Origin: Nemertoderma westbladi
Taxonomy: Eukaryota; Animalia; Xenacoelomorpha
Assembly: GCA_032718475.1 (NCBI GenBank)
Contig: JAUCBJ010006436.1
Span: 1 to 62,852 of the forward strand
Direction of reading: 5' to 3'
Length of the DNA stretch: 62,852 bases
The position numbers and the translations under genes are program-made. Positions 1 through 62,852 of the stretch are shown here, in pieces (positions within the stretch are counted from its first letter, which is position 1; each line of letters opens with the position of its first letter). The notes under the pieces were generated by a model, which did no database searches, was not told where the DNA came from, and saw only the letters and a program-made list of their open reading frames with translations.

Positions 1-1568
1 AGTGAGTGAGCCTTAGCGTAGTGGTACCATTAATCAACCTGTCGTTCTGTCGTTCTGTCGTTCTGTCGTTCTGTCGTGTTCAATTTTAAACGTTAATAAC
101 TCGGCCAATCTTTGATGAAATCTATCCAAACTTGGTACACATGTTGTTTGGCAAAAGTTTAGAAATTTTCCAAGTAGAATTTCAGTGTGGCCTTCGAGAA
201 GCTAAGATAATAGCAGTTAATTAGTTAATTAAGTTATTACGGTAAAAACACCATTTTCAACCTGCCTTTTAAAGGAAATTAATTGTTTTACAGTATAAGA
301 TTTAAATAATTATAATTAAAAATTATACAGATGTAATCCCCATACGCCATTCTATTATAGTTTTTAATTAGTTCAAGTGATTTGCTTTAATAATTGTGTC
401 TTTAATTGATCTAAAGTAATTAAAACGGCAAAAAAAATTTATTCTCATTAAATACTGCTCATTTATTGGCCAACATGCTGGTACATAGATGGGATGTGTG
501 TGTCATTCCCAGTTGCTGGGAATGATTATTGGTCAAGTCTCTGCTGCTGGCTGGGAGTTGTTGCTAAGACTAACCAGAGAGGAATAGTAATAGACAACCA
601 GTATTGCTATTCCAGCCCAGACAGCATTCTTTAAATTCACTATAAATGTTGTATTGCTATCTCAGGTGAATGACAGATATCATAACATAAATACTATCCA
701 TGGCATGGCTGTTGTGTAGGCTTCTGAAATAGTTTATTCCACAATGTATATGTCTGGTTATTTTTTAATTGAATTTTTGCAAAGTAGTAAAATTAATGTT
801 CTTAAAAATAATATTATTATTTTATATGTAACCTAGGAAATTAGCTACATTTTTTCGCTGCAGCTTTAAGAGTGTACATTAATTTAATATTATTTCAATA
901 CCCATATTACTACATCGGCATAAGATGCGTTGGCGTTGTATCACACATCTCCACATATCACACATATCCACATAGATGTATCAACAGTTACTCGCACAGT
1001 TTCGAAACTTCGCATAGTTATAACTGTATAAAGATCGTCAGTCTGCGTTTAGGAAAAATATTTTATAACAAAACAGGACAAGCGACGAGCGCAACGAGGC
1101 ATATAATGAAGACGAGTACTGCGTTGACTAAATTATTATATAAACCACCTGGCTTCACATATTGATCGCATCCCTAGTTATTATTATTATAAAGAACGTC
1201 CTAGCCTGCGTTTAAGAAATATATTTAAATACAAAACAGGACGAACGCAACGAGGCTTATAATGAATACGAGTACTGCGTTTATTATATTCCTATAAACC
1301 ACCTGGCTTTGCATATTGAACGTGCGATTGGAAATAAGTTCGTGCTACCCTTCCGTGGGTGGTAGATGTCGCGGTTATGTATTGGTGGTTGGGAAGGGTG
1401 GGGGGGGGGGGGGGGATTAAAAGGGGTGAACACGTACTGTCCCCCTTTCTTTGATTGATTGGTGGTGTGGGTAAATTTCTCAAAACCTGATTTTGTGATA
1501 CAGTCGCTCAATTTTAATTTGTATCTCATAACTGGGCCTCGTGCTGCGCGAAGGCCCCACGAACGTGT
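1..1568 (+). mobile_element. TGT-junction non-autonomous element, copy 1 (DINE-1/HINE-like architecture; head cut by window edge)
   Basis: Head ...AGTGAGTGAGCCTTAGCG, (CGTTCTGT)n microsatellite, conserved body, G-tract, and hairpin-bearing tail GGGCCTCGTGCTGCGCGAAGGCCCCACGAACG-TGT ending at 1568. Near-identical to 1569-3079 and similar to 60579-62181. Confidence 0.8.
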
Positions 1569-3079
1569 CGTTCTGTCGTTCTGTCGCGTTCAATTTTAAA
1601 CGTTAATAACTCGGCCAATCTTTGATGAAATCTATCCAAACTTGGTACACATGTTGTTTGGCAAAAGTTTAGAAATTTTCCAAGTAGAATTTCAGTGTGG
1701 CCTTCGAGAAGCTAAGATAATAGCAGTTAATTAGTTAATTAAGTTATTACGGTAAAAACACCATTTTCAACCTGCCTTTTAAAGGAAATTAATTGTTTTA
1801 CAGTATAAGATTTAAATAATTATAATTAAAAATTATACAGATGTAATCCCCATACGCCATTCTATTATAGTTTTTAATTAGTTCAAGTGATTTGCTTTAA
1901 TAATTGTGTCTTTAATTGATCTAAAGTAATTAAAACGGCAAAAAAAATTTATTCTCATTAAATACTGCTCATTTATTGGCCAACATGCTGGTACATAGAT
2001 GGGATGTGTGTGTCATTCCCAGTTGCTGGGAATGATTATTGGTCAAGTCTCTGCTGCTGGCTGGGAGTTGTTGCTAAGACTAACCAGAGAGGAATAGTAA
2101 TAGACAACCAGTATTGCTATTCCAGCCCAGACAGCATTCTTTAAATTCACTATAAATGTTGTATTGCTATCTCAGGTGAATGACAGATATCATAACATAA
2201 ATACTATCCATGGCATGGCTGTTGTGTAGGCTTCTGAAATAGTTTATTCCACAATGTATATGTCTGGTTATTTTTTAATTGAATTTTTGCAAAGTAGTAA
2301 AATTAATGTTCTTAAAAATAATATTATTATTTTATATGTAACCTAGGAAATTAGCTACATTTTTTCGCTGCAGCTTTAAGAGTGTACATTAATTTAATAT
2401 TATTTCAATACCCATATTACTACATCGGCATAAGATGCGTTGGCGTTGTATCACACATCTCCACATATCACACATATCCACATAGATGTATCAACAGTTA
2501 CTCGCACAGTTTCGAAACTTCGCATAGTTATAACTGTATAAAGATCGTCAGTCTGCGTTTAGGAAAAATATTTTATAACAAAACAGGACAAGCGACGAGC
2601 GCAACGAGGCATATAATGAAGACGAGTACTGCGTTGACTAAATTATTATATAAACCACCTGGCTTCACATATTGATCGCATCCCTAGTTATTATTATTAT
2701 AAAGAACGTCCTAGCCTGCGTTTAAGAAATATATTTAAATACAAAACAGGACGAACGCAACGAGGCTTATAATGAATACGAGTACTGCGTTTATTATATT
2801 CCTATAAACCACCTGGCTTTGCATATTGAAAGTGCGATTGGAAATAAGTTCGTGCTACCCTTCCGTGGGTGGTAGATGTCGCGGTTATGTATTGGTGGTT
2901 GGGAAGGGTGGGGGGGGGGGGGGGGGATTAAAAGGGGTGAACACGTACTGTCCCCCTTTCTTTGATTGATTGGTGGTGTGGGTAAATTTCTCAAAACCTG
3001 ATTTTGTGATACAGTCGCTCAATTTTAATTTGTATCTCATAACTGGGCCTCGTGCTGCGCGAAGGCCCCACGAACGTGT
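1569..3079 (+). mobile_element. TGT-junction element, copy 2 (resumes inside its microsatellite; tail fused to RTE LINE sequence)
   Basis: 1510-bp offset near-perfect duplicate of copy 1 (identical 97-aa ORFs at 872 and 2382). Tail ...GAACG-TGT at 3077-3079 is followed directly by RTE sequence. Confidence 0.8.
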
Positions 3080-3660
3080 TGTTCGGTACATGTCTACTAT
3101 GATGGGATAGATGAGCTTTAAACACTCAGGTATTTTAAAGACCTTAGGGGGAACACCATCTACTCCACTGGCACGATTGGTCTTAATGCTCTTTGCAGCA
3201 GCCTTCACTTCTGCAAAGGAGATATCGCCAATGGGAATATCTGGGAGTATAGACTCAGACACTTGCACTTCTATAAAGTTATCAGGCAATACCCTGTCAT
3301 TATTGAGGAGCTTTTCAAAGTGGGCCTTCCAACCATTGAGGCGATCAGCTGGTGATTCAGCCTTAACCTTGGTGGTTGGTTGGCTTTTCCGCCCAGTGAG
3401 CAAGTTGATCGACTTCCATGCATGGGATGATTGCCTGCTGTCGTCAGCATCAATGATGGCATCAACCTGTCGCTTTATAAGCCCCTGTAGAATAACAGAG
3501 TAAAGCCTCTTCAGGGACCTAGATGCAGCCTTAACTACATTCTTGGCCGCTGTAGTCCGTTTAAGTCGGGACTCTTTTAGCGCCTTATCCTTATATGTAG
3601 AGGTCATTTCGGCACTTTCCGAATTCTGTGGTCAGTCCATGGGGACGTTTTCCGGGACTC
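3080..3660 (-). mobile_element. RTE-clade LINE fragment (linker/RT N-terminal region)
   Basis: Highly similar to 40465-41020; encodes ...WKAHFEKLLN...NRASGVDGVPP...; truncated at the TGT-element insertion. Confidence 0.85.
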
Positions 3661-3709
3661 TTACACTTTGCCGTGCCATTCATTTTTTGATATAATAATA
3701 TGATCTTAA

Positions 3710-4040
3710 AATATTTGTTCTAGAACAAAATAATTTCTATATTAAATGAATAGATAATATGTTGTAGAACATTAAAAAAAAGTAACAAAAACTAGCTAAG
3801 TATAAAACATTTATACAAACATAACACATACAATAAAAAATTAAAAAAAATTAACAAATTATCTAGTGCATCTAAAATAAAAAATATTTGTTCTAAAACA
3901 ACATTTTTATATTAAAATAATAGATAATATGTTCTAGAATATTTAAACAAAAAAGAAACAAAAACTAGCTAGTATAAAAAATTTATACAAAGATAACATA
4001 CAATAAAAAATTAAAAAAATTGACAAATTAGCTAGTGCTT
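3710..4040. repeat. Two-copy AT-rich tandem duplication (~175 bp), related to the MITE at 55725-56106
   Basis: AAAATATTTGTTCTA...AAAACTAGCTA...CATACAATAAAAAATTAAAAAAA occurs twice. Confidence 0.55.
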
Positions 4041-5201
4041 GCTAGCAGAATATGGTAAACAGAATATGGTCTATCTGGGATTTGTGACCACTTGGGTCCA
4101 CTATGCGTTCATAGCTTTCCAGTTCTCTTCTTGAACTGGGTTCCAGCCGAAAACAATCCATTTCCAGAGAATTCTCTCGGCAACTTCATCTGGCATCGTA
4201 GCTTATAAAATTCTAACAGTATAGTATCAAGTAATAAGTAAGTAACAAGACCCAATTCATGACTTTTAATGTTGAAGGAAACTTGACCACAATTGATAAT
4301 AATAAACTAAGGAAGGTTGACGACTTCCAATACTTAATAATTCTAAAGTTAGGAAAGGCATCATTAGAAAGAGGGTTTAAACGATGTGCCGAGTGTCGGC
4401 GTCCAAGAAATCCAAGATACAGATGAATTAAAAAATTATAAATGACCCCCCCCCCCCCCCCCCCCCACCACACCCCTTTTTATCTATTTTTATAGAGGAG
4501 TATTTTCATTATTGCTGCGGAACTGCTACGGTGCAACTCCACAACTCATTACCCCTCACACTTCCGCTCTTCAACGGAAATAATACACCCCAAATATACG
4601 GGCTCTGTTAGCATAGCGCCAGAACCTAATATTGTATTTTTTCCAGTTACCTGTATTAACGCCCTCTAATTCAGGCCCTCAGCTACTCAAATAAGGCCAC
4701 CCCACCTAATGTGAATCTCAGTAGTATACCGAACTCGTTCGAGACAGAGTGTCGCCATTTAATAGGCCTCTCGCCATGTAACAGACCCAGGTACTATAGA
4801 ACTAGAATTAGGACGCATTCAGACAGTGTCGCCATTTCATAATAACTATATACTGAAGCTACACAAAGGAGCAGGATAAGGTGAGAAGTGATTATCTAAT
4901 AATAACACACAATCAGATTATTATACTTATACATACTCCTCCTTTAACAAAGCCGCATTCAACTCCCTTAATAGCCTGTGTGCTGGCTGTATTAATGCCT
5001 CAGTGGGCGGTCTCTAGTACTGAAGGCCAAACTCATCTCGGGGTAAGTTAGAAATCTGTCAATAATAAAAATGAAAGCGAGCCGACATTTAGTCAGAGCA
5101 ACCAAATAGATGGAACATTCCAAGGAGACAGACAGCCTGGATTTAGCTGTTTCGAGTTAAAACGACTCACCAAAATGACCAAATAGCCCATAGGAATTAA
5201 A

Positions 5202-6094
5202 ACACGTTCGTGGGGCCTTCGCACAGGACGAGGCCCAGTTATGAGATACAAATTAAAATTGAGCGACTGTATCACAGAATCAGTATTTTAGAAATTTAAC
5301 CATACGGACAATCAATCAAAGAAAGGGGGACACTACGTGTTCAGCCCTTTTAATCTGCCCCCCCCCCCCCCCCCCCCCCATACATAAGTCCGCGATATCT
5401 ACCACCCAAGGGGCGGAAGGGTAGCACAAACTTATTTCCAATCACACGTTCAATATGCGAAGCCATGTGGTTTATAGGAAATATCGAAAACTCGAGAAAA
5501 TCGAGAATACGATAAACTCGATCGAAATACCTGCTCATCCCAGTATCCGTCCGTAGTTACCGGACAGCTGCGGTTTATTCCCGTAGAACAGTAGAATTTA
5601 GAGTTTAACAGAGTTTAGAGTTAACAGTTTACAGGTTTAGGTACAATAATCAGCAGTCAGCCTACGATAATTTTGAAGGCTAGGTCCTTGTCATGGCCTG
5701 TTGTTTAGATGGCCTTGCCAACGACCTGAAGACGGTACCGGAAACTCTGTACCACTGTAACAGTTAACAGTACCGGTACCGTACTGTAATCCTGTAGTCT
5801 CCTAGCAACCCGCTGATGCCAACCTAATAATTTTTGGGTAGATAAATTCATTATAACTGCAAGACAGTTACACAGATGCTGCACGAAGGCCCCACGCAAA
5901 TTCAACTTGGAAAATTTCTAAACTTTTGCCAGACTACATGTACCAAATTTGGATATATTTTATCGAGATTTGGCTGAGTTATTAAAGTTTGAAATTGGAC
6001 ACAACAGATCGACAGATCAACAGAACAACAGACACACCGATTGAGTTAGTGGTACCTGTATTCTAAGCTCGCTTACTTTCGTTGCTCCCCCACA
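5202..6094 (-). mobile_element. Diverged, internally rearranged copy of the TGT-junction element
   Basis: Reverse tail ACA-CGTTCGTGGGGCCTTCGC at 5202 and reverse head TTCGTTGCTCCCCC-ACA ending at 6094; both ends sit on ACA (TGT on the minus strand). Confidence 0.7.
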
Positions 6095-6109
6095 CTACTT
6101 ATTGACTTA

Positions 6110-6602
6110 CCGAATTTACTCGAATAAGAGCCCCCCCCCCCCCCCCCCCCCCCACGAATTAACGCCCCCTTACCATCAAATTAGCAACTCTTCCCCGAAT
6201 GAACGCCCCGGTGTTTAATAATATTACAATGTGAGGCGTTAACATTGTTGAGTGTTATGTTAACTGGTTGTTAATAATACTGAAGGTAAATGTAGTAGGG
6301 TCAGGGTGTTATACCGCTGTAATAGGCTGTATATGTAATAAAGATAATCCTGGTTCTATTTGAATTATTTCATTTGTTTAACTTGTTTTCTTGAATTTAA
6401 CAAAATTCTTTATTAGGGTATTTAGATTCAATATGCTGAAAATCTAGAACATAAACATTAACGCCCCCATTCGAACTATACAATATGGAACTTAAACGCC
6501 CTCCCCGAATAAACGCCCCCCCCCCCCCCCCCCTCGAATAAACGCCGCCCAAATTGGAAATTTATAAACTTAATCGCCCTTATCTTATTCGAGTAAATAC
6601 GG
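6110..6602. mobile_element. Tc1/pogo-type MITE
   Basis: TIRs CCGAATTTACTCGAATAAG / CTTATTCGAGTAAATACGG flanked by TA on both sides. Confidence 0.7.
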
Positions 6603-6645
6603 TACTTAGAATACACTACGTATTTGTATTTAGGTTTCAGCCCGC

Positions 6646-6863
6646 TACACTGTCGGCACAACGTAACGCCGACACTGTCGGCACAACGTAACGCCAACAC
6701 TGTCGGCACATTGTCAGCACATTATCTGGATCTGCACACTGTCGGCACAACCTTATGCCGACACTGTCGGCACAACGTAACGCCAACACTGTCGGCACAT
6801 TGTCAGCACATTATCTGGATCTGCACACTGTCGGCACAACCTTATGCCGACACTGTCGGCACA
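6646..6863. repeat. Minisatellite built on ACACTGTCGGCACA with an 87-bp higher-order duplication
   Basis: Repeated ACACTGTCGGCACAAC units visible directly. Confidence 0.75.
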
Positions 6864-8650
6864 GCGTTTACACCCATCGAAAGCCCCATCTAGAATCAAT
6901 AACAACATTTCCCGGCGCCGATGAATTAATATTTTTCTGTAACCCTATGTCATTGCCATTAGGCTATAATCTCAGAAATTCAACAACATTTATAAGATTC
7001 GATTATGAGTTGAGAGGAATTAATAAATTAATAAAGTAAATATGAAACATTTTAATTAATAAGAGTTGACCTCAAGCACAAACTAACGTATTCATTTATT
7101 AATTAGTATTAAATAACAAGCACAACATATATAACACAAATTATATTACACATTTCTCTAAACTTAGTATCACTGACCCCAAGGTAGTATATGTTTATTA
7201 CCAGTACCACTCACACACAACCCAAACAGATACCTAAACCAATTTGGTACCGGTACCGTTAAGTCCAAATTATAATACGATTCGCTTTAAAATAACCAAT
7301 GAATGAAATCAAATTGTAATAAATAATTAATTAATTAAATACCATCAATGATATTAATGGAATCTTAAGCACCACGGATGAGTCGTATCGTTTGTCTTGA
7401 TATAAATCAGGGCAGTCAAGTCTAAACTATCTATATCTTCTACAATAATTTAGAACGGCTTGGTATATAATAATGTGAAATAACCTACAGTAACCAGCAT
7501 ACACACAACACCGACATATCTAAACAGAAACACAACTGAAAGCTAATTGAATTACATTTTAATGCATAGCCCCCCGTTAATAGTTCAAACGGACTATAGA
7601 AAAAAAAACTATAGTAAAAAATACACACAATACAATAATGGGTGGGAATCTACTAGTATCAGAGAGCTGGTGAAACTAATAATATTTCAACGTTCGGATT
7701 ACTTAATACTGCAGAACGTAAAATAAACTGTTTAAAGTTCAGGAAAATATTTTAATATATAAATTGTTTTGTTTTACGTCCATCTAAATTACGTTTATGA
7801 AAAATAATTACGTATTAACTACTTTAGGTTCGGCACAGGAAGCGAAATAATTTAGCTTAAAAACTGATATGCGATAATAAATAACGACACGAAATGATAT
7901 TGATAAATGTTATAAATCCGGGTAAAATGTTAAAATATGAGTTGGTGTTTGGTGACGTAAATTATAAACGCGATGAGGAACCGACAAAGTGAAAACATTT
8001 GCACTAACAACGATGAGAACGTTTTAAATACCGGTAACTTATCATTCTCACTCGATACGCCGACATACACTTTATCTGATGCCTCGCGTTCTATAATGAT
8101 ATGAAGACACCTGATTTATCAAAATTCGACTATAGTTTAAAATTTGAATTCCGTTTTAATATTTTTGTGGATTTATTTGGGAATTATAATCATTTCTTAA
8201 GCGTTTCTGAGAACAATTAATATTATATACGGATACGCTTTACATTGTTACATGTCGATCGACAATCCGAGTAATAATGACTGATCCTCCAATGTTTCAA
8301 TCGAGACAGGGTGGGGGGGGGGGGGGGGGTTAAATATAATTTTAGGGAAGGACCAGACGTTATTATAACCAAAACAATAAACTAAAGTCAATACAACAGG
8401 TTATTATAGTTTTATTTTTAAGAGAATAATCAGCTGTTATTTGGGCCGATTTTCCCTGGAAAGGGATGAATGTTCGAACCCCCCCCCCCCCCCCCCCCAC
8501 CTGTCTGTATGTTCCCATCACAGGAATGCGGCTGGGACCACACTGTCAGAAACTCAGTGCAACTAAAACTTTATAAAAACAATGCAGTTTAATTTATAGA
8601 ACAAGTGAGTTTGCAATAGAAGATAAGCAAAATATCATGTCGATTGTTTA

Positions 8651-11229
8651 CTATAATTGTTTCTTAGTTTGGGACATTAACGTAGAGCGACTGAGACTGA
8701 CGGGGAGGGTTTGCGCGGACCCCAAGGTCCCGGGTTCGACCCCGGTGTACAGCTGCGCGGTCTGAGGGGCAGTGAGTTTGTAGTACATCTTACTGACGAG
8801 GTTCTGCCAGATATGTTCGGCGAGTTGGTCGATGAGTTCGGCGACGTCCCGGTGTTCGCCGCTGTACCGGCAGTAGCCCCACAGACACAACGCCAGGATG
8901 GCGAACCCAAGGAGGAGACTGAGGATGTTGGAGAAGGCATAGAGGCCAACCATAGAGAAGACACCGCTCTGTACGTAACAGGCGATCATCACGACGAACA
9001 GAGTGGCCGGGGTGCGAGCCGTGTGGAAGATGTTCTTGGCCGCGTTCTGTTTCCCGAACTCATCGAAGGCGTCGTCGAGTTCTGCGTTCAGACGATCAGC
9101 GAACTCACCGCTGAACGTCGGACCGCCCATCTTCCGCGTCGTTTCGAACTTATTCAACGCGAATTGCTTCATCTGAAGATGGTGGGCCTCCAGTTGGTCT
9201 GGGGAAATAAAGGGTTTATCTCCCCCACAAACCGCCTCCATTCCCTGAAACACAAGGGATATAAAGTGTTTATTTCTCCCACAAATTGGCTGAAACGCAA
9301 AAACAAGTATTTATTTGCCGTATTTTTGACGGAGGATGCGAGATGTTATTAAGTAATATAAATTGAATTCAGTCTGTTCAACATTAGGGTGTTTAAGTAA
9401 CTAGCAGTCTTATCCACTCAGAAATAATGAAATGGTAGTGTTTAATATCCATGAAACATTCCGCCAAAGTATTCTTACTTATTGAATAATTTCTACAAAT
9501 AATTTGTACCACAAATTATATCAACTATGATTATTGTTCAGTACCAACGCTGTGCCTTTCTACAAAAACATCCGTAAGCTATAACCTATGCTTTACTATA
9601 TCCCCAAGCCACCGCCCTTAGCAATAATTATACATACTAATTAATTAATTATAGTATTAGTATCTAGGCGCCCTGAAGGATCAAGAATGATAACAATTTA
9701 GATATACGATGAAAAGTGATTGACATGGAAATGATTAGGGTTCAAAGAATTAATTCGACTTCGTATAAATTGTATTCTGTATGCAATTACATGTTATAAT
9801 TGGATGTAATTTATGGTTGTAATTATAATCCTTTTAATCCAAGAAAATGATTGTGATATTAACGAGCAGATAATGTATATCGTCGACGAAAAATACTCAA
9901 TGTGTTATGTAAATCATCTCCCACCCCTTTCTACTGTGAGTAGGAAGGCAAGAAACTCATTAACGTTTTCGGTTCTCACAAAGTAACTTCACCAACTGCC
10001 CACTGTGTTAACTTACGATATATCTAGACAATATTTCAAACTCACTCATGTATATGGACTGGTTCCAGAACTTCGGCACCATACTGTACGATAGGCTCAA
10101 AATTCGAAAATTGGATTCCCGTATCGTAGTGTTCTGACCCTGAGAATAACAAAAATACATACAAACAAACAACCCCTACCTTTACGTAGGCGTCCTTACT
10201 GATGGCGACTGCGGCGAGATTATTCGCCTCGGCGGTCGCTCGTAACATCGACTTCGGTTCCGGTAACTCATCCCCCAGAAACAACTCCATGTAACGCTTA
10301 AAATACTCGAACAACTCGCGGCACTTAATCAACTCCCCATTAATCTCCTTAACAACGAGTTTCTCTTTACTCAACAAACTCGGCACTAATTGTTTCAACT
10401 GTTCCTTAAACTGTGGGTCAATGTCATCCAACTGGCCATCGAACCGCGGGTCCGTGGCAACCCGGAGACCAGGATGCGGCATTAGGAAGCAGCTCACGTC
10501 GGTGAAACAGCCCCGGATGTTGTCCCTAACCTGTCGCAACTCAACGTGCTGCGACTCACAGACCTCCAGTATCTTCTCGAGCTTCCGTTTGCCGCCCTCC
10601 AGGCCGTAATCGAACTCGTACGGGTAGGACCAATCCCGTACGAGGAACAACAGTTTCTGGAAGGGTTTCTCCGGGGATTCCTGCATCGCTAATCTCCCGT
10701 ACTCGGTGAACAACTGGAGATGCTGCAAATCGTCTTCCTGAATATTCTGACTGAGGTTATAAACCTGCACGGAGCTGAGCATTGTCGACAAAGCGAAGAC
10801 CGTAGCGCAGTCCTTAACAGTTGATTGGCTATCAAACGCGCCTTGAGTGTCCATCAATAGGATTGCGACTTTATGCCCCGAGGCGGTTTTAACCAAATAT
10901 ATTTCATCCCACACTAAGATCCCGGTTGTATGTCGTTCCGATCCGCCCTTCCAAGGGAACCCCCCGACTGTCTGCGAAGTCTCCAGCAGCCACTCCCCGG
11001 TGCCGTGACTGTTCATATAACCCAGAAGGAAGTTGAGAAGGAAGCTCTTACCTTTGCGGAAGGCCCCCGCTATGGATATGACGACGACGTTACGGTCGCT
11101 AATCCGGGGGTCCAACAGGAGTTTACCCAAGGCATCCTCGTCCAACTCGAATGTGTGATCGGGTTTGGCAAGGACAACCTGAACCGGTCCCGCTTCCGGT
11201 ATGGGTTCCTTAGTTACCGGTTCATTCAT
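8651..11229 (-). CDS. ATL: Atlastin (ER membrane-fusion GTPase), join(11229..10180, 9244..8651), ~547 aa
   Basis: G1 [12 protein letters not shown]3 LLMDTQG and FLVRDW motifs. Donor AAG|GTAGGG at 10179 and acceptor TTTCAG|GGA at 9245 join in phase 0 to give [21 protein letters not shown] (atlastin helical bundle), followed by two TM segments and an amphipathic tail. Confidence 0.95.
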
Positions 11230-12934
11230 ATTAATAATGATATACTGATATATACACTGATACACACTGACCTGCTGACAGAGATATAAACTGATATAAA
11301 TATTTATAAAACTATTAAATAGGCCTACAGAAATATAAGCAATAGGCTTATAAACAATGCAGCAATATAAATATTAAAAATGTGCAGGACAGCAGAGTGT
11401 TAGTGCAGTAGTGGTTAGTATTGCTGTATTCAGGTATTGTATATCTCAGCTCAGTCTGTCAGTATCTGCTGTCTGCAATCACGCTAACCGATCATTAAGA
11501 CTACATGGACTACCCTTCTACTGTTCTAGCCTTCAGCAATATAGGATAGTAGGATAGGCCCATCTGCCCATGATGGCCTGCCACTGCCTGTGCCAGCCAT
11601 ATAACTGTATAACATACAGCATATAGGCTGTATAGGGGCCACATGAGAGCAAAAACGCAAGCACTCACTTTCTGAACAACCAATAATATTGCCTGTTTTA
11701 TAAATGCTCTCAGTTGGTAGGCCTATCTGTCAGTCTGTCTGTTTGATTGGTCTGTTGGTTGTTATGTGAGTGCTGGCTAATCTTAGCCAGCATTAAATTC
11801 ACTAAATCAACAAGCTGACAAGCACTCAATGCTGCAACTGTGCAATGTGTGTGTACACATACAGACAGAGGAGTCAATACGTTTCACAGTTTCACAAAAG
11901 GCATAATGGAGGGGGTACCGGCTGACCGGTAGTCGCAAAACCTTTCTTGTCGAATTACAAGCACGGCTGACGGCCCGGCGAATTAACAATGATAATTATT
12001 AAGTGAGGGGAAGGAGCAGGTTGCTTTGCTGTGGGGTTGGGGTGGGGTGGCAGGATAATCTGATAATGGATATAATAATAACAATTTTTATTACGTATTA
12101 TAAATACTATATTTATTATTTATTTTGAAATAAAAAGAAGAAGGTAAAAAGAGCACAAAACGGCCGATATGTATAACCAATAGCAATAATACAGTAATAT
12201 AATCAATAATACAATGATATCTATCCGTTTGGGTCCGTTTTTGTACCGTCTGACCGTACCGTTTGGGATTTTATCCCTACCGTTCTGCCGTTTCATTCCT
12301 GCATTAACTCAGTCTGTAAGTTAACTTAAGTACCGGCAACCGGTACATTCTTGAATTCTTTCATTATTATGTATTACAGTCAGTCACTGCAAACAATCAC
12401 ACATTCTGACATTTAGGTACGGTAAGTTCTGAAGTTGGTTAGAGTACATCATAGAACTGTGAACTGTAGAGCCACAGCACCTGCAGAGCACTAAACTCAT
12501 ATTTAAATATGGGCCTAAACTACTTTAAGTTCTGAAGTTACATTGAGTGCTTGTTGATTCAGTGCCTACAAATGTGGCCTAGCAGATAGGGTAGGTTTCT
12601 TAAATAGGAAGTTTTTTTCTTCCTATTTAGGAAAAAGTGCTTCCTACTGTAAATAGGAAATTTTTGCCATTTTTCTGAATATTTTCTTCGTTATCTTTTG
12701 AAATAAATTTTAGCGGCATATTTGAATTCCTGGTTATTGGAGGAATCTATAGGTACTACGTTTGTTGTGAAAACTAGAAAAAAATTGTTTATTGTTTTGG
12801 TTAAAATAACGTGCCACTGTAACCTGCTCCTTTCCCTAAATTGAGAATTTAACAGTGAGGCGGGATATTAATTCGCTAAGGCGGGTTTTGCGTCCAGCCC
12901 CCCCCCCCCCCCCCCCCCCCCCCTATCTCCGCAA

Positions 12935-13785
12935 ATCTATTGCGAATTTTGTTCCTACAGTATGACAGCGAATTTTGTTCCACTCACAATAACAGTACTG
13001 CAGTAGCTAGGCTTAAGGTAGATGAAAAACAACAGGCATTCTGAAATTAACTTTACCACGATTTAACATAATAGTATTAGATTGAATAGGAAACTTTTAC
13101 TTACTTCGAGAATCATTATTATAAATTAATTTTGCTTTAGAAATTATTTTACCACCAGTATTCTCAAACCGCTATAGTGGCGCACATTGAGCGCAAGTGA
13201 AATAATTTATAGTTTATTGTTTTAGTTAGAAACACCACCACTGTAACCTGCTCCTTTCCACTGATGTTCTTAATTAAATGAAGCTAAATTTAAATGTATT
13301 GGACAAGTGCCCTATTCGAAAACTGGCCTATTGGGCATATACTGTAACAAATAATAATTGTTTGATTTCGAATTTTTACATCCTATGCATATTGCGTAGT
13401 TGGATTAATTGTAAACTACACGACATTAAGTAAGATAAACTAAATATAACTTAGTAATAAATAACCCAATCCACAAACTGAAAGTAACTTACAGAGATTG
13501 GAACAAAGTTCGCAATAATAGGTCAAAGTTCGCATTCATAGGAACAAAGTTCGCAATAATAGGTCAAAGTTCGCATTGATAGGAACAAAGTTCGCAATAA
13601 TTGGAACATAATTATTCAATTCAATATTCTATTCCATTCAATTATTCTATTCAATTACAAAATTCAATAGGGACATAGTTCGCAAGTAGAGGAACAAAGT
13701 TCGCTTCGCGTTGGAACAAATTTCGCAAAAATTCAATAGGAACAAATTTCGCAAAATATCAATAGGAACAAAATTCGCGCCCCCA
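12935..13785. repeat. Foldback-like element with a tandem ~21-bp GGAACAAAGTTCGCA array and inverted copies
   Basis: Array at 13497-13780; reverse-complement units GCGAATTTTGTTCC at 12942-12980. Confidence 0.5.
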
Positions 13786-13879
13786 GTAAACCAGGTTGGA
13801 ATTCATGCTGCAAAACTCGGACGCGTACCTGCGCGAATGACCGCGAACTAGAAATTTCTTAAGTACCGATTTTGGGATA

Positions 13880-13947
13880 GAATTGCTCAATTTTAATCTG
13901 TATCTAATAACTGACCCTTGTCCTGCACGATGGCCCCACGAACGTGT
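13880..13947 (+). mobile_element. Solo tail fragment of the TGT-junction element
   Basis: CTCAATTTTAATCTGTATCTAATAACTG...GGCCCCACGAACG-TGT. Confidence 0.65.
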
Positions 13948-14269
13948 GTAATTATCGGGTATACGGTCAATAAACTAACTAACTATCACATAATATTTTG
14001 AAACATCCAAATATAAGTATAATGATATTTTCACAAATTAATGATAAACTGAAAACAAATAATGAAAGAAATAATACAGTAGCACATTGTTGAAACCAGT
14101 TAAATTAGATTATTTAGTCCAGAGTTAAAGTTGTATTTAGCTTATTTGTTAATCGGAGATAACGGAAGTCACTCCTCCCTGAAGTGAATCTCATCGTACT
14201 GCACAGTCGCAAGGATAACAACATTGGTATCAATGGTATGTCTATAGTTTAGAATAATGTCTCTGGTAG

Positions 14270-14680
14270 AAGTTGATAATAAAGGTGTTTACAGTGACTA
14301 ATATTGCCCCATGGTTTAAAGAAAATTGTGCCGTAGCCAGAGATGCCTTTAGACAGGCAATGGGGCGCTTTAGGTTAAGGACAAGGGTGACCCTTTGTCA
14401 AACTCAGTTTATGGATAAAATGCGGAGCCAGTACAAGAGGGTCCTACCGAAAGCTCATTTTGACTACAACTGTGCAAGGTCTGACAAGCCGCGGATGTAT
14501 AAATTTGCAGATTCAAAAAATTCTGGAAGCTTTTAAGACAGAGCTGCCATGGCCTCAAGTACCCCTCAGCAATCCCCGATAAGTGCTGAGGTATTTGCGA
14601 CCCATTTTAGGACTCTTAACGAGGAAGGGTCTAGCTTCACGATGGACCGCCTCCCAATAACGACTTTGTCTTAGACAAAC
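14270..14680 (+). mobile_element. Probable degraded LINE ORF2 relic
   Basis: PWFKENCAVARDAFRQA...YKR resembles the endonuclease-RT linker of non-LTR elements; interrupted by stops. Weak call. Confidence 0.35.
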
Positions 14681-15978
14681 AGATTTTTAAGAATTATATC
14701 TGCATTCCGCTAGAGGAGGAGGTAGCCATGACTACCAGTAGGTCACGTACAGTAGTAATAAAACACCGGGTTTAATGAAATTAAATAGCGTGATCATAAG
14801 AAGTTACAAGGGTGGCAAGAGACCGACACTGGGGATAGTTGAGGGCATGGTACCTATCGGAGGGTGAGTCGCAGTATCGGCAGATTCACTCAGTGGAAAT
14901 CGCGTGGAAGGGAACAGTGGCAGTACAGATTGGGTGGCGGAAACCATGCGCTGTGGCGCGGGTCACGTGATGGCGGTTCCGTTGCCCGGACCGCTTCCAG
15001 ACAGAACTGGTGAACTCTGGACTATCGATATAATGTACCGAAGTGAAATTGGCCTCTTGCTCAGAGCCAAACATTCTATTTGAGGCCGGTTATATTGAGA
15101 GGAGAGGTAAGTGGTTTAGGGGACCGATTAATGAGTTAATGAATCATATTTATAAAGGTAAATATTTGCCAATAAACAAAACTGTCCACTCAGAGAGAGA
15201 GACATGTGCTAGAATGATTTTTACATTCCAGAATATTACATTTCGGTTAGCAATTATTAGAAAAAAGGACAGGCCCCAGGCATGTCAGATGCAAATGATA
15301 TAAATAGTAAATATGTACTGTAGTAGCCCAATTTCTAGCTGGCGCTATTAATGGCAAATTATTGTTACAACGGGATTGAAAAAATATATAAATATCAACA
15401 TTCAACTATTATGATTACGTTTATTCCCTTTACGCACCTACCAAATCTCAAGAACAGAATCCCTCGCGGTATTAATTACATACGCGCAAAGTTTGAACTT
15501 TGTACCCAGTTATCTTGACAACAAAAATATATAAAAATAATATATAAATATAAAAATTCCAGAGACATTTTATTACATTTCTGTGAACCCTGGTCATCAT
15601 ATCCACCTAGTCGACCGAAAAGTGAAATCCTGGTATTCTTCACATGGGCAACAAAAGTAGCATATAATAAGTTTCTAAGGAAATATTATGAAAATAGTGC
15701 CATAAAAAGGGAAAAGATGGACCTCCGCAATCTGCCAGCTACATGACCTGTTATTGTACACCTTGATTCAATCAAAAACAAAATAATTCAAATAGTGTAC
15801 ACCTTTATACTGTAAATGACGTTGCAGTACATAATCCCTGTATATTGCAGACCTAAGTACCTACAATAGTAGGCCTATTGTCCATTATATGTGTTACTTC
15901 TTTCGTTTGACAGTAAAGCATTACTGAGGCCATTGAGTCGTTGTCCATTAGTCTTCTTCTTACCTTATTTATCACTCA

Positions 15979-18900
15979 CTATATTTGTTCAGTTCTTGTA
16001 CTTCCCTTATATTGACATGACGCACATGCTAGGAATGCACAAACAGCACCAAACAGCAGACATGGTAAGAGAAGGCTCATGTATATGTATAAGTGATCCT
16101 GTTGAGATTGCCCGAACCGTGAAACTAAACTCCGTACTCTGTCGCTGAAATGTATCTCATGTGGAGCTTCACTACAGCACCTTCATGGAGGTATAATTGT
16201 AAATCAATTAGTTTAATTGTTAACATTGGTGAATGAGAACACGTCGAACTCGAATGTGAGCACGTCGAACTCGAATGTGAAAACGTCGACCTCGAATGTG
16301 AACACGTCGAACTCGAATGTGAACTCATCGAACTCGTCTGCGAACAAGTCGAACTCGTCTGCGAACAAGTCGAACTCGAATGTGAACAAATCGTACTCGA
16401 ATGTGAACACGTCGAAATAGAATGTGAACACGTCGAACTCGAATGTGGACACACCGACCTAGAATGTGAACACGTCGAACTTGAATATGAACACGTCTAA
16501 CTCGAATGTGAACTCGTGAATATCGAGGTGCACACGTCGAACTCGTTTGTGAACACGTCAAACTCGTTTGTGTACACGTCGAACTCGAATGTGAACACGT
16601 TTAACTCGAATGTGATGGTAAACAAGTCGAACTCGAATCTGAACACGTCGAACTCGAATGTGAACACATCGAACTCGATTGTGATGTCGAACATGTCAAA
16701 CTCGAATGTAAACACGTCGAACCCGAATGTGAACACGTCTAACTCGAATGTGAACACGTCGAACTCGAATGTGAACACACCGACCTCGAATGTGAACACA
16801 CCGAACTCGAATGTGGACACGTCGAACTCGAATGTGAACTCATCGAACTCGTCTGCGAACAAGTCGAACTCGAATGTGAACAAATCGTACTCGAATGTGA
16901 ACACGTCGAAATAGAATGTGAACACGTCGAACTCGAATGTGGACACACCGACCTAGAATGTGAACACGTCGAACTTGAATATGAACACGTCTAACTCCAA
17001 TGTGAACTCGTGAATATCGAGGTGCACACGTCGAACTCGTTTATGAACACGTCAAACTCGTTTGTGTACACGTCGAACTCGAATGTGAACACGTTTAACT
17101 CGAATGTGATGGTAAACAAGTCGAACTCGAATCTGAACACGTCGAACTCGAATGTGAACACATCGAACTCGAATGTGAACACGTCGAACTCGATTGTGAT
17201 GTCGAACATGTCAAACTCGAATGTAAACACGTCGAACTCGAATGTGAACACGTCTAACTCGAATGTGAACACGTCGAACTCGAATGTGAACACGTCTAAC
17301 TCGAATGTGAACACGTCGAACTCGAATGTGATGACGTCGAAATCTTTTGTGAACACGTCGAATTCGTTTGTGAACACGTCCAAGTGGATGGTGAACAAGT
17401 CGAACACGAATGTAAACACGTCGAACTCGAATTTGAATACGTCGGAGTTGTTTGTGAACACGTCGAATTCGTTTGTGAACACGTCCAACTCGATGGTCAA
17501 CAAGTCGAACTCGAATGTAAACACGTCGATCTGGTCTGTGAACACATCGAACACGAATGTGAAAATTTCGAATTCGAATGTAAAGCCGTCGAACTCGTCT
17601 GTGAACACCTTGAACTCAAATGTGAACACTTCGAACTCGAATGTGAACACGTCTACCTCGGATGTAAACACGTCGAACTCGAATGTGAACTTGTTTATTA
17701 ACAAGTCGAACTCGAATGTGGCCACGTCAAACTGGAATGTGAACTTGTTTGTTTACACGTCGAACTCGAATGTAAACTTGTTTGTTAACACGTCGAACTC
17801 GAATGTGGAAACGCCGAACTAGAATGTGAACTTGTTTGTTAACAAGTGGAACTCGAATGTGAACTTGTTTGTTAACACGTCGAACTCGAATGTGGACACG
17901 CCGAACAGGAATGTGAACTTATTTGTTAACAAGTCGAAATCGAATGTGAACTTGTTTGTTAACACGTTGAACTGGAATGTGAACTTGTTTGTTAACAAGT
18001 CGAGCTCGAATGTGGACACGTCGAACTCGAATGTGAACTTGTTTGTTAACATGACGAACTCGAATGTGGACACGTCAAACGTGAATTTAAACGTGTTTGT
18101 TAACAATTCGACCTCGACTGTGTACTTGTTTGTTAACACATCGAACTCGAATGTGGACACGTCGAACTCAAATGTGAACTCGAATGTGAACTTGTTTGTT
18201 AACACGTCGAACTCGAATGCGAACGTGTTTGTTAACAAGACAAACTCGAATGTGAACTTGATGTTAACACGTTGAACTGGAATGTGAACTTGTTTGTAAA
18301 CACGTCGAACTCGAATGTGAACGTGTTTGTTAACAAGACAAACTCGAATGTGAACTTGATGTTAACACGTTGAACTGGAATGTGAACTTGTTTGTTAACA
18401 CGTCGAACTCGAATGTGAACGTGTTTGTTGACACATCGAACTCGAATGTGGACACGGCGAACACGAATGTGAACTCGTCTATTAACACGTCGAACTCGAA
18501 TGTGAACTCGTCTGTTAACACGTCGAACTCAAATGTGGATACGTCGAACTCGAATGTGAACTTGTTTGTTAACAAGTCAAACTCGAATGTGGACACGTCA
18601 AACGTGAATTTAAACGTGTTTGTTAACAATTCGACCTCGACTGTGAACTTGTTTGTTAACACATCGAACTCGAATGTGGACACGGCGAACACGAATGTGA
18701 ACTCGTCTGTTAACACGTCGAACTCGAATGTGAACTCGTCTGTTAACACGTCGAACTCAAATGTGGATACGTCGAACTCGAATGTGAACTTGTTTGTTAA
18801 CAAGTCGAACTCGAATGTGGACACGTCGAACTCAAATGTGAACTCGAATGTGAACTTGTTTGTTAACACGTCGAACTCGAATGCGAACGTGTTTGTTAAC

Positions 18901-21068
18901 AAGACAAACTCGAATGTGAACTTGATGTTAACACGTCGAAATCGAATGTGAACTTGTTTGTTAACACGTCGAAATCGAATGTGAACTTGTTTGTTAACAC
19001 GTTGAACTGGAATGTGAACTTGTTTGTTAACAAGTCGAGCTCGAATGTGGACACGTCGAACTCGAATGTGAACTTGTTTGTTAACATGCCGAACTCGAAT
19101 GTGGACACGTCAAACGTGAATTTAAACGTGTTTGTTAACAATTCGACCTCGACTGTGAACTTGTTTGTTAACACATCGAACTCGAATGTGGACACGGCGA
19201 ACACGAATGTGAACTCGTCTGTTAACACGTCGAACTCGAATGTGAACTCGTCTGTTAACACGTCGAACTCAAATGTGGATACGTCGAACTCGAATGTGAA
19301 CTTGTTTGTTAACAAGTCGAACTCGAATGTGGACACGTCGAACTCAAATGTGAACTCGAATGTGAACTTGTTTGTTAACACGTCGAACTCGAATGCGAAC
19401 GTGTTTGTTAACAAGACAAACTCGAATGTGAACTTGATGTTAACACGTTGAACTGGAATGTGAACTTGTTTGTTAACACGTCGAACTCGAATGTGAACGT
19501 GTTTGTAAATAAGTCGAATTCGAATGTGAACTTGTTTGATAACAAGTCAAACTCGAATGTGGACACGTCGAACTCCAATGTTAACTTGGTTGTTAACACA
19601 TCGAACTCGAATGTGGACACGTCAAACGTGAATTTAAACGTGTTTGTTAACAATTCGAAGTCGACTGTGAACTTGTTTGTTGACACATCGAACTCGAATG
19701 TGGACACGGCGAACACAAATGTGAACTCGTCTGTTAACACGTCGAACTCGAATGTGAACTCGTCTGTTAACACGTCGAACTCAAATGTGGATACGTCGAA
19801 CTCGAATGTGAACTTGTTTGTTAACAAGTCAAACTCGAATGTGGACACGTCGAACTCGAATGTAAACTTGTTTTTAACACGTCGAACTCGAATGTGGACA
19901 CCTCGAACGCCAATGTGAACTTGGTTGTTAACACATCGAACTCAAATGTAAACGTGTTTGTTAACAATTCAAACTCGAATGTGAACTTGTTTGTTAACAA
20001 GTCGAACTCGAATATGGACACGTTGAATACGAATGTGATATAAAATGTGAACTCGATTGTGAACGTGAATGTGGACATGTCGAACTAGAATGTGAACAAG
20101 TCGAACTCGAATGTGGACACGTCGACCTCGAATGTAAATGTGTTTGTTAGCAAGTCGAACTCGAATGTGAACTTGCTTGCTAACATGTCAAACTCGAATG
20201 TGCTCACGTTGAATCGAATGTGAACTCGAATGTAATCTTGAATGTGAACTATATTATGAACTCGAATGTGGACACGTCGAACTCGAATGTGAACTTGTTT
20301 CGTAACAAGTCGAACTCGAATGAGGGCACGCCGAACACGTGGAAACATATAACTCGTTTGTGAACACGTCGAACTACAGTAGAATGTATACAATTAGAAC
20401 TCGTCTGTAGATAACAATGTATTATATCTATCAAATAACTTGAAATAAAATTAGTCAATTTGAAAAAAACGTTTTAAAACAAACGTTTTAAAACGTTTTG
20501 TAACCTACAGTAACAATAGCTAAAGGCCATGATACACCACAGGAGCGGCGAGCGGCAGCGGCGGGCGGCCGCGGCGAGCGGCTACTTTTAGTATGATACA
20601 CTATAGGAGCGGCGAGCGGCAGCAGCCATTTGTGGTCTATCATCACCCATAGAAAATAATGTGTTCTATTTTTAAAAAGTGGCCGCTTGCCGCTGCCGCT
20701 GCCGCTCGCCGCTCCTGTGGTGTATCATGGCCTAAACATGTCATACAATATTTTAAATAAGTATAAATAACTAGCTCCTGTATAGCACCAAAAGCTCGTT
20801 TATGGGTACACATACTGTACTATATAGTAGCGCCTGTCTGTACTCTATGTGGGAATCGAGCGCGAAAGTGCGATAATTATTCTACTTACTTTTCTATTTG
20901 TCGGCAACAATACTCAAGAGCTCTATTGTCATAAACCAAGCAATCTTCGTGGTCGTAGCAGGGCCCCCCAAGGTCAAGAACGTAGGCAGAAACTGCAGTA
21001 ACCTCAACCAATCCATGTATCACTGATAACACGATCGAATTGAGCAGTATACCAACGACACTCAACAT
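15979..21068 (-). CDS. Shisa-like / STMC6 single-pass membrane protein, join(21068..20890, 16180..15979), ~126 aa (may continue to a further exon)
   Basis: Signal-peptide-like MLSVVGILLNSIVLSVIHG. Donor AA|GTAAGT at 20889 and acceptor GAAG|G at 16181 join in phase 2 to give C-x5-C-x10-CC-x5-CC, then TM LYIYMSLLLPCLLFGAVCAFLA and juxtamembrane CASC. Confidence 0.7.
16232..20375. repeat. ~4.1-kb satellite on a 21-bp unit GAACACGTCGAACTCGAATGT (33-bp variant in the right half; ~500-bp higher-order duplications)
   Basis: Direct periodicity; duplicated blocks at offsets of 494 and 512 bp; lies inside the intron of the Shisa-like gene. Confidence 0.95.
20525..20732. mobile_element. MITE with long GC-rich TIRs
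   Basis: GGCCATGATACACCACAGGAGCGGCGAGCGGCAGCGGC and its exact reverse complement; TAAA on both flanks (Kolobok- or Harbinger-like). Confidence 0.8.
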
Positions 21069-21240
21069 TACACCGATTAGCAATAACTACTGTATTTAAT
21101 ATTATATAATAGCGATTTAATATTATAGGCCTAACTATTGAAATCTTTATTTGTAATTATTATTTCATTTGAATGTCAAAAATATATCCATTGTGAATAA
21201 ATTAATATTGGTAAATAAAACAGTCTGGTAAACAGATATA

Positions 21241-21906
21241 CACCATATCTCCCTTAATACAAACAACAATTTTTAGGAGGTCGGAACCCCCAACCCCCTA
21301 ATATTTTCCAAATTTCAATTATATGCTACGAAATTTGGTATGATGATATGTAGTTCGATAATTTTTACTAAGGTGTAAATTTTGAGACGTAAATCGCTAT
21401 ATTGCTGATGTTTTATTTACTCAATTCTAGAATATTAATTACGTGTAATGAAGAAATAAGATGGAGTGTTTTAAAGGCTCTACTGAATAATAATTAATAT
21501 TCTAGAATAAATACAAAAAACATTAGAATTGTAGGGATTTACGTCTCAAAATGTACACCTTAGTTTTTTTTATAATATCTTTGGTAATTTTTGGTGAAAT
21601 TTAAAACGTTCGGTTTTCAGATTCGGAATCTGCAGATAAAGGTGGTTCTCATATTATCTATATAACAAGCAAAAGACGAAGAATAAAGCCAACAGAGATT
21701 GTTAAATATAACTTAAAAGGCATTTTTATCGGCTTGTTGTATCGAAATGGCTCATAAATTAAAAAATCCAGCCAGGTCAACAGTAAGAAAAATTGTCGAA
21801 CTATCATCATACCAAATTTCGTAGCATATGATTGAAATTTGAAAAAAATAGGGAGGGGGGTTGCTCCGACCCCCTAAAAATTTTTGTTGAATTAAGGGAG
21901 ATAGTG
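21241..21906. mobile_element. Tc1/mariner-type MITE with long imperfect inverted arms
   Basis: TA|CACCATATCTCCCTTAA ... TTAAGGGAGATAGTG|TA; internal inverted pair ATATGCTACGAAATTTGGTATGATGA / TCATCATACCAAATTTCGTAGCATAT. Confidence 0.75.
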
Positions 21907-22175
21907 TACAGTATATTATTGTCAACTATAAGGCCGTAGTAATATCATTACGATGACGTCAACCCATATTGTATTTCTCGAAGAAAGGTTTTCTAGAACA
22001 CGTTATTACATAGAAATCTCTGCAAATTTGAAACATCAGCCCTATGGTAATAATTATCCAGTTGTTCCGCTTTTTTAAATGCATAACAAATATAATTATT
22101 AGTAACAAAGGTGCATGTTATTCGAGATATTAATGTACTTATCTCGCTCATCCGACTTGATTTGATATAGTCGCT

Positions 22176-24348
22176 ACAAAGAGTTAATAGGTAGGCTACT
22201 TACCAAAGAGTTCATAAGTAGGCTACTTACCAAAGAGTTCATGGGTAAGCTACTTACCAAAGAGTTCATGGGTAGGCTACTTACCAAAGAGTTCATAGGT
22301 AGTCTAGTTACCAAAGAGTTCATAGGTAGGCTACTTACCAAAGAGTTCATAGGTAGGCTACTTACCAAAGAGTTCATAGGTAGTCTAGTTACCAAAGAGT
22401 TCATGGGTAGGCTACTTACCAAAGAGTTCATAGGTAGTCTAGTTACCAAAGAGTTCATAGGTAGGCTACTTACCAAAGAGTTCATAGGTAGTCTAGTTAC
22501 CAAAGAGTTCATAGGTAGGCTACTTACCAAAGAGTTCATAGGTAGTCTAGTTACCAAAGAGTTCATAGGTAGGCTACTTACCAAAGAGTTCATAGGTAGT
22601 CTAGTTACCAAAGAGTTCATAGGTAGGCTACTTACCAAAGAGTTCATAGGTAGGCTACTTACCAAAGAGTTCATAGGTAGTCTAGTTACCAAAGAGTTCA
22701 TAGGTAGGCTACTTACCAAAGAGTTCATAGGTAGTCTAGTTACCAAAGAGTTCATAGGTAGGCTACTTACCAAAGAGTTCATAGGTAGGCTACTTACCAA
22801 AGAGTTCATAGGTAGTCTAGTTACCAAAGAGTTCATAGGTAGGCTACTTACCAAAGAGTTAATGGGTAGGCTACTTACCAAAGAGTTCATAGGTAGTCTA
22901 GTTACCAAAGAGTTCATAGGTAGGCTACTTACCAAAGAGTTCATAGGTAGTCTAGTTACCAAAGAGTTCATAGGTAGGCTACTTACCAAAGAGTTCATGG
23001 GTAGGCTACTTACCAAAGAGTTAATGGGTAGGCTACTTACCAAAGAGTTCATAGGTAGTCTAGTTACCAAAGAGTTCATAGGTAGGCTACTTACCAAAGA
23101 GTTCATAGGTAGTCTAGTTACCAAAGAGTTCATGGGTAAGCTACTTACCAAAGAGTTCATGCGGGTAAGCTACTTACCAAAGAGTTTATGGGTAGGCTAC
23201 TTACCAAAGAGTTCATGGGTAGGCTACTTACCAAAGAGTTAATGGGTAGGCTACTTACCAAAGAGTTAATGGGTAGGCTACTTACCAAAGAGTTCATGGG
23301 TAGGCTACTTACCAAAGAGTTAATGGGTAGGCTACTTACCAAAGAGTTAATGGGTAGGCTACTTACCAAAGAGTTCATAGGTAGGCTACTTACCATAAGA
23401 GTTCATGGGTAGGCTACTTTCCAAAGAGTTCATGGGTAGGCTACTTACCAAAGAGTTAATGGGTAGGCTACTTACCAAAGAGTTAATGGGTAGGCTACTT
23501 ACCAAAGAGTTCATAGGTAGGCTACTTACCAAAGAGTTAATGGGTAGGCTACTTACCAAAGAGTTAATGGGTAGGCTACTTACCAAAGAGTTAATGGGTA
23601 GGCTACTTACCAAAGAGTTAATAGGTAGGCTACTTACCATAAGAGTTCATAGGTAGTCTAGTTACCAAAGAGTTCATAGGTAGGCTACTTACCAAAGAGT
23701 TAATAGGTAGGCTACTTACCATAAGAGTTCATAGGTAGTCTAGTTACCAAAGAGTTCATAGGTAGGCTACTTACCAAAGAGTTAATGGGTAGGCTACTTA
23801 CCAAAGAGTTAATGGGTAGGCTACTTACCAAAGAGTTCATGGGTAGGCTACTTACCAAAGAGTTCATGGGTAAGCTACTTACCAAAGAGTTCATGGGTAG
23901 GCTACTTTCCAAAGAGTTCATGGGTAGGCTACTTACCAAAGAGTTAATGGGTAGGCTACTTACCAAAGAGTTAATGGGTAGGCTACTTACCAAAGAGTTA
24001 ATGGGTAGGCTACTTACCAAAGAGTTCATGGGTAGGCTACTTACCAAAGAGTTAATGGGTAGGCTACTTACCAAAGAGTTCATGGGTAGGCTACTTACCA
24101 AAGAGTTTATGGGTAGGCTACTTACCAAAGAGTTAATGGGTAGGCTACTTACCAAAGAGTTAATGGGTAGGCTACTTACCAAAGAGTTCATGGGTAGGCT
24201 ACTTACCAAAGAGTTTATGGGTAGGCTACTTAGCAAAGAGTTCATGGGTAGGCAGGCTACTTACCAAAGAGTTCATGGGTAGGCTACTTACCAAAGAGTT
24301 CATGGGTAGGCTACTTACCAAAGAGTTCATGGGTAGGCTACTTACCAA
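22176..24348. repeat. 27-bp satellite ACCAAAGAGTTCATRGGTAGGCTACTT, ~80 copies
   Basis: Clear 27-bp periodicity. The left half alternates two variants (GGCTACTT / GTCTAGTT). The main unit carries G|GTAAGT on the minus strand. Confidence 0.97.
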
Positions 24349-27300
24349 GACATCATAAACTACAGTATTTACCTGCCATCCAATCGTCAAAGGGAACTGC
24401 TACTAATTATGTTCATTATTTCGTCTGTCGCATCGGCTCTCCATCCATGGAAGACCCGCTGGTATCAATCTGTACCAAACCCGTAGGCCTACCACGAACA
24501 AAGTGCGTCTCATCGTATTGATAATGACGTTCCCACCAATTTCCAAGGACTTCCAATCATGCTCACTTATTCCTGCTTATTCAACAACTTTCACATACAA
24601 CAACCTCAACATGCATCGTACTGTGTACTGTATTACAAGTTGTAAATAAATACTGCTCAAAATAATTATATATTAATTACATATTATGTTCATTTGTAAT
24701 TCTCTAACATAACAAACCCGAAATTGCTCAAAGGTCCGCATCTACTTACGCATGAACTGTCCCCTTGAATGGCTTTTACTACCAATCTTACTAATCAAAA
24801 AAATCTACGGGAATGTGAAGATTGAACTCAGTACCTATAATGATTCCAAGTCCCCCGCTGTACCTCTAAAACCAAAACCAAAGTGGAAATTAACAATATC
24901 AAGAACAACAAGTCAACAACAACAACGGAGTAAATACTAGAGGTCTCGCTACACGGACCTATAAAAAGTACCGGTATTTATTTCTGAAATTCGGAGTCCT
25001 AGGGCAAATTTCCCCGATAATTACCAAAGCGCCATTTTTTCTTTTCCTAAAAAAATTTCCCCTCCAAAATAAAAATTTGGTATTTAGCAAAAAAATATAG
25101 GTTGAAAACAAATTTCTTACTCGCATTTGGAGTTGGTTTCCAAGTTAATTAAACGCGAGACTGTAATAAAATTACTATATTGTATTATAGGTATTACCAA
25201 ATATATACGATGTGTAACATTAGCATTTAAGAGTTAGGCCCATTACCAGAACACCCGGTAGGTACCGGTACAATTATCAATAACCGGCCAACAATTACTT
25301 TCATTTTCCAGTTAGCAGCACAAATGCTTACCAGACATCCGGAGCATCGGTAGGGCTACATACTTAATCTAATCATAGGCCTGTAGGCCTAATCTACAGT
25401 CAGACAGTGCAGGTATGCCAAAACAGTATGTTAATGATACAGTGATCTGGTGATAGGCGCCCTAAACACAGAAACAGGAAGTATCTGCTGATCGGAACCA
25501 GTTCGACGAGAAAGAACAAAGTTTACGTACGCATCTGTTTCCTGTTGCCTGATGCTAACAATCAATTACACTACACTGTATAAAGTAGCCCTACTGTATC
25601 TGCCTTCAGGCCTATGTCTCAGTATGTACATACGTACTGTAATGCCCTTTCTGTAGAGTCTTTTAAGCACCAGGTTAAACAACACTTTTTGAGTCAAGTA
25701 CAACAGTAGGCCTAGTGCAGTATGAACATTCAATCTGGCAATTGTAAATATGATTCAGTTATTCGGCAGTTTTTTCAGTCAGTCAGTCAGTCAGTGGTCC
25801 ACACAGAGACAATGTATTGACTGACATTTCAATAATTTATTTTATTTTTTAGTTCAATTGTAATTTATTAACATATTTAGCGTTGTAAATAATATAGATA
25901 CTGTAGTCACCAGACGTTTTTTTTAGCCAAATTGTAATGTTTTCTTATTAAACATCTGTTTTGGATTCGGTATGGGGTTTTAAGATACTGTAGATTAAAT
26001 ACATTACTATTTTCCAGTCTGACTGAATTATTGAGTGCTTATTTTATTAATTTATATTTATTTTAATTGAACTTCTTACTTCTAGGTTTTGATGTTCCAT
26101 ATTCGCCTGTTTCACTCTTTTTTCTATCGCGCAAATTTTTAAGTCTAAATAATTAATTTTAATTCATGTGTTGTCTATCGCGCACTTTTTAACACTAATT
26201 TTAATTCACTTTTTTATATCGTACACATTCTTAAATAATTAATTTTAATTTATAAATAAATTTATGTAATTCCTACTTACACCATATGTAATTCCTACTT
26301 ATACCCTCAAATTCATTAATAATTAATTCATATTAATCTATTTTAACAAATTAATTTGTTATTTTAGTAATTTAAACGCTGCGCTCACTTTAATGCTGTG
26401 CTTTTTAAAGGGACCTCCATGGAAACGAGGTTTATCCTCCTGGAGCTATCCCTAACATTGTATGTCTACAAGATAAATCTATATTTTATTTATGAACTAT
26501 GCACTATATTTTGTATTAATCTATTTTTTTTATTAAATTAAAATATTATAGTCGATTCCAACTTATTCCGGTTATTAGTGTATTTATGTTATGTTTTATA
26601 TGTCTTACATTTTATATGGATTATGTACAATGTTAATAAAAAACTTCAACTTCAAATTCTACAGCTCATTAGAACAGGCAGCTTCTACAGTAGTGTTGGT
26701 ATATTTGTTAACTCCAACTGTCCAAGAAGATTAACATTTTGTCAGATATCTTTGAAAATCCTCAGGAAATGTCCGATCGTACAATCAGACAGTATCAGAG
26801 TATGAGCATAATAAGCTCTACAGTAGGGATGGCATGCTTTTCCGCTTACTTTTTTTTTTATCAAATAATAGTCCTTTTTCAATCCACTACATTTACATTT
26901 GAAAATACATTACTCTACTGTATAAAATTTGAATAAATAGGCCTATGCAAAAGTTAATTATCATTAGGTACCAGTAATACTTAGTATACCTAACATTTAG
27001 GCTTAACATACAGTTGGCTTATATAATTAAGTCATACTTATTAAATTGTTACTTTTCTAACTTTACCTGTTTACTAACGTACCGTAACATAATAACAATA
27101 GTAGGCCTAGTTAAAATAAATTGACAAATTATCAGCTCCGGAAATATGGTGAAATGATTTGGTTGTTCTTTAAGAATTATAAATTACAACGAGAAATAAA
27201 CGCGAGCGAAGCGAGCGAAATTTTTTTGTGTATTTTCGTGATTTCAATTAATTTGTGGTGCGCATCAGAGCTGAGGCGCAACGCGCATCTGTCTCACCCG

Positions 27301-27937
27301 GACGCGCAACGCGCATCTGGTTCGCGGTCATTCGCGCAGGTACGCGTCCGTCAGTCCGTGTTTTGCAGCATGAATTCCAACCTGGGTTATAGGATGTACA
27401 GTAGATCTAGATCTGTACACAGCAATAGCCTAGGATTAGTGGAATTTTATATTTAACAGTTTATTTTTAAAAACAGAAAAAGTTAATTTCTTTAGTTTCA
27501 TGAAATATTTCCATTTTCGAATAAAATGATTAAAACAACTAACAGGTCAGGGTGTCTATATACCTTTCTAGTTGGAGGGAAATTGAGTAAAATACTTAGC
27601 ATTAGACGTTTGAAAAAAAGTAAAATTCAGAATCAATGAATATGTTTTGTGCTGCGCGAAGCGGAAAAAGATGCCATATTTACATTTTTTGTTTTAAGTT
27701 GTTCACTATAGGTTGAAAAATGACTGTTAAATTTTCTGGAGCGTTCCCACAAGAATTGGCGAGGGGGGAACGGTTTTTATCAAGGCAGCAAGGGTACGGA
27801 TTTACATAATCCTATCTGCTGCTGACTGGCTGAGCTGATCTGCTATCTATCGGGTACGGTATTCAATTCATTTATCGGTAATCATTTCAGCAGTTAGGCC
27901 TACTGAGTTAATTAATATTAAATAGTTCCTGAAGAAA

Positions 27938-30900
27938 ATGCCAAAACGGAGTTACAGTTCCGAGTCCGACGAGGACGATGATTCCAAAGTCAAATCCCGT
28001 CGAAGCGAAATATCCGACGTGGAGAATTCCTTGGAGTCGCTGATTCTCCGAGTGGGAAAGAAAAGTAAATCGTCGTTAGAGAGCAACCTGGAAGGGTTGG
28101 CCTCGGTGCTGGAAACAGACCTGCACAGCTACAAAGGGAAGATACTAAAGATACTGTGTCATTGCGTGGTACGAGTCCCCAGCGAGATGACGGTGTACAC
28201 GACGCTAGTCGGTCTGCTCAACGCGTCCTCCTTCAACTTTGGCGCGGAATTCGTCGAGATGGCCAGTCGATTACTCAAGGATTGTCTCAACGCTGGCGAG
28301 TTCAGCGACGCACTCTCCTGCGTCCGCTTTCTCTCGGATCTAGTTAACTGCCACGTTGTAGAATCGGCGTCTCTTATCGCGATGTACCAATCGTTCGTAT
28401 CCGTTGCCACTTCGCAACCAGACTGCGGGCGCATACAATCCGACTGCTACGTCCTCGCGGTCCTATCCTCCTTGCCGTGGTCCGGCAAGACGTTAAGCGT
28501 GACGAAACCCGCGGAACTCAACAACCTCCTGACCAACATCGAGACCTACCTCGGTGGTCGGGACCGCTCGTTCCTCCCGATGGTACGCGTTTGGTCCACG
28601 GACACCCCGCACCCCCAGGAGGAGCACCTGGACTGTCTGTGGGCCCAGATTCGGAAACTCCAGTCCCTCCAATGGGAGGAGACCCTGATTGTACGACCCT
28701 ACCTCGCGTTCGTAGGCAACCTATCCGAGGCCTTGCAGCACGCTCTACCGCCCTTCTCCCCGACTGTCAACCCCGACCACGTCTACCCACTGCCCCGTTG
28801 CGTCTACCGAATGTTCGACTACGCCGATTGTCCATCAGATATGCCGCTACTTCCTGGCCACCACTCAATCGAGCGATGTCTCCTAGAGGAGCAGATCTCT
28901 CAGATCATCTCGGACCACCGCTTAGAACGACGACTCTGCGCCAAGGCCCTAGTGGCACATCCCCATTACGATAAACTCCCCATGAACTATATGATAGTGG
29001 AGGTTATCTTCGGGCAGCTGTTGAGTCGCGAGAGCCCGGTTTATCTCGAGGTTTTCTACGGTTCTCTTCTTATCGAACTCTGTAAGGAGCGACCCACTAC
29101 GATACCCGTAATTCTCGCACAGACCGTCCAACTCCTTTACGAACGTCTCGATACCATGCATATAACCTGCATTGATCGATTCGCTACCTGGTGAGTTATT
29201 ATTATTTGTTAAAGAATGATAACTGTTCAATTCACAATATTATTGTAATGGGTAGGCCTAATTATTTAAACTAGTATTTTATCAAATTGTATCAAATTTT
29301 AACCCCAATATTTATTTACTTGTAATATGGATCTATCGGGTCTGGAATAAACAAATATTTACGGTCGCTTGGGAATAATAATGTAAATGTAATTATTCGT
29401 GTCATTTAGTTTTTTGTAACACGTAATATGTGTGGCTCTATAAAATATTGGACAACGAAATACTTATTTGACCCTAATTATTATTTGCCTTTGCTTTATA
29501 ACTTTGTTCTTACCCCACTCCCGCACCCACACTGATCTACCATCTGCCTATCTAACAACTATATCTATAGCTATACATATCATATATCATCATATCATAC
29601 ATATCATATACATATAGCTATAACTATATATATACCCCACAGGTTCCTCAAATTAAACATATTTTTGAAAATAGTTCTAGTAAGAATAGTATGCCATACC
29701 ATACTCCTGGAATATTTTTGTTATTGTTATTTTTGTTGTTTTATGGTTGCATTTCCAGATCGGGTGGGGTGGGTAGCGTGAGTGTGGGAGGGGCTGTTGA
29801 ATCCAAGAAGAGTCTGTCTAACTCCAAACCATCTACAAAACTATCCCCACAGGTTCGCCTACCATTTACCTAATTATAGTCTATCCCCACAGGTTCGCCT
29901 ACTATTTACCTAATTATAGTCCATCCCCACAGGTTCGCCTACCATTTACCTAATTATAGTCTATCCCCACAGGTTCGCCTACCATTTACCTAATTATAGT
30001 CTATCCCCACAGGTTCGCCTACCATTTACCTAATTATAGTATATCCCCACAGGTTCGCCTACCATTTACCTAATTATAGTCTATCCCCACAGGTTCGCCT
30101 ACCATTTACCTAATTACAGTCTATCCCCACAGGTTCGCCTACCATTTACCTAATTATAGTCTATCCCCACAGGTTCGCCTACCATTTACCTAAATATAGT
30201 CTATCCCCACAGGTTCGCCTACCATTTACCTAACTAATTATAGTCTATCCCCACAGGTTCGCCTACCATTTACCTAATTATAGTCTATCCCCACAGGTTC
30301 GCCTACCATTTACCTAAATATAGTCCATTCCCACAGGTTCGCCTACCATTTACCTAATTATAGTCTATCCCCACAGGTTCGCCTACCATTTACCTAAATA
30401 TAGTCCATCCCCACAGGTTCGCCTACCATTTACCTAATTATAGTCTATCCCCACAGGTTCGCCTACCATTTACCTAATTATAGTCTATCCCCACAGGTTC
30501 GCCTACCATTTACCTAATTATAGTCTATCCCCACAGGTTCGCCTACCATTTACCTAAATATAGTCTATCCCCACAGGTTCGCCTACCATTTACCTAACTA
30601 ATTATAGTCTATCCCCACAGGTTCGCCTACCATTTACCTAATTATAATCTACCCCCACAGGTTCGCCTACCATTTACCTAATTATAGTCCATCCCCACAG
30701 GTTCGCCTACCATTTACCTAATTATAGTCCATCCCCACAGGTTCGCCTACCATTTACCTAATTATAGTCTATCCCCACAGGTTCGCCTACCATTTACCTA
30801 ATTATAGTCCATCCCCACAGGTTCGCCTACCATTTACCTAATTATAGTCTATCCCCACAGGTTCGCCTACTATTTACCTAATTATAGTCCATCCCCACAG

Positions 30901-33783
30901 GTTCGCCTACCATTTACCTAATTATAGTCCATCCCCACAGGTTCGCCTACCATTTACCTAATTATAGTCCATCCCCACAGGTTCGCCTACCATTTACCTA
31001 ATTATAGTCTATCCCCACAGGTTCGCCTACCATTTACCTAATTATAGTCCATCCCCACAGGTTCGCCTACCATTTACCTAATTATAGTCTATCCCCACAG
31101 GTTCGCCTACTATTTACCTAATTATAGTCCATCCCCACAGGTTCGCCTACCATTTACCTAATTATAGTCCATCCCCACAGGTTCGCCTACCATTTACCTA
31201 ATTATAGTCCATCCCCACAGGTTCGCCTACCATTTACCTAATTATAGTCCATCCCCACAGGTTCGCCTACCATTTACCTAATTATAGTCCATCCCCACAG
31301 GTTCGCCTACCATTTACCTAATTATAGTCTATCCCCACAGGTTCGCCTACCATTTACCTAATTATAGTCTATCCCCACAGGTTCGCCTACCATTTACCTA
31401 ATTATAGTCTATCCCCACAGGTTCGCCTACCATTTACCTAATTATAGTCTATCCCCACAGGTTCGCCTACCATTTACCTAATTATAGTCTATCCCCACAG
31501 GTTCGCCTACCATTTACCTAATTATAGTCTATCCCCACAGGTTCGCCTACCATTTACCTAATTATAGTCTATCCCCACAGGTTCGCCTACTATTTACCTA
31601 ATTATAGTCTATCCCCACAGGTTCGCCTACCATTTACCTAATTATAATCTACCCCCACAGGTTCGCCTACCATTTACCTAATTATAGTCCATCCCCACAG
31701 GTTCGCCTACCATTTACCTAATTATAGTCTATCTCCACAGGTTCGCCTACCATTTACCTAAATATAGTCCATCCCCACAGGTTCGCCTACCATTTACCTA
31801 ATTATAGTCTATCCCCACAGGTTCGCCTACCATTTACCTAATTATAGTCTATCCCCACAGGTTCGCCTACTATTTACCTAATTATAGTCCATCCCCACAG
31901 GTTCGCCTACCATTTACCTAATTATAGTCTATCCCCACAGGTTCGCCTACCATTTACCTAATTATAGTCTATCCCCACAGGTTCGCCTACCATTTACCTA
32001 ACTAATTATAGTCTATCCCCACAGGTTCGCCTACCATTTACCTAATTATAGTCTATCCCCACAGGTTCGCCTACTATTTACCTAATTATAGTCCATCCCC
32101 ACAGGTTCGCCTACCATTTACCTAATTATAGTCTATCCCCACAGGTTCGCCTACCATTTACCTAACTAATTATAGTCTATCCCCACAGGTTCGCCTACCA
32201 TTTACCTAATTATAGTCTATCCCCACAGGTTCGCCTACCATTTACCTAATTATAGTCTATCCCCACAGGTTCGCCTACCATTTACCTAATTATAGTCTAT
32301 CCCCACAGGTTCGCCTACCATTTACCTAATTATAGTCTATCCCCACAGGTTCGCCTACCATTTACCTAATTATAGTCTATCCCAACAGGTTCGCCTACCA
32401 TTTACCTAATTATAGTCCATCCCCACAGGTTCGCCTACCATTTACCTAATTATAGTCTATCCCCACAGGTTCGCCTACCATTTACCTAACTAATTATAGT
32501 CTATCCCCACAGGTTCGCCTACCATTTACCTAATTATAGTATATCCCCACAGGTTCGCCTACCATTTACCTAATTATAGTCTATCCCCACAGGTTCGCCT
32601 ACTATTTACCTAATTATAGTCTATCCCCGCAGGTTCGCCTACCATTTGCCTAATTATAGTCTATCCCCACAGGTTCGCCTATCATCTGTCTAACTTCCAG
32701 TACCGCTGGGCCTGGGACGATTGGCTGGACTGCATGCAACCCAATCGAGACAACAATTCCCCCAAGCTCTGGTTCGTCCGCGAGGTACTCGCCAAGTGTC
32801 TTCGACTCTCCTACTACCAGCGCGTCTGCGAGTTTCTACCGGAGACCTATCTGATGCTGGTACCCCCGGAACCGATGCCGGACTACCGGTACAAGTCTGA
32901 GAACCGACAGGTGGAGGGAGGGGAGGATGACATTGTGGGGATCGCTGAATCCTTGATAATGACTATAAAAGCAAAGGGTAACATACAGGAGGTTGTCGAG
33001 GTCCTCAAACGTTGTCCCAAACCGGTTGACGAATTTGATGAGGGTGAAAACTTAGTTAACTCCATCGCTATCGACGTCTTCACTCAGACGTTGTTCTTCC
33101 TCGGCGCTAAGAGCATCAGCCATTCGTTCAGCGCACTCGCTAAGTTCCACACCGTGTTCCGAGCTCTAGCGGAGACAGAGGAGTCCCAGATCCTGATGTT
33201 GAAGTCAATATACGACTTGTGGAAGAACCACCATATGATGTTGATTCTTCTGGTCGATAAACTCGTTAAGAGTCAGATCGTCACGTGTCGTTCGGTGGCT
33301 AATTGGTTGTTTTCCAACGACATGTCCGGAGACTTTACGAGGATGTACGTCTGGGAGATAATGAACTCGACGCTCAAGAAGATGAATAAACACGTGTTGC
33401 GTTTACAGACGGAGTTGGACGCCGTTGAAGAGAAGCTCGGTAAGACAGCCATGGTGGACGCACCTTCCGACATCCAGGCCGAGGCTGAAGCTTTGCAGGA
33501 GCGATTGGAACAGGCTCAAGCCGAACAGAAGAATCTATTCCTTATTGTGTTCCAACGTTTCATTATGGTCTTGGGTTCCCAGTCCATGTCCAAGGAGGAT
33601 GACCCCGATGGTAACACAGAGTCCTGGTTCAGAGTTGTTACTGAACGTCTCCAGGAGTTGTTCCTCGTCTACAACCAACAGATAGTGAGGTACACCTCCA
33701 CTCTGGAGAATCTCCTCTTTACTTCCGATATAGACTCACATATTCTAACTGTTTTCTACCAATATAAAGCCCTTCGCTCGTAA
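27938..33783 (+). CDS. NCBP1: Nuclear cap-binding protein subunit 1 (CBP80), join(27938..29190, 32673..33783), ~787 aa
   Basis: LESLILRVG..SSLESNLEGLA, PHPQEEHLDCLWAQI and YRMFDY motifs. Donor TG|GTGAGT at 29191 and acceptor CCCCACAG|G at 32672 rebuild [22 protein letters not shown]; C-terminus LLFTSDIDSHILTVFYQYKALRS. Confidence 0.96.
29841..32660 (+). repeat. 40-bp intronic satellite derived from the NCBP1 3' splice site plus exon-2 start, ~70 copies
   Basis: Unit CTATCCCCACAG-GTTCGCCTACCATTTACCTAATTATAGT; five 44-bp variants carry an extra ACTA; the array runs directly into the true exon CTATCCCCACAG-GTTCGCCTATCATCTGTCTAAC. Confidence 0.97.
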
Positions 33784-33875
33784 ATAACTTGCAAATAGAC
33801 TGCGCTTCATCATTGGAAGTAAAACGGACGGCTTAAATAATTTACATTACAGTGTAGTTATTCGTATTATTTAAT

Positions 33876-35423
33876 TAGGGTTGGCGCTGGAAACATTGGA
33901 TAAAATGGGTGTAAACGTTAAGCAGACAGTGGTGCATACACCTGATGCAGACGGTGGTGCAGAGCAGACACTGGTGCAGACAATGGTGCAGACAATGGTG
34001 CTGACAGTAGTGCAGACAGTGGTGCAGACAATGGTACAGACACTGTGCAGACACAGGTGCAGACACTGGTGCAGACAGTAGTGCAGACAGTGGTGCAGAC
34101 AGTGGTGCAGACAGTGGTGCAGACACTGGTGCAGACAGTGGTGAAGACACTGGTGCAGATAGTGGTGCAGACAGTGGTGCTGACACTGGTGCAGACAGTG
34201 GTGCAGACACTGGTGCAGACAGTGGTGCAGACACTGGTGCAGACAGTGGTGCAGACACTGGTGCAGACACCTGGTGAAAATACTGAAATACCAGAGTACC
34301 ACAAAACACAATACCACCAGGCACTATTTATTATATTATATTTTATCATAGACTTTATTTTCTGCAAATATGCGAGTAACTACTGAAAGGTTCTACATGA
34401 AGTAGGGAGGACGTATGTAGTACAATACGGGGTGCGTGGGGGTGAATGTGCCATGATTACAAATAATTATAAGTGGTGTGTACGGTACGAAAGTAATTAA
34501 TCGGTATTCCCGTTTTCGGTTTTCATATAAACAATAATGTCTCCAAGGAATGAGGCTTAAGCGACAGCGTTTGATTGTTTATACATGACCTACTTTATAC
34601 AGAGTATGTTTAATTTGTTTACCTTTACTGGATCCACTGCTTATTATAATAAAACGAGCTAATTAAGTTATTATCCCATGCTGAGGATATACATTCACTG
34701 ACTACAGTAAGGTCTCAGGAATTCTTAGCCCGCGAGTATTCTTAGCCCGCGAGTATTCTTATCCCGTGGGTATTCGTAGCCCGCAAAACAATAACGTTTA
34801 TTGTTTTGGTTCCCCCAATACTCCTCTAAAACCTGCCTCTTTACTAACCTGCTCCTTTACTAACCTGCTCCTTCACTGTCTGCACCACTGTCTGCACCAG
34901 TGTCTGCACCAGTGTCTGCACCACTGTCTGCACCACTGTCTGCACCACTGTCTGCACCACTGTCTGCACCAGGTGTCTGCACCACTGCGTGCACCAGGTG
35001 TCTGCACCACTGTCTGCACCAGTGTCTGCATCAGTGTCTGCACCACTATCTGCACCAGGTGTCTGCACCACTGTCTGCACCAGGTGTATGCACCACTGTA
35101 TGCACCACTGTATGCACCACTGTCTGCACCAGTGTCTGCACCACTGTCTGCACCAGTGGCTGCACCACTGTATGCACCACTGTCTGCACCACTGTCTGCA
35201 CCACTGTCTGCACCAGGTGTCTGCACCACTGTCTGCACCAGGTGTATGCACCACTGTATGCACCACTGTCTGCACCACTGTCTGCACCAGGTGTCTGCAC
35301 CAGTATCTGCTTAACGTTTACACCCGGATAAAATGTAGCGAAAGCGTATGTTTGTGTTTGTCTGTTAAAATGCGAAAACAAAATATAATAGTATATTAAA
35401 TATTTTTCCACGCACCAACCCTG
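33876..35423. mobile_element. Foldback element with inverted arrays of the 12-bp repeat GGTGCAGACAGT
   Basis: Ends TAGGGTTGG / CCAACCCTG; GGGTGTAAACGTTAAGCAGA inverted as TCTGCTTAACGTTTACACCC; arrays at 33923-34275 and 34874-35310 in opposite orientation; no clear TSD. Confidence 0.75.
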
Positions 35424-36952
35424 CAATATTTTAATAATTATATTTTTGGTTTCATTATTTAGAAATATAATCTCATTGCTTCTTTAGTAATTGCAGTTTT
35501 AAACAATCCAACCAAATATTCTAAATGTTAAGTAATAATATGGAATAAATGCACCTCGATATTCATTGTGAATTTCACGACCAGCGCCACACCAAACCCA
35601 CAAAGAGTCCCGCTATACATTCAGATAAGGTGTTGGATAAGGTACGCGTTGTGCACTTTATCAAAATGTATCCCTATCCAGGGGAAAATCGACCCAAATA
35701 ATAGCTGATTACTGTAATATTGACTTTAGTTTATTGTTTTAGCTAGAATAACGTGCCACTGTAACCTGTTCTGCTCAGTGTTCCTTTTCCATAATTGATA
35801 ATTTAACATTGAGACAGTTTAATATTAATTCGCCGAGATTGTTTACAGTCTAATCAGTTCGAAAACCTATATGTATCTACCTAGTCTAACTATAATCTAT
35901 GTATCTACCTACAGTAGTATGACTAATCTATGTATCTACCTACAGTAGTATGACTAATCTATGTATCCAATGTCCCATTCAAAACGTTTGTTGCAATAAC
36001 TTTATCTTGTAGACTTGTTTTATATAAAAACATTATTTTATAATTTATACATCTTCATTGTCTTCAACAACATAACATATAGGATTCCCCTAAAGCTTTT
36101 CAGCGTATTTCAAAGAGAGTTGTAGGTGTGACTTATTTACAAATACAATATTACATTTTCACACAACGATCAACATAAACCACAGGAATGCATTGTGAGT
36201 CTGTGTATGGCCGTGGCCCGCTAAGTTGTAAAAAGTACCGCGAATAACAATGCACTTTACGAAATGGGTCGTAGTTTCTACGGATTTCCCCAACGATGTT
36301 AACTTTTAGAAGTTATAAATAATTTACCAACTAAGTTAGTTTATGTTTTACAGTTTTACTACCAATAAGAGCATTTGTCACCGTCAACAACATACAGTAA
36401 AAGATACCGGTACGCATACATAATATAAAGTATGCATGTACAGAAAGCACAACCATGGTTATGGGTCTGCCAATAGTGCAGACCGTAAACAACAGGCTTT
36501 AAATTCAAATAACCCGCCAAAAATACGCATTTATATTCAACCATTAACATAATTGCATGGCTTTCATGTCTTTTTTCTGTTCTTTACCTTTTGGGAAATG
36601 CTTGCCAATGGCATGGCTGTTCCATAATTTGAATTTGGGGGAAAATTCAATAATTTACAAAACCATTAATATGCTATGTCTAGTGTTTACAGAAACATCC
36701 GCATTCGTTCGGCTTGTGTATCTGTTGTATCTTGTATGTTTTTATGGCTTCCAAGTCACATCTCAAAATACAGTATACCACCAACAGTTATACACCAGAT
36801 GGCTTGACATATGGTTGCCTAGCAACTAAAAACCAAATACACACCTATCTTTTGTATGTAGTAGATGATATTATACAGAATCTGACACATTTAGTATTTA
36901 TAAATCTTTCAATGTCCATCTTTGCTGAACTAATTAATTGTACCAGAGAGTT

Positions 36953-37903
36953 ATGAGTGATTTTCTAAATGACGACCTGCTACGTATTGTCCACGCTCAA
37001 CCCTGCATCAGTACGGCTACGTCAAGCACCTTGACAACCAGCGTGGTAAACAGAAACGACGCGACACCGATTAGCCTTAAATCCAACGTGACTTATATTG
37101 TTGGCGGAATCGCTATCAACGGTAACGATGAAGTTCTAATGATACAGGAAGCCAAGCGATCGTGTCGTGGTCGATGGTACCTACCCGCAGGTAGAATGGA
37201 GCGCGGGGAGACGATTTTAGAAGGTTTAAAACGCGAGGTTTTGGAGGAATCGGGGTTCCTTTTTATACCGGAGTATTTACTCTGCGTAGAAGCACAGTCG
37301 CGATGGTTCCGGTTTACTTACGTAGGTACCGTTACCGGTACCATCAAGACACATGCAGATAGCGAGTCTTTGCAAGCAGATTGGTTTAGCGAGTCGCAGA
37401 TCCTTGAAGATCTCGCTGTTCGAAGTCCTGATATATTTCCACTAATTCGTCGAGCACTCGCCCGCAAACACTCTACCCCGACCCTTCGAGTTCTGCCTCA
37501 TCCTCAGTCGCACTCAGGACTTTTTTTAAGAATTATTTTAGTGATGAAAAGGTCTTGCGACCTATTCGTATTGACTTCTGAAACAGGGAGTTTACCAATA
37601 ATTCAACTTGTGTTCAATCAGAGTATTCAGGGATGTATATTAAACTCATTACAACTTCCCCCATCTACGTTTACCGATAATATGAAGGTTGTCCATATGG
37701 AACACAGTCCAGGCAATTCTGACCCCCCTACAGATGGTTTTCATATAACTTTACTGGTAGAGTTATCACCAGATAATATAAACTTTGGGAACATATTAAA
37801 TCTCACTGGAATTTCAGACATAGGAGTTAAATCTGGATTGGAAAACTTGTTATCTAACAAGAATTTGTTGCCAGAGTTCTTGTGTTTCATGGACTGGTTC
37901 TGA
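36953..37903 (+). CDS. NUDT18: Nudix hydrolase, NUDT18/MTH3-like (8-oxo-dGDP phosphatase family), single coding exon, ~316 aa
   Basis: VLMIQEAKRSCRGRWYLPAGRMERGETILEGLKREVLEESG (Nudix box with NUDT18-type upstream motif), WFRFTY and ADSESLQADW; first ATG at 36953. Confidence 0.88.
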   Translation: MSDFLNDDLLRIVHAQPCISTATSSTLTTSVVNRNDATPISLKSNVTYIVGGIAINGNDEVLMIQEAKRSCRGRWYLPAGRMERGETILEGLKREVLEESGFLFIPEYLLCVEAQSRWFRFTYVGTVTGTIKTHADSESLQADWFSESQILEDLAVRSPDIFPLIRRALARKHSTPTLRVLPHPQSHSGLFLRIILVMKRSCDLFVLTSETGSLPIIQLVFNQSIQGCILNSLQLPPSTFTDNMKVVHMEHSPGNSDPPTDGFHITLLVELSPDNINFGNILNLTGISDIGVKSGLENLLSNKNLLPEFLCFMDWF

Positions 37904-38329
37904 AGGCGGAATCGTAATCAATATGATATAATATGGAAATATGGAAACAAGTCATAAAACATTAATTGAAAGGAGGCTATACAGGCTACATAGGGGGCTA
38001 TACAGTTGTGTAAGAGTTGCCCACCAATTAATTAATTAAAACTACAGTAATTAGGACTAATTATGCCAATTTATGCTCATGAAAGTAATATAAAAATTCA
38101 TATTTGGTATTTATTCAATATGATAATTATATATAATATAATTAATTTGAAAAGTGATATTTGTTAATTTTATTGTCATGACGTCACGTAATATTCACAA
38201 GATTCATTACCAGCTTTTAAAAAAAATTGACATTGACTGTAATCGGCCCGCTGCAGTGCATCTGCGCATTGATATTGGTATGTTGGCTTAACAATAAGTT
38301 TGTGCTGCCACTACGTAGCATTCGTTAAG

Positions 38330-38480
38330 AATGCTATGTATGCCGGCTCATTGACAAAATTGCACCGCCACAACTCCATATCCCCATAACTTTCGCGAGA
38401 TTATCCACATCTTTAAGGCCAGTGTCCTTTAAGAAGCGTATTAAGAAAGTCATGGACTGTCCACCATGCTTATTCTATCT
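38330..38480 (-). mobile_element. Short diverged RTE 3' fragment
   Basis: Similar to 39066-39215 (TTAAGAATGCT..GCCGGCT..GACAAAATTGC..GTCCACCATGCTTATTC). Confidence 0.6.
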
Positions 38481-39026
38481 CTCCATGACTAGTTATATTT
38501 AATCTGCCGTTAAATTTGACGGCTAATTCCTATTGGTCGATATATTAATATTTTGTGGCGGACTTTTTATCCACATTTTATTCACAATAATTTATCTTGC
38601 GTTCTCTTCTCAGTAATTTAATAACCAATTTAATTCTCCAATAATTAGACACATAAATGATGGTAATTTTACAATTATTCCATCGCAGTTATTACTTTGT
38701 GTCGATAAAACCATCTGATACGATACCTGATTAGTATAAACAATATATACTAGGCATCAATCATTAAGAACCAAAAAAAAATGTTGTAGTAAGTAGTCAT
38801 TTCGCCGCACAGGTATACAGTATAACTGCTGTATGTTTACGGTGCCAGACAGCTTGGTTGTGTTGTGTTCCTTCAGTGAGAGAGAGATGTAGGGGGAGAG
38901 GGGGGGGGGGGGGGGGGGGGGGGCTGGGCTCGGCTCGGCTAATTGTTATATCGTATCAATCTTAAATTATCAATTAATGGAAAGGAAGGAGCAGGTTACA
39001 GAGGCACATTACAGTATTCTAACCAA

Positions 39027-41120
39027 CTACTACTAGGATCGGCATGCTGGATTGCAGCTGCAATTTTAAGAATGCTGTGCCGGCTTGTCGACAAAATTGC
39101 GCCACCACAACTCCCTATCACCCATGACATTTGCTAGATCATTCGCATCTTCAAGGCCAGTGTTCTTTAAGATGCGTCTCAAGAAAGTCATGGGCTGTCC
39201 ACCATGCTTATTCACTTCATGAGGCTGCCAAAGTACAACATTATGCACTGGCTGGTCCTCACGGCGAAAGCAATGTCCTGCAAAGCGGAGGCGATTTTGT
39301 TCTAGTCTCAGGCTTGGGGGAACCAATGAGACACCTCCAATGTTATATAGTGTCTGGTTGGAGATGTGTGCATTGTACTTGACACAATGAACCCGGCGTA
39401 GCATTCTTGTGAAAGTGCCATCCAGAGATTTGCTGTCCTCAGTAGTTAGAGCCCAGCATGGACTCCCATAGAGGAGTACTGGAACTACTGCTGCTCTAAA
39501 TAATCGGACCCTAAGTTTCCGATTAATTCTCGGTGACTTCCAAATCCTGGAAAGCCTTTTCAAGGCTGCCCATGCCTTTCCCTTACGTATTCGAAGGTCC
39601 TACCTGACTTCCGGATCCATGATCCCAGGTAACAGAAGTCGTCCACATGCTCAAGCATACCATCCGTTGAGCTTATGCTCATCCGATCAGAGACTTGCTG
39701 AGGACTTTCAAAGTTAACTGTCAAAATGTTGGTCTTTCTGGAGTTAATAAAAAGACCAACACTAGAAGCAGCATGTTCTAATGAGCTGAGGAGCCGTTGG
39801 GCTCCCTCTAGTGATTCTGAGAGTACTCCTAAGTCATCAGCAAAGTCTAGATCAGTTAGGTACTTGGCAGGATTTCCTCGACTTCTGGAACCAGTAGGTG
39901 CAGTTATCATCACCCCATCATCATTATAATGATCTAAGGACATGCGTAGAACATAGTCAACCACAATTATGAACAAGACTGGTGCAAGTGTGTCTCCCTG
40001 GAGGACGCCCCATAACACTTCAAATGGTTCTGTGTCACCGTCAACAGTAGACACAAATGTTGTCGAACCATCGTATACTGATCTGATTGCTGCAATAATT
40101 TCATCAGGAATCCCATATAATGAAAGTATGCTGAACATCGTGAGCGAGAGACTGAATCAAAGGCCTTGAAGAAGTCAACAAAGATAACAGCCAGATGCCT
40201 GTCTTTCTTTTTTGATAACTCTTCAATTATCCTTCTAAGTGCCAAAATGGGCTTCATGGTCCCACGACCTTTACGGAACCCATTCTGATTTCCACGGAGC
40301 AGTCTCTCAATGGGATCCCAGATGCGATTTAATAGAATTATATTGTATAGCTTTGCAGCAATCGAGATCAATGAGATTCCCCGAAAAGAACCATAGAGTG
40401 TTAGGTTGCCCTTCTTGGGAACTGGCACCAACTTATTTGTTTTCATTTCTTGTGGGACTCTTGTTGTTCGGTACATGTATACTATGATGGGATAGATGAG
40501 CTTTAAACACTCAGGTATTTTAAAGACCTCAGGGGGAACACCATCTACTCCACTGGCACGATTGGTCTCAATGCTCTTTGCAGCAGCCTTCACTTCTGCA
40601 AATGAGATATCGCCAATGGGAATATCTGGGAGTACAGACTCAGACACTTTTACTTCTATAAAGTTATCAGGCAATACCCTGTCATTATTGAGGAGCTTTT
40701 CAAAGTGGGCCTTCCAACCATTGAGGCGATCAGCTGGTGATTCAGCCTTAACCTTGGTGGTTGGTTTGCTTTTCTGCCCAGTAAGCAAGTTGATCGATTT
40801 CCATGCCTGGGATGATTTCCTGCTGTCGTCAGCATCATTGATGGCATCAACCTGTTGGTTTATTAGCTCCTGTAGATTGACAGAGTACTGCCTGTTCAGG
40901 GACCTACTGTAGATGGAGCCTTAACTGCATTCTTGGCCGCCGTAGTCTGTTTCAGTCGGGACTCTTTCTGCGCCTTGTAGAGGTCATTTCGGCACTTCTG
41001 AATTTTGTTGTCAGTCCAGGGGGCCCTTTTCTTGTTTCGAGGTAATACAGGAACTGTTTCTGCAGCTGCTAACTTAACCGCTTCTTATCACGAAGTATTT
41101 CCTACGAAACGGACCAATTA
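39027..41120 (-). mobile_element. 5'-truncated RTE-clade LINE, RT broken by two frameshifts, (TAG)n tail, 22-bp TSD
   Basis: RT motifs QNGFRKGR, FVDFFKAFDSV, GVLQGDTLAP, DFADD, YLGS and RLRFAGHCFR in three overlapping ORFs. TSD CACATTACAGTATTCTAACCAA at 39005-39026 and 41121-41142. Confidence 0.92.
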
Positions 41121-41920
41121 CACATTACAGTATTCTAACCAAAACAATAACATAAAGTTAATAGAACAGATTACAGCTTTATGTTTTTGAAAGTAATCAA
41201 CTGTTATTTGCGTCGAATTTCCCCTGGGGTGGGATGACATCTGATAGCGTCGGAATTTCCCCTGGACGCATATCCAATCTGCAATTAATTGATACTATTG
41301 AATTGATAATTTAAATGATTCCAGATAGCAGATTGAATTTGCAGTCTATTTACACTACAGATTCTTCCCATAGATGAATATTGAGTTTTTGTTGTGAAAA
41401 CGATGGCCGTTGTGGGCCACCGTAAACATGCAATAAAATAAGGGTGCTAATTTTCTTTCGTTGTAAACAGTAAAAAATAAAAATTTATTTTTAAACGCGG
41501 AAAACGTTTAACACAAAAGGTAATAAAACAGTGTTGCGCGCGGGTGTATCCTACAAGTATTTTGGACATTTTTGTGTGGTATTGGCATAATGTCATATAA
41601 TTTACAATCGTTTTTTTTATTTATTCAATAAAATCAAGTCTCCCCTAAAGCCAAGTCTCCCTCACTCACCCTAAGAACACTTTCGCTTGGAAAATAAAGT
41701 CAGAAGTTGTATAATCCAAGCAAATATACTAATTCGGAATATAGGTCCAGGCATATTTGTCCGCTATTTTAGAAAAAATATAAGTTGCCTTTGTTTCACG
41801 TCATTCTATGTATTTGTATAGGTGTCTTTAAACCTGAAACGTTAGTTATACGCTGGTAAATCGGAAAAGTTAATTTTGTAAAAAAATTAAATTTAATGCA
41901 AAATGATCCGTAATTACTTA

Positions 41921-42154
41921 AGGCCCGTTTCCGCGCTGCTTTTTTATGTGCCGGCGAGGTGGTATTCTGAGCTTTTTTATGAGCTGTTTTTTCAAGCTTT
42001 TTTTTGAGCTTTTTTTGAGCTTTATACTATAGTTTTAGGTTTTAGTATTCGAAAATTCGCAGATTCGTCTTGAAGCAATTAATTTCTAGAAATTGTTTTA
42101 ACTAAAAAAAAGCTTGAAAAAAAGCTAAAAAAAAAGCTGCACGGAAACGGGCCT
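41921..42154. mobile_element. PIF/Harbinger-type (Tourist-like) MITE 200 bp upstream of PARN
   Basis: TIRs AGGCCCGTTTCCG / CGGAAACGGGCCT with TTA on both flanks. Confidence 0.75.
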
Positions 42155-42354
42155 TTAACGGTTTTACCGGTACTGATTGACTGAACAACCAGTACAGCAG
42201 TACTGGTGTAGTTGGTTGTAGCCAATAGCCATAGAATACAGGAATACTGGAATAGGGAATTACCTACAGTAATACTGTACCAACTCCTGACTGTACTCGA
42301 CCTACTGCAGTGGAAATTCGAACATTAAAATATAATAAGATATTAGCATAAGAA

Positions 42355-44046
42355 ATGGAAGTGTTAAGAAGTAACTTCAAAGACGTCCTTGAGAATATTG
42401 GGGCTATCATAGAAGAGGCAGATATCGTAGCCATTGATGGCGAGTTCACGGGCTTACGTGGTTCTATAGCAGGTAAAGATAACGCAATGGATTCCCCCTC
42501 GGATAGGTATCATAAATATTTAACACAATCTATGGACTTTATTCTCATTCAGTTCGGGTTAGTTGCCTTCACTTACGACCAAAAGAGTAAGGAATACATT
42601 TGCCACCCTTATAGCTTTTATACTTTTCCACACAAAGACGATAAGTTCAACCAGAAAAATAATTATACGTTCCTCTCTCAGAGTTCCTGCATTAATTTCC
42701 TCATTTCCAACGATTTCGATTTTAATAAACTGTTTAAGGAAGGAATTCCTTATATGAAGAACGATAGATTCCAAGTTCTCAGCGCGAAGGTGGATGAGAA
42801 ATACAAAGAAAAGGAATTATTGTTGGAGAATGACTCGAGTAAGGTCCATTCAGTCGGGGCAGTTCCGGAAGACCAAAAACAACTTGTGGACGAGAGTGTA
42901 AAACTAATCGAAGGATTATTAGATTCTAGTTCGTTGTCCACGGTCAATCTGCCTGTCTGTAACAGCTACCAACGACTCCTTATATACGAGGCAATAGATA
43001 AACAATTCGGATGCAAGAAGTTACACATGGAAACCGTAACTGCTGAGGGCAATATGAAACGAATTAAAGCCACGAAGTTGAGTAAGGAACATAAATTGAA
43101 TAAACTTAAAGAAAATAAAGAACTAGAGATGTATGAGGTGGAGGAAGCTATAGGATTTAGTAAAGTTATTCAGCTACTTTCTAAGAAAGCCAAACTAATT
43201 GTTGGACATAACATGTTCCTGGATTTACTACACACTGTTGATAAATTCATTGTTAAACTTCCTAGCGATTATGAAGAGTTTAAACTGCTACTCCACGAGG
43301 TATTCCCGCGAGTTGTCGACACAAAATTAATAGCGTTAACCGCTCCGTTTAAGGACATAATCTCCCATTCAGGACTCGAGAAGTTGACTAAAGAACTCGA
43401 TAAGAAACCATTCAAAAAACCAACGATTAAAATAGCGGAAAATTTCCCGGATTTGGAAGGGAAAGATAAATTCCACGACGCGGGTTACGACGCTTATATA
43501 ACCGGGAGCATTTTCCTTACTTTTGCCCATTACCTTGATTCCTTCCAGCAATCTCCCAACACTCACCCCACTAATTCCCCGCTTATAGCGCCATTCGTTA
43601 ATAAAATATTCATGATGAAAAGTCCCGATATTCCCTACATGAACCTGAACGATTCGGATCCGAGCCCGGATCGAACTCGGGTCTTCCACGCCACCTTTCC
43701 GTCCCAGTGGTCCACCAACGATCTCCGTGAGCTATTCAGTCCTTATGGTAACATATTTGTGCATTGGGTCGACGACTGTACCGCTTACGCTGTAGTACAG
43801 TCGTCGTCTGCGGCCCAACTTGTATCCGATCAGCTGTGCGCCGCTAGTGGCTCCTCTGGTGTCTACTCTGTGGTTCCCTACAGCGTTAAACACCCAGGAT
43901 ACCGGTCGAAGCCACAATCCGGTGGCGAAGACGCGATAAAGAGGCGCAAACTAAGCGGCGGTCGCGTCGAGACTGAGCCTAAATCTGAAGTAAAAGTGAA
44001 CTCTTACAAAGATACCAAACAATTCGATGAGCCTGCAGATTGGTGA
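42355..44046 (+). CDS. PARN: Poly(A)-specific ribonuclease, single coding exon, 563 aa
   Basis: DEDDh/CAF1 motifs AIDGEFTG, GHNMFLDL and HDAGYDAYITG; R3H-like insert CNSYQRLLIY; RRM (FPSQWSTNDLRELFSPYG..WVDD); KRRK NLS-like motif; C-terminal FDEPADW; AATAAA at 44129. Confidence 0.95.
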   Translation: MEVLRSNFKDVLENIGAIIEEADIVAIDGEFTGLRGSIAGKDNAMDSPSDRYHKYLTQSMDFILIQFGLVAFTYDQKSKEYICHPYSFYTFPHKDDKFNQKNNYTFLSQSSCINFLISNDFDFNKLFKEGIPYMKNDRFQVLSAKVDEKYKEKELLLENDSSKVHSVGAVPEDQKQLVDESVKLIEGLLDSSSLSTVNLPVCNSYQRLLIYEAIDKQFGCKKLHMETVTAEGNMKRIKATKLSKEHKLNKLKENKELEMYEVEEAIGFSKVIQLLSKKAKLIVGHNMFLDLLHTVDKFIVKLPSDYEEFKLLLHEVFPRVVDTKLIALTAPFKDIISHSGLEKLTKELDKKPFKKPTIKIAENFPDLEGKDKFHDAGYDAYITGSIFLTFAHYLDSFQQSPNTHPTNSPLIAPFVNKIFMMKSPDIPYMNLNDSDPSPDRTRVFHATFPSQWSTNDLRELFSPYGNIFVHWVDDCTAYAVVQSSSAAQLVSDQLCAASGSSGVYSVVPYSVKHPGYRSKPQSGGEDAIKRRKLSGGRVETEPKSEVKVNSYKDTKQFDEPADW

Positions 44047-44264
44047 GAAGCTGTTAGGTTCCCTTTGATTGGCTGTTCCTGGACGTATTCAAAAGTCACG
44101 AGAGTATAATATACCGTACTTATAAATCAATAAAGATTATATTATATTTTAGGACACAATGTAATGATACATGCCTAGTTTCTAAATTTGTTTTATTATC
44201 TCATTAAAATTCCATAAAATGAGAATTTGTGTCCTAAATAGTCTTATGGTTGGTGTTCTAATGC

Positions 44265-45245
44265 GTCCCACTGTTCATGTCATGTCCTTAAGTGTCTGTT
44301 TCCATGGTGATCTGTCCGTGTCTCAATGTTTGTCACTGCCAGTTCGCTACAAAAGTGTCATTCTTAATATGCCAAATATTGTCACAGTTCGTGTTCCAGT
44401 GATCGTTTCCCAACAATATCACTGCCCAGTCCCCAAAGCTTCCCACTGTTCGTGTCCCAACATATCCCATTGTTCACGACCCAGAGTATGTCACTGTTGG
44501 CAGTGTTGGTGTCAGATTATTAGTATGTTCGTGTCCCATTGTGTGGTATTGTTCTTTTCTCAATGTAACTCATTGTTCACTTCCCAAAGTAGATCACTGT
44601 TTTAGTCACAAAGTGTGTCTTTGTTCGTTTCTCAATGTGTGTCTCTGTTCGTGTCCAAATTGTATCTTTTCGTGTCCAAGTTGTGTCACTGTTCGTGTCT
44701 CAATATATCCCATTGTTCGGTTCGTATCCCAAAATGTGTCACTGTTCGGTTCGTATCCCATGTCAATGTTCCATCATTAAATGTAACCCTGTTCGTTTCC
44801 CAATATGTTCCATTGTTAGTGTCCCAAAGTGTGACACTTTTCGTGTCAAGCGTGTATCACACTATTCGACTCCCCGATTGTGCCACTGTTCATTTATTAA
44901 ATTTGTCCCAATGTTCGTTTCCCGAAGTAGGTCAATATTTGTTCCTAAGGGGGTGCAACAGTTCATCTCTCAAAGGGTGCCTTAGTTCATTTCAAAAAGT
45001 GTATCACTGTTCGTGTCCCAATGTCCCCGATTGTTCATGTCCCAAAGCACCGAAGGGTATATCTGTTCGTGTCTCAAATTGTGTCACAGTTCGTGTGGTC
45101 TCAACAAAAAAAAATTGTGTCACAGTTCATGTCTGTATTCGTGTCCCATAGCGTATCACCGTTTGTTTACAAACGTGTGTCACTAATGTCCCAAGCAATG
45201 TCTCTAGCCACTGTTCGCGTCCCAAAGTTTGTCACTGTTCATTGC
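44265..45245. repeat. Degenerate minisatellite (TGTCACTGTTCGTGTCCCAA-like, ~20-23 bp)
   Basis: Recurrent CACTGTTCGTGTCCCA motif with high divergence; accounts for the Cys/Val/Ser-rich ORFs. Confidence 0.75.
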
Positions 45246-47953
45246 AATACAATAAACTAAGCGATTAAACGCGACGGGTAGTTGAAATTACCCAGGATTT
45301 CCGTCTTTTCAATGATGATATTGATTGTACAGTATACATGTTGCATTAAAATATACCTCCCTACCCCCTACCTGAAGACATTTATGCTAGCAAATCAGTT
45401 TTGTTTCGGTCGCAATTTGACATTGACTCGAGCACGTTGTGGGCAGGGCGAACGCCCAGTAAAATATTATGTGATCAAAATAAAATATTTAATGGAAAAA
45501 CTTTGTATTAGAATATATCGATAGATGAATATCCGTCGTCTTAGCAAAACTTGACTATTTTCTCTTAATATATTGTTAGGCGGGCGTCGTGGTAAGCGAG
45601 GTTCATATAGGGGTACCACCGTTTTCGTCCGGTCTGTCGCCTAATGTTTTTAGGCTAATAATTCTATCAATCTTTGATGACATTAAATGAATTTTGGTAT
45701 AGTTGTAGTCTGTCTGAAGTCTGAAATAGAATTCGCGTACCCAGCAGTTCTCCGGAACCCACAAGGGACACTGCCCCTATCATTGTACGCCAGAGTTACG
45801 ACTGATGACCAGGGGGTGGGTGTCCGGGGTCGCTGATAAGCTATAGTGAGTGGCCATGGTGGCAAAACATACTGTACCTTTTTTTATGACGATAATATTT
45901 GAATGACCCCTTAAATTGTGGAAATTGTTATTTTATGGAGTGAACTTTTATTAATGAAACTCTTATTTATTTTTCTGTAGTAATTTATTGTCATGCCAAT
46001 TGTAATACATTACCGGGTTCTCGGTCCAATGCGAATGCATCCATTGATAATACGTCATAAACATGGGAGTTCTTCTCTACCTCAAACCTTTTCCCACCCC
46101 ATTATGTCCAGTTTAGCTACTCATTTCCAATAATGAGGCGTTGCATAGAGAGACACCCCCGGTGAATATATAATATATTCACCGGTTAATATCACCGGTA
46201 ACTATGAAATGAAGGGAGTGTAAACTGTAAATGGAAAGTACCCTTTATCCCTCTATCTGTGTGTGGCAAACACCATCAATCAACAGGTGTTACATCAGCT
46301 GTTCGACTGAACAACAACACGATTGGATAATCATTAAAATTATCTATCCAATGTTAACGTTATGTTATTCTGATTCATGCTGTCATGGCCTACTTTCGCC
46401 TTTGTATACGCATTGGTCAGTTGGTAGGCCGAAGCCGCAGCACATCTTACGGCTGTCTGCCTGTTCCGTACATAGAGCAGTAGAGAGACAGACAGTACAC
46501 CAGTATCCGGTACTGCAGTATCCACCCAACCGAGTACGGAGTATACATTTCAGCATTTATGGTGTACAGGCTACAGGCAGACAGACAGTAACTGGCAGAC
46601 TGGTAACATCTGAACATGCACAGCGTCGCTGTCCCGTTTGTCAGTGTGTATCCAGTTCCGATAAATATTAGCAGCTGCACAGGACTATGATAGTTTTCAG
46701 AACTCATTCTGCATTCGGGTGACCCTGCAAAAGTACAGGTCTCAGGGTCTGCAGGTGATGGTAACGGAAAAATACCTGGATAATAACATTCAGCCTTCCT
46801 TACCTACTACTACTATATGCCATTGACATTTCACATTTTGAAATGCTGAAATGGCATTTTTTTAGACCCAAAAAATTATCATAGTCACTTCAGCTGCAGT
46901 AGTCACCCAAGCTGCCAAGCGTCAGGTGACAACATGGACTAGGCCTATGATAATTACATTTTATCTTATAGAAATATCATAGTTCCTCCTGGTACCGGTA
47001 GCCTATTAGTTGACTATGATAAAAATTTCGGATTTTAAAAAAATAGGCTATATAGGCCTACTGATATAGATACCGTATTTTAAGTCAAACTCGAAATAGT
47101 GACTTAAAATGTGACTTTTACATGGGTAAGGCCTCCATATTATTTCTGTTGCATAGAAATAAATGAACTTAAATTGCATTTACCGGTGGTTTTTAAATAT
47201 GAAATGAGGTAGAGAGAGGTTGTGTTGTGACGTGTGGTGTGTGTGTGTGTGAGCTGTGAGGTAGCTTAGCTACATACAACATACTGACATATGAAATAGA
47301 CCAGTAGACCTATAGCAATATTGAGATGCCGGTATATAACAAGTTGATACTGTTATACGGTTATAAGCCCTTATTCTGTTATTGCCCATCTATTTTTTGT
47401 ACCACCATCAGACCATCCGATACTGTATTAGTATTACCGTCTGTCACACTGTCGTAGCGGTACCGCAGTACCGGTACCTCGACAGCACCGTTCGTTAACT
47501 AGGCGGTAACGCGGCTGGCGGCTGGCCGGCCCGGCCCGGCCCCAACTAAAGAAAGAAGCAGGCGTTTTGGGCGTCATGGTCAGATGGTCGTACCCACTCG
47601 TACAGTCGTAATGGCTGTATGGTTTTCATCACTGAAATAGCAGGGAAATATAGCTAAATTAGTTTTAGAAAAATAGTGGTGTGAAGGGCTTCCAGCTTCA
47701 GGCAGCCACAATAAAATAACAAAATGATGTTATTGGTATTGCAGACTTTTCAATAAACATTGTTTATTGAACGTCTGCAATAACACCATTCAGCCATTTT
47801 TTTTATTTCATGTGGCTTAAAGCAGTAAAGTCCTTCACATTCACACTACTATTTTCTAATATTCTCGCCACATTCAGACATTCAATTTACTGATTTATTA
47901 GTAAATCTTTTAAATATATCTTTTAAATTAGTTTTTAAACTTACCGTCTCTCT

Positions 47954-48433
47954 GGGTCCTACGAATTACCCCAAAATACCCCAAAACACCCCAAAATACT
48001 CCAAAATACCCCAAAATAGTCAAATATTACCCCAAAATACCCCAAAAAGGCTAAAAAATTACCCCAAAATACCCCAAAATAAGCTAACCATGTTTTTTAA
48101 CAGCGAGGGAAAGGAGCAGGTTACAGTGGCAAGTTTTTTTAACCAAAACAATAAACGAGAGTGAAGAAAAAAATTTTAATTATTTTGGGGTAATTCGTCA
48201 TTATTTTGGGGTAATTCGTCATTTTGCCATATTTTGGGGTAAATTAAATTTCCAAAACAAAGGCTGAAAAAAAAGTATTTTGGGGTAATTCTAAACTATT
48301 TTGGGGTATTTTGGGGTAATTCTAAACTATTTTGGGGTATTTTGGGGTAGTTTTATACTATTTTGGGGTCTTTTGGGGTGTTTTGGGGTATTTTGGGGTG
48401 TTTTGGGGTATTTTGGGGTAATTCGTAGGACCG
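47954..48433. mobile_element. MITE with 8-bp TSD and inverted (TATTTTGGGG)n arrays
   Basis: TIRs GGTCCTACGAATTACCCCAAAATACCCC / GGGGTATTTTGGGGTAATTCGTAGGACC; TSD GTCTCTCT at 47946-47953 and 48434-48441. Confidence 0.85.
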
Positions 48434-49260
48434 GTCTCTCTTACCGTATTTACTGAATTATATTCGGATAATAAATCATGGACACAGAGCGCAGACGGAA
48501 TCGTCAAAGTCAGAAAAAGTGTGAAAAAATGAGCCAAGTTTGAAACGTTGCTGACCGGTAAGTAGGCCTATATATTTGTAGGCCTATATATTAATGCTGG
48601 AATAGAACCTAACACGCGTGTCCCTTAAAAATTTACAGTCAGACAGTTACCGGTACCGAAGGGTAACTACTTTGTTCTTTAATATCTCTTAAGCGGCTTG
48701 CTGTAATTGATTTATAATTTAGCAGAATGGTAAAACGCAAACTAAATTAAATTTCTGGTACAATCTCTAATGTAGTCGTAGCGCTGCGTATTGAACAGGG
48801 AAGGAACCACCATCTTGGTATATTTATAATTTGAATTGCAATTAATTTACCTCTTAGAATTGCACAGAAGTAATTTGAATTTATATATAGAACAAGAACA
48901 CCAAATGAGCAGACTGTGACAGTGACTACGGTAACTTGTCACTCTAATTGATTTTTTTAGGCATTTTTTAGATTCATTAAAATATATTGTAATTTTGTAT
49001 CTTTATAACGGCATACTACTGTACTATGATATTTATATATTCAGTTTCTCAACATTTAAAGATTTCATCGTAGAATAAATTACGGTTTTTGCTGACTGGG
49101 TGGGTGACTCTGATGGAATAATAGGCCTACATCTATCCATTGGTTAATCATTTGGTCACATCCATTGGTTAATCGTTGGTTGCTTCCCATCACTACCCCA
49201 TCATCTCGTAGCACCCAACACCTGCGACTAACTTCCGTTTCAGCAAACGTGCTGGACAGA

Positions 49261-50406
49261 ATGGGACAGGAGCATTCTAGTAACGGACGACCGCTCAATG
49301 TCCCTAATAGAGCCGGTGCAGTATCGCAATCGGTGCCGCAGAGACCAGTCGAGGTTGAGCGTCCGCCGCCGAGATTGCGTGAAGGGAGGGGGGGCCCATG
49401 TGAGGAGCGGCGTAGCAGCGCCACTGAACGGCCCAGCACCAGCGCGCAACCAACCGTGGTTAAATTCCACCCAAAACGGGGAAACAACGTAGTTCTAGAA
49501 CAGAACGGTATGGTGGCTCGTAGGTCCGATAGTTTCTGCGACGCTATAACCTTCGTTGATTACGCGCTCAAATTAAACGAAGTTCTGAGAATAAAGATAA
49601 TCTCTATGGAGTCGACGTGGAACGGGATCCTCCGTCTGGGTGTCACGCAGCACGGCCCGCTCTCTATCGAATCACTGCCACGGTACAGCTGCCCGAACCT
49701 GAGCGGGAAACCTGGATTCTGGATCAAGTCTTTGGATACGGAAGGGGCCGTGGAAGAAACTGTTGTTTCTTTCTTTGTGAGTCCGGCGGGCGATTTGAAT
49801 CTTAAGTGCGGCTCGGGGGACTACTTTGTGTTCCTTTCGGGAGTGGCGACCAGGAGCCGGGGGTTGTGGCCGGTTATAGACGTGTATGGGAACACCACGG
49901 GGGTTCAGTTACTAGGGGTTACGGGGCGGGATTCCCCTGCTGAGTTGGTCCCCGAGCCGCCGGTCCGACGACGTTCTCGATCCCCCGCAGTTCTGCGGTC
50001 CGCAGTGCCGCGTGCCCCCGCCCCCTCTGGGTCCGCAGTGCCGCGTGCCCCCGCCCCCTCTGGGTCAGCAGTGTCTCGTCCCCCCGCCCCCTCTGGGTCC
50101 GCAGTGCCTCCCAGTGTGCCCCCACGGGTCCCCAGTCCCCTCGAGCCCATCCGTGTTTCCCCCGCTTCCCGTCCCTCAAGGCCCCCTCCCCCTCGCTCCA
50201 ACCCCCAGAGCAGCCCCCCAACCGAGCCCCGCGCTGAAGATAACACCTGTTGCATTTGTTTCGATAACACTGTGGACAGTGTCCTGTACGGCTGCGGCCA
50301 CTTGTGTCTCTGCAACCCGTGCGCCTTGCAGATTCAACGTGGAAGGAAGAACTGCCCGATATGCCGAGCAGAAGTTAAAGACGTCATCAGGATCTACAGG
50401 CCCTAA
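49261..50406 (+). CDS. Neuralized-family E3 ubiquitin ligase (single NHR domain, Pro-rich linker, C-terminal C3HC4 RING), ~381 aa
   Basis: NHR: KFHPKRGNNVVL..ARRSDSFCDAITF..WNGILRLGVT..PRYSCPNL..LWPVIDVYGNTTGVQL. RING: CCICFDNTVDSVLYGCGHLCLCNPCA..CPICRAEVKDVIRIYR. Confidence 0.9.
   Translation: MGQEHSSNGRPLNVPNRAGAVSQSVPQRPVEVERPPPRLREGRGGPCEERRSSATERPSTSAQPTVVKFHPKRGNNVVLEQNGMVARRSDSFCDAITFVDYALKLNEVLRIKIISMESTWNGILRLGVTQHGPLSIESLPRYSCPNLSGKPGFWIKSLDTEGAVEETVVSFFVSPAGDLNLKCGSGDYFVFLSGVATRSRGLWPVIDVYGNTTGVQLLGVTGRDSPAELVPEPPVRRRSRSPAVLRSAVPRAPAPSGSAVPRAPAPSGSAVSRPPAPSGSAVPPSVPPRVPSPLEPIRVSPASRPSRPPPPRSNPQSSPPTEPRAEDNTCCICFDNTVDSVLYGCGHLCLCNPCALQIQRGRKNCPICRAEVKDVIRIYRP
49999..50108 (+). repeat. 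In-frame 33-bp coding tandem repeat (SAVPRAPAPSG, ~3.3 copies)
   Basis: TCCGCAGTGCCGCGTGCCCCCGCCCCCTCTGGG repeated within the linker. Confidence 0.85.
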
Positions 50407-52045
50407 CAGCCTGACATATGCCTATTAATGCTTTTTATTTTTTTATTTTCTAACCTACCACAATATATATATCGTACGACAAAGTTAATTAATACAACGG
50501 TACTTGAACTTAACAAAAGACTCGAGAGTTGTTTATAATTTAATGTACATTATATATATATTATTTATTGCAGCTTATATTTCGGAATATTTGCTTTTTA
50601 TTATAAATTGAAATAATTGAATGACGTATATTTTATCTAATATACATTCAATTATAATATATAACTTAGGTAGCAGTGGTTCAGTCATTTATTTCTTATC
50701 TACATAAGTTACTTTAGAAAAGGTGCTGTTGTTTTTTATGTGCGAGTCTGTTTTTGCAGTTAGCCTCCCTAATCCAACTTATATACTTAAACTAATTATT
50801 GTTATAGTAATTAAGATACATATTTTTAATATATTATTATATTGTTGATAAATATATTTGATTTTTATCTCAGCTGTTGTTCTATTTGAGAACAGCTGAT
50901 TTATTGGATATTTTATATAATTCTTTTAATTCTTGAATTTATTTTAGGAACTTTCAGTGATTCTTCGGGTGGAATTGCTTTTTATTATACCTTCCGCTAA
51001 ATTATGATACATTTCACCTAAACATTACTTTTTATTTCTAATTTTAGTGTTAATATAAATACATTGATGATTTTATTTCGTTATCAATATCATATGTATC
51101 TTTGTCTCAGTTGTCTGTGTCATTAACTGCTGTTTATTTTAGTTTGTGTTTTTGCCCATCTGTGCTTTCTATTCCCTGTGTTGGCCTTTGAATTATCACC
51201 CACTCATTTATTAATTGCTGAGCTGATTTTCAATGTTTAATTATAAACTCACACATTTTTTAGTGCTCTTTGTGAAATCATTCTCGTTAATGTTAAATCA
51301 TTCTTAATCCAGTATTTAATAATTATTTGTTTCTCATATTATTGAAAATAAACGCCACTTGCCTATGCCTAGTTTATTCTTCTCGTTCAATTTTACGGTA
51401 AATAAATATATGTGCTTATACTGCCAAATTATATTTATTTAGAGTTTATATACAAATACCAATCGTCAAAGAGTCAAGAATATATATATATTATAATTAT
51501 TAGTCATATTCGTGTGTTTATCGGTGTCTTAGTATGTGGTAACTTTCGCATTTAAACTTACCAAATTTGAATAAACTGAAGAATGAAGACATTATTTAAT
51601 TGTTAATTAACGCGCAATATGTAAAAGCTAAGCGTTTAACCATTTATACACCATCGGACATGTTAAAATATATGACATTGTACACAATATTAAATTATAT
51701 TTGTTTTGTTAATCAGTACGGTATAAGTTTATAATTGGTAGATGTACGTATGAATGATGTTCCTAAATATATATTTTTATTACTAATTTAAAATAGGCCA
51801 AATAATTGTCTCGCGAATTGCTCTCTTGTCTATTTCCTGTTGATTTTCATGGATTTCTATAATTGGAATATTATAAATTTTATCTTATAACTTCATATAC
51901 CGCAATATAATTTTCATTGTTTAATATTTCCTGGGTCTGTTTGAAATTGGCAGCGGGGATAATATGTGTACCAGGGGGTGGGGCCCGCCTTGCATATGTA
52001 GAAGGCAAGCCGTAATAGCAAGGGAGCACAGCAACTGAGTTTTGT

Positions 52046-52232
52046 AAGTTGTTAGTTTCACTCATAAGGTTCTTTTGTGTGGAGCATAGTTGTGTTGTTA
52101 GTCTCCCTCATAAGGTTCTTTTGTGTGGAGCATAGTTGTGTTGTTAGTCTCCCTCATAAGGTTCTTTTGTGTGGAGCATAGTTGTGTTGTTAGTCTCCCT
52201 CATAAGGTTCTTTTGTGTGGAGCATAGTTGTT
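52046..52232. repeat. 46-bp tandem repeat, ~4 copies
   Basis: CTCATAAGGTTCTTTTGTGTGGAGCATAGTTGTGTTGTTAGTCTCC repeated. Confidence 0.9.
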
Positions 52233-52379
52233 ATATAACATTCCCAATAGAAAATGAACCGGAATATCAGTGACCTTCTATATAATACACTGACTCGTTT
52301 CATTGTAATTCAATGTTTATAAATGGCATAAAAAGATCATGAGAACAATGTTGCTGAACATAGTATCCCAATAGATGAT

Positions 52380-52835
52380 CCTATGATGGAATAGATTCAA
52401 AGAATGCCATAGTTACTGTCGATCTGATGCAGAGAAGGTTTCACGGAAAGGCTTCAGATCATCGGGAATTTCCTACATGGAAATGGTACATTATCCAGGA
52501 TTCACCCAATTATCAGACTAGCAAGCATGCACGCACAGGCTACAGGTATCTTCCACAGGGTGTCCTAGTTGAAAAGTTCTTGCCCCCCGCTGGCTCAAAA
52601 AGTCGAGGAAATCGAGCTAAGTACCTTACTGATATAGACTTTGCTGATGACTTTGGATTGGATTTTACATTTGGAATACATTGGATTTACTCTGCTCATT
52701 GGAGCAGGCTGATTCTAATGTTGGTCTTTTTGTGAACATCAAGAAGACCACAATTTTGACAGTGAACTGTGGCAGCCTCCCCCGCTTTACAGGACATTGC
52801 TTTCGCCGTGAGTACCAGCCAGTGCCTAATCTTGT
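52380..52835 (+). mobile_element. Heavily deleted RTE LINE relic
   Basis: GSKSRGNRAKYLTDIDFADD, VGLFVNIKKTTILTVN and RFTGHCFRRE match pieces of the 39-41 kb element. Confidence 0.75.
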
Positions 52836-55724
52836 GCTTTATATGGTTGCACTACAGTACGGGGGTGTGCAGGCTCTCACCCGTAGTGCACACCCCGATC
52901 GGCCCAGTCCAACACTACAGCTTTGCCCGACTCGCCTAACACAACAACCCCAAATTAAACTATTTGTACAGAGGCATCTTTTCTGGTTATACAACCGGCA
53001 TCTCGTTATGCTCTGCCACGGTACGGTAAGCTATCTTCATTCCGCTACTCGAAAGTGTCAGTGTTGTCCCGCATTGACATTGGTAAACTCGCAATGATGG
53101 ACAACGTCAGTGCTAACTGAAAATTTCGCCAAATTTTGAACAAACTATATTTTAGTCCAGTGATTAAACTATGCGCTTCTACTGTCCAATTTAGTTTCCA
53201 GAGCAACGTAAATTTGACTAATCATAACCATTTTTATTACTGCAGTATTTTAGCTAGTGCAATATAGGAAGCTTATTTAGACAATTTATCTTTTCTACTA
53301 TATTGGGGTATGTAACCGGGTCTGTCTATCAGAATTTTCGACGTATAAACTATTATCCACAAAAAATTGACCCAATATATCGTAAACTAGTGTGTTTAAA
53401 AAAATTTAGTTAATTACATACAGGCAAGTCCAATTTCATAAGCGAAAAATTTTCGCTAACATTTAGTGAAAATTGAGGGGTGGTGGGGGGCGTCAGTGGA
53501 AAAGTGCACCAGGCCGCCAAGTCGTTAATAGTGCCCGAGTGGTGCCGGAGTCATATCGTATACCCCCCCGCCCTCCGCCAAAAAAAATTGTAGAACTCCC
53601 CGGACAAAAAGTAGTTTATCTTGTACGTTACAAGATTACAGGTTTGTAAAAAGTTTAAATTATTAAAAATACTGACTTTCGATGGCATATTGTCCTGGGT
53701 CTACTGTACATAGCTCTACACAATAAGGACCTCAGGGAGTTCTCAAGGAAGGGCATGGAACCTTACTGCAGAATGCCCAGGGGAGGTTTTTATGAGGTGA
53801 ATTCTCAATCGGGTTCATAGGAGTCGTTAAAACATCCTAAGTTCAAGCAGTCACTGATTGGTCAGACAAATGGCCTACCAATCACATAGCTCTTGAATTG
53901 GGTGCTTTAATGACAATAATGATGCCATTAAAGACTGCTAATTTCAAATTTAGGTGTTGTTGAATGCCTGTACTTGCTTTATGCACTAAAACCCCTTTTA
54001 AAACTCGATTCAGCCCGGATCTACAGCATTATCGGATCCCTAAACTACTGTATCTCCCGCCTCTCTCACTCCATCGAATTCGGAGAAGAACGTCGCACAA
54101 ATCGCTACATACGCCATTCCATAGATCGGTCCATTTCACAAACTAATTAATAACCTCGATAAAATAAAGAATTCTCACATTGATTAAACCTACAGTATGT
54201 TAGTTAGGTTTACTTTAAATGCATGCATGAGCTTCTTTAATCTACTCGATTCTACAGGTAGGCTACAGTACGACATTTATGAATGCTATTAAAGGCGAAA
54301 TTTCGTTACGCTGAGAAAAGACTTCCTTGACACCGCGTTCACTAACTACACCTGAAACGGCGGTGAAATCGTATTTATTTATTAGTACTTAGAATTAAAC
54401 TGCTAGATATTCTGGTTATTTTTATAGTTACTATTTGTTTCAGATACTTATATCGGTGTTCGGACACTTCCCCCCCGGACACTCCCCCCCCCCCCCCCGG
54501 ACAGTTCCCCCCCGCTCAAGTAGGACACTTCCCCCCCGGACACTTCCCCCCCCAGACACTTCCCCCCCGCGGACACTTCCCCCCCGACTGTTCTTAACTT
54601 CGCACATTCGTATTTTTCATTTTGTAAGGTAAACGGACCGCTTGTATCCAGATAAGCTGTATCCAATTTTCCTTTCGTAGCTCAGAAAGTGATCTTTTGC
54701 ATCCCGATTTTACATTTTATATCCAAGTTTTATTTATGGGTTTTATCAATGCAATTACATCGTATTGTTTGCTAATCTTTAAACAATTAATTATATTAGA
54801 TGACCTACTGTATAAATTCCATCCCCGGAATGATATACTGTTTTTATTAACTATAGAATTATAATAATTAATTGTTTTAATTATAGGTATTATTATGTAA
54901 TTGTAATTATGTAATTATTATGTAATTATGTAATGTTATGTAATTATTATGTAATTATGTAATGTTATTATGTAATTATTATGTAATTATGTATTTACGG
55001 ACTACCATGCATAACCAGCCTAGTAACGGCATCCTACAGCACCAAACATACCATAAAGAATGCGAAAGAACGCAACAAGCCAACAGCCAAATATAAGGAC
55101 ATTTTCAATGCGCTGTTTTTAAATAGTATCCTAAACAACATCAACTCAGAAAACCACGTAAGGCATGAATGTATCCTTGATTTTTATGGAATCGAAAAAT
55201 CAACCACACAATAATAACTCATGACTACAGTAGGTACACGTTGTGGGGTCTTCGAGCAGCACGTGTTCAAATGTTCAATGACTGAGCAGCGACTAATTAA
55301 CAAATTTATGAGGGATTCATTGACCAGCTGCAGACAGACCAATATTGTGACATATATTTTAGTTTAATGTTTGATTCAATTAAAGGCACAAATTAAAAAG
55401 GCTACAAATATATAGGGGTGAATAATTAAATTAGTCACCCATTAAAAGGTAGCCAAATATAAGTTGCAATCTATATAAATTTTTAAATTCAGTAGTGTGC
55501 GTGTGTTGTGTATTGATTCCGTAGATTTCATGTTGAAATAGCGTTCATTAATTCAATTTCTATTTAATTATTCAGGCATACTAATACCCACATTAAATTA
55601 GTTCGTGTGTGTTAAGTGTGTAAGATTTGATTGTTTCGTCATTAGGGCACAGAAACGGACGAATTCTTCGCGAATTTCGCAAACGTCGCAAACTTCGGGA
55701 ATTTGTTCTACAATTTTGACTCCT

Positions 55725-56106
55725 TAAGCAAAAGGGTCCCGAATGAGTTTTTTAACCTTTATTTTTTTGTGATTATGAGTGCTTTTTTATATTAGTGAAT
55801 GTTCTAGAACCTTAGTAGATTTTTAATGGTATATAGCTAGTATTTTTTACTAGCTAGTAATTTTTGGAAATTATTTTGGTCATTAATATATTCTTCAACA
55901 GTTTAACCTGAAATATCATGGACTTTCACATTTTTTATAATTTCAAAAAATACTAGCTAGCAAAAAAACACTAGCTATCATAAAAAACATATCTACTAAT
56001 GTTGTAGAACTTTCACCAATACCAAAAAAATTTAAAAACTCTAAAAAAGGATTGGTGAAAAATGGCTGGGGTGTCGACAGGGCGAAGTAGGGACCGTGTT
56101 GCTTAA
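55725..56106. mobile_element. MITE-like inverted-repeat element
   Basis: TTAAGCAAAAGGGTCCC ... GGGACCGTGTTGCTTAA with internal inverted CTAGCTAG and GTTCTAGAAC blocks. Confidence 0.45.
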
Positions 56107-57268
56107 CCCCTTAGAGCCTATGACGTCCACTGCACGTCACCATGGACAGCACGAAGACGTGCAGTGGACGTCATGCTGGAATACATGTTTTATTGGAAGG
56201 CTCTTGGAGTAGGTATACTGGTGGATAGTATTAATGACATTTATTGCTCTTCATGGCAAAAAATCCATTCTGTACTGTAGATAGGCTGTATTGTAGACTG
56301 TATTATTAGTGTTAGGTATATGGCGTAATGCCAACCACAGTACAGTAGTTCAGACTGACAGAGAGACCGACAGACAGACAGACTAGATTTATGTAAACGT
56401 GTAAACTGACATCAGAAATGAAATCAGCAACCCTTAAAACCCCCATAGGGAGAATGTTGGTTAGTTAGTATACTTTCTTAAGTTTTCACAGACTGACTGA
56501 CAGAAAGACCGACAGCCAGACAGACTAGATTTTTTTAAACGTGAAAACTGACATCTAAAATAAAATCAGCACCCATTAAAACCCCCATAACGAGAATGTT
56601 AGTTAGTTTGTATTCTTTTTTAAGTTTTGACAGACTGACTGACTGACAGAAAGACCGACAAACAGACAGACTAGATTTATGTAAACCTGAAAACTGACAT
56701 CAGAAATGAAATCAGCACCCCTTAAAACCCCCCATAGCGAGAATGTTAGTTAATTTGAATTATCTTTTAAGTTTTGACAGACTGACTGACAGAATGACCG
56801 ACAGACAGACAGACTAGATTTATGTAAACGTGAAAACTGACATCAGAAATGTAATCAGCACTCCTTAAAACCCCCATAGCGAGAATGTTAGCGACAAGTT
56901 TTAATTATTAACCATATTTCGTAAGATATATTTTAAAACATTTATTTATTAATAATGCAATAACTGAATAACCAGATAACGGAAAGACAAATCGAATTGA
57001 AACTTTTAATTACTAATAATAATTGTGGTGAGAGGTGATTGGAAATCAAGCATATATGTTATGTTTGGCACGCTGGTAGGCACAGGCAAATGAATTGATG
57101 TCTGTTGAGATGTATTGAAGGAGCACTATTCCTTCTACTGGACTACTATGTCCTTGTGTACTAGCCTAGGCACTGGCTTGGTCAAAGACTTTAGCTTGCA
57201 GTAATGTAAAACTTCAAGAAATATTACTGGGCACGGCTGCCCTTGCCATGCCTTAGGCTCTATGGGGG
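56107..57268. mobile_element. Possible piggyBac-like non-autonomous element carrying four ~140-bp tandem repeats (56350-56890)
   Basis: TTAA-CCCCTTAGAGCCTA ... TAGGCTCTATGGGG; internal repeat GACAGACAGACTAGATTTATGTAAACGTGAAAACTGACATCAGAAATGAAATCAGC. The right-hand TTAA is not preserved. Confidence 0.5.
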
Positions 57269-57294
57269 AGAATGGAATCAGCGTATGAATTTAC

Positions 57295-57633
57295 AATGTT
57301 AATTATGTTTAAATCAATTAAAAATACATTTATTAACGCAAATCACTTGAAAAAATAAAAAACTATAATGGGATGGGGTACATGGATTCCAGATATCTAA
57401 TTTCAGTGCAAAATAACTTTAATCGTATTGTGCTAAACAATTAATTTCCATGGAGAGATCGTTTAAAATGACTCAACCATACAATTTAGCTGAAGATATT
57501 AACTTCGATTATGGCTTCCGACATTTATGGCTACCGACACACACACACACACACACACACAGACTTTTGAAAAACGGCCATAGTATAATTATATCAGTTC
57601 GCTGATGGCTCGCCATACGTGTCTCGCCCCACA
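57295..57633 (-). mobile_element. Distant relative of the TGT-junction element (head region)
   Basis: Body similar to the reverse complement of ~270-420; (CA)n in place of the microsatellite; ends TCTCGCCCC-ACA. Confidence 0.5.
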
Positions 57634-58351
57634 CACAGAGCTAACTATCACCATGGTGTCTTTGAGTGACCTAACTTTTATTGATTTATTGTTTTTATTG
57701 ATTTACTGATTTATTGATTTATTTTTTGATTATTGACCGTTTTAATTATAGCCTGTCGGGGCGTATGCCGTGCAAATGAATTAAATTAATTTAATTTATG
57801 TAATAGTCTTCTTCAAATTTTAGCAGATGGGGATGAATATTATTGTTGCAATCAAAATTATACCTCTCCAGGGTAAAATCGACATGCATCGACCTGTATT
57901 CTGTGTTCAGCATTACATATTGATATACATATTACTACTATACATACTATATATATTATACACACTACATATTAAATTTCCTGGTTACTTGCAATATTTT
58001 TAATAGGATTTTGTTGAATTATATAATATTGTAGTAATTAATATATTAAATTGGTTAACATTCAATACAGCTCCTACTTTAGGCTTAGTCAATTTATTAT
58101 CTGATGATACAAACATGAATTAATTATTTCAAAGTGGTCTTAAGTCTTTCACCACGGGCACTCAGGGAAATGCCGGGGTCTGGGGGCGATAACCCCCAAG
58201 AAAAGAAGCGGGGGTTTGGGGGCGGTAGCCCCCAACAAAAAAAGCGGGGGTTTGGGGGCGGCAGCCCCCAATTAAAAGAAATTAAAAGAATTAAAGGAAT
58301 TAAAAGAAAAACAAACAAAATTTGACTATAAAAATGTTTCGTTTATAATTT

Positions 58352-58990
58352 TGAAAAAACTTGTCTAGATACAACTTGTCCTGTAACCATCTTTTACTTT
58401 TGTTTATTGCTTTGATGCACCCAGATTAATTTTAACACTTTAACTGGGGGGGAAGTGTCCGGGGGCAAGTGTCCGGGGGGGAAGTGTCCTACTTGGGCGG
58501 GGGGGAAGTGTCCGGGGGGGAAGTGTCCGGGGGGAAGTGTCCGGGGGGGAAGTGTCCTAGATCCACTTATATCATCATAGTGACTGCAGTTAGTTGTTGT
58601 AGTATAAGCTGCATTCTTGGATTCTTGCTACTATACCACCTGTACTTCTAAAATGAAAAAACTTGTCTAGATACAACTTTGTCCTGTAACCATCTTTTAC
58701 TTTTGTTTATTGCTTTGATGCACCCAGATTAATTTTAACACTTTAACTGGGGGGGGGAGTGTCCGGGGGGCAAGTGTCCGGGGGGGAAGTGTCCGGGGGG
58801 GAAGTGTCCTACTTGGGCGGGGTGGAAGTGTCCGGGGGGGAAGTGTCCGGGGGGGAAGTGTCCGGGGGGGAAGTGTCCGGGGGGGAAGTGTCCTAGATCC
58901 ACTTATATCATCATAGTGACTGCAGTTAGTTGTTGTAGTATAAGCTGCATTCTTGGATTCTTGCTACTATACCACCTGTACTTCTAAAAT
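58352..58990. repeat. Tandem duplication (~300-335 bp) of the MULE right end plus flank
   Basis: TGAAAAAACTTGTCTAGATACAAC...GTGTCCTAGATCC-ACTTATATC...CTGTACTTCTAAAATG is present twice. Confidence 0.9.
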
Positions 58991-59134
58991 GCCCCCCTAA
59001 TATCTATACAATACAATGATGATAACTTGAAATTATCAGCATGGCCTGCTTATCAGTCTCTTACTCTAATGCCTTTATTATTAAGTGTCATTAGAACCAC
59101 CTAATTCAAGCTTACCTATACTTATACTACTATA

Positions 59135-60019
59135 CACCATGACCCGTAATATAGTGTCATTTTCTGATGACACAAATTTTTCTACAAATATGTATCATGT
59201 TGCTTGAAATTTGAAACACAACTAGTTCAACTCACCGTGGTTGTTACCATGAAGCCGGAATTTTCGATTTCGCCTTTAAATTTTTTCTATAAGCGTTTTA
59301 AAAAAGTGTCTTTTTGCGAAATCGCACCATCCGTATCATTGCTATTCTTCACATTAGTCGTAATTGTTTCATATCAATAGAAAGCTTGCGTTGTAAGGAT
59401 TCCAAATGTGTAACAATGTCTGAATTTCGTTGAGAAACAGCTGAGATATAGGCGTTCAAAGGTTGCAAGAATTATTGTTCGCTGCATGCCATTTATTATA
59501 TTTAATAAATACGCAATATTCTGGAACAATTTGTTTATGTATGATTAGCTATGCAATATAGATATTGTATAGGCATTCCGCTGTTGCCAACCAACTCTTA
59601 AAATAAATAACACGTTCTAGAATATTGTGTATTTATTAAATAGAATAAATGGCCTGCAGCGAACAATAATTCTTGCAATCTTTGAATACTTATATCTCAG
59701 CTGTTTCTCAATGAAATTCGGATATTGTTACATATTTGGAATCCTTGCAACGCAAGCTTTCTATTGATTTGAAAAAATTACGACTAATGTGAAGAATGGC
59801 AATGATACGGATGGTGCGATTTCGCAAAAGACACTTTTTTAAAACGCTTATAGAAAAAATTTAAAGGCGAAATCGAAAATTCCGGCTTCATGGTAACAAC
59901 CACGGTGAGTTGAACTAGTTGTGTTTCAAATTTCAAGCAATATGATAATGATTTGTAGAAAAATTTGGGGGGGGGGGTCCGTGTCATCAGAAAATGACAC
60001 TATATTACGGGTCATGGTG
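59135..60019. mobile_element. Tc1/mariner-type foldback MITE with ~370-bp inverted arms
   Basis: TA|CACCATGACCCGTAATATAGTGTCATTTTCTGATGACAC ... GTGTCATCAGAAAATGACACTATATTACGGGTCATGGTG|TA. Confidence 0.92.
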
Positions 60020-60386
60020 TATATACTTATTATAATAATATATTATTTATTCTTATACTTATAGGTTATTGAATATTCAAATATTTTAATCGTCCAATCG
60101 GAGACTGCGGCATTATACTGGCTTGTGGTCCGTGGAGTGGGGTAGTGGAATACTGCAAATATGCAGATAATTCAATGTAGATTAGGAGAAATTAGGATGT
60201 TATTGTTATAACGCCTCCTCGGGTTCATGGAGTAATGTAGATTTAATTGCTGAATGTCTCCCGGGGTATGTTGATTTTCACTAGTTTCAGTTTCGGTTTT
60301 AGGCGTACCATAAATTTTTATTTTTTTTATTTTTTTTTTTTTTACTCAAAAGCCTCCATATATACTGTTCCATATACCATAAATAC

Positions 60387-60578
60387 TGTGGGGCGAGCCA
60401 CGAAGTGAGTGAGCCTTAGCGTAGTGGTACCATTAATCAACCTGTGGGGCGAGCCACGAAGTGAGTGAGCCTTAGCGTAGTGGTACCATTAATCAACCTG
60501 TCGTTCTGTCGTTCTGTCGTTCTGTGGGGCGAGCCACGAAGTGAGTGAGCCTTAGCGTAGTGGTACCATTAATCAACC
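60387..60578 (+). repeat. Three stacked truncated heads of the TGT-junction element
   Basis: TGT-GGGGCGAGCCACGAAGTGAGTGAGCC starts at 60387, 60443 and 60523 (a fourth at 60579 begins the full copy). Confidence 0.9.
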
Positions 60579-62181
60579 TGTGGGGCGAGCCACGAAGTGA
60601 GTGAGCCTTAGCGTAGTGGTACCATTAATCAACCTGTCGTTCTGTCGTTCTGTCGTTCTGTCGTTCTGTCGTTCTGTCGTTCTGTCGTTCTGTCGTTCTG
60701 TCGTTCTGTCGTGTTCAATTTTAAACGTTGATAACTCGGCCAATCTTTGATGAAATCTATCCAAACTTGGTACACATGTTGTTTGGCAAAAGTTTAGAAA
60801 TTTTCCAAGTAGAATTTCCGTGTGGCCTTCGAGAAGCTAAGATAATAGCAGTTAATTAGTTAATTAAGTTGATTGCGGTGAAAACGCCATTTTCAACCTG
60901 CCTTTTAAAGGAAATTAATTGTTTTACAGTATAAGATTTAAATAATTATACTTAAAAATTATACAGATATAATCCCCATACGCCATTCTATTATAGTTTT
61001 TAATTAGTTTAAGTGATTTGCTTTAATAAATGTGTCTTTAATTGATCTAAACGTAATTAAACCGCACAATTATTGAGTACAAATTTAATCCTTCCCATTA
61101 TTGGTCAAGTCTCTGCTGGTGTGGAGCTAGCTGCTGGGAGTTGTGGCTGTAGACTAACCTGAGAGGAATTGTAATAGAGGCAACCAGTATTGCTATTCCA
61201 GCCCAATCACTGAATTGTGTTTATTATAGGCTGGACGGGCCGCATAACCGTTCGACTATTACTACTATTGCTATCTCAGTTAAATGACAGATATAATAAC
61301 ATAAATACAATCCATGGCATGGCTGTTGTAGGCTTCTGAAATAGTTTATTCCACAATGTATATGTCTGGTTATTTTTTAATTGAATTTTTGCAAAGTAGT
61401 AAAATTAATGTTCTTAAAAATAATATTATTATTTTATATGTAACCTAGGAAATTAGCTACATTTTTTCGCTGCAGCTTTAAGAGTGTACATTGATTTAAT
61501 ATTATTTCAATACCCATATTACTACATCGGCATAAGATGCGTTGGCGTTGTATCACACATCTCCACATATCACACATCTCCACATAGATGTATCAACAGT
61601 TACTCGCACAGTTTCGAAACTTCGCATAGTTATAACTGTATAAAGATCGTCAGTCTGCGTTTAGGAAAAATATTTTATGACAAAACAGGACAAGCGACGA
61701 GCGCAACGAGGCATATAATGAAGACGAGTACTGCGTTGACTAAATTATTATATAAACCACCTGGCTTCACATATTGATCGCATCCCTAGTTATTATTATT
61801 ATAAAGATCGTCCTAGCCTGCGTTTAAGAAATATATTTAAATACAAAACAGGACGAACGCAAAGAGGCTTATAATGAAAACGAGTACTGCGTTTATTATA
61901 TTCCTATAAACCACCTGGCTTTGCATATTTAACGTGCGATTGGAAATAAGTTCGTGCTACCCTTCCGTGGGTGGTAGATGTCGCGGTTATGTATTGGTGG
62001 TTGGGAAGGGTGGGGGGGGGGGGGGGAGATTAAAAGGGGTGAACACGTACTGTCCCCCTTTCTTTGATTGATTGGTGGTGTGGGTAAATTTCTCAAAACC
62101 TGATTTTGTGATACAGTCGCTCAATTTTAATTTGTATCTAATAACTAGGCCTCGTGCTGCGCGAAGGCCCCACGAACGTGT
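60579..62181 (+). mobile_element. Complete ~1.6-kb copy of the TGT-junction element
   Basis: TGT-GGGGCGAGCC head to GGCCCCACGAACG-TGT tail; no transposase ORF; internal variant segment at ~61060-61320. Confidence 0.85.
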
Positions 62182-62852
62182 ACCAGCATGTTGGCCAATA
62201 AATGAGCAGTATTTAATGAGAATCAATTTTTTATGCCGTTTTAATTACTTTAGATCAATTAAAGACACAATTATTAAAGCAAATCACTTGAACTAATTAA
62301 AAACTATAATAGAATGGCGTATGTGGATTACATCTGTATAATTTTTAAGTATAATTATTTAAATCTTATACTGTAAAACAATTAATTTCCTTTAAAAGGC
62401 AGGTTGAAAATGGTGTTTTTACCGTAATCAACTTAATTAACTAATTAACTGCTATTATCTTAGCTTCTCGAAGGCCACACGGAAATTCTACTTGGAAAAT
62501 TTCTAAACTTTTGCCAAACAACATGTGTACCAAGTTTGGATAGATTTCATCAAAGATTGGCCGAGTTATTAACGTTTAAAATTGAACGCGACAGAACGAC
62601 AGAACGACAGAACGACAGGTTGATTAATGGTACCACTACGCTAAGGCTCACTCACTTCGTGGCTCGCCCCACATAGATGGGATGTGTGTGTCATTCCCAG
62701 TTGCTGGGAATGATTATTGGTCAAGTCTCTGCTGCTGGCTGGGAGTTGTTGCTAAGACTAACCAGAGAGGAATAGTAATAGACAACCAGTATTGCTATTC
62801 CAGCCCAGACAGCATTCTTTAAATTCACTATAAATGTTGTATTGCTATCTCA
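62179..62852. mobile_element. Further copy with its first ~495 bp inverted (62179-62673), then continuing forward past the window edge
   Basis: TGTACCAGCATG...GGCTCGCCCCACA is the reverse complement of head-to-CTGGTACA; TAGATGGGATG then resumes as at position 487. Confidence 0.88.

What the first reader, a model, noticed from the sequence alone, without database searches (positions are those of the whole stretch)
29841..32700. NCBP1 intron is filled with ~70 tandem copies of its own splice acceptor: decoy array or built-in recursive splicing ratchet
Seen: the 40-bp unit is the last 12 nt of the intron (CTATCCCCACAG) plus a diverged copy of the first ~28 nt of exon 2 (reads FAYHLPNYS versus true FAYHLSNFQ). 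Every copy I read keeps CAG and a branch-point-like CTAAT ~20 nt upstream, so ~70 near-identical acceptors precede the real one. The first (29852) has its own CTAAC at 29818. Splicing to any upstream copy reaches TAA within ~60 nt (..SPQVRLPFT*), so only the last acceptor yields CBP80. Each acceptor is AG|GT: joining exon 1 to a decoy recreates TG|GTTCGC, a weak donor whose re-splicing to a later copy gives exactly the correct junction. Known: CBP80 is a core cap-binding subunit that promotes cap-proximal intron splicing and pioneer-round NMD; recursive splicing uses AG|GT sites. Inference: the cell either skips 70 decoys or ratchets through them, and copy number could tune or autoregulate CBP80 output.
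Basis: partly seen in the sequence, partly recalled or inferred. Interest (0 to 1): 0.9.

Follow-up and report, generated by a model that had tools for sequence, protein, structure and literature searches.

The report
Splice-acceptor "mirage" repeat in NCBP1
The only coding intron of an animal's cap-binding-protein gene (NCBP1) holds 70 head-to-tail copies of its own splice-in signal, a large example of a repeat type already described in lancelets, and the cell likely splices straight to the last copy rather than stepping through them.

Summary
The 3,482-nt intron of a two-exon NCBP1 carries a 40-bp minisatellite (70.6 copies, 95% matches) made of the last 12 intron bases plus a diverged first 28 exon-2 bases. 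It gives 71 CAG|GTTCGC acceptors; only the last yields the 787-aa protein. This architecture is known: amphioxus 'mirage' minisatellites, and human F7/CBS/6-16 on the donor side, where the exon-adjacent site is normally used. The ratchet reading is weak. The regenerated donor pairs poorly with U1 (-2.6 vs -9.2 kcal/mol for the true donor) and is weaker than the next copy's CAG|GT, so re-splicing would more likely keep a frameshifting unit. The intron is short, and 0 of 12 intron-bearing animal NCBP1 loci show such copies. Decoy stops lie in the last exon, so exon-junction-dependent NMD would not apply. The window is rich in minisatellites, one of which looks like a donor-side counterpart. Best reading: a tolerated, turning-over minisatellite skipped in one step because only the last acceptor adjoins a full exon. 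No RNA or raw reads were examined, so site use and copy number are untested. Side result: the intron lies 12 nt downstream of the pan-animal NCBP1 intron position.

The parts
27938..29190 (+). NCBP1 coding exon 1 (ATG to the TG of Trp418)
   Evidence: ORF; Pfam MIF4G and first half of MIF4G_like; best homologue 57%
29191..32672 (+). Single coding intron, 3,482 nt, GT...AG, phase 2 in Trp418; 12 nt downstream of the position seen in other animals
   Evidence: splicing inferred from the protein alignment, no RNA seen
29188..29198 (+). True donor CTG|GTGAGT
   Evidence: U1 pairing -9.2 kcal/mol, top 1.6% of 187 GT sites
29611..29646 (+). Older, decayed copy of the acceptor (CAG|GTTC at 29642)
   Evidence: local alignment to the unit, p=0.002 against 1000 shuffles, post hoc; equal to the maximum of 300 shuffles of the whole 5' intron part
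29813..29826 (+). 5'-edge relic with exon-type bases; supplies the CTAAC branch-point-like motif of the first acceptor
   Evidence: p=0.003, post hoc; borderline (95th percentile) in the wider search
29841..32685 (+). 40-bp minisatellite, 70.6 copies; 70 decoy acceptors, each with a branch-point-like A 19 nt upstream derived from exon Ser/Pro-Asn codons
32633..32672 (+). Last unit: supplies the predicted branch point and the working acceptor; the only unit with the exon-type G at position 16
32673..33783 (+). NCBP1 coding exon 2 (terminal), to the stop codon
   Evidence: ORF; Pfam MIF4G_like second half and MIF4G_like_2

Best explanation
A 40-base piece spanning the intron/exon-2 boundary of NCBP1 is repeated 70 times head to tail, and the spliceosome likely removes the whole intron in one step by choosing the last acceptor, the only one followed by a full exon. 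Shown: the unit's origin from the boundary, its copy number in this assembly, the single productive acceptor, and diverged edge copies around a homogeneous core. Inferred: (a) the array grew and was homogenised by slippage or unequal crossing-over, as other minisatellites in this window did; (b) gain or loss of whole units is tolerated because any integer number of units leaves a last acceptor with a branch-point-like motif, which the exon's own TCT AAC / CCT AAT codons happen to supply 19 nt upstream; (c) the last site wins through exon-side signals (enhancers and terminal-exon definition in the 1.1-kb exon; G content rises from 10% in the array to 26% after the first 28 exon bases), while each decoy is followed by only 28 nt of altered exon and then the next copy's branch region; (d) any leak to the nearest decoys gives truncated, non-functional products and is waste, not regulation.
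For: Architecture matches amphioxus mirages, where RT-PCR and Adh3 data suggest regular splicing is undisturbed and edge copies escape homogenisation (PMC3087553, passages). Human donor-side cases use the exon-adjacent site, and adding F7 repeats up to 8-12 did not change the site chosen (PMC1557585, abstract and passages). Duplicated beta-globin acceptors with 14, 55 or 205 nt of exon behind the proximal one spliced exclusively to the distal site in vitro (PMC5389562, section 15). Intron-side signals are the same for decoys and real site, so the choice must rest on exon-side context; composition step. Seven TRF arrays of 300 bp or more cover 17% of the window, and a second 80-copy array carries a donor motif, so expansion is not special to NCBP1. 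No junction copies upstream of the acceptor in 12 of 12 other intron-bearing loci. Recurrent variant units (T30C in 20 of the 65 40-nt units; a 4-base duplication in 5 of 70) and no length change in the C or T runs argue for real sequence.
Against: No RNA was examined, so use of the last acceptor is inferred from the ORF alone; no protein from this species was found among the best 120 listed of 467 and of 196 hits. Under intron definition the upstream of two competing acceptors is favoured (PMC9225289, passages), which would pick the first decoy (662-nt intron). In 6-16 and CBS the two nearest pseudo-sites are also used, and the duplicated-acceptor substrates spliced very inefficiently, so a cost or leak is plausible. 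The 12 variable unit positions avoid CAG|GT plus CTAA more than random placement would (p=0.025, post hoc; CAG|GT alone p=0.15; longest invariant run p=0.056), a weak hint that the signals are kept. The 12 comparison loci are distant animals with the intron at a different position, and 0.7-4 kb upstream was searched. Exon enhancers were not scored.
Confidence: 0.74

Rival explanations
1. Same origin, but the decoys measurably tax or leak splicing: they bind U2AF/SF1 and slow assembly at the real site, or the last few decoys are used at low rate, so copy number shifts CBP80 output (a quantitative effect, not necessarily adaptive).
For: Duplicated acceptors showed double U2AF occupancy, reduced U2 snRNP binding and very inefficient splicing (PMC5389562 section 15). 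6-16 and CBS use the two nearest pseudo-sites as well; a CBS repeat is linked to reduced activity (title in a reference list only). 70 decoys have the same intron-side signals as the real site.
Against: F7 repeat number did not change the site chosen (that test was of site choice, not amount). Mirages are reported not to disturb splicing. An essential gene with an intact 787-aa ORF has tolerated growth to 70 copies.
Confidence: 0.14
2. Stepwise removal. Either the first reader's forward ratchet (exon 1 to a decoy, then the regenerated donor to a later copy), or a nested variant in which an in-array CAG|GT acts first as donor and collapses the array in the pre-mRNA, leaving a shorter intron (662 nt if copy 1 is used) that is then spliced normally.
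For: All 71 acceptors are AG|GT, so either path can give the exact junction (follows from the sequence). The in-array donor scores -5.6 kcal/mol, top 7.5% of background GT sites, which favours the nested over the forward path. Weak hint of signal retention (p=0.025). The first acceptor has its own branch-like motif.
Against: Forward donor -2.6 kcal/mol, not above background, and weaker than the next copy's donor, which by the competition rule predicts inclusion of a frameshifting unit. GT after the acceptor is forced by the Trp-Phe codons (G|TTC), present in most homologues without any intron there. Intron short; no conservation. A search for 'recursive splicing' + 'tandem repeat' + 'acceptor' + 'ratchet' found 0 papers.
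Confidence: 0.08
3. The array, or most of its length, is an assembly or amplification artefact.
For: Raw reads were not examined; variant units are not significantly clustered (adjacent-pair p=0.26; longest repeated block p=0.056).
Against: The unit differs from the true exon at 7 of 25 bases, which an assembler cannot invent; there are 15 unit types with recurrent substitutions and no homopolymer length changes; decayed edge copies lie upstream.
Confidence: 0.04

Closest known systems
Amphioxus 'mirage' minisatellites (globins BflGb6 and BflGb9, Adh3); Ebner et al. 2010, PMC3087553 (passages read; supplements not opened). The primary Adh3 paper, PMC117041, was not held.
   Same: Head-to-tail copies of the 3' end of an intron plus the 5' part of the next exon; authentic site at the exon-side edge; many copies keep AG/GT; homogenised core with diverged edges; unit within the 10-160 bp range reported.
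   Different: 70 copies against 3-6 in BflGb6; a different animal lineage (long branch outside the protostome sample, placement unsure); the array fills 81% of the gene's only coding intron; length polymorphism and splicing not measured here.
Human boundary-spanning minisatellites: F7 IVS7 (37 bp x 5-9), 6-16 (25 pseudo-sites), CBS IVS13 (15-20), LMNB2, PDGF; Borensztajn et al. 2006, PMC1557585 (abstract and passages)
   Same: Many identical pseudo splice sites next to the authentic one, which adjoins the exon and is the one normally used.
   Different: Those reiterate the donor, where 5'-to-3' scanning explains the choice; here the acceptor is reiterated and the authentic site is transcribed last, so scanning order cannot explain it.
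Recursive splicing ratchet points of Drosophila and mammals; Joseph et al. 2021, PMC8605326 (abstract and passages)
   Same: Juxtaposed acceptor and GT (AG|GT); a zero-base step would restore the junction.
   Different: Ratchet points are conserved, lie in long introns, and need a donor stronger than that of the cryptic exon; here the donor is weak, weaker than the next copy's, unconserved, and the intron is 3.5 kb.
Near intron pairs / intron sliding and gain by tandem duplication; Lehmann et al. 2010, PMC2891723 (passages)
   Same: The intron lies 12 nt (four codons, same phase) from the position found in other animals, within the under-32-nt definition.
   Different: No intermediate species was available; no significant footprint of a duplication origin at the intron's ends (p=0.10-0.55); the junction is TG|GT, not an AG|GY proto-splice site.

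Membership tests
Mirage minisatellite | Tandem head-to-tail unit that spans an intron/exon boundary of the host gene | tested here: met
   12 intron + 28 exon-derived bases, 70.6 copies; 70 copies of the 21-nt junction at 4 or fewer mismatches
Mirage minisatellite | Extra copies lie in the intron and keep splice signals; authentic site adjoins the full exon | tested here: met
   71 of 71 CAG|GT; only the last gives the full ORF
Mirage minisatellite | Concerted evolution inside, diverged copies at the edges | tested here: met
   33 of 70 units identical; exon-type G only in the last unit; relics at 29611-29646 and 29813-29826
Mirage minisatellite | Length polymorphism between alleles or cells | not tested
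   No reads or second haplotype were seen; no whole genome is held
Mirage minisatellite | Regular splicing undisturbed | not tested
   No RNA seen; no own-species protein among listed hits
Recursive-splicing ratchet point | Acceptor directly followed by GT | tested here: met
   71 of 71, but GT is set by the Trp-Phe codons
Recursive-splicing ratchet point | Regenerated donor strong, and stronger than the competing downstream donor | tested here: not met
   -2.6 vs -5.6 (next copy) and -9.2 (true donor) kcal/mol with a recalled U1 5'-end motif; rule
Recursive-splicing ratchet point | Long intron | tested here: not met
   3,482 nt; the paper's example is about 50 kb
Recursive-splicing ratchet point | Conserved across species | tested here: inconclusive
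   0 of 12 intron-bearing loci have junction copies, but all are distant and have the intron 12 nt away; no close relative found
Recursive-splicing ratchet point | Intermediates or lariats at the site in nascent RNA | not tested
   No RNA seen
NCBP1/CBP80 | MIF4G, MIF4G_like and MIF4G_like_2 domains in a ~790-aa protein, orthologous to animal NCBP1 | tested here: met
Exon-junction-dependent NMD poison event | Premature stop more than about 50 nt upstream of a later exon junction (rule recalled) | tested here: not met
   Decoy stops lie downstream of the only coding junction; 3'UTR introns unknown
Near intron pair (sliding) | Novel position under 32 nt from an ancient one | tested here: met
   12 of 12 intron-bearing loci splice at the Arg phase-2 site 12 nt upstream, 0 of 69 motif-bearing loci at the Trp site; 9 vertebrate isoforms lack residues 413-433, placing an exon edge at 412
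Near intron pair (sliding) | Evidence of sliding rather than loss plus independent gain | tested here: inconclusive
   No end-similarity signature; the genes in the window have 0-1 coding introns, so loss and gain is equally open

The most novel reading that the evidence does not exclude
The 70 CAG|GT copies are used: in-array sites act first as donors and collapse the array inside the pre-mRNA (or compete for U2AF), so repeat number sets how fast the only intron of the cap-binding-complex gene is removed, making a heritable, mutable rheostat and possible feedback on CBP80; the same boundary duplications may also have moved this intron 12 nt from its pan-animal position.
Probability: 0.08. Interest if true: 0.75.

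Novelty: new member of a known kind. Interest (0 to 1): 0.22.

Why it matters
As a known repeat type it matters modestly. It extends acceptor-side mirages to another animal lineage and to 70 copies, and it is a clean natural substrate for an open question: how the spliceosome picks the last of many acceptors whose intron-side signals are identical, where the scanning rule that explains donor-side cases cannot apply. Repeat and exon differ from base 10 onward, so ordinary RNA-seq can score decoy use. If copy number did tune CBP80, it would be a repeat-length control on a core mRNA-processing factor, but nothing here shows that.

Tried and rejected
Forward ratchet: rejected as best reading on donor strength and competition. 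Exon-junction NMD of decoy products: rejected on position. The in-unit TAG (6 nt after the branch-like A) as acceptor: gives 428-aa products in 62 of 62 cases and is likely too close to the branch point (recalled rule). RNA structure hiding the decoys: three units fold weakly (-10.1 kcal/mol over 120 nt; no shuffle control), so not pursued. [quoted passage not shown] Variant clustering as proof of biological turnover: not significant (p=0.26, 0.056). Own-species protein or truncated 437-aa product in the protein database: none among the best 120 listed in either search. Close relatives in metagenome contigs: best 55-56% over exon 1 among 78 loci. Taxonomic placement: quick tree only, long branch (1.31), joined to deuterostomes at 86% SH-aLRT, with no named xenacoelomorph, echinoderm or tunicate among the 38 rows chosen from 240 proteins; a nemertodermatid genome paper (PMC10565955, passages) did not settle it. 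Earlier scan notes for this genome and sequence: none. The primary Adh3 mirage paper was not held. No whole genome is held, so genome-wide frequency of such arrays is unknown.
Full report
Observation. The window holds a two-exon NCBP1 on the + strand: 27938-29190 and 32673-33783. The Pfam MIF4G_like domain is split at the junction (profile 63-134 and 137-191). The spliced ORF is 787 aa, 392 residues identical to a mammalian NCBP1; the best database relatives are 57% identical over exon 1. The 3,482-nt intron contains a 40-bp array at 29841-32685 (70.6 copies, 95% matches). It gives 71 CAG|GTTCGC acceptors; the 70 upstream ones lead to a stop 58 nt (65) or 22 nt (5) after the junction.

Anatomy. 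The unit is the last 12 intron bases and 28 bases derived from the start of exon 2, identical to the exon for 9 bases and different at 7 of the first 25. Of 70 units, 33 are identical; 12 positions vary, and a 4-base duplication occurs in 5 units. The edges are diverged: the last unit alone has the exon-type G at position 16, a relic with exon-type bases lies at 29813-29826 (p=0.003) and an older acceptor copy at 29611-29646 (p=0.002; both post hoc). The branch-point-like motif 19 nt before each acceptor comes from the exon's Ser/Pro-Asn codons, so every unit brings its own branch motif to the next acceptor, and any whole number of units leaves a complete last acceptor. Recurrent substitutions without homopolymer changes, and divergence from the exon, argue against an assembly artefact, though variant clustering was not significant (p=0.26, 0.056) and no reads were seen.

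Context. Seven arrays of 300 bp or more cover 17% of the window. Genes here have 0-1 coding introns, so the near-intronless NCBP1 is not a lone retrocopy. A second array (22177-24348, 27 bp x 80) reads GTAAGT on the minus strand in 62 of 80 units and starts 27 nt below a CAG|GTAAAT site whose 27-mer resembles the first unit (3 of 2,881 random 27-mers score as high; post hoc). It may be the donor-side counterpart in an atlastin 5'UTR intron, but no exon is shown. A quick tree puts the protein on a long branch outside the protostome sample; placement is unsure.

Mechanism. Decoys and the real site share the same intron-side signals, so the choice must come from the exon side or from stepwise removal. 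For stepwise removal, the donor made by exon 1 plus a decoy pairs with the U1 5' end (motif recalled) at -2.6 kcal/mol, matched by 36% of 187 background GT sites; the true donor scores -9.2 and the atlastin donor -9.7; the in-array CAG|GT scores -5.6. In Drosophila the stronger of the ratchet and cryptic-exon donors is used, and ratchet points are conserved and sit in long introns (PMC8605326, abstract and passages). Applied here, re-splicing would more likely keep a 40-nt frameshifting unit. The GT is set by Trp-Phe codons seen in most homologues. If any stepwise path exists, a nested one using the in-array donor is the better candidate. For one-step distal choice, duplicated beta-globin acceptors with 14, 55 or 205 nt of exon behind the proximal copy spliced only to the distal site, though very inefficiently (PMC5389562, section 15), and G content steps from 10% in the array to 26% in exon 2 beyond the duplicated part. 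Against this, intron-defined splicing favours the upstream of two acceptors (PMC9225289, passages), and the variable positions avoid CAG|GT plus CTAA slightly more than chance (p=0.025 post hoc; 0.15 for CAG|GT alone). Decoy stops lie in the last exon, 1,090-3,870 nt before the normal stop, so exon-junction NMD, the route tied to CBP80, would not apply (recalled rule). I commit to one-step skipping of a tolerated minisatellite (0.74), then quantitative tax or leak (0.14), stepwise removal (0.08), artefact (0.04). None of this was checked on RNA.

Comparison. Minisatellite duplications of the 3' end of an intron plus the 5' part of the next exon are described in amphioxus as mirages; many copies keep AG/GT, edges escape homogenisation, length is unstable and regular splicing appears undisturbed (PMC3087553, passages). 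Human F7, 6-16, CBS, LMNB2 and PDGF have donor-side versions; the exon-adjacent site is used, with the two nearest pseudo-sites also used in 6-16 and CBS, and F7 repeat number did not alter the choice (PMC1557585, abstract and passages). A search for all of 'mirage', 'exon-intron', 'amphioxus', 'minisatellite' found only that globin paper, and one for 'recursive splicing', 'tandem repeat', 'acceptor', 'ratchet' found none, so a ratchet through a repeat is not in print as far as these searches reach. Earlier notes of this scan list 25 findings with these words in at least 7 genomes (8 shown); they are unchecked leads, seen after I had found the mirage paper, but they suggest the type is common. 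Supplements of the papers were not opened.

Intron position. Among 78 metagenome loci, 69 carry the HLSNF motif; none has an acceptor at the Trp phase-2 site. Twelve have the coding sequence broken just upstream, all 12 with an AG at the Arg phase-2 site 12 nt earlier; 54 continue in frame (many are probably transcripts) and 3 were too short. Nine vertebrate isoforms lack residues 413-433, in line with an exon edge at 412. None of the 12 has copies of its junction upstream. So the window's intron is at a derived position that fits the near-intron-pair definition (PMC2891723, passages). Mirages have been proposed to create new intron positions, but I found no duplication footprint at the intron's ends, and with about two dozen ancestral introns (recalled) a new one would fall this near one by chance roughly one time in five, so this is a lead only.

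Verdict. Real feature, new and large member of a known kind; regulatory reading unsupported but untested. Interest 0.22.

Noticed in passing
window 22177-24372, minus strand: 27-bp x 80 array; 62 of 80 units begin GTAAGT and the array starts 27 nt below a CAG|GTAAAT site with a diverged unit between. Possible donor-side mirage in a 5'UTR intron of atlastin (candidate acceptor near 11271); no exon or transcript shown.
   Followed up: partly
window 29190/32673: The intron is 12 nt downstream of the NCBP1 intron position found in 12 of 12 intron-bearing loci and in vertebrate isoform edges; sliding or loss plus gain not resolved.
   Followed up: partly
window 29643-29777: The old acceptor copy at 29642 has donor-like sites 126 and 135 nt downstream (GGG|GTGGGT, AGC|GTGAGT); either would make an in-frame, stop-free cassette adding 42 or 45 mostly hydrophobic residues. 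It is the one decoy with a strong downstream donor.
   Followed up: partly
window 29853-29877 vs 32673-32697: 5 of the 7 differences between unit and exon are silent in the exon frame (p about 0.025, post hoc), although the 5'-edge relic suggests the changes arose on the repeat side. Unexplained; may be chance or an old duplication.
   Followed up: partly
window 8654-11229, minus strand: Atlastin-like gene (Pfam GBP) with one coding intron of about 0.93 kb and no boundary repeats seen; head-to-head with NCBP1.
   Followed up: partly
window 36953-37903, 42352-44046, 49270-50406: NUDIX, PARN-like (CAF1 + RNA_bind) and neuralized/RING genes each in one long ORF: an intron-poor genome.
   Followed up: partly
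window 16231-20336: 4-kb complex satellite built from 12-, 21- and 33-bp units with long stop-free low-complexity frames.
   Followed up: no
window 33922-34269 and 34874-35310: Two 12-bp arrays in opposite orientation just downstream of the NCBP1 stop, likely an inverted-repeat element; the first AATAAA after the stop is at 34648, between them.
   Followed up: no
window 39066-40920 and 2885-3631, minus strand: Broken reverse-transcriptase-like (LINE-type, by eye) frames in two related copies; identity not tested.
   Followed up: no
window 845-1165, 2355-2675, 61457-61777: Three near-identical copies of a dispersed repeat.
   Followed up: no
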